A stretch of DNA of 64,000 bases, taken from NCBI GenBank assembly GCA_040767965.1, contig JAXGNR010000004.1:384001-448000 (forward strand). Reading direction: 5' to 3'. Under the pieces are notes generated by a model. That model did not search any database, was not told the DNA's origin, and saw nothing but the letters and a program-made list of their open reading frames with translations. How positions within the stretch are numbered: the first letter of the stretch is position 1; each line of letters starts with the position of its first letter. The stretch is from Atribacterota bacterium (lineage in GTDB: Bacteria; Atribacterota; Phoenicimicrobiia; Phoenicimicrobiales; Stramentimicrobiaceae). Made by a program: the position numbers and the translations under genes. This document shows positions 1 to 64,000 of the stretch, in pieces.

Positions 1-69
1 AAAACAATCCTGCACCTATAGCCTAATCTTGCTAAAAATCTTTTTTAATAAACAATAAAGGAAAATTTA

Positions 70-112
70 AACGCATGGAGATTTTTAAATAAATGTCCAT
101 GCGTTATTTTTA
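70..112 (+). terminator. Intrinsic terminator-like hairpin upstream of the kor promoter
   Basis: AACGCATGGA (70-79) pairs with TCCATGCGTT (96-105); followed by ATTTTTT. Confidence 0.6.
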
Positions 113-184
113 TCTGGAATCTTTAATAGATTTGCAGCAACTACAATTTAACTTTCTTTCAATTGCAAACCATAAACCCGTATT

Positions 185-213
185 TTGACAATAAAGATAT
201 GAACTGCTATAAT
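185..213 (+). promoter_or_regulatory. sigma70-type promoter for the kor-suc-murI unit
   Basis: TTGACA (185-190), 17 bp spacer, TATAAT (208-213), with extended -10 TG. Confidence 0.85.
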
Positions 214-218
214 TTTAA

Positions 219-247
219 CAAATAATGAAAAACCATTTCATTATTTG
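219..247. promoter_or_regulatory. Palindromic operator, probable IclR/KdgR-family box
   Basis: CAAATAATGAAA-aacca-TTTCATTATTTG is a perfect 12-bp inverted repeat over the expected start site; resembles the KdgR box AATGAAACnnnGTTTCATT; IclR gene at 5939. Confidence 0.7.
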
Positions 248-285
248 AAACATTAAACAAAAAAAATAAATAGGATTGGGGTATT

Positions 286-1440
286 ATGTTTAGAAAAAAA
301 TTATCGGACTCTGGTCTAAAAATTCTACAAGGTAATGAAGCTTGTACTGAGGGGGCAATTGCCGCTGGATGCAAATTTTTTGCCGGCTACCCAATTACTC
401 CTGCTTCGGAAATTGCTGAACACATGGCTGCAAGAATCCCTCAAAGTGATGGTGTATTTGTGCAAATGGAAGACGAGTTGGGGTCAATCAATGCAATTAT
501 TGGTGCCCGCTGGGGCGGCAGTAAATCTATGACTGCAACTTCTGGACCTGGATTTAGCTTGATGCAGGAAGGATTAGGATATGGAATTATTACCGAAACT
601 CCTATTGTGATTGTTGATGTGCAACGAGGAGGCCCTTCTACTGGTCAACCTACTTCATCTTCCCAACAGGACATTTACCAAGCCAAATACGGATCTCATG
701 GGGATTATGAGCTAATAGCTTATGCACCTTCTTCAGTGCAGGAGATGTATGACTTTACTATAAAGGCTTTTAACCAAGCAGAAAAATATCGTGTGCCTGT
801 AATTATTTTAGCTGATGAGATTGTAGGACATATGCGTGAAAGGATTGTGATCCCGGAAGAAATAGAGATTGAAAAAAAAGAATCTCCATCTTTTTGCCAG
901 ACTCCTTATAGAGTAGACGAATCACTAATACCACCTTCAGTTGAGTTTTTCCAGGGGCATAATCTTATTATTGATGGACAGCTGCATGATGAAAGAGGGT
1001 TACGAGCTGCTCATTTGATCGATGTTAGTGAAAGATTAGTAAAAAGACTAAGTGAAAAGATACTGCAAAATATAGATGAAATAACAGATTTGGAAAGCTA
1101 TCAGACAGAAGATGCCTCCTTAATAGTGATAACTTATGGCAGTGTTGCCAGACCTTCCCTGGAGGCGGTTAAACAAGCTCGCTCTGCTGGTTTACCGGTA
1201 GGTTTTATTAAAATAAATACAGTCTGGCCTTTTCCAGAAAAAAAACTACAGGAGTTAACAGGAAAGTCCAATTCTATCATTGTACCAGAAATGAATCTGG
1301 GTAAATACTATCGGGAAATCAGAGGTGTTCTCAGAGATAAGAACATAATATCAATGCCTTTAGTAGGCGGGAATATTCACAAGCCTGTAGAAATCTTTAA
1401 TAAAATGAGGGAGGTATTTGATAATGCAAGAATTAGCTGA
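286..1440 (+). CDS. korA: 2-oxoacid:ferredoxin oxidoreductase alpha subunit (probably 2-oxoglutarate-specific)
   Basis: GNEA, AGYPITP, QMEDE, TATSGPG, QRGGPSTG motifs. Confidence 0.9.
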   Translation: MFRKKLSDSGLKILQGNEACTEGAIAAGCKFFAGYPITPASEIAEHMAARIPQSDGVFVQMEDELGSINAIIGARWGGSKSMTATSGPGFSLMQEGLGYGIITETPIVIVDVQRGGPSTGQPTSSSQQDIYQAKYGSHGDYELIAYAPSSVQEMYDFTIKAFNQAEKYRVPVIILADEIVGHMRERIVIPEEIEIEKKESPSFCQTPYRVDESLIPPSVEFFQGHNLIIDGQLHDERGLRAAHLIDVSERLVKRLSEKILQNIDEITDLESYQTEDASLIVITYGSVARPSLEAVKQARSAGLPVGFIKINTVWPFPEKKLQELTGKSNSIIVPEMNLGKYYREIRGVLRDKNIISMPLVGGNIHKPVEIFNKMREVFDNARIS

Positions 1441-2227
1441 AAAATATTTACGAAGAAATTCTCTGCCATTTATATTTTGCCCGGGGTGTGGTGACGGACA
1501 GATTCTTAATGCCACAATTAGAGCAATTGATTCCCTGGGGATAAAAGATAAAATAGCCTGTACCAGTGGAATAGGCTGTTCCGGATGGATACCGGTTTAT
1601 CTGGACTTAGACGTTATGCACACTGTGCACGGTAGGGCTATTCCAGTGGCAGAAGGATTAAAATTAAGTGCTCCCGAGAAAGATATTATTGTTTTTACCG
1701 GAGATGGAGATTGTATAGGAATTGGTGGAAACCATTTTATCCATGCAGCTCGAAGAAATATTGACCTAACTGTGGTTATGGTTAATAACTACATCTATGG
1801 AATGACAGGCGGGCAAAAAGCTCCAACAACACCACTGAAAGCAAAAACCAAAACCTCTCCATATGGCAATGAAGAAAGACCTTTTGATGGTGTGCAGCTG
1901 GCAATAGCTTCAGGGGCAACTTATGTAGCCCGTTGGAGCACATACCATATCCAGCAGTTGGAAAATTCAATTAAGAAGGCCTTGTTACATGAAGGATTTT
2001 CCTTTATCGAGGTATTATCTCAGTGTCCTGTCCAGGCCGGCAGGAATATCTTTAAAGAGAAAGATCCCTGGAAAATGATGCAGATATTCAAAAACAATAC
2101 AGTTCTCAAGGGAAAAGAAAAAAAAGGCGATCAGAGTAAAATAGTGATTGGGGAATTTGTCAACAAAGAAGAAAAGGAATATAGCCAATATTTAGCAGAT
2201 ATAAGGAGAGAAATAAATGAAAATTAA
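1424..2227 (+). CDS. korB: 2-oxoacid:ferredoxin oxidoreductase beta subunit (TPP-binding)
   Basis: FCPGCG, GIGCS, HGRA, GDGD...NN TPP motif; GGAGG precedes ATG 1424. Confidence 0.9.
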   Translation: MQELAEKYLRRNSLPFIFCPGCGDGQILNATIRAIDSLGIKDKIACTSGIGCSGWIPVYLDLDVMHTVHGRAIPVAEGLKLSAPEKDIIVFTGDGDCIGIGGNHFIHAARRNIDLTVVMVNNYIYGMTGGQKAPTTPLKAKTKTSPYGNEERPFDGVQLAIASGATYVARWSTYHIQQLENSIKKALLHEGFSFIEVLSQCPVQAGRNIFKEKDPWKMMQIFKNNTVLKGKEKKGDQSKIVIGEFVNKEEKEYSQYLADIRREINEN

Positions 2228-2432
2228 TATTGATGAACAATATTGTCAGGGATGCGGCATTTGTATCCATGTTTGTCCAAAAAATATTTTTCAACTCTCT
2301 GGCAAAAGAAGTAAAAGAGGTTATTTAATGCCTGAAACGGTCAATGAAGAAAATTGCATTGAATGTGGTTTATGTGAAAAGTATTGTCCTGATATCTGTA
2401 TAAATGTGGTAAAGGATAGGGTAAAAAAATGA
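2217..2432 (+). CDS. korD: 2x[4Fe-4S] ferredoxin-like delta subunit
   Basis: Two CxxCxxCxxxCP motifs. Confidence 0.9.
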   Translation: MKINIDEQYCQGCGICIHVCPKNIFQLSGKRSKRGYLMPETVNEENCIECGLCEKYCPDICINVVKDRVKK

Positions 2433-2971
2433 GAAAAGAAATAAGAATTTCAGGTTTTGGTGGACAAGGTGTAATTTTAAGCGGAATAATTTTAACACAA
2501 GCGCTAGGCCTGTATGAAAATAAAAAGGTTGCCCAAACTCAAAGTTATGGTCCTGAATCCAGAGGAGGTTCTTGCAAGTCAGAAATTGTCTTTTCGGATA
2601 ATGATATTGACTACATGAAAGTTGATAACCCGGACTATTTTTTAGCTTTTAACGAGATAAGTTACAAGAAATATATTCCCACACTATCAAAAGATTGTTA
2701 TATCCTGATTGACCAAACTTTTATCAGCGAAGTAAATTCAGAGTTTAAAAATGCACATAAAATCTATGCCACTAAAATTGCTGAGACAAAATTACGCGGA
2801 ATCGTGGCTAATTTGGTGATGCTGGGGGCTTTTGCGAAAACCAGTAATGTTGTTTCTTTTGAAGCTTTACAAAAAGCAGTACAAGATATTGTCCCTACTG
2901 CTTTTTGTAAAATGAACCTGGATGCTCTGGAAATCGGATATAAGGAAGTGGATAAAGATGAAGTGTTATGA
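2429..2971 (+). CDS. korC: 2-oxoacid:ferredoxin oxidoreductase gamma subunit
   Basis: IRISGFGGQG, QSYGPESRGG, NLVMLGA. Confidence 0.9.
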   Translation: MRKEIRISGFGGQGVILSGIILTQALGLYENKKVAQTQSYGPESRGGSCKSEIVFSDNDIDYMKVDNPDYFLAFNEISYKKYIPTLSKDCYILIDQTFISEVNSEFKNAHKIYATKIAETKLRGIVANLVMLGAFAKTSNVVSFEALQKAVQDIVPTAFCKMNLDALEIGYKEVDKDEVL

Positions 2972-4119
2972 ATATGAAGGGAAAAGAATATTCGAGAAAT
3001 ACAATATTCCTATTCAAAGAGGAGTTTTGGCAGAGAATATAGATGAAGCCCTTTCCTTTTTTCAGAAAATAAACAAGCCTTGTGTTCTCAAAGCTCAGGT
3101 CTTAAGCGGAAAAAGAGGGAAGGCTGGAGGAGTAAAATTTGCCGAAAATGAAGTTGAATTAAAAGAAAAATTTGCTGCAATTAAAGGGATGGATATTTAT
3201 GGTGAAAAAGTAGAACGTTTGCTGGTATTGGAAAAAATAGACATTCAGCAAGAATTATATTTGGGCATTACTATTGATCCGGTTAAAATGGCACCAGTTA
3301 TGATATTTTCTCCTTCAGGAGGGATGGATATTGAAGAAGTTGCCCAAAAGTATCCGGAAAAAATATATAAATTTGAATTAGCTGAGAACCTGCAAATTTA
3401 CCATTATTATGATATGTTAACAGCTCTGGATTTAGACAACTCTCTCATGTCTCAATTGGCAAAAATAATGAGCAAGCTTACAAAATTATGTTTTCAAACT
3501 GATGCTACTACAGTAGAAATAAATCCGCTGGTTATAACAGATGACAATACTTTAATTGCCGCAGATTCCAAGCTGGTTATTGATGATAGGCCTTGTTCAG
3601 ACAAAAGTATTTAGGGCTGGAAAAAAGATAGAAGACCCTAATCCTTTAGTACAAAGAGCTGAACAGGCTGGTTTATCTTATGTACCTCTGGATAAAACCG
3701 GTGATATCGGTTCCATTGCCGGGGGAGCAGGCCTCGCTATGTCTACTATGGATACTATAAGATATTACGGAGGAAAACCGGCCAATTTTTTAGATATAGG
3801 CGGGGGAGCCAGTGAAGAAAAAATGGCTGAAGCGATTAAAATAATTGCTTCTCAACAAGGAGTAAAAGGCCTTGTTATAAATGTTTTTGGCGGGATAAAC
3901 AATTGCGAGTTTATGGCTAAAGGAATCAGAAAAGCAATCATTGAAGATAATATAAAAATTAAAATGGTAGTAAAGATGCGTGGCCATTTTCAGGAAATTG
4001 GCTGGAATATATTAGAAGAAATGCAAATTCCGGTAATTAAATATGGAACTACCGAGGAAGCTGTTAAATTGCTATTGGATATCCTGGGAGGGAGTAAAGA
4101 AAATGTCAGTACTAGTTAA
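2958..4119 (+). pseudogene. sucC: Succinyl-CoA synthetase beta subunit, frameshifted near 3588-3630 (two -1 indels, possibly sequencing errors)
   Basis: YEYEGK, KAQVLSGKRGKAGG, EINPL in frame 1; ALFRQ in a second frame; GGAGLAMSTMD, PANFLDIGGG, NVFGGI in a third. Confidence 0.85.
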
Positions 4120-4966
4120 TAAAGATACTCAGGTTCTTGTTCAAGGTATTACCGGCACTCAAGGTCAGCTGCATACCAAATTGATGCTTGAATACAATGT
4201 TAAGGTTGTAGCAGGAGTTACCCCTGGTAAAAAAGGAGAAAAAGTCCATGGTATCCCGGTGTATAATACCATTATGCAGGCTAAAACAGATACTGCAGTG
4301 GATGCCTGCCTGATTCTAGTGCCGCCACCTTTCGTTTATTCAGCAGCCTGTGAAGCTATTGAAAATAAAATCCCTTTAATAGTTATAATTACCGAGCATG
4401 TTCCTGTGCATGATAGTATTCGTATTAGGAGAATGGCTCAACAGCATTCTATCAAATTAGTAGGACCAAATACAATAGGAGTAATTTCTCCCGGCAAGAG
4501 CAAGGTTGGCATCATGCCGGGTTATATTTATAGTGAAGGCAATATTGGAGTAATATCCCGCAGTGGTACTCTCACTCATGAGATTTCTTCTAACTTAACA
4601 TATCGAGGGCAAGGCCAATCCACCTGCATCGGTATTGGTGGAGATCCGGTAATCGGTCTGGATTTTATAGAAGCCTTTGAATTATTCCGTGATGACCCGG
4701 AAACAGAATCTTTGATTATGATTGGAGAAATAGGCGGTACCGGAGAGGAAAGAGCAGCTGAGTATATTAAACAATCAAAATATCCAAAACCTGTTTTTTC
4801 TTTTATTGCTGGACAAACAGCCCCTGAAGGGAAAAAAATGGGACATGCCGGAGCTATTGTTGGCAGAAATATGGGGTCTGCTAAATCAAAAATGCAAGCT
4901 CTATCCTCAGCAGGTGTGAAAAATGCTAATACCCTAGAAGAATTGCTGGACTTTGTTGCGAAATAA
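4103..4966 (+). CDS. sucD: Succinyl-CoA synthetase alpha subunit
   Basis: VQGITG, GVTPGK, GPNTIG, SRSGTLT, GIGGD, MGHAGA (phospho-His). Confidence 0.92.
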   Translation: MSVLVNKDTQVLVQGITGTQGQLHTKLMLEYNVKVVAGVTPGKKGEKVHGIPVYNTIMQAKTDTAVDACLILVPPPFVYSAACEAIENKIPLIVIITEHVPVHDSIRIRRMAQQHSIKLVGPNTIGVISPGKSKVGIMPGYIYSEGNIGVISRSGTLTHEISSNLTYRGQGQSTCIGIGGDPVIGLDFIEAFELFRDDPETESLIMIGEIGGTGEERAAEYIKQSKYPKPVFSFIAGQTAPEGKKMGHAGAIVGRNMGSAKSKMQALSSAGVKNANTLEELLDFVAK

Positions 4967-5079
4967 GCAGCAGTAAACCCAAATATTATTTATATTTATT
5001 TGTCATTAATCTAAAAATAATTCTATTTTGATTTATATAAATTATTTTAAATGAATTTATTTCATTCAAGGAGAAAGTT

Positions 5080-5895
5080 ATGAAAAGATTTGGTGCAATA
5101 GGTTTGTTTGATGCCGGTATAGGCGGTTTAAACATTGCTGATAGTATTTATAATAGATTTCCTGCTGAAAATATCATCTATTATGCAGATACTCTAAATT
5201 GGCCTTATGGAAATAAAAAACCTGAACAAATAATATCCTATAGCCTAAAAATAACCGATTATTTGAAAAGTGCACAGGGTTGTAAACTGGTTATTATTGC
5301 CTGCAATACTGCCTCTACTATTGCGGAAAAATTAGCAGCCAGTACTAATGAAATTCCGGTGTTAGGAACTATTGAAGCTACAGTTCAGGAAACTGCCCGC
5401 AAAACAAAAAGTAAAAAAGTAGGACTGCTGGCTACAGAAGGAACCATTGCCAGTGAGATATATCAAAAAATATTATGGGATACTTATCAGATAAAGACTG
5501 TAGATGTAGCAGGTATTGAATTATCCCCACTAGCAGAAAAAGGGGATTTTAAAAGCGAGAATACCTATCAGACCATCCTAAGATATCTGGAACCACTTTT
5601 AAAAGCCCAGGTGGATTCTATAATTCTAGGATGCACTCACTACTTGTATTTTCAATCAATTTTTGAAGAATTAAAAAAGCCGGGAATGGCCATTATTTCT
5701 CCTGCAAAAGGCATGTCTCAAGAAGTAGCTGATTTGCTGGAAAAATATACCTTGGCTTCTCCGTTGCCTGTCTGCAAGAGGAAAGTTAAATTTATTACCA
5801 GTAGCGAAAACGGTATTTCAAAAAATTTCCTTAAAAACAGCAAGCAGGTACTAAGTTTTAATCAAATGTCTTTTGAAGAAATCAATATTTTTTAA
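5080..5895 (+). CDS. murI: Glutamate racemase
   Basis: FDAGIGGL, PYGNK, IACNTAS and LGCTHY catalytic cysteines. Confidence 0.88.
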   Translation: MKRFGAIGLFDAGIGGLNIADSIYNRFPAENIIYYADTLNWPYGNKKPEQIISYSLKITDYLKSAQGCKLVIIACNTASTIAEKLAASTNEIPVLGTIEATVQETARKTKSKKVGLLATEGTIASEIYQKILWDTYQIKTVDVAGIELSPLAEKGDFKSENTYQTILRYLEPLLKAQVDSIILGCTHYLYFQSIFEELKKPGMAIISPAKGMSQEVADLLEKYTLASPLPVCKRKVKFITSSENGISKNFLKNSKQVLSFNQMSFEEINIF

Positions 5896-5938
5896 AATAT
5901 AAGTCAAGATAAATAATATTTCCAGGAGATAGCGTGAA

Positions 5939-6700
5939 ATGCCTGAACTTTCAAAAACAACACTTAGAACCCTTGATATATTAGAATTTTTAGCAAAATC
6001 AGAGAAACCTCTTTCTCTGGATGAAATAACTAAAAAAATAAACAAAAACAAAACAGCAGTTTTTCGCAGCTTACAAACCTTGATCTATAAAAACTATGTA
6101 GCCCAGGATAAGAATACCAACAAATATTTTGTCACTTTAAAATTAAGTACTTTGGGTAGAGAAGTAATGCAAAGAATTGATTTGGGTGAGATTGTATTTC
6201 CTTTCATGAAAGACTTGGTAGAAGAAGTCAATTTATCAGTTCACTGCTCTACCAGGGAAAGAAATGAAATAGTTTTTATTTATAATGTAGATCCATCTAA
6301 CAGCGATTTTAAGATATCCTTTGATCTGGGAAAGAGAAGCCCTATCTACTGTACTGCCGCAGGTAAGATTTTTTTAGCCTATCTTTCTGAAAATGATAGA
6401 GAAGAATTAATAGCAAATCTTAATTTTAAGCAATTTACCCAAAATACAATTACTGATCTGAACATATTACGTAAAGAGCTGGATCAAATTCTTAAAAAAG
6501 GATATGCTATTGATAATGAAGAACACAACCAGGGAATAATGTGTGTAGGTGCACCTATTAAAGATTATGATGGAAATGTTAATATAGCTATCAGTATTAT
6601 TGGATTAGCCAGCAATATAAAAAGCAAGGGAGTGCACAGATTAGGAAATATAATCAAAGAAACAGCTCTTCAAATCTCTCAGAAAATGAATTACAATTAA
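5939..6700 (+). CDS. IclR-family transcriptional regulator
   Basis: N-terminal wHTH, PIYCTAAGKIFLA, GYAIDNEEH...CVGAPI. Confidence 0.92.
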   Translation: MPELSKTTLRTLDILEFLAKSEKPLSLDEITKKINKNKTAVFRSLQTLIYKNYVAQDKNTNKYFVTLKLSTLGREVMQRIDLGEIVFPFMKDLVEEVNLSVHCSTRERNEIVFIYNVDPSNSDFKISFDLGKRSPIYCTAAGKIFLAYLSENDREELIANLNFKQFTQNTITDLNILRKELDQILKKGYAIDNEEHNQGIMCVGAPIKDYDGNVNIAISIIGLASNIKSKGVHRLGNIIKETALQISQKMNYN

Positions 6701-6752
6701 ATTTCCATTGTGGGTTTTTCTATTTATTTTTATTGTATGTGAGAGGGATAGT

Positions 6753-8369
6753 ATGAATATTGCAATTATCGGAACCGGCTATGTCGGTTTAGTAACAGGT
6801 ACCTGCTTAACCAATTTTGGATTATCTGTCACCTGTGTTGATAAAGACAAGAAAAAAATAGATTTATTAAAAAAAGGGGAAATGCCCATTTATGAGCCTG
6901 GTCTAAAAGAGCTAATCTTTAAAAATGTAAAAGAAAACCGCTTAAAATTTACCACTGACTTGAAAAAAGCGGTTGAAGAATCCCAGGTAATTTATATTGC
7001 AGTTGGTACTCCTCAAAGACATGATGGTTCAGCAAACTTGCAACAAGTCGAACGGGTAGCTAAAGATATCGGCAAGTATATTAATGGGTATAAAGTCATT
7101 GTAAATAAATGCACTGTACCAGTAGGAACCGCCCGAAAAATCAAACAAATAATAAGTGATAATTATAAGAATCCTTATATTTCTAGTCATTGCGAGCCTC
7201 CTTCTTCTGGTCATTGCGAGGAGCGAAGCGACGAAGCAATCCCATCAATTCAGCTCAAGTTGGTATTTCAAAAAAAGATAAGGATTCTCCCAGTCATTTC
7301 GATGATCTTTCTTCCGATTTTCATTACGAGAGTACACCATCAGAAGCAATCTGAGTTTACCTCTTCGTCATTGCGAGCGACCAAAGGGAGTGCGGAAATC
7401 TCCTCCTCTTCTTCTTACCCTTCTCCCTTGAGAGAAGATTCTCCTCATATTCCCTCTCCCTTGAGGGGAGAGGGCAGGGTGAGGGTGAAATATTCCTTCG
7501 ACATAATCTCAAATCCCGAATTCCTCCGTGAAGGTTCAGCTGTATACGACTTCACCCATCCAGATAAAATTGTAATCGGTTACGAATCAGAAAAAGCCAA
7601 AATGATAATGCAGGAAATATACCGTCCTTTGTATCTCCTGGACACACCTTTTATCTTTACAACCCTAGAAACAGCAGAGATGATAAAATATGCCTGCAAT
7701 GCTTTTCTGGCAACCAAAATTACCTTTATCAATGAAATAGCCAACTTATGTGATAGGGTAGGAGCAGATGTACATCAGATTGCTAAAGCTATGGGCATGG
7801 ATGGGCGTATCAGTCCAAAGTTTTTACATCCCGGTCCCGGGTATGGCGGATCATGTTTTCCAAAAGATACCAGGGCTTTACAAGTAATTGCAAATGATTA
7901 TAATTATGATTTTAAACTAATCAAAGCGGTAATAGAGGTTAATTGCAGACAAAGAAAAATTGTTGTTGAGAAAATTGAAAAATCACTCTGTACTCTAAGT
8001 GGAAAAACAATAGGTATTTTAGGACTGGCATTTAAACAAAATACTGACGATATCAGGGAATCAGCTGCTATTGATATCATAAAGATGCTATTGCAAAAAG
8101 GAGCCATAATTCGCTGCTTTGATCCTTTGGCAACAGAAAATACCCAAAAGATATTGCCAGAGCTAACCTATTGTCAGGACGAATATGAAGTAGCTAAAAA
8201 TGCTGATGCTTTAGTTGTTTTAACCGAATGGAATCAATTTCGAAACCTGGATTTGAGCAAAATAAAAAATTCAATGAAGAATAATTTTTTATTTGATATA
8301 AAAAATCTTTACGAACCTTCTAAGGTAAAAGAATTAGAGTTTAAATATTTAGGCATGGGAAGAAACTAG
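6753..8369 (+). CDS. ugd: UDP-glucose 6-dehydrogenase carrying a ~105-aa in-frame insertion
   Basis: GTGYVG, IAVGTP, SNPEFLREG, AEMIKYACN, GYGGSCFPKD, GLAFK...DDIRES. Confidence 0.92.
   Translation: MNIAIIGTGYVGLVTGTCLTNFGLSVTCVDKDKKKIDLLKKGEMPIYEPGLKELIFKNVKENRLKFTTDLKKAVEESQVIYIAVGTPQRHDGSANLQQVERVAKDIGKYINGYKVIVNKCTVPVGTARKIKQIISDNYKNPYISSHCEPPSSGHCEERSDEAIPSIQLKLVFQKKIRILPVISMIFLPIFITRVHHQKQSEFTSSSLRATKGSAEISSSSSYPSPLREDSPHIPSPLRGEGRVRVKYSFDIISNPEFLREGSAVYDFTHPDKIVIGYESEKAKMIMQEIYRPLYLLDTPFIFTTLETAEMIKYACNAFLATKITFINEIANLCDRVGADVHQIAKAMGMDGRISPKFLHPGPGYGGSCFPKDTRALQVIANDYNYDFKLIKAVIEVNCRQRKIVVEKIEKSLCTLSGKTIGILGLAFKQNTDDIRESAAIDIIKMLLQKGAIIRCFDPLATENTQKILPELTYCQDEYEVAKNADALVVLTEWNQFRNLDLSKIKNSMKNNFLFDIKNLYEPSKVKELEFKYLGMGRN
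7171..7488 (+). repeat. Stack of short palindromic REP/RPE-like elements inserted in frame in ugd
   Basis: GTCATTGCGAG at 7186, 7210 and 7367, degenerate at 7293 and 7320; full unit GTCATTGCGAGGAGCGAAGCGACGAAGCAATC at 7210-7241; CCCTCTCCCTTGAGGGGAGAGGGCAGGGTGAGGGTG at 7452-7487, partial copy at ~7418. Confidence 0.85.
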
Positions 8370-8503
8370 ATTTTTTACTAACTCTTAATTTTTATGATAA
8401 TTGTGAATATGTCTTAAAATTAACTATAAATTTGAAAAGATCGATAAACCAATAAGTATAATTAGAAAATGAAAAAAATATTTAATTTTTCGAAAGATGA
8501 TTC

Positions 8504-10312
8504 ATGATACAAGAAAAATCTTTTCTAATAAAATTATATGAAATTTTTACTCCTCGGGAGCGTATGCAGGCAGTTTTAATCTTTATTGCCAGCATAATCA
8601 CAGCCTTTGCCCAGGCTTTTGGAGTAGTCAGTATTTTTCCATTTATCAATGTAGTAATGAACCCTGATATTGTCCATAAAAACAAATGGCTTTTCCTCAT
8701 ATACAATAAATTTCATTTCTCAGAGGTTAACTCTTTTATTTTATTTTTGGGAATAGCAGTTTTCTTAACAGTCATATTATCAAGTATTATTTCAGCTATA
8801 ACCACCTGGGGAAAGACAAGGTTTACCCTTGGCAAAAACCATTCCTTATCGAAAAGACTGTTAACTGCCTATCTGTCTCAGCCATATGAGTATTTCCTGC
8901 AAAAAAATAGTAATGAATTAGGTAAAAATGTATTATCTGAAATTAATCAGCTTACCGGCCAGCTCTTAATATCCCTGTTTGATATTATAATTAATGGACT
9001 AATGGTATTAGTAATACTTGGTATGTTATTCATGGCCAATGTGTCTGTTACTATAGGCGCTATTATTTTATTAGGTGGTAGTTATGGAATAATAAATTAT
9101 TTTGTAAAGAATAAGTTGCTTAAAACTGGCCAGGAAAGATTAGAAGCAAACAAGGGAAGATTCAGGATGGCAAATGAAGCCTTGTCTAGTATTAAAACCA
9201 TTAAAATTATGGGCATAGAATCATTTTTTCTCAATAATTATAGCTATTTTTCCTGGAAATTTGCACGTCATAATGTTTTTGCTCACGTAATTGGGGAGAT
9301 TCCCAGGTATCTTCTGGAGGCAGTTACTTTCGGAGGAATTATCTTCTTTGTAATTTTTATGATTGACAGAGGAGAGAGAGTAATAGATTTTGTCCCATTG
9401 CTCAGTCTTTATGCTTTTGCCGCATATCGAACATTGCCAGCACTTAACCGTTTATTTGGCGCCATGACCAGGGTTTATTATAATACAGCAGTTGTAGATA
9501 AAATCTATGAGGACATGATTGAAGTCGGGCTTCGACAACAATCTGATCCGCAATCAACTAACAAAGAAACTGAATTGATATTTAAAAAAGAAATCAGATT
9601 AGAAAATGTAAAATTTTCTTATACAGAATCATCATATGATGTTATTAATGGCATTAATCTGACTATTACCAAAAATCATATCATTGGGCTTGTCGGGGCG
9701 ACTGGATGTGGAAAGACAACATTAGTGGATATTATTCTTGGTTTGCTAACACCTCAATCAGGCCAGATTTTTATAGATAAAACACTAATTTCAGATAAAA
9801 ATATCAAAGCATGGCAAAGGAAAATTGGCTATGTTCCCCAGGAGATTTATTTAAGTGATGATTCTGTCAAAAAAAATATTGCATTTGGCCTGGAAGAAAA
9901 AGATATTAATATGAAACAAGTACAGCAAGTTGCCAGGATTGCAGCCCTGGCAGAATTTGTTGAAAATGAGCTACCCAAAAAATACAATACAATTATAGGG
10001 GAACGTGGTCTTCGCCTCAGCGGTGGCCAGCGTCAAAGAATTGGATTAGCCCGTGCTCTATATAGAAACCCTGAAGTATTAGTATTGGATGAAGCCACTA
10101 GTTCCCTGGATGGAGTCACAGAAGAGATTGTCTTAAAGGCGATTCAAAGTGCTGCTAAATCTAGAACAGTAATAATGATTGCACATCGCTTAAATACCCT
10201 GGAAGATTGTGACCGGATTTATATTTTGGAAAATGGACAGGTTACAGGGCAAGGGACTTATCTGGAATTACTTGATAAGAATCAGCAATTTAGAGATATG
10301 GCAAAACTTTAA
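8504..10312 (+). CDS. ABC transporter TMD+NBD, PglK/HetA-like lipid-linked glycan exporter
   Basis: TM domain, GATGCGKTT, GYVPQ, LSGGQRQR, LDEATS, IAHRL; glycan-locus context. Confidence 0.85.
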   Translation: MIQEKSFLIKLYEIFTPRERMQAVLIFIASIITAFAQAFGVVSIFPFINVVMNPDIVHKNKWLFLIYNKFHFSEVNSFILFLGIAVFLTVILSSIISAITTWGKTRFTLGKNHSLSKRLLTAYLSQPYEYFLQKNSNELGKNVLSEINQLTGQLLISLFDIIINGLMVLVILGMLFMANVSVTIGAIILLGGSYGIINYFVKNKLLKTGQERLEANKGRFRMANEALSSIKTIKIMGIESFFLNNYSYFSWKFARHNVFAHVIGEIPRYLLEAVTFGGIIFFVIFMIDRGERVIDFVPLLSLYAFAAYRTLPALNRLFGAMTRVYYNTAVVDKIYEDMIEVGLRQQSDPQSTNKETELIFKKEIRLENVKFSYTESSYDVINGINLTITKNHIIGLVGATGCGKTTLVDIILGLLTPQSGQIFIDKTLISDKNIKAWQRKIGYVPQEIYLSDDSVKKNIAFGLEEKDINMKQVQQVARIAALAEFVENELPKKYNTIIGERGLRLSGGQRQRIGLARALYRNPEVLVLDEATSSLDGVTEEIVLKAIQSAAKSRTVIMIAHRLNTLEDCDRIYILENGQVTGQGTYLELLDKNQQFRDMAKL

Positions 10313-10371
10313 ATAATATTTTTAAATAAAACAAAAATATTTCCTGAACAACAAAAAGGTTCAATAATTTT

Positions 10372-11862
10372 ATGTTTCAAATAATCGTAGATGGTCTTTA
10401 TCAATTGGCTTCAATCAAGGTTATAGCCGCAATGCTGCTGGGGTCATTTGTCGGGTTAGTTTTTGGATTTTTACCTGGTCTGGGCGGAACAATCGGGATT
10501 GCTATATTTATTCCTTTTTTATTTGGCATGCCTTTCAATTTAAGTTTGGCTTTTTTGTTGAGCTTAAGGGCTTCGGTAATGTTTGGTGGTTCAATTAGTG
10601 CAATTCTTTTTAATGTACCGGGAACTAGCCAGAATATTGCTACATGTTTTGATGGTTTTCCAATGGCCCAAAAAGGTGAAGCTGCCAAAGCAATTGGAAT
10701 TGCTGGAATTTCATCTATGATAGGTGGCTTATTCGGTGCTTTTATGCTTGCAATATTGCTTCCTGTAATAAGGCCGCTAATTATAAGATTTGGGCCTCCG
10801 GAATTTTTTATGTTGACTGTCTTTGGTTTATCTATGATTGTATTATTGACTGAAGGCAGTATTATTAAAGGTTTGATCTCTGCCTGTCTTGGCTTAATGG
10901 TTTCTTTTGTTGGACTGGATTATATTACCGGTTCTGCTAGGTTTACTTTCGGGCAATTAATTTTGTGGGATGGCATAAACTTTATTCCAGTTACTATTGG
11001 TTTATTTGCAATTACAGAGATGATTGAGATGTATATAAGCGGAGGTTCAATTGCAAAACAGATAAGTGATAATAAACAGAAAACAGCTTTGGATGGTATC
11101 TATGCAGCTTTCTCAAAAATTGGTCTTTTGCTAAGAGGAAGTATTATTGGTGTTCTGATAGGTATGATTCCAGGGATAGGTGGTTCAGTAGCAAATATTT
11201 TGGCTTATGGGCATGCAATGCAAACTTCAAAAGAGCCTGATACATTCGGTAGTGGTAATCCGGAAGGAATTATCTGCCCTGAGGCAGCAAATAATGCCAA
11301 GGAGGGTGGTGCATTAATACCTACACTAGCTTTTGGAATACCGGGGAGCGAAGGGATGGCGATTCTTCTGGGAGTATTAATAATGATAGGGTTAGTACCA
11401 GGACCGGAAATGCTGTCTAAACACCTTGATATTGTTTTTATGATTGTTTTTGTACTGGTTATCGGAAATATATTTGCAACAAGTATTGGCTTGTTATTTG
11501 CCAACAAGTTTCAGAGAATAACAATAATTAAAGCCAAACAGCTTATACCGGTAATTTTAATAATATGTTTGATCGGCTCATATGTCATAAACAGGCATTT
11601 TTCTGATATTATTATAACTATTTTTTTTGCTATTATCGGTTATTTTATGAAAAAGCTTCAGTATTCCAGAGCAGCCTTTATTACTGCATTAGTGCTTGGG
11701 ATAATGTTTGAGAGGTATTACCATATCTCAGTCAGGTTATATGGCTATTTATTCATTTTTATCAGACAAATTTCTCTAATAATATTTTTACTAACGATTA
11801 TAAGTCTTGTAATTCCATTTGTTAGAATGAAAAGAAGTAAAGAAAATGAGGTCAACATTTAG
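10372..11862 (+). CDS. tctA: Tripartite tricarboxylate transporter large permease TctA
   Basis: GGSISAILFNVPGT...DGFPMAQKG and PEAANNA...IPTLAFGIPGS. Confidence 0.88.
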   Translation: MFQIIVDGLYQLASIKVIAAMLLGSFVGLVFGFLPGLGGTIGIAIFIPFLFGMPFNLSLAFLLSLRASVMFGGSISAILFNVPGTSQNIATCFDGFPMAQKGEAAKAIGIAGISSMIGGLFGAFMLAILLPVIRPLIIRFGPPEFFMLTVFGLSMIVLLTEGSIIKGLISACLGLMVSFVGLDYITGSARFTFGQLILWDGINFIPVTIGLFAITEMIEMYISGGSIAKQISDNKQKTALDGIYAAFSKIGLLLRGSIIGVLIGMIPGIGGSVANILAYGHAMQTSKEPDTFGSGNPEGIICPEAANNAKEGGALIPTLAFGIPGSEGMAILLGVLIMIGLVPGPEMLSKHLDIVFMIVFVLVIGNIFATSIGLLFANKFQRITIIKAKQLIPVILIICLIGSYVINRHFSDIIITIFFAIIGYFMKKLQYSRAAFITALVLGIMFERYYHISVRLYGYLFIFIRQISLIIFLLTIISLVIPFVRMKRSKENEVNI

Positions 11863-12371
11863 TGAAAAGACTAAGAATTTCTGTTATTTTCATAATAATG
11901 ATTTTGTTTATTGCTATCGGTTTTATTTTAATAGGGAAAAATTTGCCGGAAAGATCAAAATTAATTCCTAATATGATTAGCTCAATACTAATTTTATTAA
12001 CTGCTATTCAGATTTTTCTAGAAGTTAATCCAAAATATAAAGAACAAGAATTTGGAAAATTCAAACTATTTGTTAATTTTTCTAAAATACAAAAAAAGAA
12101 AATATCCTATAACAAAAATGAGGAAAAAGATGGCCATGAAAACAAAAAGTTTTTCCAAATATTAATGTGGATTCTATTTCTCGTTGTGGGGATATATTTT
12201 TTAGGTTTTTTGATGATATTACCAGTATTTTTCTTTTTATTTTATTATATTGAGTGTCATTACAAATGGAATAATGCATTGATTGTGACCTTTATTTTTT
12301 TAGCTATTATTTATTTAGTTTTTGAGAAATTTTTAGGAATAGATCTGTATAAAGGGATTGTGTTTTTGTAA
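11862..12371 (+). CDS. tctB: TTT small permease TctB
   Basis: 4-5 TM protein between tctA and tctC; LGF motif and C-terminal F..FLGIDL..G. Confidence 0.7.
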   Translation: MKRLRISVIFIIMILFIAIGFILIGKNLPERSKLIPNMISSILILLTAIQIFLEVNPKYKEQEFGKFKLFVNFSKIQKKKISYNKNEEKDGHENKKFFQILMWILFLVVGIYFLGFLMILPVFFFLFYYIECHYKWNNALIVTFIFLAIIYLVFEKFLGIDLYKGIVFL

Positions 12372-12436
12372 AATATTTAAAAAACTAAATTTAAAACATT
12401 TTCTTTAATATATTTCAAATTTAAAAGGGGAAAAAA

Positions 12437-13469
12437 GTGGGAAGAAATTTGTCAATATTTTTAATAATATTTATTATATTTATTATAACAACCGGTTCAG
12501 TATTTTCGTCAAATAAACCTTTTTATGAAGGAAAAACAATAAAAATCATTGTTCCGCATGGAGCCGGAGGAGGATTTGATACATATGCTCGAATGATTCA
12601 ACCGTACCTTGAAAAATATCTTCCGGGAAGCAAAGTAATTGTTGAAAACATTCCGGGGGCTGGAGGTGAGATAGGCAGAAACCTGGCTTTCACAGCTAAG
12701 CCTGAAGGTAATACAATTTGTCTTACTGCAGGTAATGATATGGTATTTAATACAATTGCAGAATCAGAAAGTGTAAAATATAAAATAAATGAATGGATAT
12801 ATTTAGCAAGGATAAATATGGAGCCTTCGATATTAACTGTATCTTCCCATTCATCTTTGGAATCATTTGAAGATATTGTTAAATCTGATAATATATTTTA
12901 TTTTTCATGTTCCGGAGTTGGGGATGCAGATTACTTTGCCCTAGGGGTTACTGCTCCCGTATTTGATTTTAAAATCCTGCCTGTGACAGGTTATGCTGGT
13001 TCCAAAGAAGCCTCTATGGCAGTAGTTCGAGGAGAAGTTGAACTATGGCAGCCCTCTTTAGGAACTGCTTTGCCCTTAATTAATAATGGAGATGTCAAGG
13101 CAATGGTTTTGTATAGCATGGAGAGGAAGCACGTTCTTCCCGAAATTCCTACTTTGATGGAAATAGCCAAAAATAATAAATTCCGATTAACCGAAATAGA
13201 CAAGAAGATTATTAAAGCTTTGATAAATGTTAATGAAGTAAGAAGGGTAATAATTGCACCGCCAAATGGACGAAGAAAAGACTATAATTTTAAGAGAAGC
13301 TCTCAAAAAAGCATTGAATGATTTTGAGTTAATAGAATTTTCTGAAAAAATAAATCGGCCTATAGTTTATCTGGAAGGTGGTAAAGTCGCAGAGCTTATA
13401 AGTGAAACAATGGGAATAAAAGATATAATTAAACCAATTCTTGTAGAAACATTAAAATTAGCTAATTGA
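12437..13469 (+). pseudogene. tctC: TTT substrate-binding protein TctC, frameshifted near 13265
   Basis: IIVPHGAGGGFDTYAR, VENIPGAGG, GYAGS...VVRGEV; C-terminus (EEKTIILREALKKALND) continues in another frame after APP. Confidence 0.8.
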
Positions 13470-13539
13470 TATTAATAATCTGCTAATAAATACTGAAGAA
13501 AAGTTAAAATTCTTATTTTAATTAAAACAATTGAGGCAA

Positions 13540-14499
13540 ATGAATAGAATAAAAAAAATAATACTTAAAATTATTAAAAGATATGAATTTTCATATATTT
13601 TTTTCAAAAATCTAAAAATATATATCTTATATTATATAAATAAGATAACTAATAACCGATTAGAAAAAAATGCTTTTTATAATAGACTGGGTTATAGTGT
13701 AAATTTAAAGAACCCTAATTCTTTTAATGAAAAGGTTGTTTGGAAAAAAATTCATGATAGAAACCCTTTGCTGCCGATTATTACTGATAAATACCAGGTG
13801 CGCTCTTATATAAAGAACCTCCTTGGTGGAAAAAAAGCACAAGAAATTCTGATACCTTTGCTCTATATAACTGATAAGCCTGAAACGATTCCATTTGACG
13901 AGCTCCCGGCAAAGTATATTATAAAACCAAACAATGCAGCTGGAAGAAGAATTATAGTAGAAGATAGTATCGCTATTGATAAAGAAGATATTATAAAGAC
14001 ATGTAAGAGATGGATGAAAATACCCTATGGGTTAGCTGCGCTGGAATGGTCATATATTCCTGTAAAGAGAAGAATAATTATTGAAAAATTATTAAGAGAT
14101 GATAATGGCAAAACTCCAAAAGAACTGAAATTTTTTATGTTTCATGGTAAGTGTAAAGCTGTTTATTTGATTTTAGATAAGCTTAACACTCCTTTCAGGA
14201 GCTATTATGATGAAAAATGGAATATACTGCCTGTAAGAAAACCAAATCGGCTTCAGGGTAAAAAAATCGAAAAACCAAAAAATTATGAAGAAATGGTTAT
14301 GTTAGCTGAAAAACTTTCGAAGCCCTTTGATTTTCTCAGAGTTGACTTATATAACCTGGATGGGAAGATATGGTTTGGAGAATTAACCAATTACCCTTAT
14401 AGCGGGAAATTAAAATTTATACCAGAATCATTTGATTATGAATTAGGAAAATATTGGAAAATAGAACCTGAATATTGGAAAAATAATAATAAAATTTAA
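13540..14499 (+). CDS. TupA-like ATP-grasp amidoligase
   Basis: NLKNPNSFNEK, DKYQVRSY, IIKPN, KFFMFHG, FLRVDLY, FGELTNYP. Confidence 0.85.
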   Translation: MNRIKKIILKIIKRYEFSYIFFKNLKIYILYYINKITNNRLEKNAFYNRLGYSVNLKNPNSFNEKVVWKKIHDRNPLLPIITDKYQVRSYIKNLLGGKKAQEILIPLLYITDKPETIPFDELPAKYIIKPNNAAGRRIIVEDSIAIDKEDIIKTCKRWMKIPYGLAALEWSYIPVKRRIIIEKLLRDDNGKTPKELKFFMFHGKCKAVYLILDKLNTPFRSYYDEKWNILPVRKPNRLQGKKIEKPKNYEEMVMLAEKLSKPFDFLRVDLYNLDGKIWFGELTNYPYSGKLKFIPESFDYELGKYWKIEPEYWKNNNKI

Positions 14500-14954
14500 T
14501 AAAAAGAATTGTTTTTTAAAAAGGTAATACATAAAAAATTCTATTAAATTTGTTCTTTGACAATGAAAATCTATTGATTCAGTATCACCCTTAATAGTAT
14601 AGCAGGGTTCTCATTACGGTGGTTAAACCTCCTTTATACTTCTTTTAAGTAGAGAGTAAAATAGATACTTGAGATACAGTGGTAATCATACTGCCAGTGT
14701 TTGACAAATAACCTGAAGTCTTCAATATCATTCAGACTATCTCATCCTTTGGGTATAACTTAAGCAATTATTTTGGATGTATTAAATGTTTTATTAAACT
14801 AACATTATTTACCGGATATGTATAATTATAAGTGCTTCGATAAATACTCTTGTGGCTGATTTTTTACTAAATATATTATATGAAGCTTTTTTACGAAAAT
14901 TTGATGGATATTTTCTTTAAAAGTAAAGTCTTTAAATTTAATAGGGAGTTGTAA

Positions 14955-16190
14955 ATGAAAATACTAACAGTGGTCTGCAATTTAGAAAAGGGTGGTACTC
15001 AAAGGGCTGCTCAAAACTTTTGCGAAGGTTATTATGAGCTTGGAGCAGATAGCAAAATATTAGCTGTTAGTGGTGGTGGGATAAGAGTAAAAGAATTAAG
15101 GGAAAAAAATATAGATATATGGTTAGATTTTAATGAAAATACCTTAAGTGAAATAAAAAGATGGTTTCCAGATGTAATTCATATCCATTCTCATAGAATA
15201 GAAGAAAGTATTATTTATAAAATAAAAGAATTGTTACCAACAGCAAAATTTATAGAAACAAATGTATTTTCGATTCCTTCTAATTACGCGCATATAATAG
15301 ACTATAGTTATCAATTATCAAGTTGGTGTGAATATTTATATGCTTCAAGAGGTGGAAAAATAAGCAAATCTTTAGTATTGCCTAATCCAGTTAAAACAAA
15401 AAATTTTTATAAATCAACTGAAATGGAAATAATTAATTTTAAGCAAAAATATAATATACCAAATAATAATTTTATATTTGGTAGAATTGGCCAACATTTT
15501 TATGGAAAATGGTCTTTATATTTAATTGATCTATTCAAAAGATTTGTCAATAATGTTAATAATAAATGCATTTTATTATTAATTAATCCTCCAAAAGAAA
15601 TCTTTGATCATATTAAAGTTAATAAAATAAAAGAAAAAGTCGTTATAATTAATCAAATTACAAATGATAATGAGTTACGAAATTGCTATTCAGCTATAGA
15701 TGTTTTTCTTCATATAGCTAATAAGGGTGAAAGTTTTGGCATGGTCCTGGCAGAGTCTCTATTATGTAAAACACCGGTTATAAGTTTAAATACCCCTTGG
15801 GGAGATAACTCTCAAAATGAAATTATAGGAAAAGGTGGTAAATGTGTAAATACGATAGATGAGTTTTATAAAGAAATGATATATTTATATAAAAACAAAC
15901 GCTTAAGAGATAATCTAGGGACAAATGGACGTATACAAATAATTAATAATTATGATTATTTAAAGTTATCAAAAAATAGTATAGATATAGTTAATAATAA
16001 TTTTAATAAAAGTAAATTATCAAAAAATAATATTTTTAAATTTTATAAAATAGATGGGCTAAAAGATTTGATTGCATTATTATTAATTTGGATTAAATTT
16101 AATATTAGAATTAGAAATTCTCATAAATATATAAATTACTTATTAAGAAAATTATATAATTTTGAGCTTAAGAAAGGATATTTTATATGA
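14955..16190 (+). CDS. GT4 glycosyltransferase
   Basis: KGGTQR N-terminus, [14 protein letters not shown] (EX7E). Confidence 0.85.
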
Positions 16191-17140
16191 AAAAACGTAT
16201 TCTGGTAACTGGTGGTGCCGGATTTATAGGTTCTCATCTGTGCAAAAAACTTTTAGATTCCCGGAATGAAGTCTTATGTGTAGACAATTTTTTTACCGGC
16301 CGTAAAGAAAACATTATCCATCTTATAAATAATCCTTATTTTGAATTTCTGCGTCATGATGTTACTTTCCCACTATATGTAGAAGTAGACGGAATTTATA
16401 ACTTAGCCTGTCCTGCAAGTCCGTTTTATTATTCAATTGACCCAGTGCAAACCACTAAAACTTCAGTTATAGGTGCTATCAATATGCTAGGCCTGGCCAA
16501 AAGGCTAAAAATAAAGATATTACAGGCATCCACCAGCGAAGTTTACGGAGACCCGGCAATTCACCCCCAACCAGAAAGTTATCGGGGAAATGTTAATCCC
16601 ATAGGCCCAAGAGCCTGTTATGATGAAGGGAAAAGGTGTGCTGAGACTCTTTTTTTTGACTATCACAGGCAACTTAATATAAAAATAAAAGTAGTCAGAA
16701 TTTTTAATACCTATGGACCTCGAATGAGACCAGACGACGGAAGGGTTATCAGCAATTTCATCATTCAAGCATTGCAAAATAAAGACATTACCATATATGG
16801 AGATGGCAGCCAAACCAGAAGTTTTTGCTATATAGATGACATGATTGAAGGAATTACCAGGATAATGGATAGTCCTGATAAGGTAACAGGGCCTATCAAT
16901 CTGGGAAATTCTGAAGAAATAAGTATTTTAAACCTTGCTGAAAAAATCATTAATCTAACCAATTCAAAATCGAAAATTATTTTTAATAGTTTACCGGAAA
17001 ATGATCCCAAACGCAGATGTCCGGAAATAAGCAAAGCAAAAAATATAATTAGATGGCAGGCAGAAACAAAAATTGATGATGGTTTGAAAGCAACCATTGA
17101 ATACTTTGAAAAATTATTAAAAGAAGGAGCTCATGAATAA
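16187..17140 (+). CDS. uxs: UDP-glucuronate decarboxylase (UDP-xylose synthase)
   Basis: [50 protein letters not shown]. Confidence 0.9.
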
Positions 17141-18557
17141 AAGGGAAGTAGTTATTATTGGAGCAGGACCTGCTGGTCTGGGAGCTGCACTTGAATTGCA
17201 AAAAAATAATATAAAAGATATTTTGGTAATTGATAGGAATTCTATACCAGGAGGACTATCAAGAACAATTAATTACAAAGGCAATCATTTTGATATCGGC
17301 CCTCACCGTTTCTATACAAAAAATAGGGATGTTAACGAAGTATGGCATCAAACTTTAAAAAGCAATTTTAAAGCAGTTAACCGACTCACTAGAATATATT
17401 ATAAAAACAAATTTTTTAATTATCCCTTGAAACCATTTAATGCCCTTATAAATTTAGGAATTAGTGACTCTGCCCAGGTAATACTGGATTACTTTATTAC
17501 AAGAGTTCAGAACAATAAAAAGGAAGTGCATTCTTTTGAGGACTGGGTAAGTAGACAATTTGGCAACAAACTATATCAAATATTTTTTAAAACATATTCC
17601 GAAAAGATTTGGGGGATTGACTGTAAAGATATCAGCGCTGATTGGGCTGCTCAGAGAATTAAAGGACTTAACTTATATAGAGCAGTAATAGACTCATTGA
17701 ATCTATCTAAAAATAATAAAAATAGCAAAACTTTAATAGATGAATTCGATTACCCTGTTTTCGGTGCTGGCATGATGTATGAAAAAATGGCGGAAAAGAT
17801 TATTCAGAATAATGGGGATATAATCTACAATTCAAGAGTTAAACAGATAAATATCAAGAATGACAAAATAGAATCAATTTTAGTGAATACAAATGAAAAA
17901 GATTATTTAGTTTCAGCAAAAATGTTTTTTTCTTCCATGCCTTTAACAAAAATAATACAGGCAATCACGCCGAAAGCCAAAGAAAGCATCATAAATGCCT
18001 CAAAAGAACTTTTTTTTAGAGACCATATCACAGTGAACCTATTGATTGACAGCGGTAGATTGTTCCCGGACCATTGGATTTATGTACATTCACCTGAAGT
18101 AAAAATGGCAAGGTTGGCTAATTATAATAATTTCAGCAGCAAGATGACCGAAAACAAGAATGAAACAGCAATGAGTGTTGAATATTTCGTATTTAAAAAT
18201 GACGACATATGGACCATGGATGATAAAGATATATTTAAACTTGCTGTGGAAGAGCTGCACTATCTGAATTTAGTAGACAAAAAATTAGTCATTGATGGTT
18301 TTACAATCAGAGAAACTGACACCTATCCAGTGTATTTTATTGGATACGAAAAATATTTTAATATTATTAAAGAATATATCAGTCAGCTTTCCAATTTGCA
18401 ATGTATCGGCAGGGGTGGAATGTATAAATATAATAACCAAGACCATTCGCTGTATACAGGCATGCTCGCTGCAAAAAATTATTGTGGTTCAAATTATAAT
18501 ATCTGGAATGTTAATGTTGATGCAGAGTATCATGAGGACGCTAAAAGATATTCATGA
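17133..18557 (+). CDS. FAD-dependent oxidoreductase (HemY/UDP-galactopyranose-mutase-like family typical of glycan loci)
   Basis: [39 protein letters not shown]. Confidence 0.75.
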
Positions 18558-18616
18558 TTGATAATTCATAGATATTTAAGTTATTATAGGTAAGTAATCA
18601 AGAAATATTAAAAAAA

Positions 18617-19030
18617 ATGAAAATAATAAAATATTTTATTGTAGGTTCTGTTGCGGCCATAACAGATATTTCGCTTTTTTATATATTTGCAAAATTATTA
18701 GAATTAAATTATTTTTTAGTTGCTTTTTTCAGCTACACAATCGCGACTTTTGTAAATTATATTCTCAGTATAAGGTTTGTTTTTAAAAGTGGAATAAAAT
18801 ATTCAAAAAAAGCAGAAATCATTTTAATATACTTGATTAGCGGAATTGCTATTTTTATAAATCAACTCAGTCTGTATATATTAGTGAATTTACTATTCAT
18901 TAAATTAATAACCTCAAAAATAATTGCAACTGTAATAACTTTTTTCTGGAATTATTATATGAGGAATAATTTTATTTTTAGAAGCATATATTTAAAAGAA
19001 AAGAGCAGGATTATTATTGATAAAGAATAA
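18617..19030 (+). CDS. GtrA-family polyprenyl-phosphate-sugar flippase
   Basis: 4 TM; KYFIVG...D, NY...RFVF, WNY...FIF. Confidence 0.85.
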   Translation: MKIIKYFIVGSVAAITDISLFYIFAKLLELNYFLVAFFSYTIATFVNYILSIRFVFKSGIKYSKKAEIILIYLISGIAIFINQLSLYILVNLLFIKLITSKIIATVITFFWNYYMRNNFIFRSIYLKEKSRIIIDKE

Positions 19031-20525
19031 AAATTTTGAAATAGCAAAGAATATCTATGATTCAAAATATTTTATCTGGGCAATCATTTTTACTGGTATA
19101 CTCATCCGCTTTCGACAATATCTGTTTAACCGTTCATTATGGATAGATGAGGCATCTTTGGCTTTGAATATCTTAAAATTAAATTATTCCGAACTTCTTG
19201 AACCCCTTCTACATAAGCAAGCAGCTCCGCCATTTTTTCTTTTAATTACTAAATTATTTACTGATATTGCAGGTTATAGCGAATATGTGCTCAGATTATT
19301 ACCTTTTTTTTGTGGAATAACATCAGTAATACTTTTCTATTATCTAGCTACACAGTTCCTGCAAAAAAAAGTAATACCCATAGCTGTTGGTTTATTATCT
19401 TTCTCCTATTATGCAATCTATTATTCTGCCGAGTTTAAGCAGTATTCTGTTGATTTGTTGTTTACTATATTAATCATCTTTTTTGCTTTCAAATTAGATG
19501 AATCACAATACCAGAAAAAATATTCGATGTATTTTGGTTTTATCGCTGTTTTATCAACATGGCTTTCCCATACCTCAGTATTTGTATTAGCAGGGGTTGG
19601 TTTTGCGTTATTATATAAGATAACGTTAGAAAAAAGAAAATATGAGAAAGCCAATATTAATATAATTCACCTAAAGGGATTAATAGTTATTGGCATCCTT
19701 TCTATTTCCAGCTTTTTCTTTCACTATTTTTTTATTATCAGGCCTGTTCCTAAGGAATATTTTTACGACTTCTGGGAAGATTCATTTGTTCCATTTCCAC
19801 CACTTGGATTATCCGAAATAAAATGGTACTTAATAAAAGGTATAAATGTTATGAAAAATCCTCTGGGGTTTACATTTCTCTATGGGATTGCTTTTGTTTT
19901 TCTTGTTATTGGAATCATCAGTTTTTTGAAAAGAAAAGACAAGCTAAATTTAAATTTATTATTATTCCCAATTGTTTTTTTATTGATTGCATCAATTTTT
20001 CATATCTATCCAATAAATAGCAGATTAATTCTTTTTATACTTCCTATCATGTACCTTTTTATGTCTGAAGGGATGTGTCAATTTATAAAATATTTTTACC
20101 CCAATAAAAGATTGGTTTCTATATTAATAATAATATTTTTATTAGTATACCCTGTGTCAAATGGATTTAGTTACTTAATCAGACCAATATTAAGGCAAGA
20201 AATAAAATCTGTTATTGAATATTGCTTAGATAATAAAGAAGAGAATGATAAGATATATATTTATTATGGAGCAAAAACAGCTTTTGAATATTATACTTGG
20301 GATAATAAGATTGACACATTAGAATCTGTTGGTTCCAATAAGGAAAAACCAGATGAGTATTTTAGGGACCTGGATAGATTGAGAGGAAAAGACAGGATAT
20401 GGTTTATTTTTTCTCATATAGTTAGAGACGAAGATAAATTATTCTTAACTTATTTAGATCATATTGCTACTCAATTAGACTCATTTGAAACAAAGGGCTC
20501 TGCGGTTTATCTATATAAATTATAA
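19017..20525 (+). CDS. GT-C fold glycosyltransferase (ArnT/PMT, GT39/83-like)
   Basis: SLWIDE after TM1, APPFF, EYVLRL, YSAEFKQY; multi-TM with a soluble C-terminus. Confidence 0.75.
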   Translation: MIKNKNFEIAKNIYDSKYFIWAIIFTGILIRFRQYLFNRSLWIDEASLALNILKLNYSELLEPLLHKQAAPPFFLLITKLFTDIAGYSEYVLRLLPFFCGITSVILFYYLATQFLQKKVIPIAVGLLSFSYYAIYYSAEFKQYSVDLLFTILIIFFAFKLDESQYQKKYSMYFGFIAVLSTWLSHTSVFVLAGVGFALLYKITLEKRKYEKANINIIHLKGLIVIGILSISSFFFHYFFIIRPVPKEYFYDFWEDSFVPFPPLGLSEIKWYLIKGINVMKNPLGFTFLYGIAFVFLVIGIISFLKRKDKLNLNLLLFPIVFLLIASIFHIYPINSRLILFILPIMYLFMSEGMCQFIKYFYPNKRLVSILIIIFLLVYPVSNGFSYLIRPILRQEIKSVIEYCLDNKEENDKIYIYYGAKTAFEYYTWDNKIDTLESVGSNKEKPDEYFRDLDRLRGKDRIWFIFSHIVRDEDKLFLTYLDHIATQLDSFETKGSAVYLYKL

Positions 20526-20598
20526 AAAATATATAGCCATTTGTCTGAAAAAAATAATTAAAATTTATTTAAAAAAGTAACATTATAAGAAAAGTAAA

Positions 20599-20826
20599 AT
20601 GAACAGAGATAAAAAATTAATTATTCATATTGGTGTGTCCAGAACTGCAACTACTAATTTACAAACAGGCCTTTTCCCCCAGCTGCATAATGATGGAGTG
20701 ATAAATTACCTGGGGAAGGCGGCAGATAATGTGTACTGTAAAATCAACAATGGGGATAATATCAAAAAAACTTTAATAAGATATAATTTTAAGTTAAGAA
20801 TATATATATGTGAAAGAGGTGAATAA
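20599..20826 (+). pseudogene. 5' stub of a sulfotransferase-like gene
   Basis: KLIIHIGVSRTATTNLQ resembles the IHIGxxKTGTTxLQ PAPS-binding loop; only 75 aa. Confidence 0.55.
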
Positions 20827-21763
20827 AATCAAAATTAAAAAAGTAAGTGTAATAATCCCAACATACAATAGGGCACATCTAATAGGCAGGGCAATTAACA
20901 GTGTATTGAATCAAACTCATCAGGGATTTGAATTGATTGTAGTGGATGATGGCTCGACAGATAATACAGAAGATGTCACTAAAGAATTTCAGCAAAAAGA
21001 TGAAAGAGTAATATATTTAAGGCACAAACAAAACAAAGGTGGTTCAGCAGCAAGGAATACTGGTATTAAAGCTTCCAAAGGAAAGTATATTGCATTTTTA
21101 GATTCAGACGATGAATGGCTACCAGAGAAATTAGAAAAGCAAATAAATATGTTTAACATAGTACCTGACAATATAGGGTTAATTTATTGTGGATATTACA
21201 AAATATTAGAAAAAAATGGGGAAATATTAAAAGAAATAATCCCTATTTACAAAGGTGATGCTTATATTAAAATGCTAAAAAGGTGCATCTTAGGTAGTCC
21301 TACTCCTCTTGTAAGGAAAAATTGTTTCGAAAGGGTAGGTTTATTTGATGAAAATCTTCCAAGTTGTCAGGATTGGGATATGTGGATTAGAGTAGCAAAA
21401 TATTATAATTTTGATTTCATAAAAGAATCTTTAGCGAAATATTATATACACGGTAACCAAATTTCAGCAAATTTGAATAATAAAATATTATCAAGAAAAA
21501 TAATACTTGAAAAATATCAAGAAGACCTATTAAAAAATTTCCAAATTATTAGTTTTCATTATAATAATTTAGGCTTGCTGTATTCTTTAAGTGGGAAATT
21601 AAGTGAAGCTAGAAAAAATTTTATCTATTCTATCAAGTATAATCCCTCTAAAAGAAGCAGTTATTTTCATTTGTTACTTTCTTTTTTGAGCCCTATTCTT
21701 CATAAGAAAATAATTCTCAAAAGAAGAGTTAAATATATCAATGGTATTACTATCTATAATTAA
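20810..21763 (+). CDS. GT2 glycosyltransferase
   Basis: VSVIIPTYNR, VDDGSTD, ARNTG, FLDSDD, QDWDMW. Confidence 0.9.
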   Translation: MKEVNKIKIKKVSVIIPTYNRAHLIGRAINSVLNQTHQGFELIVVDDGSTDNTEDVTKEFQQKDERVIYLRHKQNKGGSAARNTGIKASKGKYIAFLDSDDEWLPEKLEKQINMFNIVPDNIGLIYCGYYKILEKNGEILKEIIPIYKGDAYIKMLKRCILGSPTPLVRKNCFERVGLFDENLPSCQDWDMWIRVAKYYNFDFIKESLAKYYIHGNQISANLNNKILSRKIILEKYQEDLLKNFQIISFHYNNLGLLYSLSGKLSEARKNFIYSIKYNPSKRSSYFHLLLSFLSPILHKKIILKRRVKYINGITIYN

Positions 21764-22015
21764 ATAAACAGTTCGAAGTAGTTATTCTTAAGCTATTAAC
21801 ACCCCTAATAGTTTTAGTTGTTTTTATAGTGAAGATTCAATAATGAATGTATTTATAAAAAATATTTATTTTAAGGTAAAATGAATAAAATATAAGGCAT
21901 AAGTGATAATGTGATAATAATCGAAGAGATAAGTGTATTTTTAATATTATCCTAATAATAATTAGATACAAATACAGTTTAAAGATATTTAAAAAATAAT
22001 GATAGGAAGTGATAT

Positions 22016-22235
22016 TTGAGAAATTACTATATAGAAAAAAATTTTATGCAGGTTTAAACAGATCTAAAAAAAGAAAATATTTAGAATTAAGAGCTTTTTC
22101 AGCAAGACAAACGAGAATCCAGTAATTATTCTTGGAAATCAAAGATCCGGGACTGCTGTTATTGATACATTACTGCGAAGTGTATTAATAAAAACCTTGC
22201 ATTGGATATATAGTTATCCATTTGTTATGAAATAG
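22016..22235 (+). pseudogene. Second sulfotransferase 5' remnant
   Basis: From 22113 reads ENPVIILGNQRSGTAVI (GxxRSGT 5'-PSB loop); upstream frame broken. Confidence 0.5.
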
Positions 22236-22337
22236 ATGGTTTGATATTGCAGAAAATAATTTAAGGATTCTGTTAAAAACATGTGTAGGCATTGCCAAAT
22301 ATTAAAAATATATTATTTTATTATCAAGAGAAAATAA

Positions 22338-23450
22338 ATGAAAATATTACTATTAGCATCTGGAAAAGATATTCATAGTGTTAGATGGGCAAACCAGTTA
22401 AGCAAGAATGGGAATGTCGTACATTTATGCTATGTTTCCGATCATAAACCTTCTTTAGATAAATTTAATCCTAATATTTTTTTACATGAATTAAAATTTA
22501 AATCACCTTATGGTTATTATTTAAATGTCTCTCAATTAAAAAATATTATTAATTATGTTAAACCGGATATATTTAATGCGCATTACGCAAGTGGCTATGG
22601 CACTCTTGGCAGGATGTGTAATTTTTTTCCTTACATACTTTCTGTTTATGGTAGCGATGTATATGATTTTCCTTACAAGAGAAAAATAAATATGCAGATA
22701 ATCAAAAAAAACTTAAAATCTGCCAATGTGATAACTTCAACAAGCCATTCCATGGCAAATCAGGTAACAAGATTAATCGATATACCATTAGAAAAAATAT
22801 ATACTGTGCCATTCGGTGTAGATATAACAAAATTTAGAAAAAAAAATACTGAAAAAGAAAGCAATCAAATAGTTATAGGTAGTGTAAAAAAATTATCCCC
22901 AAAATATGGCATAAAATATGGTATATTAGCTGTTCGTCATCTGGTTAAAGAATTGCTAAGAGATAAAAAAGAGAAGACAAGAATAAGATATCTTATTTAT
23001 GGAGAAGGCAAGGAGAGGAATACGCTTAAAAAGCTTGTTGAGGAATGTAAATTACAGGATATAGTTGAATTTAAAGGAAGAATTCCCAATAATATGGTCC
23101 CAAATGCTCTTAATAATTTAGATATATTTTTAGGAACAAGTGTTTTGGATAGTGAAAGCTTTGGGGTTGCAATAGTCGAAGCAATGGCATGTGAAGTGCC
23201 TGTAATAGTAACAGATGTTGACGGTTTTAAAGAAGTGGTAGATGAAGGTGCTGCAGGAATTATTGTGCCAAGAAAAGATTATAAGGAGATGGGTAAACAG
23301 ATATTCAATATTATAAATAATCCAAAAAAACGTATTGAACTAGGCAGGATAGAAAGAATTCGTGTAATTAAGCATTATAATTGGATGGAAAATGTTAAAA
23401 AAATGGAGACTATTTATAATAAGGCCATTGAAATATTTCAGATAAAGTAA
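22338..23450 (+). CDS. GT4 glycosyltransferase
   Basis: IHSVRW, HYASGYG, VYGSDV, ESFGVAIVEAMA. Confidence 0.9.
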   Translation: MKILLLASGKDIHSVRWANQLSKNGNVVHLCYVSDHKPSLDKFNPNIFLHELKFKSPYGYYLNVSQLKNIINYVKPDIFNAHYASGYGTLGRMCNFFPYILSVYGSDVYDFPYKRKINMQIIKKNLKSANVITSTSHSMANQVTRLIDIPLEKIYTVPFGVDITKFRKKNTEKESNQIVIGSVKKLSPKYGIKYGILAVRHLVKELLRDKKEKTRIRYLIYGEGKERNTLKKLVEECKLQDIVEFKGRIPNNMVPNALNNLDIFLGTSVLDSESFGVAIVEAMACEVPVIVTDVDGFKEVVDEGAAGIIVPRKDYKEMGKQIFNIINNPKKRIELGRIERIRVIKHYNWMENVKKMETIYNKAIEIFQIK

Positions 23451-23512
23451 CCATATATTAGTTATTTTAAATTAATCTACGGTTATAATCTAGTTAAAGT
23501 TAAAGGTATGAA

Positions 23513-24679
23513 ATGAAAAAAATTGTGATGTACACTACTAATCAGTTGTTTGGCGAAAGAAGGACTGGTGGAGTAAAAAGATTTTTAGAGTTATACGAAG
23601 GGATGAAGAATAATGATATTGATATTGATTTATTTTGCGGTGATACCCAGGAGGTTTTAGTAAAAAATAATATAAAAGCATATTCTCTTCAGAATGTCAA
23701 AAAGGGTAAAAATGTTTTTATTCCAACAGAATTAAAAATATTTATTAAAAATATAAATAAGATTAGAAAAATAAAAAAAATGAAGTATGATGCAATTATT
23801 ATTTTTGATGTTCCTACAGCCATAGGATTAAGTTTAATAGGAATTAAAAAAATTCAATTATTTATTCGTCAAGATTTAATTGAGTATAAAAAAATTACCA
23901 TAAGCAATAGAATAAAAAACAAATTACTTGCAAGTATATATTTATTTTTTGTTATGTTATGTGAAACAGTTTGTCTTATTAAAGCAAATAGAATATTTTT
24001 ACAATGCAAATATGATTATTATGCTCTAATAAATAGACATAGGTTAATAAAAAATAATATAGAAAAAAAATCAATAATTCAAATTAATAATGTTAATCCT
24101 TCATGGATTATTAATAAATCAAATTATACTTTAAACGATAGGATTGCTATACTTTTTAAAAAAAGTGATTTTTTAATTGGATTTATAGGAAACTTTAATA
24201 GTGACAGGAAAGGGCATAAGATATTCCTTGATGCGATGAGAAAACTTTTAGATAAAAAACATAAACTCAAAGCAGTTGTAATTGGAGATGGTAGACAATT
24301 ATTAAAATACAAAGAAAAATATAAAGGGTATCCCGAAATAATTTTTACAGGGCACTTAGATAATCCAATGCCTGTAATAAAAAAATGTAATTTAATAATT
24401 GTACCATCAATAGCTGATTCTTGTCCAAATACAGTAATGGAGGCACTGTATAATAATGTACCAGTTATTGGTGCCCGATCTGGAGGTATACCAGAAATAC
24501 TTAAAAATGAAGAATGTCTATTTAATCCAAATTCTTTATCTATACAAAAAAAAATAGAATATTACATGGATAAAACTAACCTAAGGAAGTTGAAAGATCA
24601 ACTAAAGATTAGAAAAGAAGAATTAGAGTTCGACTGGCCTTTGGCAATTATAAAACAAATACAATTGACATACAAGTAA
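23513..24679 (+). CDS. GT4 glycosyltransferase
   Basis: TGGVKR, RKGH, DSCPNTVMEA, SGGIPE. Confidence 0.8.
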   Translation: MKKIVMYTTNQLFGERRTGGVKRFLELYEGMKNNDIDIDLFCGDTQEVLVKNNIKAYSLQNVKKGKNVFIPTELKIFIKNINKIRKIKKMKYDAIIIFDVPTAIGLSLIGIKKIQLFIRQDLIEYKKITISNRIKNKLLASIYLFFVMLCETVCLIKANRIFLQCKYDYYALINRHRLIKNNIEKKSIIQINNVNPSWIINKSNYTLNDRIAILFKKSDFLIGFIGNFNSDRKGHKIFLDAMRKLLDKKHKLKAVVIGDGRQLLKYKEKYKGYPEIIFTGHLDNPMPVIKKCNLIIVPSIADSCPNTVMEALYNNVPVIGARSGGIPEILKNEECLFNPNSLSIQKKIEYYMDKTNLRKLKDQLKIRKEELEFDWPLAIIKQIQLTYK

Positions 24680-24886
24680 TAAAATGTCTTATCTTTTATT
24701 GGGCAATTACTTGGAAATAAATTATAAAACTTAAAACCCTGAAACCAAGACTACTAGCATTAAATAATTAAATTCAAATAAAATACAAAATAATTGAATG
24801 AATTTGAGAATGACTACTAAAAATATACAAATTAACAGTATAATTAATGTAATAATGTTTCTTTATATACTAAATATTTATTTATT

Positions 24887-26278
24887 GAGTGTGTTCTATA
24901 TTTTATTTAAAAGTAGAATAAGTTAATTCAAATAATAACTTGAAATAGACCTCAAGAACACCATAATAATATAGATAAAACTCTAAAAAATTAAGGAGGA
25001 TAAATTCAAGATGACCCAATTAAATATATGTCTATTTTGCAAGCGGAATTAAATAAGGACGGAGATTTCCTAAAGGAAATGGTAAAAAGTATTATGCAAC
25101 AGCTAATGGAAGAAGAAAGAGATGCTCAGGTGGGAAGTATTGTCTCATAAAAGAGACAATGCCAAAAAAGGCCAATCGTAACGGCTATAAGCCCCGCTCT
25201 TTGAATACCAGAGTCGGTAATCTACTTTTGGCCAAACCCCAGATCAGAGAATTTGCCTTTCAGACTCAATTATTTGAAAACTACCAAGAAGCGAAAAGGC
25301 CTACTTGCCAGTATCTGCCAGATGGTTACCGATGGAGTCTCCTGCTTGGGTCAAAGATTGTCGCTAAACTATCACCGGATCTCATCTATTCCAAATCTAC
25401 AGTCAGCAGAATCACCCAGGAACTGGATCCCAGATAACAAAATGGCAACAAGCACAATTACAAGATTATTACCTCTATCTATTTACCGATGCCCTCTACT
25501 TTTTTATCCGGGTAAACCACCGGGTCATCTCCTGCCCGTTATTAATTACCATAGGTGTAGACAAGAACGGATACGGAAGGTTCTGGGTATTGATATCGCC
25601 CTTTGAGAGAAAGCTACCAAAGCTATCTACAATCACTTTAACCAAATCAAAGACAGGGGATTAAAATACGTAGATTTAACGATCTCCGATGACCATAAGG
25701 GACTCATCAAAGCTCAGCAGGAAGTATTCCCCAATACACCCCATCAGCGCTGTATCTGTCATTTTATGCGTAATGTCCTATCTTGTGTTCCCTATAAGGA
25801 AAAAGCAAAACTGGCCGATTATCTCAAGCAGATCTTTAATTCTCCCACCAGAACAGATGGCTGTTACTGTAGCTAAGATGATTGCCGAAAATACCAGACC
25901 AGTTATCATAAAGTAAGTGAAATGTTACAAGAGGAACTGGAATTTACTCTGACTTACCTTAACTACTCCAAACATCACCGTCGCAAGATTAGAACCGCAA
26001 TTTGGTGGAAGGGGTAATCAATAAAGACCTAAAACAACGCTCCAGGGTAGTTGGCATTTTCCCGAACCAGGAATCCTGCCTAAGATATGCCTCCTGAGAC
26101 TCATGGAGATTGATGAGGAATGGCAGACCGGTAGAAGGTATCTGAAGATAAATAAAGAGGATCAATTCCTACAAAGAGATGATCCTCTCTTAGAAGAAAT
26201 AAAACAAATGAAAGAAGGAGTCAAGGCTCAGGAGGAATTGGTGGCTACTTAATTTTACAGAAAAATTGGGATTGACTC
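24887..26278 (+). mobile_element. IS256-family insertion sequence, 1392 bp
   Basis: Imperfect IRs GAGTGTGTTCTATATTTT.../...AAAAATTGGGATTGACTC (18/28 matches); 8-bp TSD TATTTATT at 24879-24886 and 26279-26286. Confidence 0.9.
25011..26252 (+). pseudogene. IS256 transposase, multiply frameshifted
   Basis: RNGYKPRSLNTRVG; RGLKYVDLTISDDHKGL...FP...QRCICHFMRN; GIFPNQES. Confidence 0.88.
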
Positions 26279-26704
26279 TATTTATTATTCTACTGAGAAT
26301 ATCATAATCATATAAGTAATGCTATTAATTATATGATTATTGGATTAATTTACTTTTAAAAAAAATAAATTAATATTTAATTTTTATTTTGCTTGCATTC
26401 TTACTATTTATTATAACATGTAGAATATTTATTTTTTTGCTATAAACCAAAATATTGCACTGGTTAGAGCCAGGATTGTGATATTGTTATTTATATTGAT
26501 AATTTCTTTGATAAATTATTTGGATAAAAAAGAAAAAATAATATGTTTAATGAGATATTTTGAAAAGTCACAATTTGAATCAAACAGATACTTTTTTATT
26601 GACTTCAGATTTTGCTACAATTGCCGGTTTCGGGAATCAATTGTCTAATGCGAATACAGAAAATAGAAGATCTAAATTAGAAAAATATCAGCTGGAGCTT
26701 AAAA

Positions 26705-27610
26705 TTGATAAATATTTTTATCAAAATCTTAAGAAAACCAAAAATTATTGTTTTGTATCTTTTGTCAACCAAAATATCAAGAATCATTCCAGATATTATT
26801 TTTTTAAAAACCAAATTTAGACTAAGGATAGGTAAAACTCTAAACTTGTCAAATCCAAAAACTTTTAATGAGAAACTACAATGGCTGAAGTTATATGATA
26901 GAAATCCCGAATACATAGATTTGGTTGACAAATATAAAGTTCGTGATTATATTGCTAAAACAATTGGTGGTGAGTATCTTATACCTTTACTAGGAGTATA
27001 TAATAGCTTTGAAGAAATAAACTTTAATACACTACCTGATCAATTTGTACTAAAACCAACTCATACATCTGGAGATATATTTATTTGTAGAGACAATTCA
27101 GGAATAGACTATAATGATTTGAAGAAAAAAATTAATAAATGGTTGAAACGGGATTATTATTTTCTATCAAGAGAATGGTGCTATAAAAACATTAAACCAA
27201 GAATAATTTGTGAAAAATATCTTAAAAATGAAAGAAAACAAGTTCCTGATGATTATAAAGTCCTTTGTTTTAACGGTCAGCCAAAACTAATACAAATTCA
27301 TGTTAATAGATATAGTAAAGATTATTCTAAAGTTATTTATGACTTAGACTGGAATAAAACTACAATTTCAATAGGGACTTCAGATTTTAACTTAAATATA
27401 CCAAAACCAAAAAATTATAAATCAATGTTAGAATTTTCTAAAATATTAGCAAAAGATATTCCTTTTGCGCGAATAGATTTTTATGAAGAATATAATAAGT
27501 TATATTTTGGAGAAATCACTTTATACCCAGCGTCAGGATTTAATCCTCTTCAAAAACACGAAGACAATATTAAATTAGGTAGCTGGATTGAACTGCCTTT
27601 TGACAAATGA
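26705..27610 (+). CDS. TupA-like ATP-grasp amidoligase (second copy)
   Basis: NLSNPKTFNEKLQWLKLY, VDKYKVRDY, DYKVLCFNG, RIDFY, FGEITLYP. Confidence 0.88.
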   Translation: MINIFIKILRKPKIIVLYLLSTKISRIIPDIIFLKTKFRLRIGKTLNLSNPKTFNEKLQWLKLYDRNPEYIDLVDKYKVRDYIAKTIGGEYLIPLLGVYNSFEEINFNTLPDQFVLKPTHTSGDIFICRDNSGIDYNDLKKKINKWLKRDYYFLSREWCYKNIKPRIICEKYLKNERKQVPDDYKVLCFNGQPKLIQIHVNRYSKDYSKVIYDLDWNKTTISIGTSDFNLNIPKPKNYKSMLEFSKILAKDIPFARIDFYEEYNKLYFGEITLYPASGFNPLQKHEDNIKLGSWIELPFDK

Positions 27611-27632
27611 AATATTTAGAAAGGAACTTAGT

Positions 27633-28763
27633 GTGGAAATATTAATTGCTGGTGATTTAGTACCAACAAATTCAAATATGAATTTATTTAAAAATGCAGA
27701 TGTAAAAAATTTGCTTGGCAAGGAATTATTGTCTCTATGGAATTCTTCAGATGCAAGGATATTTAATTTGGAAGCGCCTTTAGTTGATACAGAAAGTCCA
27801 ATTGATAAATTTGGTCCGAATCTAATTATGCCTACTGAAACAATAAAAGGAATTAAAGGCCTAAACCCAACTTTAATTACACTGGCAAATAATCATATAC
27901 TTGATCAGATGGAACAAGGATTATTCTCTACACAGAGTATTCTAAATGAAGCAGGTATACCATTTATCGGAGCAGGCAAAAATCTACACGAAGCAAGCAA
28001 ACCATTTATAATAAAAAAAGATGGTTATAAAATAGGCATATATGCGTGTGCAGAAAATGAATTTTCAATTGCAACAGAAAAGAATGCCGGAGCAAATCCT
28101 TTTGATCCTCTGGAAAGCTTGGATCATATTAGTGAGTTAAAACAAAAAAGTGATTATGTTGTTGTTCTTTACCATGGGGGAAAAGAATACTACCGTTATC
28201 CTTCTCCCTATTTGCAGAAAGTATGTAGAAAAATGATAGATAAAGGTGCGAATATAGTTATATGTCAGCATAGTCACTGTATTGGATGTTTTGAGGAATA
28301 CAATAATGCAACAATTATTTATGGACAGGGAAATTTTATTTTCAATAAGCAAGATAATGAATTTTGGAATAATAGTTTAATAATAAGAATATATTTTAAT
28401 AAAAACATAAAAATTGAATATATTCCGATACTTGAAGAGAAGCCAGGAATACGGATGGCAAAAGAAAACGAATCAAAAGATATACTGTCTAAGTTTTATA
28501 ATCGTTCAAAAGAAATATTACAGGATGGTTTTATTGAAGAACAATATCAATTATTTGCAGAGAAAAATATTGATAATTATTTAAGAGCTTTTTCTGGAAA
28601 GAATAAGTGGCTTTCAAGAATTGATAGATTTATTTTAAAAGGATATCTCTTGAAAAGTAAATATAATAAAAAGAAATTGTTAGCTTTGCAAAATTTTATT
28701 GAATGTGAAGCACATAGAGAACTATTAAGTAAGGGGATAAATAATTATATAAATAGGAAATAA
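27633..28763 (+). CDS. CapA/PgsA-family metallophosphoesterase
   Basis: IAGD, NLEAP, LANNHILD, YHGGKE, HSHC, YGQGNF. Confidence 0.85.
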   Translation: MEILIAGDLVPTNSNMNLFKNADVKNLLGKELLSLWNSSDARIFNLEAPLVDTESPIDKFGPNLIMPTETIKGIKGLNPTLITLANNHILDQMEQGLFSTQSILNEAGIPFIGAGKNLHEASKPFIIKKDGYKIGIYACAENEFSIATEKNAGANPFDPLESLDHISELKQKSDYVVVLYHGGKEYYRYPSPYLQKVCRKMIDKGANIVICQHSHCIGCFEEYNNATIIYGQGNFIFNKQDNEFWNNSLIIRIYFNKNIKIEYIPILEEKPGIRMAKENESKDILSKFYNRSKEILQDGFIEEQYQLFAEKNIDNYLRAFSGKNKWLSRIDRFILKGYLLKSKYNKKKLLALQNFIECEAHRELLSKGINNYINRK

Positions 28764-28767
28764 AAAA

Positions 28768-29895
28768 ATGAAAATATTGCATGTTTCTTGCGGAGGTCTG
28801 GGCAATGGCGGTGTTCAAAATATCATTATGAATATCTGCCTTAATAATAAAGATATTTATTTTGATATAATATTATTTACCAGTGAAAAAAGATATTATG
28901 ATGATGAATTTAAGAGACTGGGAGGAAAGATATTTAGAATTCCTAATTATGAAGGAAAAAATAAATATAGAAAGAAAATAGATTTCTATATCAGGTTTTT
29001 TCGTATTTTTTTTGGAACTTATAAAATAATAAAGAATGAAGGATCATATGATGTTATACATTGTCATAATAATTTGGAGAGTGGTATTTGCAATCTTGTA
29101 GCCTATTTAACTGGAATAAAGATACGCATTTCACACTCTCATACCTCCAATAATAGATTTCAAAAAAGAAATATTATCACATATATTTATAAAAGATTTT
29201 TGCAAAGATTAGTTAATTGTTTTAGCAATGTTAAAATAGGTTGTTCCAAGAAGGCTTTTCTTAGTTTATTTGGAGATAAATATTTATATAAAGCCAATTC
29301 ATTAATTGTTCATAATGCTGTAGATTTATCAATATTTCACAGAACACAATCTAATGTAAAATTAAACACTGAAATCAATATTGTACATATTGGAAGATAC
29401 TCCGATAATAAGAATCAGATGTTTCTTATTGAGGTTTTCTCGTATTTATTAAAAGAGTGCCCTAAAAGTGTTCTTCAATTAATAGGCTTTGGAGAAGAAT
29501 ACAAAGGAAAGCTTCTTAAAAGAACAAATCATTTGCGTATAAAATCTAGGGTAAAATTTTTACCATCAGATTCGAATAAAATAGAAATCCTTGAAAATGC
29601 TGATTTATTTATTTTTCCCTCTATATCAGAAGGTTTCCCTATTGCGTTGCTTGAAGCCCAGGCTATGGAAGTACCTTGTTTGGTTTCAGATTCAATTCCC
29701 AAAGAAATAGATTGTGGATTATGTAAATTTTTGCCATTATCGGGGAAACATGAATTGTGGGTTAAAGAAGCAATCAGCATAATTAACCATAATTTCCCTT
29801 TACAATTGAATAAAGAAAAACTTATTTCTTTTAATATAAATAAGTATGCTGAAAAAATAAAAAAAGTATACGATGGCAGTAAATATAAAAAGTGA
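28768..29895 (+). CDS. GT4 glycosyltransferase (EpsF-like)
   Basis: GNGGVQ, RISHSH, HIGR...KNQ, EGFPIALLEAQ. Confidence 0.88.
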   Translation: MKILHVSCGGLGNGGVQNIIMNICLNNKDIYFDIILFTSEKRYYDDEFKRLGGKIFRIPNYEGKNKYRKKIDFYIRFFRIFFGTYKIIKNEGSYDVIHCHNNLESGICNLVAYLTGIKIRISHSHTSNNRFQKRNIITYIYKRFLQRLVNCFSNVKIGCSKKAFLSLFGDKYLYKANSLIVHNAVDLSIFHRTQSNVKLNTEINIVHIGRYSDNKNQMFLIEVFSYLLKECPKSVLQLIGFGEEYKGKLLKRTNHLRIKSRVKFLPSDSNKIEILENADLFIFPSISEGFPIALLEAQAMEVPCLVSDSIPKEIDCGLCKFLPLSGKHELWVKEAISIINHNFPLQLNKEKLISFNINKYAEKIKKVYDGSKYKK

Positions 29896-30203
29896 GATTT
29901 GTTTTGTACTAAAAAGACAAACATTGTTTGTAATAATTTAAATTCGTGGGAATGTGCAATAATTTTAAGAATTTAGAAATATATTTACTGTCTATTTTAG
30001 AAAGTAATAGGCAAAGATATTATGTCTTTATTAATGATATTGATTATGAAATCTACTTGTTCAAATATTAATAAGGTAAAAATAATTTTAGTAGATAATA
30101 ATCAATAAGTTTTGATGAGGATGTTAAAAAGAACTTTAAGTAAACAAAAAAATAACTAAAGCTATTTTTTAATAATCTATTTTAGAGGTTAGGTGTTTTT
30201 ATC

Positions 30204-30400
30204 TTGGTAGAAAATAAAAAAAGGATTGCTATTATAGTTCCAAACCTTAATGGTGGTGGTGTGGAAAGAGCTGCATAAAATATTATCAATGTATCTTTCT
30301 AAAGATAAATATGAAAAATATATAATTGTGTTCGATAATAGTGATATAGAATATGAATACGAAGAGACATTTGGGGCCTTTATTAATTTAGATTTAAGAG
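30204..30400 (+). pseudogene. 5' stub of a GT4 glycosyltransferase
   Basis: SD then TTG 30204: MVENKKRIAIIVPNLNGGGVERAA*, continuing in a shifted frame as ILSMYLSKDKYEKYIIVFD. Confidence 0.65.
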
Positions 30401-30530
30401 CAAAGATAATATTATTAATAAAACTTTCAAGAATGAGTGTTATAATTTCTGTAAATATTACAAAACTATTACAAAACTATGATATATTAAAATTTAAATT
30501 ATTTTTTATAATTATAATAAAAAGGTGCTC

Positions 30531-31499
30531 ATGAAAAAAATAATTGTAACCGGTTCAGCTGGCTTTATTGGAAGCAAAGTTACCGAAAAGCTATTAGAAG
30601 AAAATAATGACGTTATTGGAATTGACAATCTAAATAATTATTATGATATAAGGTTAAAACAATGGCGTTTGGAAATATTAAAGAAATATGAAAATTTTAC
30701 TTTTTATAAGGTGGATATTGAAAATATCAACATTTTAAGGGAAATATTTAAAAACCAAAGGATAGAAGTGGTGATCAATCTTGCAGCTAGAGCGGGAGTT
30801 CGGTATAGCATAGAGAACCCTTTACTGTACCATAGTACCAATATTGGTGGTAATTTAAATTTACTGGAAATGTGTAAAGAATTCAAAATAAAAAAGTATA
30901 TTTTAGCTTCTACATCTTCTTTGTATGCCGGGCAACCTACTCCATTTATTGAAGACTTGTCTGCGAGTAATCCTATTTCTCCATATGCTGCTACTAAAAA
31001 AGCTGCTGAGATTATGGCATATACCTATCATTATCTATATGGTGTTGATGTCAGTATTGTTCGCTACTTTACAGTATATGGTCCAGCAGGCCGTCCGGAT
31101 ATGAGTCCATTTCGTTTTGTTAAATGGGTATTAGAAGGAACACCTTTAACTATTTATGGAGATGGCAGTCAGGAAAGAGACTTTACTTATGTGGATGATA
31201 TTGCCGAGGGAACAGTTAGAGCAATAAAACCGGTTGGATATGAAGTTATCAATTTAGGGAGTAGTGAACCATATAAACTCTCAGATATGATTAAAATAAT
31301 TGAAAAATATACTGGGAAAAAAGCTAGTTATAAATATGAAGGCTTTCATAAGACAGATATGAAATCTACCTGGGCAGATATCAATAAAGCTAAAAATATT
31401 CTTGACTGGAGACCACAGGTTGACCTTGATGAAGGAATTAAAAGAACTGTAAATTGGACAAAAGATAATAACGGTTGGGTTTTAAAAATAAAAATATAA
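30531..31499 (+). CDS. UDP-glucuronate 4-epimerase-type SDR
   Basis: TGSAGFIG, AARAGVRYS, YAATKK, YGPAGRPDM. Confidence 0.85.
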   Translation: MKKIIVTGSAGFIGSKVTEKLLEENNDVIGIDNLNNYYDIRLKQWRLEILKKYENFTFYKVDIENINILREIFKNQRIEVVINLAARAGVRYSIENPLLYHSTNIGGNLNLLEMCKEFKIKKYILASTSSLYAGQPTPFIEDLSASNPISPYAATKKAAEIMAYTYHYLYGVDVSIVRYFTVYGPAGRPDMSPFRFVKWVLEGTPLTIYGDGSQERDFTYVDDIAEGTVRAIKPVGYEVINLGSSEPYKLSDMIKIIEKYTGKKASYKYEGFHKTDMKSTWADINKAKNILDWRPQVDLDEGIKRTVNWTKDNNGWVLKIKI

Positions 31500-31522
31500 T
31501 TTAACAAAAAGGACATGTTGAC

Positions 31523-32662
31523 TTGAGAAGATCTTATATTAAGAGAATTATTAATAATATTTACTCTTATTATGAACCTTTTGATAGCCTTGGAATAATA
31601 AACATATACAGAAAATTCAAAGATCGTAAAGAGGTGACGCCTGAAAACAAGAAATTAGACAGTGCCACACCAGTAAAAATATTATGGCCTCCTGATGTAC
31701 GTAAACCCAGAGTAGGTTTAGTAAAATCCGAAAAAGGATGCAATGCTTATTGGCCTAAATTTGAACGATTCCTCAAAACAAATGATATAAATTACAGTTA
31801 TTTTGATATTAAATCATCTGATTTTATTTTAGAAATAAAAAAATATGATGTCATTATATGGAGAACGCCTCCTGAATATGCAGACCAATGGGAAGCCGCT
31901 GATAAAATAGAATTTATGGAAGAGTATCTTAACAAGATTGTAATGCCTCCCAGGCAGTCATTATGGATGTATGAAGACAAAGTAAGAATGCAGTGGCTGC
32001 TTCAGATAAATAATCTTCCAGTTATTAAAACATTTATATCATTTTCGAAAGAAGAAACCAAAAATTATATTGAAACTTGCCACTATCCTTTTTTATCAAA
32101 AGACAAGACATCCTCAAGTTCAAATGGAGTTTTTCTGGTAAAAAATAAAAGACAGGCAAGAAAGCTGTGGAGAAAAATATTTTTTAGAGGCTTAAAATTA
32201 GAAAATTCTTACGTAAAACAAAAAGATTATGTTTTTTTTCAGGAATATGTACCTAACAAAGGTTTTGATCTTCGTGTAATTATGATTGGTGATTCATATT
32301 TTGGTTATTATAGATATCCATCAAAAAAAGATTTTAGAGCTTCAGGTTCAGGAATAGTTATAAAAGAAAGTATTCCTAAAAAAGTATTGAATTTAGCAAA
32401 AAAAACAAGAGAATGTTTACCAAAATCATACCTATTGGCAGTAGATTTTTTACAGGATACCCGTGATGATAAATTTTATATAATTGAAATTTCCATCTTT
32501 ACACAGGTATTATCTTCGGAAAACTTAGTTGTCGATGGAATTCCCGGAAGATATATTGAGCAGAATGGAGATTTTGTTTTTGAACCAGGACGTTTTTGGA
32601 TACAAGAACTTATGATGAAAGAATTAATGAAAGATTGGATTGCTAAAAATACAGTAAAATAA
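31523..32662 (+). CDS. RimK-like ATP-grasp ligase
   Basis: YEDK, SSSNGVFLV, FQEYV...FDLRV, DFRASGSG, AVDF, IIEIS. Confidence 0.75.
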   Translation: MRRSYIKRIINNIYSYYEPFDSLGIINIYRKFKDRKEVTPENKKLDSATPVKILWPPDVRKPRVGLVKSEKGCNAYWPKFERFLKTNDINYSYFDIKSSDFILEIKKYDVIIWRTPPEYADQWEAADKIEFMEEYLNKIVMPPRQSLWMYEDKVRMQWLLQINNLPVIKTFISFSKEETKNYIETCHYPFLSKDKTSSSSNGVFLVKNKRQARKLWRKIFFRGLKLENSYVKQKDYVFFQEYVPNKGFDLRVIMIGDSYFGYYRYPSKKDFRASGSGIVIKESIPKKVLNLAKKTRECLPKSYLLAVDFLQDTRDDKFYIIEISIFTQVLSSENLVVDGIPGRYIEQNGDFVFEPGRFWIQELMMKELMKDWIAKNTVK

Positions 32663-32901
32663 TATATAGAGAATAAAAAATAAGAGGTTATGCATAAGAC
32701 AAGCAATAAAAATTAAGATATTATTAATATTCTAATTTATAGTTAATGAGGTTTAGCTATAAGGAATGAAAACAGAAGTAAAAAAAGTGCATACATCTTG
32801 CCATTTTTCAACAATAAATTATTAGGCCAAATAGATTACCATACAATTTAAGTGAAAACTATTTATAAAACTTAAGACTTAAGAAAAGAGTTAATAAAAA
32901 A

Positions 32902-33084
32902 GTGCACATTTTATACTTACATCAATATTTCAATACCCCTGAAGAAGGTGGTGAAACAAGATCTTATGAGTTTGCTAGAAAATTAATTAAACTTGGGCAT
33001 AAAGTAACAATAGTGACAAGTTCTAATAAAACAGATAATTCAGTGAAAATAATGGAAGGTATAAATTTTGTTACACATAAATAA
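32902..33084 (+). pseudogene. 5' stub of a WbuB-like GT4
   Basis: HILYLHQYFNTPEEGGETRSYEFARKL..GHKVTIVTS, truncated at 60 aa. Confidence 0.75.
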
Positions 33085-33184
33085 GCTTTTTAATAACTTG
33101 AAATTAACAAAATTATATAAACTTACAAGTATTTTTTTAGGTTGGTTCCCTGCAACAACCAGATGCTTAAAAAGGAAGTTTTAA

Positions 33185-34339
33185 TTGATTATCATTTATT
33201 ATTTTTCTATATTATTATTGTCTTATATTTACCTTGGTTATCCTCTTTCATTATACTCTCTGAGCCTATTCAAAAAATACAATATTATTTATTTAGTTGG
33301 TTACTTACCCTCAGTATCAATTATTATCGCTGCCTATAATGAAGAAAAAGTTATTGAAGATAAAATCAAAAATACTTTAGAGCTTGATTACCCCAAAGAA
33401 AAGCTTGAAATTATTGTATTTTCTGATTTCTCTAAAGATAACACTGATGATATTGTGAAGAGGTATGAAAAAGTTGGTGTTAAACTCTTAAGAATTGAAG
33501 GGAGAAAAGGAAAAACTTTTTGCCAGAACAGAGCAGTAGAACATGCTAAGGGAGAAATCATACTATTTTCTGATGCTAACAGTATGTATGAGAGAGATGC
33601 TGTGAGAAAACTGGTTAGAAACTTTGCAGATGAAAAAGTTGGCTGTGTCTCAGGAGAATTAAAATATATTAACAGTGCTAATCAGAAAGATGAAAATAGT
33701 GAAGGATTTTACTGGAAATACGAGAAGATGATTAAAAGACTGGAGAGCAAAGTTTCTTCTCTTGTTGGGGCTAATGGGGCAATCTATGCTGTGAGAAAAA
33801 AATTGTATGCTCCTTTAGAGGATTTTGCAATCAGTGACTTTGCTGAACCCCTTATGATATTGATCAAAGGTTTCAGGACGGTTTATGAGCCGGAAGCTAT
33901 TGCAATTGAGAAAAATAATGATTCGTTCAGAGATTCATATCGCAGAAGAGTTAGGATAGTCACCAGGACTTTTAATAATATTATTAACTCCAGTGAAATA
34001 TTGGAATTGTTTAATCCAATTAAATATGGCTGGTATTCAATTCAATTAATTAGTCATAAATTTTTAAGATGGTTTACCGGATTGTATATGTTTATATTCT
34101 TACTACTTAATATAATTCTAGTTAATGAGAGCTGGGTTTATGCAATTATATTGATTTTGCAACTATTATTCTATCTTGTCGCATTTTTAGGTTATTTAGA
34201 CCAAAAATATTCCCAAAAAAGAGAAGTTATATTGTTGAATATTATTTTTTATTTTTGTATTTCAAATATTGCAATGCTCAATGGCATTATTAATGCTTTA
34301 TCAAAAAATAAAATTATAACCTGGGATACAAAAAGATAA
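33185..34339 (+). CDS. Membrane-bound GT2 glycosyltransferase
   Basis: YLGYP, IIIAAYNEE, FSDAN, GANGAIYA, RRVRI; C-terminal TMs. Confidence 0.88.
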   Translation: MIIIYYFSILLLSYIYLGYPLSLYSLSLFKKYNIIYLVGYLPSVSIIIAAYNEEKVIEDKIKNTLELDYPKEKLEIIVFSDFSKDNTDDIVKRYEKVGVKLLRIEGRKGKTFCQNRAVEHAKGEIILFSDANSMYERDAVRKLVRNFADEKVGCVSGELKYINSANQKDENSEGFYWKYEKMIKRLESKVSSLVGANGAIYAVRKKLYAPLEDFAISDFAEPLMILIKGFRTVYEPEAIAIEKNNDSFRDSYRRRVRIVTRTFNNIINSSEILELFNPIKYGWYSIQLISHKFLRWFTGLYMFIFLLLNIILVNESWVYAIILILQLLFYLVAFLGYLDQKYSQKREVILLNIIFYFCISNIAMLNGIINALSKNKIITWDTKR

Positions 34340-35115
34340 TAAACTTGTATTTAGAATTGCTATTTCTTCTTTTTCAAATTAATAAAAATGAGATTAAGAG
34401 AAAAGCAATTGAAAATAAGTTATTTTAAAAAATAGAACAATTTCACTCTTTTAATGACCATATATATTGAAGAAATAAACGGGTATTTATTTGAGTAGAT
34501 ATTTAAATAGTTATATTGATATTGAAATTTAAAAACCGATATTATATCAGATACTCAAGGCTATGGATTAACTTTAATTTCAAGAATAACAAGAAAATAC
34601 CAGGATATTGTTTCGGTTACCAGGAATTAACAATATTGGTTTAGGGTAGATGAGATGAATTGTATATTAGGACCAATACTTCCCGATGAGCTTAAGACTA
34701 TTGGTTAACTGTATTGAAGATAGTAGTGAAAAATTAAAGAACAATGAAAACGGTGAATATGATAATGGGATAAAATTGTCTGATAAGATTATTTTAAACT
34801 GTGAGATGATTGCCAATGGCGGATTTACCCCAGCAACTTCGGGATACTGGTAACACCGTTGTTTCAGGTTTGTGGCTTACACTGGCAACCTCTATTTCTC
34901 AGATATAAAAGAAAAATATTTAAGATTAATCGATAGTTTATATTATAAAAGTTTACAATTATTTTTTGTGTTATATTTATGATATAAATTATTAATTGAT
35001 TTTACAGCTATAATAAAGAATTTATAAATAATATATAATACAATAAACGCTAGGGCTGGAATCGCTAAGTCTTTTTGCATATTTTAATTTTGTTGTTTTT
35101 ATCGAAAGGATTTAA

Positions 35116-36084
35116 ATGCATTTATTGTTATTGGTTTTTATTTTTTCAAGTATTGTTAGTTTTTTTAGTTTTCCAATTATAATTCCTCGTTTAAAAAAAG
35201 CGAGAATTACCGGGCGAAATATGAATAGTGTCAATCAAGAAGAAATTCCAGAGATGGGTGGCTTGGTAATAGTAGCTGGATTTTCCAGTGGAATTATTCT
35301 AATAATTTTTTTAAAAACATTCTTCAAATTATTGCCTGATGTAAATTTAGTATCATTGCTTGCCTGTCTTTCAACTGTATTAATTGTTGCTTTGATTGGA
35401 GTTGTTGATGATCTAATTTCTATAAGGCAGATTATAAAGGCATTTATGCCAATATTTTCTGCCCTACCATTAGTGGCAATCGAGATTGGAGATACCATTA
35501 TGAGAGTCCCATTTATTGGTAGAATTAATTTTGGCATTATATACCCCCTGCTTTTAATACCATTGGGCGTTACTGGTGCAACTAATGCATTTAATATGCT
35601 GGCAGGATTTAATGGATTAGAGGTAGGTTTAGGGATAGTATGCATGATAACTGTCTCTATTATTGCTTATATTACAGGCAGCATGACTGCACTGGCAATT
35701 TCATTACCATGTCTGGGTGCTTTGCTTGCTGCTATTTACTATAACTGGTATCCGGCTAAGATATTAGTAGGTGATATTGGTACTTTATGCATGGGGGCAG
35801 TTCTGGCAACATGTGTTATTGTAGGTGATTTTGAAACAGCAGGTGTTATCTTGATAATACCATTTGTATTTGAATTTATTATTAAGGCATTACATAAATT
35901 TCCCACCCAGGATTGGTGGGGAGTGTACAAAGAAGGAAAATTATATTGCCCGGAAAATGGCCCGGTAAGTTTACCTCAAATTATAATGAAAGTCAGTGGG
36001 GGAATCAAAGAAAAAAATCTGGTAATATTTTTGATAGGTTTCGAGACATTTTTTGGATTGATTGCGATAATGATTTATTTGTAG
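35116..36084 (+). CDS. Archaeal/eukaryotic-type UDP-GlcNAc:polyprenyl-P GlcNAc-1-P transferase (AglH/DPAGT1-like GPT)
   Basis: GRNMN...IPEMGG, GVVDD, NAFNMLAGFNGLEVG, YNWYPAKILVGDIGT; lacks the WecA HHH motif. Confidence 0.8.
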   Translation: MHLLLLVFIFSSIVSFFSFPIIIPRLKKARITGRNMNSVNQEEIPEMGGLVIVAGFSSGIILIIFLKTFFKLLPDVNLVSLLACLSTVLIVALIGVVDDLISIRQIIKAFMPIFSALPLVAIEIGDTIMRVPFIGRINFGIIYPLLLIPLGVTGATNAFNMLAGFNGLEVGLGIVCMITVSIIAYITGSMTALAISLPCLGALLAAIYYNWYPAKILVGDIGTLCMGAVLATCVIVGDFETAGVILIIPFVFEFIIKALHKFPTQDWWGVYKEGKLYCPENGPVSLPQIIMKVSGGIKEKNLVIFLIGFETFFGLIAIMIYL

Positions 36085-36817
36085 GTTGAAAAAATCTGGT
36101 CTGTTAATGATATTTTAACAATCTTTTTTTCCAAAAACCAATTCTGTCTACCAATTATTTTAAAAAAACTCTCTTAAATTCACCATCTGCTTTATACTTC
36201 TCTCTCTCAAGAAAAAAGAGGGAAGTAAAGAATAAGAACAGTCTCTCTTTTAGTGGAATAAAAATAGAATAAAAAACCCCCATCTTCAGAGTGGATACAT
36301 TAAAAAGAGAAGTAATTTGAAATATTACTATAAATTAAATAAATGATTTATAATTTTAAGTTGATTACAATTTTTGACTTAGTATGATAATTATAATTAT
36401 CATGATATATTCATATCAATGCAATAAATGATTCGCTATATTGTGAAATTATATTATCCAAAAATATTCGGTTTAGCATCATATTAGATGAAGGTAATTT
36501 TATAAAATTAGAATATGAAAAGAAAAAAAGAAGAAATAATAGAAGCAGGCTATTAGCAAGCTATTACAGGAAATGATTGAATATTCTTTTGGTAAAGAAA
36601 GCGAGTAAGAATAAAATCCTCCCCTTCTCCTAGATTAAGAATAATCTGTTTGAGTGAAAGATTCATTTAATATAGTAATCATTAATCATTTTAATTAAAT
36701 ACATTAGATAATGTTGAGATTAGTGAATTACATGTATATACTATATTAAACATATTAATACTAAATGAATATGCTAATAATAATATAATATATATGGATA
36801 TTTGCAAGAGGAACTTT

Positions 36818-37969
36818 ATGAGAATACTAATTGTAGGTGCCGGGCCAATTGGCTGTTATACAGGGCAATTATTAAAAAAAATTGGATATGAGCCTATTTT
36901 GCTGGAAGAACATTCCAGTGTGGGGAAGCCGGTGCAATGTGCTGGAATTGTATCTTCAAAATTAATAAAAAATATTGAATCTTTTATAACCGAAGAATCG
37001 ATTACAAGCTATATTAACAGTTTTATTATTAATACTCCCTGGACAGATGAGTTTTCCATTAATATCCCTGGAATTGCCTGTGTTTTAAATAGAGAAAAAT
37101 TTGATTTAGACTTGAGTAAAGGACTGGAGATACATTTTGGGAAACGTATTACTAAAATAGAAAAAAAAGATTCTGTTTATTATATTTCTACAAAGCAAGG
37201 GGAATTATTTGAAACGGATATTTTGATTGGAGCTGATGGGCCTGATTCAATTGTCAGGAATTATCTGCTGGCTAATTTTAAAGGTGATAAAAATAAAGAT
37301 TACCGCCTTAAAATTGATTACTATTTTGGCATGCAATATCAGATAAAGTTAAATGATTCTTATCCTGGAATTGTTAATAATTCAATACAGGTATATTTTG
37401 ATGAAAAGACGCCCTTTTTTATTTGGATAGTTTCCGAAAATAGTAAATCAATAAGGATTGGTTCTGTTGGGAAAACTGCAGAAAGTACTAAGAAATCTTT
37501 AGATGATTATCTTGAAAGAAAAAAAATAACAGGAGAGTTTACTGATGTTATTGCTGGAAAAATAGCACTTGGGAATATCCCCACCTATTTTGACAATATA
37601 GCACTAGTAGGTGATGCTGCCTGCCAGGTAAAACCATTAACTGGGGGAGGTCTCTCTTATGGCCTGCAATGCGTTCAAACACTGGCTTCCTGTATAGAAA
37701 AAAATGAACTTGATAAATATGAACAGAAGTGGAAAAAAAAATTTGGGAAAGAAATTATCTTTGGGTTAAAAGCAAGAAAATATTACGAAACCATGAATGT
37801 TAAGCATAAAAAAGAAATTTTTAATGTTTTTAAAAATAATCACAGTTTTATTGAAAAAACAATAGATTATGATAATCATTCTACCTTATTTTTTGAAGCT
37901 TTTAAAAATAAGCAGATATTAATAGAAGCAGGGAAAATTATCACTTATTATTTAAAAAAAGGAATCTAA
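36818..37969 (+). CDS. Geranylgeranyl reductase-family flavoprotein
   Basis: GAGPIG, GKPVQCAG, REKFD, IGADG, LVGDAACQVKPLTGGG; GAGG precedes ATG 36818. Confidence 0.8.
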   Translation: MRILIVGAGPIGCYTGQLLKKIGYEPILLEEHSSVGKPVQCAGIVSSKLIKNIESFITEESITSYINSFIINTPWTDEFSINIPGIACVLNREKFDLDLSKGLEIHFGKRITKIEKKDSVYYISTKQGELFETDILIGADGPDSIVRNYLLANFKGDKNKDYRLKIDYYFGMQYQIKLNDSYPGIVNNSIQVYFDEKTPFFIWIVSENSKSIRIGSVGKTAESTKKSLDDYLERKKITGEFTDVIAGKIALGNIPTYFDNIALVGDAACQVKPLTGGGLSYGLQCVQTLASCIEKNELDKYEQKWKKKFGKEIIFGLKARKYYETMNVKHKKEIFNVFKNNHSFIEKTIDYDNHSTLFFEAFKNKQILIEAGKIITYYLKKGI

Positions 37970-38018
37970 TATCAATGTTAGATTCAGAATAATTTAACAG
38001 ATAAGAAGATGGTTAGAA

Positions 38019-41000
38019 TTAAAACGATATGCCTGTTTGGAAGTAAAGTCGAACTTTTGCTGATTCGGAAATTGGCTTGCTTGCTCCGATGGTAATAATA
38101 AAAGGATTGCTTTGTGCCTGTTTAAACTTAAAATTTATTTCTGCACCTATAGCTGCATTTAATTCTGAAGGGAGTTGAAGCAATTTTCCTTCCCAGGCCT
38201 GTCCTGCATCAAAAAACAAAGAACCGGATATTCTTTCTAAAAAGATTGAAGCCCAATCAAATCCTATCTTTCTTTCTACAGTCTTGATTGGAAAACGATA
38301 TTCGATACTTGCAGATAGAATATTATTCCCACTGAAAGTGGAAGCCGGAAATCCCCTAAGAGGGAAGCTGTTGTTTATTGAACTAAGTTCAGTGCTGTTT
38401 GAATTTCCACCCAGATAAAATTTTTCCTTTTGAGTTAAGCCCTTTGTTGCAAAACCAGCAACAAAGCGTAATGCTATCGATTGATTTGACTCAGACAAAG
38501 GGAAATATTTTCTGCCATCAAATAATAATTTATTGAAGGTTAAATCGCTTCCCAGCAATGTATTGGCATGCTGATAGTTTAATGAGAAAGAAGAGCCAAT
38601 TTCAGGGCCTACAGATGTCTGGTATTTTTCTGTATCATTGTAATCGTAACTTAAAATAAATGAATTAATTTTTCTAAAAGAAAGATTATCACTATTATTT
38701 CCATCATTCTTAAAATTATACAAGTGACTCTGGAAACCCAGGGTAAAATTGCCAGAAAAATAACGCGCTGAATCCTGCTGGGATGTGTATCCTTCATTTT
38801 GGTAATTTAGATTGGCCTGAAATACAGCATTTGTGCTTTTGGCATCAAAAAAATTCTGCAGATGGCCATCTTCCAGAAGTGTTTCGCCTTGCCAGGAAAT
38901 GGAAAAGTTTGGGTTTTGAGAATATTGGATAAAGTGAAAATCATAGTAAAGAGAAGGGGTGAAAACACCTTTTGCCAGTTTAAAAGGAAGATAGTAGTAT
39001 CCCAGATAGTCCTGTGCTGTGCTTGAAAATCCCAGATAAAGATCTTTAGAGGTTAAATTAAAATATGGTATCCAATAAGTTGGAAACAAGCTATCCCAGG
39101 GAGAATATGATACAGGGGACTGTTCTTTGTTTTTGTTCCTGATACAAAGAACCGTCCCCTGTATTGGTTTGTGAGAAATATTTACTTGATACAAAGAACC
39201 GTCCCCTGTATTGGTTTGTGTTTCAAATGACACTGGTTTCCAGAGTAAATTTTTAGTTTCAGCTAAATGTAATTCATAGCCAGTAGAATGATATTGAATG
39301 AAGGCAATTTCCTTTCCATCAGGGGAGCCGGCTGGTTCAAAGGCACCGGTGGTAACATTTGTTAATCTGAATAATATTTTTTCCTTCAATTGATATGCAT
39401 ATAGATTGAAAATACCACTGCGGTCTGAGGTAAAATAAATATATTCACCATCCGCAGACCAGCTTGGGCTTATATCAATGTGTTTGTCTCTGATTATAGG
39501 ATTTAAATATTTAATTTCATTAGCAGTGCCTAGCTCAAGAATATAAATATCTTGATAGCCATTTTGCCACATAGAAAAAGCTATTTTTTTACCATCAGGA
39601 GACCAGACTGGTTGAGAAATTTGTGTGCCATCATTAAAGCTGGTGAGATACAATAGATCTTCAAAAGTTAACATCTCATTTTTTGAAGAAGTAAAATCAG
39701 TATTTTTATTATTTCCCCCAAATAAAGAGGGAAAGGTATTTTCCAGAGAAAACAAAACAAGATTGCTACTGCCCGCGATGTTAATCACAGCTACAACATT
39801 ATATTCTGATTTGCTCGGATGCCAGCCGGGATCTTTGATTCTCATTCCTTCAGAAAGCTGTATTTGATTACCATTTTGTAGATTGAACAAAAACAGGTCA
39901 TAATATTGGTAAAATTCTTTAAAATTTTGCAGCTTGCTATAGATTAAATATTTGTTATCCGGTGATAAAGAGTAAGAGGTTCCATGACCTGTAGTTCTAT
40001 TTATTATAATACTTTCTTCTTTATTGAGTTGATTATATGAACGTATAGTAGGATATAATTCAGGTATATTAACACGATAAAGTAAAATTGCTTTATCTTT
40101 ATTATCTTTTTGCCACCAGATAGGATTATCAGCCCAGTACTGATGATTGGTAATTTGTTCAGAATGCGTTATCTCGCTGAAGCTGTATACATTTTCCAGT
40201 TGCTCCTGGTATTGAGATAACTTTTTGTCTTCCCAGTTTTTATATAAATCGTTTTGGTTAATACCCAGAGCTTTTTTAATAGACCAATTTATTCCCAGTA
40301 GAGGATTGGCACAAAAATATTCACTTATATCCAAAAGTTTTTCTTCTCCGTATTCCTGAGCAATATAATGCACAAGGGATTGACCGTAAATATAGGGGAT
40401 ATTGCCACCGGGCCAGGAAGTAAAATAGGTATCTTTTAACAGTTTTAAGTCTATTGGATTTTCTTCTAAAAAATCCGAACGCAGATACATATCATATCTA
40501 TTGTCTGTCAATCTGCCGCCTGATCCCAATTTACTTTCATAAAAAATTGCCAGTCCTTCAATAGCCCACATTGGCTGTAACGCATTAGGAGCAATGATTT
40601 GTCCCAGGAATAAACGCAAAAAAGATGTTGCTTTGCTGGTCATATCGAAATGAGCTATATGAGTGTATTCATGTGCTATTAATATTTTTAACCAGCTTTT
40701 AAATTTTGTATCAAAGGTTTTAAAACCAGGAGCGGTAAGATTTATTCTGATAGCGGGGTGTGGCAGAACGGTTGCAAATCCATAAACAGAGTCGCTAAAA
40801 TCTTCTAGAATAATTGCTGTTTTTCTATTTTTATTATATGGTTCTCCAAAATAAGGTATTAATTTTTGATATGTTTCTTCTGCTATATCGGCAATGGTAA
40901 GGGCAAATTCCTGGTATTCAAAATGCTGCAAAGTGGGGCTTTTTCCGGGAAAAATAACCAAAAAATGTTCACTTTCTATGGTTTGCCATTCTAGCGAAAG

Positions 41001-41108
41001 ATCATATGGCATTGACCAAACTATCATACTGAGAAAGCCTGTTTTGATTAAGAACAGGCATATTAAAGAAAACAAAAATATTGTTATTTTATTTTTTGTT
41101 TTAAACAT
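38019..41108 (-). CDS. Secreted protein: HExxH peptidase-like domain, TolB/PD40 beta-propeller and Omp85/BamA-TamA-type barrel
   Basis: Signal peptide; AHEYTH...WAIEGLA; repeated PxWSPDG; FYLGG...LRGF, SIEYRFPI, FFDAG; terminal Phe. Confidence 0.8.
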   Translation of the reverse strand: MFKTKNKITIFLFSLICLFLIKTGFLSMIVWSMPYDLSLEWQTIESEHFLVIFPGKSPTLQHFEYQEFALTIADIAEETYQKLIPYFGEPYNKNRKTAIILEDFSDSVYGFATVLPHPAIRINLTAPGFKTFDTKFKSWLKILIAHEYTHIAHFDMTSKATSFLRLFLGQIIAPNALQPMWAIEGLAIFYESKLGSGGRLTDNRYDMYLRSDFLEENPIDLKLLKDTYFTSWPGGNIPYIYGQSLVHYIAQEYGEEKLLDISEYFCANPLLGINWSIKKALGINQNDLYKNWEDKKLSQYQEQLENVYSFSEITHSEQITNHQYWADNPIWWQKDNKDKAILLYRVNIPELYPTIRSYNQLNKEESIIINRTTGHGTSYSLSPDNKYLIYSKLQNFKEFYQYYDLFLFNLQNGNQIQLSEGMRIKDPGWHPSKSEYNVVAVINIAGSSNLVLFSLENTFPSLFGGNNKNTDFTSSKNEMLTFEDLLYLTSFNDGTQISQPVWSPDGKKIAFSMWQNGYQDIYILELGTANEIKYLNPIIRDKHIDISPSWSADGEYIYFTSDRSGIFNLYAYQLKEKILFRLTNVTTGAFEPAGSPDGKEIAFIQYHSTGYELHLAETKNLLWKPVSFETQTNTGDGSLYQVNISHKPIQGTVLCIRNKNKEQSPVSYSPWDSLFPTYWIPYFNLTSKDLYLGFSSTAQDYLGYYYLPFKLAKGVFTPSLYYDFHFIQYSQNPNFSISWQGETLLEDGHLQNFFDAKSTNAVFQANLNYQNEGYTSQQDSARYFSGNFTLGFQSHLYNFKNDGNNSDNLSFRKINSFILSYDYNDTEKYQTSVGPEIGSSFSLNYQHANTLLGSDLTFNKLLFDGRKYFPLSESNQSIALRFVAGFATKGLTQKEKFYLGGNSNSTELSSINNSFPLRGFPASTFSGNNILSASIEYRFPIKTVERKIGFDWASIFLERISGSLFFDAGQAWEGKLLQLPSELNAAIGAEINFKFKQAQSNPFIITIGASKPISESAKVRLYFQTGISF
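39109..39220. repeat. REP-like repeats inserted in frame in the Omp85-family gene
   Basis: 34-bp direct repeat TGATACAAAGAACCGTCCCCTGTATTGGTTTGTG at 39140 and 39187; inverted copy GATACAGGGGACTGTTCTTTGT at 39109. Confidence 0.85.
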
Positions 41109-41206
41109 ATTTTATCTTTTATCTCACATAGTTTTTCTTGATATATTTACTACTATAACTTTTTTTACAATTCCTTACAATAAAATAAATAAAAAACAGA
41201 TTTGTC

Positions 41207-41235
41207 TTGGAAAGCATATTTAGATTATGTATAAT
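41207..41235 (+). promoter_or_regulatory. sigma70-type promoter
   Basis: TTGGAA-17bp-TATAAT upstream of GGAGG and TTG 41271. Confidence 0.55.
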
Positions 41236-41270
41236 GGAAATTAATTTAGTAAAATTGATGGAGGCTAAAT

Positions 41271-42419
41271 TTGGCAGCAAAAAAAGAAAAAAATAGCAAA
41301 AATTCCCTTCAATCTAATAAGAAGAAAAAGTTGTTCGATATTTTCTTTTATAGTATTAGCGGGATAGTTATCCTGGTTTTGCTTTTTATTGGTTTAAGGC
41401 AACGAGGCTGGTTACCATTATGGATTGACAACTTGCCTTCTCCTCAGATTTCCGGGATTACTGAGGAAATTAAAGAAAAAAGAGACAGCTTCAATATTAT
41501 CAATGCCCATGAGCATGTTCAAAGTGAAGAAAATTTACCGATATTAAGGCAGGCTATGGCAGACTGTCAGGTAAAAAAAATGGTTTTGCTTGGCACCTCT
41601 GATTTTACTTTTTACCTGGATCCTGATTATGGTTTTACCGGTTATGATGAAAATAATGAGGTTATTTTAAAAATGAGCAGGGAAAACCCGGATGAATTTG
41701 CTGCTTTGGTGACATTGGATCCCCGAGATAAAGATAAATTGGAAAAATTAAAAAAATATACAGCCGATGGGGCTGCCGGAGTAAAGCTATATAACGGACA
41801 TGGAACCTTTTATGATTTATATTTCAATATACCTCTTGATGATCCTGAAATGATGGAAGTTTACGCTTATTGTGAACAAGAAAGCCTGCCAATTTTGTAT
41901 CATGTGAACAGTGGCCGTTTTTTAGAGCAATTTGAAAGAATATTAGAGGAATTCCCCGATTTAGTGATAGTGGCTCCTCATTTTATTCTTACATCAGCAA
42001 ACCTGAGCAGACTAAACGATCTAATGAGAAAATATCCCCAATTATATACTGATATCAGCTTTGGACATCCTGACTTTTTAGTAGCAGGGTTTGGCAGAAT
42101 ATCTAATAACATCTATGCTTTCAGGGAATTTATGGTTAATTTCCGCGATCGGATCACCTATGGAACAGATTTAGTAGTAACCACCTATAAGGCAAAGACC
42201 AGAGCTTATATAGATGATGTACATTTAGCATATATGGACTTGTTGGAAAAGGAAGAATTTGTTTTAACAAACAATATTTACAACATGATGGGATCTGATG
42301 CTCGAAAAAATATTGATACTGGAAGAGTCTTTAATGGTTTGAATTTAGATGATGAAACTTTACAAATGATATATCATGACAATGCTGAAAGAATATTTTT
42401 TAATAAAGTAAATAATTAA
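41271..42419 (+). CDS. Membrane-anchored amidohydrolase (amidohydro_2 family)
   Basis: N-terminal TM; INAHEH, GVKL, ILYH, VAPH, YTDIS, YGTD. Confidence 0.78.
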   Translation: MAAKKEKNSKNSLQSNKKKKLFDIFFYSISGIVILVLLFIGLRQRGWLPLWIDNLPSPQISGITEEIKEKRDSFNIINAHEHVQSEENLPILRQAMADCQVKKMVLLGTSDFTFYLDPDYGFTGYDENNEVILKMSRENPDEFAALVTLDPRDKDKLEKLKKYTADGAAGVKLYNGHGTFYDLYFNIPLDDPEMMEVYAYCEQESLPILYHVNSGRFLEQFERILEEFPDLVIVAPHFILTSANLSRLNDLMRKYPQLYTDISFGHPDFLVAGFGRISNNIYAFREFMVNFRDRITYGTDLVVTTYKAKTRAYIDDVHLAYMDLLEKEEFVLTNNIYNMMGSDARKNIDTGRVFNGLNLDDETLQMIYHDNAERIFFNKVNN

Positions 42420-42465
42420 TAAAACCAGAAACAAAAAATATTGATTTTAAAAAGGAAAGAAAAAA

Positions 42466-43404
42466 TTGAAATATTTATTGGTGGCATTAATAGCTTTTTT
42501 TGTTTCTTATTTGCTTACTCCTTTTATTGCCCAGGTGGGAAAAAAGCAAAACTTTGTTGATAATCCAGGATACCGGAAAATACATCGCGATGCAATTCCT
42601 AATCTGGGTGGAATTGTAATATTTTTTGGTTTTTTGTTGAGTATTCTTTTTATAATCCCAATCCAGGGAGTAGTTAAAGGGTTGCTGGCAGGTAGTGTCG
42701 TTATTCTGCTTTTAGGGGTAATTGATGATATCGCTGATTTAAAGCCAAGTTATAAGTTTATAATTCAACTGGTAGCAGCTTTTCTTGTTATTGGATACCA
42801 TTATGACCTGATAAATCAGTTTATAAAAGAAGAATTGGGATTTTTAAATATCAGTGGATATTTGCTTTACCCGCTATTGTTGTTTTGGATTGCAGGTGTG
42901 ACAAACTCTGTAAATCTGATTGATGGCCTGGATGGCCTTGCCTGTGGTGTTTCAATAATATCCCTTGGAACTTTTTTCATAATGGGTCTCGCAATAAAGG
43001 AAGGTTTTGAGATATATAATCTACTTAATATTGCTCTTTTTGGTAGCATGTTAGCTTTTTTCCGTTATAACTTTTATCCTGCTCAAATATTTTTAGGAGA
43101 TTCAGGCAGCACTTTTGCCGGTTTTACTATAGCTTCAATTGGATCAGTATGGGTAATATCATCAGGAAAAGTATTTTTTTTCCTGATCCCGCTACTTATT
43201 CTAGCTTTGCCAGTTGGCGATACCGTTTTTGCTATCCTGAGAAGAATTAAAAACAAACAGCCTATATTTCAAGGAGATCAGGGGCATTTGCACCACAGAC
43301 TTTTAGATCGTGGTATTTCTCATCGTAATGTGGTATTGATATTACTAGGCATAACTTTTTGCTGTTGTTTATTGGCATTGTTTTTATTCTATAGTATTTA
43401 TTAA
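42466..43404 (+). CDS. wecA: WecA/TagO undecaprenyl-phosphate GlcNAc-1-P transferase
   Basis: D.P..RKIH...PNLGG, GVIDD, NLIDGLDGL, FLGDSGS, DQGHLHHRL. Confidence 0.9.
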   Translation: MKYLLVALIAFFVSYLLTPFIAQVGKKQNFVDNPGYRKIHRDAIPNLGGIVIFFGFLLSILFIIPIQGVVKGLLAGSVVILLLGVIDDIADLKPSYKFIIQLVAAFLVIGYHYDLINQFIKEELGFLNISGYLLYPLLLFWIAGVTNSVNLIDGLDGLACGVSIISLGTFFIMGLAIKEGFEIYNLLNIALFGSMLAFFRYNFYPAQIFLGDSGSTFAGFTIASIGSVWVISSGKVFFFLIPLLILALPVGDTVFAILRRIKNKQPIFQGDQGHLHHRLLDRGISHRNVVLILLGITFCCCLLALFLFYSIY

Positions 43405-43507
43405 AAAAGAAATAACATGTAAACAATAAATATTAATTTTAGATAGCAAGCAAAGATGATGATATTATAAAAAAGTTAAATAAACAATAAAGGAATAATT
43501 AAAAATA

Positions 43508-44476
43508 ATGCAAAAGATACTTGTAACTGGAGGAGCTGGTTTTATAGGATCACATATTGTGGATTTACTAACAGAAAATGATTTTGAAGTAATAGTAGTT
43601 GACAATTTATCCAGTGGTAAAAAGACAAATTTGTCTGGAAAAGCAAAGCATTATCTTTTAGATATTACTAGTCCTGAAATGAAAGATGTTATAGCAAAAG
43701 AGAAACCTGCTTATATTTGCCATCATGCTGCTCAAATAAGTGTATCTTATTCTGTTCGCCAGCCTAGAGCAGATGCTAAAAGTAATATCTTAGGAATATT
43801 AAATATCCTGGAAAGCGCTTCAGAAAATGGAGTTGAAGGAATTATATTTGCTTCAAGCGGAGGTGCTGTTTATGGTGAACCAAAGCAATTTCCAATCACT
43901 GAAAAATTTAACCTTTGCCCGAGTTCTCCTTATGGAATTGCTAAAATGGCTTCAGAATATTATTTGCAATTCTTTAAAGAATATCATAATTTAAACTATA
44001 TATCATTACGCTATGGCAATGTTTATGGCCCCAGACAAGATCCCTTTGGGGAAGCTGGTGTTATTGCTATTTTTATTAATGAGATGTTAAAAGGGGATAC
44101 ACCTACAATTAATGGTGACGGAGAATATATCAGGGATTATATCTATGTAGAAGATGTAGCGAATGCTTGTTTACTCAGCATAAAAAATATGCTAAAATTA
44201 TCAAGATTAGCTGAACAGGAAAAAGGTATTCATTTTACTTCTTTTAACCTGGGTACTGGTCAAGCAACTTCTGTAAATCAGTTATTTTGTTATTTAAAGA
44301 AGATAATAAATTTTGATAGAGAGGCTAGTTACGGTCCTTCTCGTCCTGGTGATTTGAGAAAAAATATCCTAAATAATCAGCTGGCGAAAAAACACCTTGC
44401 CTGGCATCCAAAATATACAATTCAGGAAGGCTTAAAGAAAACAGTTGATTGGTTTAAGAGTATGAAAAATATTTAA
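43508..44476 (+). CDS. galE: UDP-glucose 4-epimerase-family SDR
   Basis: [35 protein letters not shown]. Confidence 0.8.
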   Translation: MQKILVTGGAGFIGSHIVDLLTENDFEVIVVDNLSSGKKTNLSGKAKHYLLDITSPEMKDVIAKEKPAYICHHAAQISVSYSVRQPRADAKSNILGILNILESASENGVEGIIFASSGGAVYGEPKQFPITEKFNLCPSSPYGIAKMASEYYLQFFKEYHNLNYISLRYGNVYGPRQDPFGEAGVIAIFINEMLKGDTPTINGDGEYIRDYIYVEDVANACLLSIKNMLKLSRLAEQEKGIHFTSFNLGTGQATSVNQLFCYLKKIINFDREASYGPSRPGDLRKNILNNQLAKKHLAWHPKYTIQEGLKKTVDWFKSMKNI

Positions 44477-44526
44477 TTTCATATTATATAATAAAAGAAC
44501 TATCTATAGAATTACTGGAGGAAGAT

Positions 44527-46161
44527 TTGTCTGAGTGGATAGATATAGTAAATAAAATGCCTGCAATCGCAATAGCTGGCATTTTAATGATATTATTAGG
44601 TAATTATGATCAAAAGCAAAAACTTACATTTTGGGTTAAAATTGCCTTACAGTCTTTAATTGCCGTATTGGTTATTTTTGCAGGGATAAGGATTGATTTT
44701 TTGCGGAATTCTACTGGTGGTTATTGGTATCTTACAAACTTATCAATTCCCATTACCATTTTTTGGCTTATATGCATAACTAACTCTGTAGGCCAGACTG
44801 ATGAAATCGACAAATTAACGCCAATTATAGTTTTAATTGCCTCAGTTACTTTTTTTATAGTATCCGTTTTTCAAAGACAGGGATTGTTGTTAGCAGAATT
44901 GCTTTCTTTGTTTTTAATTGTTTTTTCTATAGTTGCCTTATTTTTGCAAAACAAAAATGATAATTTTTTAAAAAATTATTTTTCAAAATACTATATGTTT
45001 TTTGGTTTTATGCTTGCAGTTATTGCAATTGTAGGAGTATTAAAGAGCACAGCAGCTCTGACTTTGCTAACTCCATTTTTAATATTGGGGTATCCGATTA
45101 TTGACAGTTCGTATTCGTTTTTTGCTGAATACTTAAAAAATGACTACTTCGGAAATACAATGACTGAGAGCAAGCTGAGACAACGTTTAATAGAACAGGG
45201 TTTTTCCTGGAGAGGTGCTAATATTGTTATTATTTTAAGCTCTGTATATTTAAGCTTAATCGCGATAATCATTTCAGTACGGGAAGATTTCTACCTGTTT
45301 ACAGCGATGGTTATTATTGGATATCTTTCTTTTTATTTTATAAAACAGTTAATTTTATGCGATGATAGAACAGTAAGTTTTAATGAGAAAAATCAAAAAG
45401 TAGTACTTTTTGGGGTTCCCATCGACAGGATCAACTGTCAGCAGGCTATTGAACGACTGGAAGCATTTGTAAATCAGAAAATACCTCGTTTTGTAGTAAC
45501 CCCGGACACTTTAGCCATTTTACGGGCAAGAAAAGACAAGAAATACCTGGGAATTACTAAAAAAGCAGACTTGGTAACTCCTGATGGGTCAGGAGTGCTA
45601 TGGGCGACTTCTTCTTTGGATGTTCCATTACTGGAACGTATTACAGGAATTGATTTAATTAACAAAATTTGTGAATTATCTGTAGAAAAAGGTTTTAGCT
45701 TATATTTTCTTGGTTCTAAAGATTGTGTTGTTAAGAAAGCAGTAGAGAATATAATGCTAAAATATCCTGGAATTAAAATAACAGGATACCATCACGGATA
45801 TTTTAATAAAGAAAAAAGTGAGCATTTCCAGGCTGGAAATTGTGAAAAAGATATAATAAAGGAAATAAAGCAAAAAAAACCAGACTTTTTATTAGTCGGT
45901 TTAGGTGTTCCAAGGCAGGAATTTTGGATAGCAAAACATAAGGACGAGCTAGGAGTACCAGTATGTATTGGCATTGGCGGCAGTTTTGATGTATTATCCG
46001 GGAAAATTCCACGAGCCCCATTGTGGATGCAAAACCATGGTATGGAGTGGATATTTAGACTAATAAAGGAACCGATAAGAGTTAAAAGGGTAATTGCTTT
46101 ACCTTATTTTATTTGGTTAGTATTTTTAGGTAAGATTAAGTTATTTTTTAGAGATAATTAA
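44527..46161 (+). CDS. Fusion of a degenerate WecA-like membrane domain and a WecG/TagA ManNAc(A) transferase
   Basis: C-terminal VTPD, DLVTPDGSG, ERITGID, LGVPRQE, GIGGSFDV, RAPLWMQ..GMEW; N-terminus aligns by eye to WecA with its motifs lost. Confidence 0.8.
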   Translation: MSEWIDIVNKMPAIAIAGILMILLGNYDQKQKLTFWVKIALQSLIAVLVIFAGIRIDFLRNSTGGYWYLTNLSIPITIFWLICITNSVGQTDEIDKLTPIIVLIASVTFFIVSVFQRQGLLLAELLSLFLIVFSIVALFLQNKNDNFLKNYFSKYYMFFGFMLAVIAIVGVLKSTAALTLLTPFLILGYPIIDSSYSFFAEYLKNDYFGNTMTESKLRQRLIEQGFSWRGANIVIILSSVYLSLIAIIISVREDFYLFTAMVIIGYLSFYFIKQLILCDDRTVSFNEKNQKVVLFGVPIDRINCQQAIERLEAFVNQKIPRFVVTPDTLAILRARKDKKYLGITKKADLVTPDGSGVLWATSSLDVPLLERITGIDLINKICELSVEKGFSLYFLGSKDCVVKKAVENIMLKYPGIKITGYHHGYFNKEKSEHFQAGNCEKDIIKEIKQKKPDFLLVGLGVPRQEFWIAKHKDELGVPVCIGIGGSFDVLSGKIPRAPLWMQNHGMEWIFRLIKEPIRVKRVIALPYFIWLVFLGKIKLFFRDN

Positions 46162-46385
46162 GTTATTATAATTATTATAACTCAATAAAAATACTTTTAT
46201 GAGATATAATAATTTTACCTACCATATACTTATTGCTCACTTCAAAAGAACCATAATATTATATACAACTTTATATTCTATCCTTTAATTAGATAATAAT
46301 ATTAGAATATTTTACTAAAAGAAAAAGAAAATAACTCAAACTTTTGCCTTCACATGGCCTTAGTTGAAACAAAGGGAATTATAAT

Positions 46386-46880
46386 ATGAAAATTTGTATT
46401 AAAGCGGGAATTATTTTATTCACTATTTTGCTTGAATTATTATTATCAAATTTTTTAGTTTTGAATACTATTAAACCGGATTTAATATTAATTGTTGTAA
46501 TTTGTATGTCTCTTATTTCAGGACCAGAAGAAGGAACTGCTGTTGGCTTTATTGGAGGAATGCTGAAAGATATTTTTTCTGTACATTATTTAGGTGTTAA
46601 CGCTTTAGTTAAAACAGTAATTGGATATATTGCAGGATTGACAAGAGAAAAAATATTTCCTCAACACCTTATGTGGATAGTGGTGATATCAACTTTTGTG
46701 TTTACGCTGGCAAACAATATGGCAGTTTATTTTATATTAAAAGCATTACATACAGATTATGATTTTTCTAATATTTTACAAAATATTATTTTTTCTCAGG
46801 CAATCCTGAATTGTGTCTTATCTCCTTTTGTTTTTGTGGGGATTAATAAAATATTTACCTATGGTAAACGCTGGAGTTAA
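46386..46880 (+). CDS. mreD: Rod shape-determining protein MreD
   Basis: KPDLILI, GFIGGMLKD, GVNAL; precedes mrdA. Confidence 0.85.
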   Translation: MKICIKAGIILFTILLELLLSNFLVLNTIKPDLILIVVICMSLISGPEEGTAVGFIGGMLKDIFSVHYLGVNALVKTVIGYIAGLTREKIFPQHLMWIVVISTFVFTLANNMAVYFILKALHTDYDFSNILQNIIFSQAILNCVLSPFVFVGINKIFTYGKRWS

Positions 46881-46886
46881 ATCAAT

Positions 46887-48677
46887 ATGTTTAGTCAAAA
46901 AAATACCAAGACAACCAAAGAGCAAACCAAAAAGAGATTGAACGATTTTTTTGGTCTAATTATAATTTGTTTTATCATCTTGTTGGTTAACCTTTGGTAT
47001 TTACAAATAATTAGGGGGAAAGAATATGAGCAGAGAGCTATTAATAATTGTATTCGATCTTTGGTAGAAGTAGCCCCAAGGGGGGAGCTATATGATCGAC
47101 AGGGGAAATTATTAATAACCAACCGTCCAGCAGTGAATATTTCAGTTATTCCTGCTGAAATTGAAAATTATCACTACTTATCATCAAAAATAGGCCCAAT
47201 TGTAGGTTTAGAAATTGCTGAAATAGATACAAGATTTCAACAACTAAAATCTCGACCATTTCAAGCGCAAACAATCAAGCGAGATTTAGAAAAAGAACAG
47301 ATAGTGGCTATTGAAGAACAAAAATATAAGTTTAAAGGTACAGTATTGACGGTACAACCGGAGAGAAAGTATCTTTATCAGGATTTAGCAGCACATTTGC
47401 TGGGATATGTTAATGAAATAAGTGAAGATGAACTAAAATCATCTACTTTTGGTCATCTTGCAGGTGGAGACATTGTTGGTAAAAGTGGGATTGAAAGATA
47501 TTATGATACTTTCCTTAGGGGAGAAAAGGGAAGCAAAGAAGTGGAAGTTGATGCCCTGGGAAGAGAGATCCTTACCTTGCGTAATATTGAACCTAAGGCA
47601 GGGAACGATTTATACTTAACTATTGACAGCTCTTTACAGCAGTATGCACAAAATTTACTTGCAGGGCAAAAAGGAGCTATTATAGTAAGCGAACTGAAAA
47701 CTGGAAAGATTCTGGTTATGGTAAGCCAACCAACTTTTAATCCTAATTTATTTACCCAGGAAATGTCTTTTACAGAATGGCAAAATATTTCCCAAAGCGA
47801 AGATAATATACTTTGTAATAGAAATATCCAGGGGACTTATCCTCCTGGTTCAGTGTTTAAGTTAATCACTGCTGTTGCAGCTTTAGAAGAAGGCTTGATT
47901 AGTTTAAATGAGAAAATATATTGTTCTGGTTCCCTAAGTTTAGGTGATGTAACTTTTAAATGCTGGAAAGAAGGAGGGCATGGTCATCAGACATTTACTC
48001 AAGCTATAAGTAATTCCTGTAATGTATTTTTTTATACTCTTGGTCAAAGACTGGGAATCGACAAATTAAGTGATTATGCTTCTATGTTCGGTTTGGGTGA
48101 AAAAACGGGCGTTGATATTCCCGGAGAATTGTCAGGATTAGTACCTTCTCAAGAATGGAAAAAAAACACACTGGATCAAGCGTGGTATCCTGGTGATACT
48201 GTAAATTTGTCAATTGGACAAGGTTACTTACTTGCTACTCCTATGCAGATTCATAATATGGCTTGTGCCATTGCAAATGAAGGCATTTCCTATAAGCCAA
48301 TAAATGTTGACAAGATTGTTTCACCTGAAGGAGAAATAATAAAACAGTTTATCCCGGAAATTGCTCGAAAAGTAAATGTGTCATCAGTAACCTTTCAGCA
48401 TGTAAAAGAGGGAATGAGATTGGCAATAAAAGAAGGCACCGGTAAAAATGCCAGATTAGAAGAAATAGAAATTGCCGGTAAAACTGGGACAGCCCAAAAC
48501 CCACAAGGTGAAAACCATGCCTGGTTTGTAGGCTTTGCACCATTTCAAAATTCAGAAATAGGAATAACTATTTTTGTTGAGCATGGAGGAGATGGCAGTC
48601 AAGCTGCTGCACCTCTGGCTGGTAAAATTATAGCTGAGTATTACCGATTAAAAGAAGAAACAAAAGAGGTTAAAATA
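46887..48677 (+). CDS. mrdA: Penicillin-binding protein 2 (in this sequence in frame with rodA)
   Basis: APRGELYDR, GKSGIE, PGSVFK (SxxK), SCN (SxN), KTGTAQ. Confidence 0.9.
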
Positions 48678-49826
48678 ATGGCCACTAAGCGTTCACATTA
48701 CCTTGAATTGATTCAGGATCCCATTTATCGTTCTTTGCGTTTGTTTAAGCATTTTGATTATAGTATATTATTTGCAGTGCTTGGTTTGTGCTTTATAGGT
48801 ATCCTGATAATCTATAGTACCACTCATGTACAAACTGGTGACCAGGGCTCATTGTCTACTATAAAAAAACAATTATTATATGTTGCTGCAGGTGTCTTTT
48901 GTATGTTTTTGGCGGCAGTTATTGATTATCATGAAATTGAAAAAATTGCTCTACCTATTTATATATTGGCTGTTCTGGCTTTAGTATATGTTATTTTGTT
49001 TGGCAGGGTAACTGCTGGGGCAAGAAGATGGATAGAGTTTGCAGGACATGATTTTCAGCCTACTGAATTTGCTAAAATAGCTTTGATGATTTTTTTAAGC
49101 AGCTTCTTAAGCAGGCAGAAAGGCAAATTATCATACAATGTTTATTTTATTGTTCCTTTTTTTATAACAGGGATAATGATGTTGTTGATTTTTAGACAAC
49201 CTGACTTGGGCAGTTCAATGGTTTTCCTGGCAATATTATTGAGTATGCTTTTTGTAGCAGGGATTAAATGGAAGCATATCCTAATGATGCTACTAATCAC
49301 AATTGCCTCTTTTCCGGTGCTGTGGTCTTTTTTAAAAGATTACCAGAAAGACAGAATACTGTTGTTTCTTAATCCAAATCTAGATCCATTAGGGGCAGGT
49401 TATAACATTATTCAATCAAAAGTTGCCATTGGTTCTGGTGGCTTATTTGGACAGGGATTATTTAGCGGCATTCAAAGTCAATTAAAATTTTTGCCAGCAC
49501 AGCATACTGATTTTGTGTTTTCCGTGGTAGGAGAAGAATTAGGTTTTTTTGGTGCTTCAATATTGTTAATTTTATTTTTCTTTCTTCTATGGAGAGGTAT
49601 CAAAATTGCTCAGGAATCTCCTGATTTATTAGGAACATTTTTAGCAACTGGAGTTGTTTCTTTTTATTTTTTTCATATATTTATTAATATTGGAATGGCT
49701 ATGGGATTAATGCCGGCTACCGGACTTCCTCTTTCTTTTATAAGCTATGGAGGTACATTTATGCTGACTAATTTTTTAGCTATGGGATTACTAATGAATG
49801 TTCATTTAAGGAGCATTTATTCATAA
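48678..49826 (+). CDS. rodA: SEDS peptidoglycan glycosyltransferase RodA
   Basis: GARRWI, FQPTEFAK, QPDLG, YQKDR, LPAQHTDF, GEELG, ISYGGT; own SD (GAGG) before ATG 48678. Confidence 0.9.
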   Translation: MATKRSHYLELIQDPIYRSLRLFKHFDYSILFAVLGLCFIGILIIYSTTHVQTGDQGSLSTIKKQLLYVAAGVFCMFLAAVIDYHEIEKIALPIYILAVLALVYVILFGRVTAGARRWIEFAGHDFQPTEFAKIALMIFLSSFLSRQKGKLSYNVYFIVPFFITGIMMLLIFRQPDLGSSMVFLAILLSMLFVAGIKWKHILMMLLITIASFPVLWSFLKDYQKDRILLFLNPNLDPLGAGYNIIQSKVAIGSGGLFGQGLFSGIQSQLKFLPAQHTDFVFSVVGEELGFFGASILLILFFFLLWRGIKIAQESPDLLGTFLATGVVSFYFFHIFINIGMAMGLMPATGLPLSFISYGGTFMLTNFLAMGLLMNVHLRSIYS

Positions 49827-49865
49827 ATTAAAAAGCAGAAGAATATTTACAAAGAAGGTTGAATA

Positions 49866-51758
49866 GTGAATAAAAAAGTTATAACAAAAACAGATATACA
49901 AGAGTTCTTAAAAAGTAAATTATTAGAAAATGTTGAAAAACCAGGACGTTATATTGGTAAAGAATATAATGAGGTTGTTAAAGAGGAACAGAATTCCCTG
50001 ATAAAAGTAGCCCTGGCCTTTCCTGATTTATATGAAATTGGAATGAGCTATTTGGGTTATAAAATATTATACGAAATAATCAATAAAAGAGTAGACGCTG
50101 CTGCTGAAAGGGTTTTTTTGCCAGCAAAAGATATGGAAATATTAATGAAAAAAGAGGATATTCCATTATTTTCTCTGGAAAATTACAGGCTATTAACAGA
50201 TTTTAATATTATCGGTTTCAGTTTGCAGCACGAACTGTGCTATACTAATGTTCTGCATACTCTAAATTTAGGTAATCTACCTCTGTATTCAGCTGATCGA
50301 GATGAAAGTTTTCCTTTAATAATTGCCGGCGGCCCTTCTGCTTTTAATCCAGAACCATTGGCTGATTTTATTGACCTGTTTGTGATAGGAGATGGAGAGG
50401 ATGTGATTGGCGAAATTATCGATGTCTACCAACAATGGGCAAACAAGACAAAAAGTAAGACCAAATATGACTTATTGCTGTCTTTAAGCAAGTTAAAAGG
50501 AATCTATATACCTTCTTTTTATAAAGTTAATTATAAGGAAGACGGAACTATTGATTCGTTTCAAAAAAAGGTAGCAGAAATAGATTTGCCTGTTAAAAAA
50601 AGAATTACTTTAGACTTAAACAAAGCACCATATCCAGATTTCCCCATCGTACCCAATATTGATGTAGTTCATAACCGGATTACTCTGGAAATATTTCGTG
50701 GGTGTACAAGAGGGTGCAGGTTTTGCCAGGCAGGCATAATTTATAGGCCGATAAGGGAGAGAAGCGCAAAAACAATTTTTGCTATGGCTGAAAATAGCTT
50801 AAAAAATACTGGTTATGATGAAGTATCTCTATCTTCTTTAAGCTCTAGCGATCATAGCTGCATTAGTCAAATAACAGATACTTTGGTTAATTGTTATAAG
50901 GATATTGGTGTAGCAGTATCTTTACCATCTTTGAGGATTGACAGTTTTTCTGTCCAATTGGCCAGACAAACACAACAGGTTCGGAAAACAGGTTTGACTT
51001 TTGCCCCTGAAGTGGGGACAAAGAGAATGAGCAATGTGATAAATAAAAACGTTTCCGAAGATGATCTATATCAAACTGTTCAGGATGCTCTGAAAGAAGG
51101 CTGGCAACGGATAAAGCTGTATTTTATGATAGGTTTGCCTACAGAAACCTGGAATGATATTGATGGCATCATAGACATAATCAAAAAAGTAGAAGCCATA
51201 GGCAAGCAAAAAAAAGGCAAGAGATTTACGCTAAGTGTAAGCATCAATTCTTTTATTCCAAAAGCTCATACTCCTTTCCAGTGGGTAACTCAAGAAAATG
51301 AGAAATCCTTACAGGAAAAATTTGCTTATATAGCTGACAGGCTAAGAAATAAAAAGAATATTTCGTATAGTTTCCCTGATACAGAATTAAGTGTCCTGGA
51401 AAGTGTTTTTGCTAGAGGAGATAGAAGGCTTGGATTGGTAATAGAAGATGCTTACATGTTAGGCTGTAAGTTTGATACTTGGAGAGAATTTTTTGATTTC
51501 AATAAATGGGAACAGGCCTTTCAAAAGAACAATATTATGGTGGATTTTTACACATATAGGGAAAGAGGTAAAGAAGAAATCTTGCCATGGGACTTGATTG
51601 ATTGCGGGGTAAATAAAAGTTTTCTATGGTCAGAGTGTGAGAAAGCTTCTCAAGAAATAACAACTGATGACTGTCGTAATGCTAGTTGCCATAATTGCGG
51701 GTTACAGGAAATTTGCAGTTCATTTAAAAAAGCGAACATAAAGAAAGAGCTAAGTTAA
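49866..51758 (+). CDS. TIGR03960-type radical SAM protein
   Basis: KPGRYIG.E, FPDLYEIGMS, RGCTRGCRFCQAG, SLPSLR, KLYFMIGLP. Confidence 0.88.
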   Translation: MNKKVITKTDIQEFLKSKLLENVEKPGRYIGKEYNEVVKEEQNSLIKVALAFPDLYEIGMSYLGYKILYEIINKRVDAAAERVFLPAKDMEILMKKEDIPLFSLENYRLLTDFNIIGFSLQHELCYTNVLHTLNLGNLPLYSADRDESFPLIIAGGPSAFNPEPLADFIDLFVIGDGEDVIGEIIDVYQQWANKTKSKTKYDLLLSLSKLKGIYIPSFYKVNYKEDGTIDSFQKKVAEIDLPVKKRITLDLNKAPYPDFPIVPNIDVVHNRITLEIFRGCTRGCRFCQAGIIYRPIRERSAKTIFAMAENSLKNTGYDEVSLSSLSSSDHSCISQITDTLVNCYKDIGVAVSLPSLRIDSFSVQLARQTQQVRKTGLTFAPEVGTKRMSNVINKNVSEDDLYQTVQDALKEGWQRIKLYFMIGLPTETWNDIDGIIDIIKKVEAIGKQKKGKRFTLSVSINSFIPKAHTPFQWVTQENEKSLQEKFAYIADRLRNKKNISYSFPDTELSVLESVFARGDRRLGLVIEDAYMLGCKFDTWREFFDFNKWEQAFQKNNIMVDFYTYRERGKEEILPWDLIDCGVNKSFLWSECEKASQEITTDDCRNASCHNCGLQEICSSFKKANIKKELS

Positions 51759-51764
51759 TATAAA

Positions 51765-52460
51765 ATGAGATATAATTATCGTATTGAGTATAAAAAAAAT
51801 GGTCCTTTAAAATATATTTCACATTTGGATTTAAGTGCATTGTTCTGCCGAGCCTTACGTAGAGCCAGGATTCCAGTTGAGTTAACTCAAGGTTTTAATA
51901 GTAGGTTTAGAGTTTCTTTTGGGCCGGCATTATCTTTAGGGTTTACAGGATGGAAAGAGTTATTAGATGTTTCTTTAACCGAAGAATTGGAAAATAACCT
52001 TTTTAAAGAGAAGATTAACCATGCAGCACCGGTTGGATTGGAAATAACACATATATGCCAGATAGATGAAAATGCACTATCCTTAAGTCGTTATTTGCAG
52101 TTTGCTTCTTACCTGATGCAAATAGAATTTCAATCTTTAGAAAATGATATCAAAAGAGAAGAAAAAATAGCTATAGTAAAACATAGAATTACTGAATTTA
52201 AACACAGACAAAACATTTTTATTAAAAAACAAACCAAGAAACAGTTAAAAGAAATAGATTTAAAACCCTTAATCTACCAGATGGAGTTAGTCTCAGATCA
52301 AATGGATAACATCTGTCATATAAGGTTAATAATTGATATAGAACAAAGAGGAAGTATCAATCCACTTTTAATAATAAAGGAATTTCTCGTGAAAAATGAT
52401 GATTTAAAAATATCAATTAGTAATGTGATTAGAGAAAAATTTATTTTCTCTTCTAATTAA
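51765..52460 (+). CDS. TIGR03936 radical SAM-associated protein (DUF2344)
   Basis: KYISHLD, RALRRA, QGFN, FGPALSLG. Confidence 0.85.
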   Translation: MRYNYRIEYKKNGPLKYISHLDLSALFCRALRRARIPVELTQGFNSRFRVSFGPALSLGFTGWKELLDVSLTEELENNLFKEKINHAAPVGLEITHICQIDENALSLSRYLQFASYLMQIEFQSLENDIKREEKIAIVKHRITEFKHRQNIFIKKQTKKQLKEIDLKPLIYQMELVSDQMDNICHIRLIIDIEQRGSINPLLIIKEFLVKNDDLKISISNVIREKFIFSSN

Positions 52461-52580
52461 AAGCAATTTTTAATAAATCTGTTAATTTGTTAAAGTAAAC
52501 AGAAAAGTATTTAGTTTAACAAATTATAAAAATTTATAAAAATATAACATATAAATAAAGAGGAAGGTGATACCTGAAAA

Positions 52581-54101
52581 ATGGATACTAAAGGAAAACA
52601 AGTAATTATTGATAGCGGCATAAGCGAAGAACGGGTTGCTATTTTAGAAAATAATAAATTGGTAGAAATCCATATAGAAAGACTGGAAGATCGTAAAATT
52701 ATAGGGAATATCTATAAAGGTAAAGTAATGAATGTTTTGCCGGGAATTGAAGCAGCTTTTGTAGACATAGGGATAGATCGAAATGCTTTTTTGCATTTGA
52801 ATGATGTAGAGCAGGCTTTTGGAAAACAGAATGATAAGAGCATAGATGTTAAAGATTTAATAAAAGTAGGGCAGGAAATTGATGTGCAGGTGGTGAAAGA
52901 GGCAATAGCCCCAAAGGGTGCACGGGTAACAACAAATATTAGCTTACCAGGACGTTATTTAGTTTTAATGCCTAACAATAATGGAGTTGCAGTATCCAGG
53001 CGGATCGAAGATGAAGAAGAAAAGGAAAGACTGAAAAAGGCAGTGCAAAGTGTTAAGAAAAAAGAATTCGGTTTCATTGTTCGTACAGCCGGAGTAGGAA
53101 AGGATGAAACTGATTTTGTTCCAGATATGGAAATCTTGATCAGATTGTGGAATAAAATTCAAAAAAGAAGTCAAAAGGCAAAAGCTCCCTTGCTTTTGCA
53201 TGAGGACTTAAATCTGACCTATAGAATTATTCGTGACCTTTTTACAGAAGATATTGACGAATTTGTTGTTAATTCTGAAAAAGAGTATCATAAAATAATT
53301 AGTTTTCTTGACACTCTTTTTTTACTGGATTTAAAACCTAGAGTATCTTTTTACACTGGTGAAAAACCAATATTTGAAGAATACGGTATTGAAAAAGAAA
53401 TCAATCGTGCTTTGGAGAAAAAAGTTTGGATTAAATGTGGTGGATATCTGGTGTTTGATGAAGTGGAAGCATTGACTGTAATTGATGTTAATACAGGAAA
53501 GTATGTTGGTGGGAAAAAAATGAAAAATACCGTTTTAAAAACTAACCTTCAAGCTGCTGAGGAAATAGCACGACAACTGAGATTAAGAGACATTGGTGGA
53601 ATTATTATTATTGACTTTATTGATATGGATAATAAAGAAGATCAGCAAAAGGTCATTAAAAAACTAGAAGAAGCTTTGAAAAAAGACAAGACAAAATCTA
53701 ATATAGTTCAAACAACTGAATTGGGACTGGTGGAATTGACCAGGAAGAGGTCCAAAAGGGATTTAGACTCATTGCTGCGCACTTCTTGTCCTTATTGTTC
53801 AGGAAATGGACGTGTGTTATCAGCAGAAACAGTCAGTAACCAGGTTATTCACAAATTAGAGGATCTCTGTAAGAACTCTAAGGCTGAAGCAATATTTTTA
53901 GGAGTACATCCAAAAGTTGAAGAGGAATTGTCAGGAAGTAAGATGTTGCTTGTTAAACAGCTTGAGAGAGAATATCACAAGTTAATTTATATTACCAGTT
54001 TAACAGATATTCATATTGAAAAGATAAAAGTTATTGCTATAGGAAGAAAGAAAGAAATTAAAAAAATTGTAAAAGTATTTCAAACTAACAAGATAACCTG
54101 A
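52581..54101 (+). CDS. rng: Ribonuclease G (Rne/Rng family)
   Basis: GNIYKGKV..VLPGIEAAFVDIG, IDVNTG, RQLRLRDIGGIIIIDFIDM, CPYCSG. Confidence 0.92.
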   Translation: MDTKGKQVIIDSGISEERVAILENNKLVEIHIERLEDRKIIGNIYKGKVMNVLPGIEAAFVDIGIDRNAFLHLNDVEQAFGKQNDKSIDVKDLIKVGQEIDVQVVKEAIAPKGARVTTNISLPGRYLVLMPNNNGVAVSRRIEDEEEKERLKKAVQSVKKKEFGFIVRTAGVGKDETDFVPDMEILIRLWNKIQKRSQKAKAPLLLHEDLNLTYRIIRDLFTEDIDEFVVNSEKEYHKIISFLDTLFLLDLKPRVSFYTGEKPIFEEYGIEKEINRALEKKVWIKCGGYLVFDEVEALTVIDVNTGKYVGGKKMKNTVLKTNLQAAEEIARQLRLRDIGGIIIIDFIDMDNKEDQQKVIKKLEEALKKDKTKSNIVQTTELGLVELTRKRSKRDLDSLLRTSCPYCSGNGRVLSAETVSNQVIHKLEDLCKNSKAEAIFLGVHPKVEEELSGSKMLLVKQLEREYHKLIYITSLTDIHIEKIKVIAIGRKKEIKKIVKVFQTNKIT

Positions 54102-54160
54102 TTAGTTGGGAGAAATGGCTTCAAATAGAAGCATTGTAAGATACATAAATAAAAAATGAT

Positions 54161-54189
54161 TTGACATGATTTATTTTATGTGATAAATT
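54161..54189 (+). promoter_or_regulatory. sigma70 promoter of rplU-rpmA
   Basis: TTGACA-17bp-TAAATT with extended TG. Confidence 0.75.
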
Positions 54190-54202
54190 TTATAAGCTAA
54201 TT

Positions 54203-54250
54203 GACGCACTGGCTAGGCTGTAAAGCTTTTTAGCTGCCTATCCAGGCGAT
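54203..54250 (+). ncRNA. L21 leader-like cis-regulatory RNA
   Basis: CGCACTGGCTAGGC...GCCTATCCAGGCGA hairpin between the promoter and the rplU SD, matching the CGCAC...GGCGA pattern of L21 leaders. Confidence 0.7.
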
Positions 54251-54275
54251 TTTAAAAGCAGGAGGAAATACTATA

Positions 54276-54593
54276 ATGCACGCAGTTATTGCAACCGGTG
54301 GCAAGCAATATATAGTTCAAGAAGGAAGCGTTATCAAAATTGAAAAGCTCGAATTGCAAGAAGGAGATACAGTAAAAATTGATCAGGTTTTAATGCTGGA
54401 AAAAGATGGTGAATATGTATTCGGTCAACCGCTAATTGATAATAGTTATGTTGAAGGTAAAGTGCTAAAAAACGGCAAAGCTAAAAAAATTGTAGTTTTT
54501 AAATACAAACCAAAGAAAAAATACCAAAAGAAGTCTGGTCATAGACAGCTTTACACAGAAATAAAAATAGAACAAATTGTTGAAGGAAAATAG
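54276..54593 (+). CDS. rplU: 50S ribosomal protein L21
   Basis: AVIATGGKQY, KIVVFKYK.KK, GHRQ.YT. Confidence 0.97.
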   Translation: MHAVIATGGKQYIVQEGSVIKIEKLELQEGDTVKIDQVLMLEKDGEYVFGQPLIDNSYVEGKVLKNGKAKKIVVFKYKPKKKYQKKSGHRQLYTEIKIEQIVEGK

Positions 54594-54665
54594 CATAGAA
54601 TAAGTAATTAAAAAACTATTCGTTCTTTAGTCAAACCTTATAGCTTTAAAGAGAGGTGAAATAAT

Positions 54666-54926
54666 ATGGCTCATAAAAAAGGGCAAGGATCAGCTAAAAA
54701 TGGTCGCGATAGTATATCGAAAAGACTTGGAGTTAAAAAATTTGGTGGTCAACTTGTTAAAAGTGGTAATATTATAGTTAGACAAAGGGGTACTCGTATC
54801 ATACCTGGTAAAAATGTAGGTCGTGGAAATGATGATACCTTATTTGCCTTAATTGATGGTTATGTCGATTTTAAGCCGAAAGGCAAGAGTAGAAAACAGG
54901 TATCTGTAAATGCTCTAGAGGCATAA
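54666..54926 (+). CDS. rpmA: 50S ribosomal protein L27
   Basis: [27 protein letters not shown]. Confidence 0.97.
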
Positions 54927-54952
54927 CAGGAAATTAATTAGAAGTAAATAGT

Positions 54953-54985
54953 ACCCTGGGTTTTGTAAAAAACTCAGGGTTTTTT
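54953..54985 (+). terminator. Intrinsic terminator after rpmA
   Basis: ACCCTGGGTTTT-GTAA-AAAACTCAGGGT followed by TTTTT. Confidence 0.85.
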
Positions 54986-55047
54986 ATTATTAATATATAT
55001 AAATATAAATTTTAAATATTTTAAATATAAATAAAAAAGGTTAAAAA

Positions 55048-56343
55048 ATGTTTTCTGATAAAGTAATTATATTTGTAAAAGCTGGCTCTGGTGGTGATGG
55101 TGCAGTAAGTTTTAGGAGGGAACGCCATATTCCTAAAGGTGGCCCTGACGGTGGAGATGGTGGTAAAGGTGGAGATGTATATATAGAAGTTGATTCTCAT
55201 ACCAAGACTTTAATTCAATTATATCGCAAGCCTCATTGCAAAGCTGAACATGGAGATCATGGTAAAGGTCAGAAGAAAAACGGAAAAGATGGACAGGATT
55301 TGATTATTAAAGTCCCTGCAGGGACTGTTGTTGAGGATTTAGAAAAAGAAAGGATTATTGCAGATCTGGCAGAACCTGAAAGAAAAATTTTGATTGCAAA
55401 AGGAGGGTCCGGGGGAAAAGGAAATTATCGTTTTAGAAACTCCCAAAGACAAACTCCTAGATTTGCCCAAAAAGGAGAAAAAGGGGAAGAGTTAAAACTA
55501 AAATTAAATTTGAAATTAATTGCCGATGCGGGGCTAGTAGGTTTTCCGAATGCCGGTAAATCTACTCTTTTGTCTCGTGTTTCAGCCGCTAAACCTAAAA
55601 TAGCTGATTATCCTTTTACAACAATGGAACCATATTTGGGGGTAGTTAAAGTTGATGAGGAGAATTCTTTTGTACTTGCTGATATTCCAGGAATAATAGA
55701 AGGTGCTCATCAGGGAGTTGGTCTTGGAACACGATTTCTAAAGCATATTGAAAGAACCAAAGTTTTGATTCATATTATTGATGGAGCAAAAAGTATTAAT
55801 CAGGGTATAGATGATATTTATAATGATTATCTTATTATCGAGAATGAATTAAAAAACTATGCCCAAATTTTAGAAAAAAAAGAAAAAATAATTGCAGTAA
55901 ATAAATGCGATTTACCAGAAGTACAGTCTCGGAAGAAAGAAATCAAAGAATATTTTTTAAAAAAAGGAATTCCGGTTTTTTTTATATCTGCAGTTAGCGG
56001 AGAAGGGATCTCTGACTTAATTTACCAGGTGTTTAACAGAATATCTTTTTTTGATTCCCAAGAAAAGGAAGAACAAAGCTCACAGCAACAAGAAAAAGAA
56101 GAAATTAGCTATTATAAATATGAGCCAGATTTTACTGTAAAAAAACAAGGAGGCTTGTTTATTGTGGAAGGCAGTAAAATTGTCAAACTGGTTAATCAAT
56201 TTGATCTAGAGAACCCGCAAGCCCTGGAATATTTCCAAAAAAAATTTAAAAGTAGCGGAGTTGAAAAGGTATTACTCAAGGAAGGAATTACTGATGGAGA
56301 TAAAGTGAAAATTGGAGAGAAGACTTTTTACTTTTATTCATAG
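55048..56343 (+). CDS. obgE: GTPase ObgE/CgtA with C-terminal OCT domain
   Basis: Gly-rich Obg fold, GFPNAGKS, YPFTT, DIPG, NKCD. Confidence 0.95.
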   Translation: MFSDKVIIFVKAGSGGDGAVSFRRERHIPKGGPDGGDGGKGGDVYIEVDSHTKTLIQLYRKPHCKAEHGDHGKGQKKNGKDGQDLIIKVPAGTVVEDLEKERIIADLAEPERKILIAKGGSGGKGNYRFRNSQRQTPRFAQKGEKGEELKLKLNLKLIADAGLVGFPNAGKSTLLSRVSAAKPKIADYPFTTMEPYLGVVKVDEENSFVLADIPGIIEGAHQGVGLGTRFLKHIERTKVLIHIIDGAKSINQGIDDIYNDYLIIENELKNYAQILEKKEKIIAVNKCDLPEVQSRKKEIKEYFLKKGIPVFFISAVSGEGISDLIYQVFNRISFFDSQEKEEQSSQQQEKEEISYYKYEPDFTVKKQGGLFIVEGSKIVKLVNQFDLENPQALEYFQKKFKSSGVEKVLLKEGITDGDKVKIGEKTFYFYS

Positions 56344-56415
56344 ATACTGTATAATATTATGTTAAATAAATTTCTTTTAATTTTATAAGATGATTTAAAA
56401 TATAAAGGGAAAAAA

Positions 56416-59400
56416 ATGATTTGCTGGTTTAAAATATTAAAAAAATGCAAAAATAAAATATCACAAATTCTTTTGCTATCTATTATTTTCGTTATGTTTC
56501 TTTTTCTAGAAGTAAGCAGTTTTAACTTAGATAGCCCAAGAGTAGCAGTCTATTATTTTCATAACCGATCGGAAAATCTTGAATTGAATTGGCTAGAAGA
56601 GGATCTGCCTTTTTCTATTGGTCAATCATTATCCAAGATTCAAGAAATAGATTTTGTTAATTTATCTGAAGCTGATACTGTTGCTGATTACCACTTATAT
56701 AAAAATATGATTCCTAAGAAAGATATCAGAATGTTTGGTCAATTGGCAAATTTACTACAGGTAGACTTTCTTTTTTCTGGCAATTTTACCCAGGAGAGCA
56801 GTAATCAAATCGGATTGGATTTATTGATGTATTTAACATCAACAAATCATTTGGTTGAGTTTCGCAGAATGTCAGCTCAATTAAATAATTTAGCTAATCT
56901 GGAAGAACGAATAATTAATATAATTTTGCAAGAAGCAGATGTTGAAATGAACAGTACTTCTTTAGAAAATGTCATTGAAGAAGGATTGGATAACAGGAAT
57001 AGTAAATCTATTGATTTAAGTGAGAATATTTCCAGTGAAATATCTATTCCTGTGCAACCAGAACCAAAAGAAGAGCCTCTTTATTCTGAACCTGTATTAC
57101 GAGACCAAGCAATACAAAACAATTCATTAGTATTAGAGTATTACAAAAAAGCGCTGGATTTAAAAGAAAGAGCTATTCAGGAATATGGAGGTGTCGATTA
57201 CCCCAGCAAGCCTTTATGGAATGAGGCGATTCAAAATGCCACCAAAACAGTAGAACTAGATCCTGATTTTGCCGATGGATACTATTTATTATACGAGATT
57301 TATCAAAAAACTAAATGGATTGCCAGAGAAATAGAAAGCTTGGAGCATTATATTGCTACAATAAGGCGAACGAATAAACAGGTTAGCCTGCAAGAATTTT
57401 CAACCTTACTTACCAGACTTGCTCATTTAAAATTCAATGCTGGGGATACCACAACAGCAGTTAGTTATTTAGAAGAGGCAATTTCTTACAATCCAAATAA
57501 TATCGAAACAAGAAATTATTTAATGGAGATATATTACAATACAGGACAAACAACAAAAGCCTTACAACAAGCAGAAGAGATTAAGAGAATTAAACCAGAC
57601 AGTATTGAATTAGACTGGTATTCTAGAAGAACACAAAGAATAAATCTTTACGGAAGGGAAGCATTTGAAAATTACGAGAACGGTTATAATCTATATATTG
57701 CAAAGAAATTTCAGGAATCAATCAGTTATTTAGAGCAAGCTATACGCATGGCACCAGCTTTCAAGGATGCGCATTATTACCTTGGATTGTCTTATTATCA
57801 TTCCAACAACTTGATATCTGCTATAAAACACTGGGAAGAAGCAGTAAAACTAGATCCTTTTGATACCCATTCCATAATTTACCTTAACAAGGCTGTTGAA
57901 GAAAAAGAATATGGAAGAGAAGCAGTTTGGAGTTTCAATGAAGGCTACGAACACTATATTGCAGGAGAATATCAAGAAGCACTATCTCTTTTCCGAAAAA
58001 CTGTTAATATAAATCCAAATTATGAAAAAGCAAGAATGCTTTTAATGCGGACTTATTATCATTTGGACCAGATGGACGAATATCTGGCAGAAAGAAAAAG
58101 AATTACTGAAAATGTTAATTTTACCGGTGATCTGGAAAGGGAGTTATATCAAGTGGCTTATGACTTCTTCTCCATAAAGGAGTACACTGTAGCCTTAGAA
58201 AAATTGCAGGAATCCTTAGATATAAATCCAGATTATTTAGAATCAAGATTTTTGATAGCAGAAACATGGTACCAGTTAGGAAACTATAGTGAGGCAAATA
58301 TTCATTACCAATATATAATATCCAATTACAGTCAAAGCGAATACTATGCAGATTCCTTGTTAGGCAGTGGCTGGTGTTACTTTTTATCAGAAGATTACCG
58401 CCAGGCTGAAAATTGTTTGAAACTGTTTATTGATAATTTTCCTCAAAGTTCTTTTTACCAGGAAGCATTATACAAACTTGGAAGAACTTATTTTATGCAG
58501 GAGGATTATCATAAAACAATAGAGACTTTAGAGAGTTTGATTAACAGAGAATTTGAACAACAAAAATATTCTATTTCTGAAATAAATTTCTTTATCGGAC
58601 AATCTTATTTTTGGCTGGAAAATTATGGAAAAGCGAAAGAGATTTTATTGTCAATTATAGAAAATGATCCTTATTTTGAAATGATGAACGAAACAAAATA
58701 TTTTTACAGTTTTTCGTTGTTTAGAGAAGGTCGATATCAAGAAGCTATTTCTTTGCTGGAAGAGTTATCTATTCATGCTGACATTCAACTTCAGCAAGAA
58801 GTAAATTATCTTTTGGGAAGAGCATTGCTTGAAATAAAAGACTATGATAAAGTAATTAGGATTAATCGTTCTCTATTAGAAAATGATCTAAATGAAAGCA
58901 TGTTAGCAAATGTTTTGTTTGATTTGGGAATAGCATATTCCAGAAATAAAAATGATGCTGAAGCAGTGAAATACTTCCAGAGAGTATTAGAAGAAGTGCC
59001 GTTGGGAGAGCTGGCAAGGCTAAGTAAGATTGAACTGGCACAGAGTTATTTTTATTTAGAAAGATATGTTGACTCCATAAATGTCCTGAAAGACATTTCT
59101 TCTAAAGAAGCTTTGGAATTGAAAATTGATGCTGCCAGAGCTATGGGCGAGACCGATCTTTTGTTATTATCATTACAGGAGTATGAACAAAAATACCCTG
59201 ATGGCTCTATTTCTGCTGATGGATATTATTCAATAGCAATTTCTCAGTACAATGAAGGAAAATACCAGGAAGCTTATGATACTTTTAAAATATTAGAAGG
59301 TATGGAAATTATTGATGAAATGGAGCAAAAAGTAACTTACTGGCAAGGTTTAAGTCAATATAAACTAAAAAACTATTCTCAAGCAAAAGATTATTTTCAA

Positions 59401-60144
59401 TTGATAGACTATTATACGGGAAACGAAACTGCTATTAGCGCTTTATATATGCTGGCCGAGACATATTATCAAGAAGGAAATTATACTGAAGCAATTAAAT
59501 ATTATCAAGAATTTTTAGAAAACTTTAAAACGAATTCTTTAGCAGAAACTGCCTATTATGGACTGGCCTGGAGCTATTTAAATAACCGTGATTACCCAAA
59601 AAGCATAGAAACATTAGAAATACTGATTGAAAATTACCCGGATAGTCAGTTAGTCGAAGAAGGTTATTTTTTATTAGGTAAAATCCATTTTCTTGCTGGT
59701 GAAAATGATAATTCCCGGACTAATTTAATAGATTTTGTAAATAATTATCCAAACAGTATCTTTAAGGAAGAATCAATTTATATAATTGCACAAATCTATC
59801 TAGAAGAACAGAATTGGATTGATAGTATATTATATTTTGAAAACCTGAAAAATGATTACCCTGAAAGCAATTATTTATCAGGCTCATTATATGGACTTTG
59901 TTTGAGCTATTATAAAATGGAGGAATATTCCAAAGCTCTTGTCAATGGTGAACAATATTTAAACTACTTTGATGTTGGTTCACTCAAATGTGATGTTTTA
60001 TACATTATTGCAATCTGTCAAGAAGAGCTGGGAAATATTGCAGCGGCAGTTGAAAGATATGAACAGATAATATCTGAGTGTCCAAATAGTGCTTATATTG
60101 AAAGTGCAAAGGGGCAAATTGAATTCCTTGTTCCAGGACAGTGA
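56416..60144 (+). CDS. Large secreted TPR protein (N-terminal TolB_N/CsgG-like domain, CpoB/BamD-like repeats)
   Basis: Signal peptide; RVAVYYFHN...NWL; many TPRs, the later ones ending in ..YP.S. Confidence 0.75.
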   Translation: MICWFKILKKCKNKISQILLLSIIFVMFLFLEVSSFNLDSPRVAVYYFHNRSENLELNWLEEDLPFSIGQSLSKIQEIDFVNLSEADTVADYHLYKNMIPKKDIRMFGQLANLLQVDFLFSGNFTQESSNQIGLDLLMYLTSTNHLVEFRRMSAQLNNLANLEERIINIILQEADVEMNSTSLENVIEEGLDNRNSKSIDLSENISSEISIPVQPEPKEEPLYSEPVLRDQAIQNNSLVLEYYKKALDLKERAIQEYGGVDYPSKPLWNEAIQNATKTVELDPDFADGYYLLYEIYQKTKWIAREIESLEHYIATIRRTNKQVSLQEFSTLLTRLAHLKFNAGDTTTAVSYLEEAISYNPNNIETRNYLMEIYYNTGQTTKALQQAEEIKRIKPDSIELDWYSRRTQRINLYGREAFENYENGYNLYIAKKFQESISYLEQAIRMAPAFKDAHYYLGLSYYHSNNLISAIKHWEEAVKLDPFDTHSIIYLNKAVEEKEYGREAVWSFNEGYEHYIAGEYQEALSLFRKTVNINPNYEKARMLLMRTYYHLDQMDEYLAERKRITENVNFTGDLERELYQVAYDFFSIKEYTVALEKLQESLDINPDYLESRFLIAETWYQLGNYSEANIHYQYIISNYSQSEYYADSLLGSGWCYFLSEDYRQAENCLKLFIDNFPQSSFYQEALYKLGRTYFMQEDYHKTIETLESLINREFEQQKYSISEINFFIGQSYFWLENYGKAKEILLSIIENDPYFEMMNETKYFYSFSLFREGRYQEAISLLEELSIHADIQLQQEVNYLLGRALLEIKDYDKVIRINRSLLENDLNESMLANVLFDLGIAYSRNKNDAEAVKYFQRVLEEVPLGELARLSKIELAQSYFYLERYVDSINVLKDISSKEALELKIDAARAMGETDLLLLSLQEYEQKYPDGSISADGYYSIAISQYNEGKYQEAYDTFKILEGMEIIDEMEQKVTYWQGLSQYKLKNYSQAKDYFQLIDYYTGNETAISALYMLAETYYQEGNYTEAIKYYQEFLENFKTNSLAETAYYGLAWSYLNNRDYPKSIETLEILIENYPDSQLVEEGYFLLGKIHFLAGENDNSRTNLIDFVNNYPNSIFKEESIYIIAQIYLEEQNWIDSILYFENLKNDYPESNYLSGSLYGLCLSYYKMEEYSKALVNGEQYLNYFDVGSLKCDVLYIIAICQEELGNIAAAVERYEQIISECPNSAYIESAKGQIEFLVPGQ

Positions 60145-60211
60145 TTGAACAAAAGTATTAGAAATGATAAAAATGTATTAGATTTTATGAAATAGAGGAG
60201 GCTACTATTTA

Positions 60212-60889
60212 ATGTTTGAACTTTTTTATAAGGGCGGTTTCTTGATGTATCCTATTTTTTTCTGTTCTTTGCTGGCAATTGCCATTTTTTTCGAAAGGAT
60301 GTTTTACTTAAAAAGTATCAAAACATCAACAAGAAAATTTGGCAACCGTATAGCCGATTTGGTTAGAAAAGGAAACATCAATTTTGCAATCACTGCCTGT
60401 CGAAAGAATTTTACTCCTATATCCCAGATAATTCTGGCAGCTTTAGTGAAACATGGCAGCTCTAGGGATGAAATAAAAGAGGTCATTGAAGATACTGCAA
60501 GACATGAGATTGCAGCTCTGGAGCGGAATATGCCTATTCTGGGAACAATCGGAAATATTACACCTTTGTTAGGACTTTTGGGAACTGTATTTGGAATGAT
60601 TAAATCTTTCCAGGTTATCTCTGTTGTTGGTGTCGGAAACCCGGAAGCTTTAGCAGGAGGCATATCAGAAGCTCTGCTAACCACTGCTTTTGGTCTTTCA
60701 GTGGCAATCCCAACAATTGTAGCTTACAATTATTTATCTAATCGTATTGACAGGCAAGTTAAAGAAATGGAGTCCACTTCTGTAGAAATACTGGAATTAT
60801 TATCAGAGAATAATAATAATTCAAATATCCAATTTAAAGAGGCGCAAGAGGAAGGTGTAAAAATAGATGAAATTTTATCACATCAGTAA
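60212..60889 (+). CDS. exbB: MotA/TolQ/ExbB proton channel protein
   Basis: GGFLMYPI, PLLGLLGTVFGMI, AGGISEALLTTAFGL. Confidence 0.9.
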   Translation: MFELFYKGGFLMYPIFFCSLLAIAIFFERMFYLKSIKTSTRKFGNRIADLVRKGNINFAITACRKNFTPISQIILAALVKHGSSRDEIKEVIEDTARHEIAALERNMPILGTIGNITPLLGLLGTVFGMIKSFQVISVVGVGNPEALAGGISEALLTTAFGLSVAIPTIVAYNYLSNRIDRQVKEMESTSVEILELLSENNNNSNIQFKEAQEEGVKIDEILSHQ

Positions 60890-61277
60890 AAAAAGACTTG
60901 GTTTTGATTTAACACCTTTGATTGATGTGGTGTTCTTATTGCTAATCTTTTTTATGCTTACTACTACTTTTATTAATATTGAAAGCGGTGTAAAAGTCGA
61001 TTTACCAAGCGGAGATTTTGCTTCAGTAACCGAGAGGCAGAATTTAATAGTTGCCATTACTGAAAATAATGTAATATATCTGAACAACAATATAGTTGAT
61101 CCGAATAATTTAGCTTCCATGATAAGGGAAGAAATTGGCGAAATGACTGATTCTTTGGTTGTTTTGGAAGCAGATCAGAATATTACGCACGGAAAAGTTG
61201 TTCGGGTTATGGATTTGATAAAAAAAGGTGGAGCAGAGAGGATAGCTATTGCTACCCGTCCATCTGAAGGCCAATAG
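60867..61277 (+). CDS. exbD: ExbD/TolR protein
   Basis: DLTPLIDVVFLLLIFFM with the essential Asp, V.LP, LEAD...HG.VV.VMD. Confidence 0.92.
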   Translation: MKFYHISKKRLGFDLTPLIDVVFLLLIFFMLTTTFINIESGVKVDLPSGDFASVTERQNLIVAITENNVIYLNNNIVDPNNLASMIREEIGEMTDSLVVLEADQNITHGKVVRVMDLIKKGGAERIAIATRPSEGQ

Positions 61278-61339
61278 CAATATTAGTTAAAAAATATATT
61301 AGCAAAATTAGCAATACAAAAATAAGGTGATATTTTAAG

Positions 61340-62827
61340 ATGACTGGATACAGAGCAAAAAGAAGAAAACTACGATCTAAAAGCTATTTAGGCCGTTCCT
61401 TTCTTATTTCTTTAATCATAAATTTTTTGTTTATTTTTTTCTTTAGCAATCTTACTTCTTTTGATTTATTAAAAATGCCAGAAGAGGAAATTATTCTGGT
61501 TACCATGGTTGAATTACCAACATTGCGAGAACCTGTAACGGCAAGACCAGAAATTGAAGCAGAAGAGCCTGTGGCTGAATTAAGCACTATGCCCAGAGTA
61601 GAGCCCGCCCTCCCAGAACCAGCAAGAGAACAGGAAATAGAAACACAGCCAGCAGCAGAAAGCCAGGATGAAATAGCTGAAATTGTCAGTACTCCTCGTG
61701 CTGAAGTCAAAATACCTGAAATAGAAATACCGTCCAGTGAAGAAATGCCAGCAATGCAAGAACAAGCTCCTGCCAGGCAGGATGTTCAAGTTGCATCTGG
61801 ATCACTTGCTCCATCTATTACCAGCAGAAGAGATATCGAAGGAGAAGTGCTAGAACCAGGACAATATGAGATTCAGGCAAGTATGGGACAACCAGGAAGA
61901 GAAAGAATTGAATCAACTTATGGAAACACCGTTACTCCTGGACAAATAAGTAATTTACCAAGAACTATTGAGAAGGAGTCCCCTTTTGGAAACAGGCCAC
62001 TTGCAGTTACTATTGATAATGCAGACGCCGCCCGTCCACAAAGCGGGCTTGATAAAGCGAATATCGTGTATGAAGTATTGGCAGAAGGTGGGATCACCCG
62101 TTTTCTGGCTATTTATGCAGCCCAAGAAGCAGATGTAGTAGGGCCTGTACGTAGTGCCAGACCATATTTTATTACTAAAGCTATGGAGCACAGCGCTATT
62201 TATGTACATGCAGGGGAAAGTCCTGATGCAGCTAGATTTATCAGAGAAGAAAGGATTGATGATATTAATGAACTAGTTCATTATCAGCCATTTTGGAGAT
62301 CTTCTGATCGAAGACCACCTCATAACTTATATGCATCGACTGAACAGTTAAGAGAAGAGGCTAAAAATATAGGTTATCTTGAAATGATAAACAGAGATAG
62401 TTTTCAGTTTGAAGCAGATTCTAATCAGATACTTACCGGAGCTGATATCCAAAGAATTGATATAAGGTATAATGTCAATTACTCAGTAAGATATCAATAT
62501 AATCCAGAAACAAAGAGGTATATTAGATTTATCAATGATATTCCTCATATCGATGCAGAAACAGGAATGCAATTGCAGGCAAAAAATATTATTATCCAGC
62601 ACAGCGAGAAGAAAGTTCTTGACGAAGAAGGTAGGCTCGCTATCGATTTACTTGGAAGAGGAGATGGACTTATTATTTTTAATGGTAAATCAGAAGAAAT
62701 TACCTGGAAAAAGGAAACTTTAACATCCAAGACATATTTTTATAATAAAAATGGTGACCGATTAGCAATACAACCTGGTAATGTCTGGATTCAGATTACT
62801 CATCCAGATACACAGGTTAGATACTAA
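61340..62827 (+). CDS. TonB-like energy-transducer N-terminus fused to a DUF3048 (YerB-like) domain
   Basis: TM with SxxxN, ILVTMV D-box-like motif, Pro/Glu-rich linker; then RPLAVTIDN...RPQSGL...EGGITRF...GPVRSAR...PHNLY. Confidence 0.8.
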   Translation: MTGYRAKRRKLRSKSYLGRSFLISLIINFLFIFFFSNLTSFDLLKMPEEEIILVTMVELPTLREPVTARPEIEAEEPVAELSTMPRVEPALPEPAREQEIETQPAAESQDEIAEIVSTPRAEVKIPEIEIPSSEEMPAMQEQAPARQDVQVASGSLAPSITSRRDIEGEVLEPGQYEIQASMGQPGRERIESTYGNTVTPGQISNLPRTIEKESPFGNRPLAVTIDNADAARPQSGLDKANIVYEVLAEGGITRFLAIYAAQEADVVGPVRSARPYFITKAMEHSAIYVHAGESPDAARFIREERIDDINELVHYQPFWRSSDRRPPHNLYASTEQLREEAKNIGYLEMINRDSFQFEADSNQILTGADIQRIDIRYNVNYSVRYQYNPETKRYIRFINDIPHIDAETGMQLQAKNIIIQHSEKKVLDEEGRLAIDLLGRGDGLIIFNGKSEEITWKKETLTSKTYFYNKNGDRLAIQPGNVWIQITHPDTQVRY

Positions 62828-62891
62828 TGAATCAAAGTCAGCAAAGCTAGAAAATATTTTCTTTAATGATCAGTTATTTACAGGATTATTT

Positions 62892-63797
62892 ATGGATCAG
62901 CAACATGAACTTATCGAGAGTTTTTTAGATTATTTATATTTAGAAAGAGGATTAGCATATAATACAATTGCATCTTATCGTTATGATCTGGATAAGTTTC
63001 ATAATTTTGTTATTAAACAAAAAAGGATAACTTTTAAAAAAGTTAATAGAGAAATATTAACAGAATACTATCAATACCTTATCAATAAAAAATTAGAAAT
63101 AAGTTCTATTTTTCGTAATTTAGTAGCCTTGAAGATGTTTTTCAGATATCTTTTAGTAGAAGAAATTATAGGAAAAGACCTCTCCCATTTTATTGAATTT
63201 CCCCGAATGGGGAAAAAGTTACCAGAAGCTCTTAGTATTGAAGATGTTAACAAACTTTTGGCAGAGGAAAATTTTAAAGGCAAGTTAGGGAAAAGAGATA
63301 AGGCAATACTGGAATTACTTTATGCTACAGGGATGCGCGTTTCAGAATTAATTAATCTAAAAAGGAATGATTTAAATCTTGAACATCGATTATTAAAATG
63401 TACAGGTAAGGGCAATAAAGAAAGATGGATTCCAATTACTGACAAAGCCCATGCGGCTTTATTTGACTATATAGCTTATAACAGACCAAAAATACTAAAG
63501 AAAGCCGATCTGGAAATATTATTCTTGAATAGTCGTGGAGGTCCTATTACAAGGCAAGGAGTTTTTCTATTGATAAAAAATTATTCTAAAATGTCTGGCA
63601 TCAAAATAAATGTTACTCCGCATACCTTAAGACATACTCTGGCTACTCACTTAATTGAAAACGGTGCTGACTTAAGATCAGTTCAAGAGATACTGGGCCA
63701 TGCAGATATCTCTACTACACAAATATATACTCATGTTAGCCGAAAATGGGTTAAGGATGAATATTTTAAGGCATTTCCAAGAGCATATGAAGAGTAG
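62892..63797 (+). CDS. xerD: Site-specific tyrosine recombinase XerD
   Basis: LERGLA.NT..Y..DL, LYATGMRVSE, GKG.KER, PHTLRH, LGHADISTTQIYTH. Confidence 0.9.
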   Translation: MDQQHELIESFLDYLYLERGLAYNTIASYRYDLDKFHNFVIKQKRITFKKVNREILTEYYQYLINKKLEISSIFRNLVALKMFFRYLLVEEIIGKDLSHFIEFPRMGKKLPEALSIEDVNKLLAEENFKGKLGKRDKAILELLYATGMRVSELINLKRNDLNLEHRLLKCTGKGNKERWIPITDKAHAALFDYIAYNRPKILKKADLEILFLNSRGGPITRQGVFLLIKNYSKMSGIKINVTPHTLRHTLATHLIENGADLRSVQEILGHADISTTQIYTHVSRKWVKDEYFKAFPRAYEE

Positions 63798-63825
63798 ATA
63801 ATAAAAAAAGGGGGTTCCATTATAA

Positions 63826-64000
63826 TTGGAAAACTTAAGAAAAAAAATAGACGAAAGTATTCAATCAATACATAGACATAGTACCCTAAAACCTAAAATT
63901 GCCATTATTTTAGGTACCGGGTTAGGCAACCTTGCCAATGATATTAGGGAAAATGTAATTATACCATATGAGAATATTAACCATTTTCCGATCTCTACAG
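63826..64000 (+). CDS. punA: Purine nucleoside phosphorylase, 5' part (runs off the window)
   Basis: TTG start; KPKIAIILGTGLG...IPYENI.HFP.ST. Confidence 0.85.
   Translation, partial: MENLRKKIDESIQSIHRHSTLKPKIAIILGTGLGNLANDIRENVIIPYENINHFPIST

Follow-up and report, generated by a model that had tools for sequence, protein, structure and literature searches.

The 64-kb stretch of Atribacterota DNA analysed here (the window) encodes a polyprenyl-phosphate HexNAc-1-phosphate transferase of the GPT/Alg7/AglH type, which is neither a WecA nor a MraY, and, downstream on the same strand, a genuine flavoprotein of the geranylgeranyl reductase (GGR) family. We propose that the GPT primes a surface glycan and that the GGR tailors its carrier lipid, an explanation that, taken as a whole, we regard as evenly poised between right and wrong. 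A reductase-tailored carrier lipid in an Atribacterota bacterium is plausible. Even without the reductase link, the GPT type regarded as eukaryotic or archaeal has an old bacterial branch carrying at least eight bacterial phylum labels. The features discussed below are collected in Table 1.

Table 1. Features of the window, with coordinates counted from its first nucleotide
Feature	Position	Strand	Basis or remark
PglK/MsbA-like ABC transporter, candidate flippase for lipid-linked glycans	8504..10312	+	NF050066
Low-GC (0.27-0.29) glycan island	13531..34339	+	GT4s, GT2s, TupA-like, RimK-like ATP-grasp enzymes, PGA_cap, epimerases
GtrA-like protein	18617..19030	+	Pfam
PMT_2-type GT-C	19017..20525	+	Pfam
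GT2	20810..21763	+	Pfam
NAD-dependent sugar-nucleotide epimerase/dehydratase	30525..31499	+	PF01370
Membrane GT2, PgaC/NodC-like, 384 aa	33185..34339	+	Pfam, NCBIfam; recurrent GPT neighbour
Conserved leader with putative promoter and RBS GAAAGG	34990..35115	+	Just upstream of GPT; function putative
GPT/AglH-type polyprenyl-phosphate HexNAc-1-phosphate transferase	35116..36084	+	322 aa; predicted from sequence and fold
AT-rich GPT-GGR spacer, 733 bp	36085..36817		All ORFs shorter than 60 aa
GGR-family FAD-dependent reductase	36818..37969	+	383 aa; ORF opens at 36794
WecA-like transferase (comparison gene)	42466..43404	+	TIGR02380, HLHH, PDB match order

A GPT-type transferase distinct from WecA and MraY

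DPAGT1, known as Alg7 in yeast, is GPT, the UDP-GlcNAc:dolichyl-phosphate GlcNAc-1-P transferase. The PNPT superfamily to which it belongs is marked by three catalytic motifs of acidic and polar residues, DDxx[DNS], N..N...G.[ND]GL and xGD, with roles assigned from the literature on DPAGT1 and MraY; HHH is a loop motif of MraY, and HxHH one of WecA. The protein encoded at 35116 belongs to this superfamily by profile, by motifs and by its polytopic helical-bundle fold. It scores 114.9 bits (E 4.6e-33) with PF00953 (Glycos_transf_4), for which the Pfam gathering score is 27, and it carries DDLIS at residue 98, NAFNMLAGFNGL at residue 157 and a VGD ending at D220. Residues D98, D99, N157, N160 and D220 are invariant in an alignment of 18 sequences (A2), and D98, D99, K108, N160 and D220 are aligned with residues of DPAGT1.

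The first-pass annotation had named IPEMGG, two further motifs and the lack of HHH as signatures of the GPT clade. All of these are borne out: IPEMGG occupies residues 44-49, NMLAGFNGLEVG residues 160-171 and YNWYPAKILVGD residues 209-220, and a motif search of the protein found neither HHH nor HxHH. Comparison with the PDB by phmmer placed DPAGT1 (E 1.8e-22) ahead of MraY (E 1.2e-9). The AlphaFold2 model (pLDDT 90.4, pTM 0.90) gave the same order in Foldseek, with TMq of 0.85-0.87 to DPAGT1 and 0.67-0.79 to MraY, and all 38 matches at E ≤ 0.001 were chains of one or the other. The curated models for the sister families were not reached at their cut-offs, namely TIGR02380 for WecA (28.5 bits, cut-off 326.05), TIGR00445 for MraY (48.2 bits, cut-off 192.05) and NF053644 for archaeal MraY (54.4, cut-off 450); no curated NCBIfam model for AglH/Alg7 matched at its cut-off. 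Many close homologues are named 'UDP-N-acetylglucosamine--dolichyl-phosphate N-acetylglucosaminephosphotransferase' by a source labelled JGI.

The WecA-like transferase at 42466, from which the annotation had set the GPT apart, served as a control. The two proteins are 28% identical and do indeed differ: the WecA-like protein has the reverse PDB order (MraY E 1.1e-16, DPAGT1 E 3.2e-10), and only it carries HLHH, at residue 274, in addition to NSVNLIDGLDGL. Its best model is TIGR02380 (122.4 bits, under the 326 cut-off). A minus-strand ORF overlapping the GPT (35235-35645) was rejected as a gene, its apparent conservation mirroring that of the GPT. The proposed reaction of the GPT is the transfer of a HexNAc-1-phosphate, very probably GlcNAc-1-P, onto a polyprenyl phosphate, with a UDP-sugar as the donor.

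A GGR-family flavoprotein downstream of the GPT

Members of the GGR family share the FAD motifs GxGxxG and GDAA..TGGG, an active-site Cys in PVxC(G/A)G and a substrate-site motif YxWxFP. The assignment of the downstream gene to this family holds, as sequence, motifs and fold agree. The start at 36818 (M9 of the ORF 36794-37969) has AGAGGA just before it and agrees with the 383-aa form in the protein database. Among NCBIfam models TIGR02032, 'geranylgeranyl reductase family', fits best (E 7.7e-39), but its 134.1 bits fall short of the 158.8 cut-off; the best PDB match by sequence is 3oz2 (E 7.3e-10). In the comparison with 3oz2, both FAD motifs find their counterparts and the Cys of PVQCAG is aligned with that of PVRCGE. 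An alignment of 20 sequences (A4) shows no variation in GxGxxG, C41, W203 or the GDAA..TGGG block. At the substrate site FIWIVS stands opposite YIWVFP of 3oz2; A4 retains F201 and W203 throughout, but not the F-P pair. The model (pLDDT 89.7) has 3oz2 as its top Foldseek match (TMq 0.77), followed by the Sulfolobus GGR entries (0.73-0.74; 3atq and 4opt at 0.74), whereas other flavoenzymes reach 0.57-0.69. Identity to the solved GGRs is 15-18%. Since long branches dominate the tree of the GGRs, no claim of orthology is based on it.

The GPT in an old bacterial branch of a family whose other members are archaeal

The GPT tree was built as an unrooted sample of the 80 best hits of a genome scan seeded with an 18-sequence alignment. 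In this tree the Atribacterota GPTs are monophyletic (9 rows, SH-aLRT 97) and lie inside a 41-row clade (SH-aLRT 97) in which 35 rows are labelled Bacteria and 2 Archaea, the other 4 being without a label. This larger clade has Micrarchaeota as its sister group and a nested position among the Altiarchaeota. The nearest two Atribacterota loci have GPTs 79-89% identical to that of the window and the other six 56-63%; among archaeal MAGs, those of Altiarchaeota, Micrarchaeota and further groups hold relatives at 43-56%. MreD, a PBP2-RodA fusion, RNase E/G and an Omp85-like protein, all encoded in the window, mark the host as a bacterium, and its nearest named relatives are Atribacterota.

The first-pass annotation had suggested acquisition from archaea. 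A recent acquisition has to be abandoned for the GPT, which sits in a monophyletic Atribacterota group within a mostly bacterial clade, and we judge it very improbable that the GPT-GGR pair was lately acquired by horizontal transfer from an archaeon. Such an import could appeal to the 40 of the 80 best GPT loci that lie outside the bacterial clade with archaeal labels, to the feature-based atlas neighbours of the GGR, which are mainly archaeal clusters, and to the GC content of the glycan island, which is below that of its flanks. However, the Atribacterota GPTs are nested among those of other bacteria, and the best archaeal-labelled GPT is only about 55% identical, far from the values of the two nearest Atribacterota loci. 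Homologues of the GGR at 43-63% identity are numerous, the few with a named organism being from Atribacterota, and no archaeal locus has an adjacent GPT and GGR. The GPT is instead an old gene of Atribacterota, inherited vertically, and its branch is a bacterial one in a family that is archaeal elsewhere. An ancient inter-domain transfer is possible, with a direction that an unrooted sample does not reveal.

Gene order around GPT genes

We compared the neighbourhoods of the GPT genes in the 80 loci. The pairing of GPT and GGR was found in no Atribacterota-clade locus besides the window (0/8 in the flanks, with at least 1 kb of downstream sequence in only four of them and at least 2 kb in two); none of the four assessable loci has it. 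It was found in three loci of other bacteria, L007, L008 and L009. These three are the only GGR matches anywhere in the bacterial loci, all downstream of the GPT, and they make up 3/21 of the bacterial loci outside Atribacterota for which 2 kb or more of downstream sequence is available. The gene order is GPT-IVP-GGR in L007 and GPT-DUF218-GGR in L008 and L009, the GGR being on the GPT strand; in L008 and L009 the GPT, DUF218 and GGR frames overlap, and their surroundings are of a housekeeping kind, not a glycan cluster. Their GPTs belong to the clade of the window's GPT (54-57% identity). Their GGRs score 208, 193 and 204 bits with TIGR02032, above its cut-off, and are 27-28% identical to that of the window, which does not support a claim of orthology. 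Four relatives with 70-73% GPT identity may carry a GGR homologue in the same genome. Taken together, gene order gives weak evidence for a functional pairing of GPT and GGR.

Isoprenoid genes accompany the archaeal relatives. In Micrarchaeota, HMG-CoA reductase is encoded within 1.9 kb upstream of the GPT in 20/22 loci, the remaining two having less than 0.8 kb of upstream sequence, and in the Altiarchaeota-like clade a CrtI-like flavoprotein follows the GPT directly in 8/12 rows. DUF92 proteins may belong to the VTE6-type prenyl-phosphate kinases.

The GPT and the GGR of the window are on the same strand, as the annotation had noted, and the distance of about 730 bp measures 733 bp from the start at 36818. 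In L002, the closest relative, where the GPT is 89% identical, only the leader is conserved out of the 777-bp gap upstream of the GPT, and homology to the window ends exactly at the GPT stop codon, beyond which L002 has 8.3 kb of small paired ORFs. No remnants of DUF218, IVP or the downstream genes of L002 were found in the spacer. A simple terminator scan of the spacer, uninformative in itself, gave no terminator-like site, and promoter-like sites (37 against 26.8 ± 4.9 in shuffles) were not clearly enriched and equally uninformative. Rfam at gathering scores and ARAGORN gave nothing in the window. Because of the length of the spacer and the conserved leader, from which the GPT would be transcribed on its own, co-transcription of the two genes is doubtful.

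The glycan island

Upstream genes of the variable island recur beside GPT genes elsewhere. Homologues of the GT2 at 33185 adjoin the GPT in L002 (65% identity) and L032 (39%) and are some 4 kb distant from it in L020 (40%), and homologues of the epimerase at 30525 (57-64%) are directly beside the GPT in the Atribacterota loci L010 and L019. A PMT_2 gene adjoins the GPT in L063, and a fusion protein of PMT_2 and GPT exists (P0389). A hand count of genes at most two away from the GPT, in the 38 of 40 bacterial-clade loci with an indexable GPT, found GT4 in 12 and epimerases in 8, besides Wzy, Wzz, Wzx and ABC-2 genes. In our explanation the GPT would prime a surface glycan made by the island, including this GT2, the epimerase and the GT4s. 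The ABC transporter at 8504 (380 bits with the PglK model NF050066, cut-off 1000) may serve the same pathway.

The carrier lipid and competing explanations

A saturated alpha unit is the defining trait of dolichol. The first-pass annotation had raised the possibility of a dolichol-like carrier. The term 'dolichol-like' is too strong, as GGRs are not known to saturate the alpha unit. Archaeal GGRs are described as reducing the omega and internal isoprene units, and a Haloferax GGR mutant as keeping alpha-saturation (PMC5088576, PMC10821996), so the GGR of the window is not an obvious maker of dolichol's alpha-saturated bond. The Haloferax enzyme is described as required for saturated dolichol phosphate (PMC10821996). 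In our explanation the GGR would saturate at least one isoprene unit, either in the polyprenyl carrier itself or in a precursor of it, and the GPT would act on a partly saturated carrier; we put the chance of this step at somewhat below even. A GGR acting on the general polyprenyl pool would supply the same lipid to MraY and WecA, which argues against the separate route that the annotation had envisaged.

Alternatively, the two genes may be unrelated neighbours, the GPT working on unsaturated undecaprenyl phosphate for a capsule, an O-antigen-like or an S-layer glycan, and the GGR acting on another isoprenoid and lying beside the GPT only through the border of the variable island. We take this seriously and would give it not quite an even chance. 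The adjacency could be incidental, since the GGR is at the island border and is the last plus-strand gene before a convergent gene. The missing GGR in the Atribacterota-clade loci, the homology break of L002 at the GPT stop codon, and the long spacer with a separate conserved leader all fit this alternative, as does the description of bacterial carriers as fully unsaturated (PMC5088576). It accounts poorly for L007-L009, where every GGR match among the bacterial loci is downstream of the GPT, twice with overlapping frames and outside glycan clusters, and for the isoprenoid genes flanking the archaeal GPT relatives; nor was a pathway for another GGR substrate seen among the genes of the 64-kb window. 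Alternatively again, the GPT could prime archaeal-style N-glycosylation with an AglB-type oligosaccharyltransferase encoded elsewhere in the genome. AglB/STT3 adjoins the GPT in L018, a Dehalococcoidia locus of the same GPT clade (TIGR04154 520 bits, cut-off 450), and in L014 and L021, also Dehalococcoidia, AglB homologues (46-48% identity) are encoded some 4-5 kb upstream of the GPT. However, in agreement with the annotation, a Pfam scan of 49 ORFs of the window found no STT3/AglB/PglB domain, and tblastn with an AglB from the bacterial loci found no match in the 64 kb. AglB occurs in only 3/80 loci, none of them in the Atribacterota clade, and the usual GPT neighbours are polysaccharide genes (Wzy, Wzz, ABC-2). 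We consider N-glycosylation unlikely. Nothing related to AglB in Dehalococcoidia was found among literature titles.

The pairing of GPT and GGR in a few other bacteria hints that some bacteria may use partly saturated carrier lipids. A broader reading, which we offer only tentatively and would lean against, is that GPT-type primers in archaea and bacteria travel with genes for making or tailoring the carrier lipid, and that some bacteria have a dedicated GGR. These could be the present Atribacterota lineage, an Aminicenantes MAG and the lineage of L008 and L009, and the GGR product might be a partly saturated, dolichol-like polyprenyl phosphate reserved for one glycan pathway. Saturated dolichol-type carriers are described as a hallmark of archaea and eukaryotes (PMC5088576). 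If true, a bacterial GPT-GGR module would contradict the rule of fully unsaturated bacterial carriers, blur the divide between the carriers of archaea and eukaryotes and those of bacteria, and bear on how the initial step of N-glycosylation evolved. A candidate for the archaeal polyprenol reductase would then be the CrtI-like flavoprotein encoded after the GPT in Altiarchaeota. The module would also supply candidate enzymes, open to expression, for saturating the carrier lipid, among them candidates for alpha-reduction in archaea, a step called unknown in PMC5088576. Titles and abstracts yielded no report of a bacterial GPT-GGR module; no paper was found on Atribacter and geranylgeranyl reductase, and Atribacter was absent from the papers found on dolichol, AglH or N-glycosylation.

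Comparison with known systems

Human DPAGT1 and yeast Alg7 are the best solved relatives of the GPT by sequence and fold. In the GPT the DD motif, K108, the N..N motif and the aspartate of VGD all have counterparts in DPAGT1, and the HHH of MraY is missing. The GPT is shorter, at 322 aa compared with some 408 aa, the identity is about 24%, and its cytoplasmic loop after TM9 is much reduced. The archaeal AglH proteins of Sulfolobus acidocaldarius and Methanococcus voltae are in its size class, and AglH is described as complementing yeast alg7 (PMC5222938). The GPT may be an orthologue of these proteins. Unlike the hosts of AglH, the present host is a diderm bacterium that also has MraY-type and WecA-type chemistry. 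Bacterial WecA and TagO belong to the same PNPT superfamily (PF00953) and likely have a similar role in priming glycan clusters, but the GPT lacks an HxHH motif and stays at 28.5 bits against 326 with TIGR02380.

The archaeal GGRs (Ta0516/3oz2, Sulfolobus 3atq and that of Haloferax) have FAD motifs and an active-site Cys that are kept in the GGR of the window, which differs in its 15-18% identity to the solved GGRs, its score under the TIGR02032 cut-off and FIWIVS in place of YIWVFP of 3oz2. The closest parallels in gene order are L007-L009, where a GPT is accompanied by a same-strand GGR as in the window. Their GGRs pass TIGR02032 whereas that of the window is below it, and the genes of L008 and L009 form an operon of overlapping frames, in contrast to the 733-bp spacer that separates the GPT and the GGR described here.

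Identity of the transferase and the reductase

The first-pass annotation had described a transferase of the GPT/AglH/DPAGT1 type (GPT) followed by a geranylgeranyl-reductase-family flavoprotein (GGR), and this observation was confirmed by motifs, family matches and the 733-bp spacing of the two genes on one strand. All the quoted GPT motifs lie in the open reading frame, from which HHH/HxHH is absent. GPT belongs to PF00953 (Pfam, 114.9 bits) and reaches the cut-off of no curated NCBIfam model (WecA, 28.5 vs 326; MraY, 48.2 vs 192). Against all PDB sequences, human DPAGT1 chains were the best match (E 1.8e-22) and MraY the next (1.2e-9). The WecA-like protein of the window, used as a control, gave the reverse order (MraY, 1.1e-16; DPAGT1, 3.2e-10), which upholds the proposed distinction between the two transferases. 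The confident AlphaFold2 model of GPT (pLDDT 90.4, built from 18 homologues) fits DPAGT1 (TMq 0.85-0.87) more closely than MraY (0.67-0.79), with D98/D99, K108, N160 and D220 aligned to D115/D116, K125, N185 and D252 of DPAGT1, which we take to be the Mg2+ and catalytic residues. Many close homologues carry the jgi pipeline label 'UDP-N-acetylglucosamine--dolichyl-phosphate N-acetylglucosaminephosphotransferase'. The assignment to the GPT type is solid, and we hold it to be very probably correct. Elsewhere in the window, the PNPT-like domain of a fusion protein matches PF00953 at 43 bits and is probably inactive because the DD, N..N and GD motifs are absent.

The best model for the second protein is TIGR02032 of the GGR family (E 7.7e-39; 134.1 bits, under the 158.8 cut-off), and Thermoplasma GGR (3oz2) is the best PDB match by sequence (E 7.3e-10) as well as by fold. 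Three segments have counterparts in the 3oz2 alignment: PVQCAG with its Cys, GDAA..TGGG, and FIWIVS, which stands opposite YIWVFP. In a 20-homologue alignment the Cys, the GDAA..TGGG block and F201 and W203 of FIWIVS are invariant, and the F-P pair of YIWVFP is not kept. The AlphaFold2 model (pLDDT 89.7) matches 3oz2 at TMq 0.77, Sulfolobus GGRs at 0.73-0.74 and other flavoenzymes at 0.57-0.69. Homologues at 43-63% identity are numerous (at least 120); the few named by organism are all Atribacterota among the matches listed, and in a feature-based atlas the neighbours are mostly archaeal GGR-like clusters. The annotated family was therefore accepted for this putative reductase. Its most likely start is 36818, an ATG with a good Shine-Dalgarno sequence in front of it and also the first codon of the 383-aa form in the database; this start leaves the 733-bp spacer, in which no ORF of at least 60 aa was found.

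The window has a low GC content (0.27-0.38) and is clearly bacterial, with MreD, a PBP2-RodA fusion, RNase E/G, an Omp85/TolB-like protein and ExbB/ExbD; among relatives with an organism name, those nearest to GPT and to GGR both belong to Atribacterota. The convergent gene directly after GGR encodes an unusual outer-membrane protein architecture. A nucleotide-sugar dehydrogenase has about 165 residues between its N-terminal domain (ending near 155) and its central domain (from 321), which suggests an insertion.

Coordinates of features in the window and in the GPT-matching genome loci (L numbers)
Feature	Location	Strand	Remarks
GPT	window 35116-36084	+	322 aa
GGR ORF	window 36794-37969	+	383 aa from 36818
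WecA-like protein	window 42466-43404	+	HLHH motif; TIGR02380 at 122 bits
TolB-like PD40 repeats, C-terminal region weakly BamA/Omp85-like	window 38019-41108	-	1029 aa
PNPT-like membrane domain (N-terminal) fused to WecG/TagA-type ManNAc transferase	window 44527-46161		544 aa
PBP2 (dimerisation and transpeptidase domains) fused to RodA/FtsW	window 46887-49826		979 aa; directly 3' of MreD
UDP-glucose/GDP-mannose dehydrogenase	window 6708-8369		553 aa
PRK07208-type FAD oxidoreductase, GtrA-like, PMT_2-type GT-C, GT2	window 17133-21763		oxidoreductase 566 bits, above cut-off
PMT_2-type GT-C	window 19017-20525		beside GtrA and GT2
AglB/STT3 oligosaccharyltransferase	L018:10217-12523	-	TIGR04154 at 520 bits, cut-off 450
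AglB/STT3 oligosaccharyltransferase	L014, about 4497-5810		
AglB/STT3 oligosaccharyltransferase	L021:4543-7146		
DUF218 (SanA/ElyC-like)	L008:10966-11688		between GPT and GGR
DUF218 (SanA/ElyC-like)	L009:1559-2284		between GPT and GGR
CrtI-like FAD protein	L016:2861-4207		likewise L015, L024, L025, L038, L042, L047, L058
HMG-CoA reductase arrangement	L044:1401-2639 with L044:4334-4945		likewise 19 further Micrarchaeota loci
Small ORFs 3' of GPT	L002:8743-17003		8.3 kb

Origin of the transferase

Of 1.84 billion cluster representatives searched exhaustively with HMMER, 224 matched GPT at E <=1e-30 and 1648 at E <=1e-10, and a scan across GTDB with a single genome for each species gave at least 599 pattern matches, at least 557 of them confirmed. 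The best 80 of these confirmed loci (L001-L080), the window GPT and the WecA-like outgroup made up the 82 rows of a quick IQ-TREE phylogeny with SH-aLRT support only, a very long outgroup branch and the submitters' own taxon labels. Atribacterota, including the window, form a 9-row clade (support 97) nested in a 41-row clade (support 97) of 35 Bacteria, 2 Archaea and 4 unlabelled rows, with labels including Aerophobetes, Aminicenantes, Chloroflexota/Dehalococcoidia, Thermotogota, Bipolaricaulota, Planctomycetota and Moorellales. The sister of the 41-row clade comprises 23 rows (support 95), 22 Micrarchaeota and one Altarchaeum, and Altiarchaeota-like rows are basal. Because the Atribacterota clade sits within a mostly bacterial one, the earlier suggestion of acquisition from archaea is rejected as a recent event. 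GPT has long been present in Atribacterota and in several other bacterial phyla, a conclusion limited by a sample of the 80 most query-like sequences, which lacks characterised AglH as well as eukaryotic Alg7 and gives no direction for any ancient transfer. The two archaeal labels inside the bacterial clade, L012 (Methanothrix harundinacea, with a Wzz-like neighbour) and L060 (a Thermoplasmatales MAG, with a Wzx-like flippase neighbour), may reflect mis-binning or gene transfer.

Neighbourhoods of the transferase

In the 38 of 40 bacterial-clade loci with an indexable GPT gene, the genes within two positions of GPT were counted by hand: 12 loci have a GT4 and 8 a sugar epimerase, and further neighbours are GT2, Wzy-like, Wzz, Wzx-like, ABC-2 and PAP2 genes. 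The typical Atribacterota cassette is epimerase, GT4 and GPT (L004, L005, L010, L019, L031). Homologues (57-64%) of the window epimerase at 30525 adjoin GPT in L010 and L019, and the membrane GT2 at 33185 has its counterpart beside GPT in L002 and L032. The simplest reading is that GPT primes a strain-variable surface glycan. A role in N-glycosylation is possible: among the best 80 loci, archaeal-type AglB adjoins GPT or lies no more than about 5 kb away on three Dehalococcoidia-labelled MAG contigs, with GT4, ABC-2 and PAP2 genes nearby. These loci resemble a bacterial N-glycosylation cluster of archaeal style, for which no relevant paper was found. In the window, as had been reported, no oligosaccharyltransferase was found. 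Its cluster with a PMT_2-type GT-C resembles three-component polyprenyl-phosphate-sugar glycosylation systems; PMT_2 is fused to a GPT of the window type in database protein P0389, and a PMT_2 gene adjoins GPT in L063.

In the Micrarchaeota clade, 20 of 22 loci have an HMG-CoA reductase gene on the strand of GPT and at most 1.9 kb upstream of it; in the other two, less than 0.8 kb of sequence is available on that side. In 16 loci a DUF92 membrane protein, of a family that presumably includes prenyl-phosphate kinases, is encoded at most 2.4 kb downstream, and a sugar nucleotidyltransferase is likewise encoded downstream. In the 12-row Altiarchaeota-like clade, 8 loci have directly 3' of GPT a CrtI/amine-oxidase-type FAD protein (436-449 aa), which falls under every curated NCBIfam cut-off and is possibly a polyprenol-modifying oxidoreductase. 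Each arrangement was probably inherited once. Taken with the GGR cases in bacteria, these arrangements show that isoprenoid or flavin-reductase genes are recurrent companions of the GPT family.

Pairing of the transferase with the reductase

The pairing recurs outside Atribacterota and is not demonstrably conserved within the phylum. A tblastn search with GGR left all 8 Atribacterota-clade loci without a match; only 4 of them have at least 1 kb and 2 at least 2 kb downstream. L002, the closest relative, with a GPT 89% identical, shares the upstream GT2 (65%) with the window, and homology in DNA and translation runs no further than the GPT stop codon. The next stretch of L002 has nothing but small ORFs of 50-110 aa, many in overlapping pairs on one strand and one matching DUF6290, and it looks like a toxin-antitoxin array. 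HepT, PemK, Gp49/HTH and HEPN genes flank GPT in L001, L007, L005 and L050. Immediately 5' of GPT, conservation with L002 is confined to about the last 125 bp; this leader holds a ribosome-binding site (GAAAGG) and a promoter-like sequence (TTTACA..ATAAAT), and its retention suggests that GPT has its own promoter. In four relatives with GPTs 70-73% identical, the longest contig has an identical length for GPT and for a reductase homologue (9065, 10789, 41691 and 313572 nt), which suggests a possible linkage in the window's sub-lineage.

Among the best 80 loci, 21 of the bacterial clade come from outside Atribacterota and extend 2 kb or more past GPT; in 3 of them GGR lies 3' of GPT, and these are the sole GGR matches anywhere in bacterial loci. 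In L008 and L009, GPT, a DUF218 gene and GGR (193 and 204 bits, above the cut-off) have overlapping reading frames amid amino-acid and propionate metabolism genes, outside any glycan cluster. ElyC has been linked to undecaprenyl-phosphate metabolism. In L007 (Aminicenantes), inside a glycan cluster, a small 23S-rRNA-IVP gene separates GPT from GGR (208 bits). With L023, which has no GGR, these loci form a 4-row group in the GPT tree; joined with a second one (three Aerophobetes rows and one labelled Methanothrix), it gives the sister group of the Atribacterota clade, 8 rows in all (joint node support 80). The pairing events thus number one to three rather than four independent ones. The three reductases are 27-28% identical to the window GGR, which scores 111-118 bits against them and 53-74 against four Micrarchaeota GGR-like genes, in a reductase tree with long branches throughout. 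No report of a bacterial GPT-GGR module was found in the literature.

Implications for the carrier lipid

Coupling of the reductase to the carrier of GPT is supported by the recurrence in other lineages and weakened by the lack of demonstrable synteny in the phylum, the long spacer and the known regiochemistry of GGR; we regard it as a tentative proposal, somewhat less probable than its absence. If GGR reduces the common polyprenyl pool, WecA-type and MraY-type enzymes would share the lipid, which speaks against the separate route suggested earlier. The dolichol-like carrier first envisaged is favoured by the recurrence as far as a saturated carrier is meant, and disfavoured by GGR regiochemistry as true dolichol. 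Bacterial polyisoprenols are described as fully unsaturated (PMC5088576), and a Haloferax GGR mutant as having lost saturated dolichol phosphate while keeping partial alpha-saturation (PMC10821996). The most that a GGR beside GPT would therefore argue for is a carrier saturated at the omega or internal units, not true dolichol.

Follow-up and report, generated by a model that had tools for sequence, protein, structure and literature searches.

A DUF3048-headed, TonB/TolA-like arm encoded beside an ExbB/ExbD-type motor in Atribacterota: a candidate variant of the Ton/Tol-type envelope machines

In Escherichia coli, TonB binds the ExbD dimer through its D-box (45-ISVTMVT-51), which adds on as a strand (PMC12215075; PMC10907165). 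Curated Tol-Pal systems are confined to Gracilicutes according to a 2025 survey (Williams-Jones et al., Mol Biol Evol, PMC12204202), which also described vWA-headed TolA/TonB-like transducers encoded behind a TPR gene, tolQ, and tolR. Neither "DUF" nor "YerB" is present in the main text of that work, and our search of the literature found no published function for YerB or DUF3048. Here, we analyzed a locus within a 64-kb stretch of Atribacterota DNA (the window) in which the transducer-like protein ends in a DUF3048 domain. The pairing of an ExbB/ExbD-type motor with a widespread cell-surface domain points to a new variant among the powered machines of two-membrane envelopes.

Four co-directional genes span positions 56416-62827 of the window with intergenic gaps of 62 to 72 nt (Table 1), and the tight TPR-exbB-exbD-arm cluster of the original prediction was recovered with exactly the same open reading frames. 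An AGGTGA ribosome-binding site lies about 9 nt 5′ of the arm gene, and a search of the plus strand between the four genes found no terminator-like site. The promoter-like site in the obg-TPR gap may mark the start of the operon; it was recognized by its match to the consensus alone, and such sites number 51 in the region against 41.5 (SD 6.2) in shuffled sequences, which is close. The neighbors are the housekeeping genes mreD, pbp2-rodA, rng, rplU, rpmA, obg, and xerD. The xerD reading frame downstream overlaps the 3′ end of the arm gene because an upstream in-frame start was taken, and the XerD profile aligns from residue 46 of that frame.

Table 1. Features of the locus, in positions of the window
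Feature	Position	Strand	Basis or remark
Promoter-like TTTACT-17-TATAAT, obg-TPR gap	56327..56355	+	10/12 consensus positions
TPR-protein gene, 1242 aa	56416..60144	+	Open reading frame
TolB N-terminal/LpoB/PelC-like alpha-beta domain of the TPR protein (predicted), aa ~40-175	56533..56940	+	AF2 and Foldseek
exbB-like gene, 225 aa	60212..60889	+	Open reading frame
exbD-like gene, 136 aa	60867..61277	+	23-nt overlap with exbB
Arm gene (TonB/TolA-like arm and DUF3048 head), 495 aa	61340..62827	+	Open reading frame
Single TM helix of the arm, aa ~20-41, S24-x3-N28-x6-F35	61397..61462	+	Predicted helix aa 20-36; Kyte-Doolittle maximum at aa 21
Motor-box (D-box-like) strand ILVTMV, aa 52-57, followed by E58-L-P60	61493..61510	+	Scripted position check
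Pro/Glu/Ala-rich disordered linker, aa 58-213	61511..61978	+	Model pLDDT and composition
DUF3048 N- and C-terminal domains, YerB-like fold, aa 214-495	61979..62827	+	Pfam, phmmer, and Foldseek

Both motor subunits belong to the expected Pfam families, the ExbB-like protein to MotA_ExbB (PF01618; 5e-36, 123.7 bits against a cut-off of 22.9) and the ExbD-like protein to ExbD (PF02472; 1.1e-29, 103.5 bits against 25.4). Among the equivalog profiles, TolQ was the best for the ExbB-like protein with 116.4 bits (cut-off 221), and ExbB scored 83.2 (cut-off 206.2). For the ExbD-like protein the best profile was TolR with 77.6 bits, below its cut-off of 127.3, and the TolR and ExbD equivalog cut-offs were both missed. 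By these scores, the motor is nearer to TolQ/TolR than to ExbB/ExbD. The channel Thr, Glu, and Asp residues are kept, as had been anticipated: T125, E153, and T158 of the ExbB-like protein align with T145, E173, and T178 of E. coli TolQ, D20 in the TM segment of the ExbD-like protein aligns with D25 of E. coli ExbD, and each of these residues is invariant in six Atribacterota sequences.

The arm protein begins with a basic cytoplasmic stretch (8 Arg/Lys in residues 1-19). This basic N-terminus and the one TM helix are as originally described, and so are S24xxxN28 and ILVTMV at aa 52-57, whose positions a script confirmed. Across 19 Atribacterota sequences (49-83% identity), S24, N28, F35, V54, E58, and P60 do not vary. 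Among the best 120 homologs, 105 are full length and 15 are cut at the N-terminus; all 105 full-length homologs carry Asn four residues after the Ser, and six deeper relatives (P0125, P0272, P0273, P0274, P0132, and P0270) have the canonical S-x3-H. Replacement of TonB His20 by Asn, which the original prediction had cited as tolerated in E. coli, is indeed reported as fully functional in a preprint (bioRxiv 10.1101/2022.09.26.509584). The extended motif S24-x3-N28-x6-F35-x3-T39 is a partial match to the SHLS motif, S-x3-H-x6-L-x3-S. The strand is conserved as the pattern [ITV]-x-V-[ST]-[LM]-[VI]-E-[LIVM]-P, at an offset of 29 from the Ser in 93 of the 105 full-length homologs, and not as the exact word ILVTMV, which occurs in one of them.

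The linker that follows was expected to be rich in Pro, Glu, and Ala; its 154 residues (aa 60-213) include 28 Glu, 19 Pro, and 15 Ala, and disorder is predicted (pLDDT 38-57, mostly <57), so composition and prediction agree with a Pro-rich, periplasm-spanning linker of the TonB family. Short motifs within it are conserved (PEI, PEP, EVKxPE, ExTYG, and EKESPF). A Pfam search of the arm protein at E ≤ 0.1 gave no TonB_C or TolA match, in agreement with the earlier view that neither C-terminal domain is present. Residues 1-217 scanned alone against Pfam had no match at E ≤ 10, TonB_N included, and the leads from a language-model search with aa 1-210 all fell below threshold. The residue patterns support the conclusion that the arm protein shares the three-part build of TonB/TolA, namely, a TM helix with S-x3-N/H, a motor-box-like strand, and a disordered Pro-rich linker.

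At the C-terminus, the DUF3048/YerB-like domain of the original prediction was confirmed. Pfam placed DUF3048 at aa 214-346 (1e-47, 162.5 bits; cut-off 25) and DUF3048_C at aa 373-484 (3.3e-30, 105.2 bits; cut-off 25), phmmer matched the head to YerB (PDB 2psb) at 2.7e-46, and Foldseek with the head model (pLDDT >90) returned 2psb at an E value of 6.2e-28, with 34% identity and a TM score of 0.88 by target, YerB being the only relative found in that search. On its profile scores and on its fold, the head is a member of the DUF3048/YerB-like family. It also keeps all eight residues (N227, E245, R271, S272, R274, R396, W456, and G480) that are invariant in 137 DUF3048 sequences.

A search at E ≤ 1e-3 gave 7545 representative clusters for the wider family; of the 150 listed, most have lengths of about 330 to 420 aa. 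In the typical consensus, the N-terminus is short and carries a G-C lipobox-like pair, and the hosts of such lipoprotein or surface-anchored forms, taken from source names and record titles, are mostly Bacillota and Patescibacteria, with a few Chloroflexota and Actinobacteria. DUF3048 is fused to the Beta-lactamase/DD-peptidase-like domain PF00144 in P0152, P0283, and P0286, and elsewhere to PEGA, dockerin, and TPR domains (TPR: P0181 and L073). An FtsW/RodA-type neighbor, in the order FtsW/RodA-L25-DUF3048, is present in 16 of 74 non-Atribacterota loci, most of them under Patescibacteria record titles, and a dgkA neighbor cluster in 14 of the 74, mostly of Clostridia, each named from one representative. 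These domain contexts are suggestive of a wall ligand.

The fusion of a TM arm to DUF3048 recurs in more than 100 protein clusters and six species genomes. In a tree of the DUF3048 domain (FastTree LG+gamma, 165 leaves, none dropped), a single clade (support 0.83) holds all 33 forms with a TonB-like N-terminus and four N-truncated relatives; the TonB-like-N proteins would therefore be of single origin by domain phylogeny. The synteny on which the original prediction depended recurs in related genomes, the order TPR-exbB-exbD-DUF3048-xerD being found in all five Atribacterota loci with upstream sequence (L001-L005; arm identity 38-69%), although with five loci from one phylum part of this agreement may be shared descent. 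A single base belongs to both the exbD stop and the arm start in L005. Down to 35-38% arm identity, Atribacterota keep both the arm build and the place of the gene directly after exbB-exbD and a giant TPR gene. Outside the phylum, no ExbB match was found within 10 kb in any of the 74 DUF3048 loci, and a single one of them, L024, has a weak ExbD-like match (6e-4), about 7 kb off.

A complex prediction that combined two copies of ExbD aa 36-136 with arm aa 38-82 gave a score of 0.48 (runs 0.45-0.56), and the best of three controls reached 0.01; the runs share at least 61% of contacts, with a partner pLDDT of at least 44. Of 80 solved complexes, 58 reach the mark that it passed, as do 2 of 110 mismatched pairs; 7 of the 80 solved complexes and both passing mismatches do so with a score of 0.60 or less. 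Because a structure of ExbD with the TonB D-box already exists, likeness to it could by itself account for the pass. The modeling thus lends weak support to docking of the arm strand on the ExbD dimer.

The giant TPR protein matches TPR_6 (3.6e-68), TPR_2 (1.3e-65), and YfiO (7.5e-23) in Pfam. It scores 207.7 bits with TIGR02795 (tol_pal_ybgF; cut-off 90.1) and 159.9 bits with BamD, the TIGR02795 value being a sum over eight repeat stretches in a protein that matches many TPR families equally. Its most hydrophobic 19-mer starts at aa 18, as in an N-terminal signal or anchor. The domain that follows was modeled by AF2 from six sequences (pLDDT 85-96 over aa 40-170), and with it Foldseek found 37 PDB matches at E ≤ 1e-3 (probability up to 1.00; TMq 0.32-0.43 over about 125-150 columns), among them the TolB N-domain (2w8b, 1crz, and 4r40), the LpoB C-domain (4q6z), PelC, GNA1162, and FlgT. 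The suggestion of a TolB_N-like protein therefore held at the level of predicted fold but not in sequence profiles, where this domain had no Pfam match. We propose, from sequence and model, that the protein is periplasmic, with a signal or anchor, a TolB_N/LpoB-like domain, and CpoB(YbgF)/BamD-type TPR arrays.

We think it fairly likely that the locus encodes a Ton/Tol-type envelope machine driven by the proton motive force, with DUF3048 as its working end and probably directed at the wall. The ExbB/TolQ-ExbD/TolR stator, 5:2 by homology and with its proton-path residues conserved, would sit in the cytoplasmic membrane. The 495-aa protein would act as the force transducer, its TM helix docking with the S24/N28 face against the exterior of the ExbB ring, by analogy with S16/H20 of TonB and S18/H22 of TolA, and its strand at aa 52-57 may be captured by the periplasmic ExbD dimer in the manner of the TonB D-box. 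Pulling or rotation would reach the YerB-like head by way of the Pro/Glu-rich linker of about 155 residues. Since that head keeps all the invariant residues of the Bacillota/Patescibacteria-type domain, its ligand is most likely common to those bacteria and Atribacterota, and we infer peptidoglycan or a wall precursor rather than an outer-membrane TonB box or TolB. The 1242-aa protein is a likely scaffold or partner, given its conserved adjacency and the TPR-DUF3048 fusions elsewhere. The machine would probably serve in energized coupling of the inner membrane to the wall and outer layers while cells grow or divide, corresponding in function to Tol-Pal.

Bacillota and Patescibacteria mostly have no outer membrane, which favors a ligand common to both envelope types and tells against a different target for the coupled head, an outer-membrane protein or the TPR protein at the outer membrane. 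We consider such a target quite unlikely, and to the same degree the roles that would go with it, that is, uptake, the handling of lipids or proteins of the outer membrane, or surface motility, like those proposed for Ton, Tol, and vWA transducers. It is consistent with the outer membrane and lipid A genes of Atribacterota (PMC13408713), with a linker far longer than the 7-nm gap between outer and middle layers reported for A. laminatus (PMC7736352), and with the resemblance of the TPR protein to BamD and CpoB repeats. A 1029-aa protein at 38019-41108, which combines a TolB-type propeller with weak Omp85/BamA-like matches at its C-terminus, could be a partner, but this PD40/Omp85-like gene is 15 kb off, on the opposite strand, and within a polysaccharide gene cluster. 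That the arm is not coupled at all is unlikely in our judgment. In that case, a TM helix and a long spacer would have taken the place of the lipoprotein anchor of a YerB-like surface protein, and the motor encoded in the same envelope operon would serve an unlinked TonB/TolA. In favor of this, DUF3048 is elsewhere motor-free (no ExbB nearby in the 74 loci), the arm has no TonB_N profile match, and the strand-ExbD score (0.48) is weak; moreover, PMC12204202 states that tonB is often unlinked to exbBD and cites earlier work that detected TonB in Atribacteria, so a canonical TonB encoded elsewhere in the genome could be served by this motor as well, or in place of the arm. A plain anchor, however, would not need an invariant S-x3-N/H face, a strand at fixed offset, and E-x-P, and anchor type, linker, and motor adjacency co-occur in one clade only, where the genes are tightly packed to the point of the one-base overlap in L005.

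Motor-based anti-phage defense systems exist, and a Zorya-like system on a MotAB/ExbBD-like motor was weighed as well; we regard this as very improbable, as PADLOC gave no match for any of the four proteins at E ≤ 0.01 and the locus lies among housekeeping genes in a position conserved across the phylum. The chance that the union of a tonB-like gene with a DUF3048 gene is an artifact of frameshift or misassembly is negligible. The G+C content of the linker (0.42 against about 0.31 in the flanks) could look foreign, and nothing else was found in favor of such a join, but the rise fits its Pro/Glu/Ala codons. The same full-length build in 105 of the best 120 homologous clusters, from several independent sources, and in six species genomes refutes the artifact and establishes the fusion as real.

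The arm protein resembles E. coli TonB in its basic N-terminus, in its one TM helix, which bears a Ser and a polar residue four positions on (H20 in TonB, N28 here), in a strand at a similar distance from the Ser (ISVTMVT and ILVTMV), and in its Pro-rich linker, and the motor encoded beside it has, like that of TonB, the conserved Asp and Thr ring. TonB ends in TonB_C (PF03544), whereas the arm lacks it and ends in DUF3048 and DUF3048_C, so binding of a TonB box is not expected; no TonB-dependent receptor gene was found in the 64-kb window. Tol-Pal of E. coli shares the motor-motor-transducer gene order, the best profiles (TolQ and TolR), and a TPR protein in the cluster, here with CpoB(YbgF)-like repeats and also a TolB-N/LpoB-like fold. 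It differs in that here there is no TolA C-terminal domain, xerD follows the arm with no tolB or pal in the cluster, and the TPR gene comes first and encodes 1242 aa, whereas CpoB is a small periplasmic protein. Bacillus subtilis YerB (PDB 2PSB), the type member of DUF3048, matches the C-terminal 280 residues of the arm protein, but YerB-type proteins have a short N-terminus and no motor gene nearby, whereas here DUF3048 sits on a 213-residue TonB-like arm.

The closest likeness is to the vWA transducers (PMC12204202), whose TM helix bears an SHLS-type motif, whose disordered linker runs to about 100 or more residues, and which have a predicted motor box, a globular head unrelated to TonB_C/TolA_C, and the same TPR-tolQ-tolR-type gene context. 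They differ from the arm in the head, which here is DUF3048/YerB-like with no vWA match in Pfam and a fold that matches YerB only; in the His, for which most DUF3048-arm members carry Asn; in their heterologous tolR pair, against one tolR-like gene here; and in their hosts, which are Proteobacteria, PVC, Bacteroidetes, and Rhodothermaeota rather than Atribacterota. The original prediction of a new Ton/Tol-type envelope machine stands as regards the arm build and the conserved synteny, but it overstated the novelty: with the vWA transducers already known, the DUF3048 arm is better seen as a new head on a known principle than as a new class of machine.

All four ORFs of the original prediction were present, at its coordinates and on the plus strand: a TPR protein, an ExbB/TolQ-like and an ExbD/TolR-like protein (together, the putative motor), and a 495-aa protein, the arm, in which a transmembrane (TM) helix, a short strand and a linker precede a C-terminal DUF3048 head. 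Intergenic gaps in the cluster are 62-72 nt, no terminator-like sites were found between its genes on the plus strand, and an AGGTGA ribosome-binding site lies about 9 nt 5′ of the arm start at 61340. The 5′ neighbors are mreD, a pbp2-rodA fusion, rng, rplU, rpmA, and obg, and the 3′ neighbor is xerD.

Coordinates of the cluster genes, of other features of the window, and of example loci elsewhere
Feature	Coordinates	Strand	Evidence
TPR protein, 1242 aa	56416-60144	+	ORF
MotA/ExbB-family protein, 225 aa	60212-60889	+	Pfam MotA_ExbB 5e-36
ExbD/TolR-family protein, 136 aa	60867-61277	+	Pfam ExbD 1.1e-29; 23-nt overlap with the exbB-like ORF
Arm, 495 aa	61340-62827	+	Pfam DUF3048 aa 214-346, 1e-47; DUF3048_C aa 373-484, 3.3e-30
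XerD ORF	62781-63797	+	47-nt overlap with the end of the DUF3048 gene
PBP2/MrdA-RodA fusion, one ORF, 979 aa	46887-49826	+	PBP2/MrdA part, TIGR03423 663 bits vs cut-off 455, aa 17-587; RodA part, TIGR02210 396 bits vs cut-off 336.7, aa 624-975
TolB-type beta-propeller protein, 1029 aa	38019-41108	-	TIGR02800 2.6e-26, aa 497-620; PD40 repeats; weak Omp85/BamA-like matches aa 813-1008, 2.5e-7 and 9.4e-7, far under cut-offs
Succinyl-CoA-ligase beta-type half, 230 aa	2922-3614	+	ATP-grasp_2
Succinyl-CoA-ligase beta-type half, 187 aa	3556-4119	+	Ligase_CoA; overlaps the other half in a different frame
UDP-glucose/GDP-mannose dehydrogenase, 553 aa	6708-8369	+	N-domain match in two stretches; central domain from aa 321
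DUF3048 fusion examples (proteins P0152, P0283, P0286, P0121, P0190, P0181; locus L073)	8708-11371 (L073)		
Recurrent DUF3048 context outside Atribacterota, example locus L007	4516-11666		
Recurrent DUF3048 context outside Atribacterota, example locus L024	5284-9703		

Several other genes of the window deserve comment. In the XerD ORF, the profile match does not begin before residue 46, and the XerD homologues at five related loci (L001-L005) are 300-308 aa long, so the true start is probably an internal Met near 62892. Directly 3′ of mreD, PBP2/MrdA and RodA lie within a single ORF, which makes transpeptidase and SEDS polymerase one polypeptide. The propeller protein, whose gene lies 15 kb from the motor within a cluster for polysaccharide synthesis, resembles the “OMP-TolB-like” proteins described in section 9 of PMC12204202. 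The ligase pair reflects a gene that is split or one that carries a frameshift, and the profile matches of the dehydrogenase suggest an insertion of at least 100 residues.

Named homologues of the arm come from Atribacterota, Atribacteria, and Caldatribacteriota, the others being labeled as unclassified bacteria or metagenomes. Nineteen full-length homologues (49-83% identity) align with it from end to end; S24, N28, F35, V54, E58, and P60 are invariant among them, and the linker shares several short conserved motifs. An N-terminal G-[RK]-S-F-x-x-S motif is found in 105 of the 120 best homologue clusters, with Asn at Ser+4 in 105/105, while the remaining 15 start inside or after the TM helix. 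The original prediction had singled out the strand ILVTMV (aa 52-57): as an exact word it occurs in just 1 of the 105 full-length homologues, whereas the pattern [ITV]-x-V-[ST]-[LM]-[VI], followed by E-[LIVM]-P, is held at a fixed offset, 29 residues past the Ser, in 93. The canonical S-x3-H form occurs in six clusters (P0125, P0272, P0273, P0274, P0132, and P0270). Among the 150 DUF3048 clusters listed of 7545, an N-terminus matching that of the arm was seen in P0084, P0123, and P0125 (plus fragments); P0132 has one of this kind as well, followed by a long, Lys/Glu-rich linker. The natural His-to-Asn change in the TM motif, with His kept in deeper relatives, offers a ready comparison for the contact between transducer helix and ExbB.

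Database searches agreed with the prediction that the arm carries neither a TonB_C nor a TolA domain (Pfam). A Pfam scan of aa 1-217 gave no match at E<=10, an NCBIfam scan of the arm returned 0 families, and an ESM Atlas search with aa 1-210 gave top scores of 0.83-0.84 to unnamed clusters, the nearest named one being TonB_N at 0.76, below the useful level. The arm was modeled with AlphaFold2 from 137 sequences; the model has a helix at aa 20-36, disorder to about aa 213, and a head with pLDDT >90. One source name of the close homologue P0005 begins “outer membrane biosynthesi...”, so some annotation pipeline had already given it an outer-membrane label.

In the accounts of PMC12215075 and PMC10907165, S-x3-H-x6-L-x3-S is common to TonB and TolA, TonB S16/H20 contact ExbB S34/W38, and TonB 45-ISVTMVT-51 forms an added strand on the ExbD dimer; His20 is described as fully replaceable by Asn (bioRxiv 10.1101/2022.09.26.509584). 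On the motor side, T125, E153, and T158 of the ExbB-like protein align with E. coli TolQ T145, E173, and T178, and D20 of the ExbD-like protein aligns with ExbD D25, all four being invariant across six Atribacterota sequences. NCBIfam ranked TolQ and TolR above ExbB and ExbD, with none reaching its equivalog cut-off. When two copies of ExbD aa 36-136 were modeled with arm aa 38-82, the complex scored 0.48 (runs 0.45, 0.48, and 0.56), with contact agreement of at least 61% and partner pLDDT of at least 44; the best of three controls scored 0.01. Of 80 solved complexes, 58 reached the mark for this score, as did 2 of 110 mismatched pairs, and the range from the mark to 0.60 holds 7 of the 80 solved complexes and both mismatches that passed. 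The model lends weak support to docking of the arm strand on the ExbD dimer; as the E. coli ExbD:D-box complex is solved, the pass may reflect likeness only.

Scanning genome contigs for DUF3048 yielded 80 loci, 6 from Atribacterota, all matching the arm at full length, and 74 from other lineages. The synteny recurs: the order TPR-exbB-exbD-arm-xerD was found at all five Atribacterota loci with upstream DNA (L001-L005; arm identity 38-69%), the sixth, L006, having only 81 nt upstream of the arm gene. At the 74 other loci, ExbB was near DUF3048 in none (0/74), and a weak ExbD-like match lay about 7 kb away in one. In a tree of the DUF3048 domain (FastTree, LG+gamma, 165 leaves), one clade (support 0.83) unites all 33 proteins that have a TonB-like N-terminus with 4 N-truncated relatives. 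Within it, the S-x3-H groups branch at the base or as sisters of the Caldatribacterium/L005 group; P0125 and P0132 take their taxon only from their position inside this Atribacterota clade.

Foldseek matched the full arm model to a single PDB entry, 2psb, which is YerB from Bacillus subtilis (E 6.2e-28; next, E 0.065). The fold offers no analogy as to function, and an ESM Atlas search with aa 214-495, skipping DUF3048 families, gave no usable match. N227, E245, R271, S272, R274, R396, W456, and G480 are invariant in 137 sequences and 25 more columns nearly so; such sequence conservation suggests a pocket in the head. Exhaustive searching of representative sequences gave 7545 DUF3048 clusters at E<=1e-3; the 150 listed are mostly about 330-420 aa long and match the query only from about residue 200. 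Fusion partners elsewhere include Beta-lactamase/DD-peptidase-like PF00144, PEGA, dockerin (in one case with two DUF3048 copies), and TPR repeats. Two genomic contexts recur outside Atribacterota: yqfD-phoH-7TM_HD-ybeY-dgkA-DUF3048-cdd-era-recO, mostly in Clostridia, and unknown-FtsW/RodA-L25-DUF3048, mostly in records titled Patescibacteria, where DUF3048 is often a tandem pair. Neighbors across the 74 loci, each cluster named from a single representative, were Era-like (35), YbeY (29), PhoH (26), L25 (19), FtsW/RodA (16), and DgkA (14). Judged by search listings, the literature searched held no function for DUF3048/YerB among the matches listed.

The TPR protein has a hydrophobic N-terminus, and Pfam gave no match at E<=10 to its first 230 aa. 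A model of aa 40-175 from six sequences (pLDDT 85-96) drew 37 Foldseek matches at E<=1e-3, among them the TolB N-domain, LpoB, PelC, GNA1162, and FlgT. The remainder consists of TPR arrays, with CpoB/YbgF and BamD as the best NCBIfam profiles.

As far as sequence tells, the arm would work like TonB/TolA, and we consider it probable that it is a force transducer coupled to the motor and bearing a YerB-like head, a judgment that covers the coupling. From the fusions of DUF3048, its neighbors, and its spread across lineages that mostly carry the names Bacillota and Patescibacteria, we infer, with less certainty than the coupling, that the head's ligand is the cell wall. A single joint reading, which we regard as doubtful, would make DUF3048/YerB an ancient wall module that Atribacterota wired to a 5:2 proton motor, so that PMF works the wall. 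Whether by binding or by enzyme activity, the module would act on peptidoglycan or its lipid-linked precursors, and it would be used passively where an outer membrane is absent; mechanical work on the wall would be driven by PMF directly, with no involvement of Pal, TolB, or TonB boxes, and the TolB_N/CpoB-like giant TPR protein would be the arm's periplasmic partner.

Other explanations fare less well. A lack of coupling between arm and motor is unlikely. Coupling to a target at the outer membrane is quite unlikely in our estimate. Atribacterota carry lipid A genes (PMC13408713), and the A. laminatus envelope is described as having three membrane-like layers, the outer two of which are separated by a 7-nm space and a thin layer of 2.2 nm (PMC7736352). 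A defence system is highly improbable and was rejected, PADLOC being negative. The chance of a gene fusion created by assembly is practically negligible, and this too was rejected, since the full-length architecture stands in 105 of the 120 best clusters and at six Atribacterota loci. The proposed transducer can be put to experiment, as strains have now been cultured from this phylum, whose three-layer envelope is unusual and poorly understood. If true, the joint reading would give a first functional handle on DUF3048, a family with thousands of member clusters; in any case DUF3048/YerB, with 7545 clusters, a solved structure, and a function absent from the literature searched, gains a testable lead.

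A literature search combining Atribacter with exbB/tolQ/exbD/tolR ranked PMC12204202 at the top, and “Atribacter” appeared in none of the others among the matches listed. There, Williams-Jones et al. describe curated Tol-Pal systems from Gracilicutes only; the joint reading, if true, would provide a Tol-Pal counterpart outside that group. Having DUF3048 instead of TonB_C or TolA as its C-terminal domain, the arm falls outside the TonB and TolA families. Its closest counterparts are the vWA-headed TolA/TonB-like proteins in the same source, which have an SHLS helix, a motor box, and a linker, are of unknown function, and are encoded behind TPR-tolQ-tolR-tolR. The arm is of the same kind, with a YerB-like head instead; among TonB/TolA-type force transducers, vWA would be joined by a second head unrelated to it, and the case would grow for 5:2 motors as drivers of periplasmic jobs beyond nutrient uptake and Pal mobilization.
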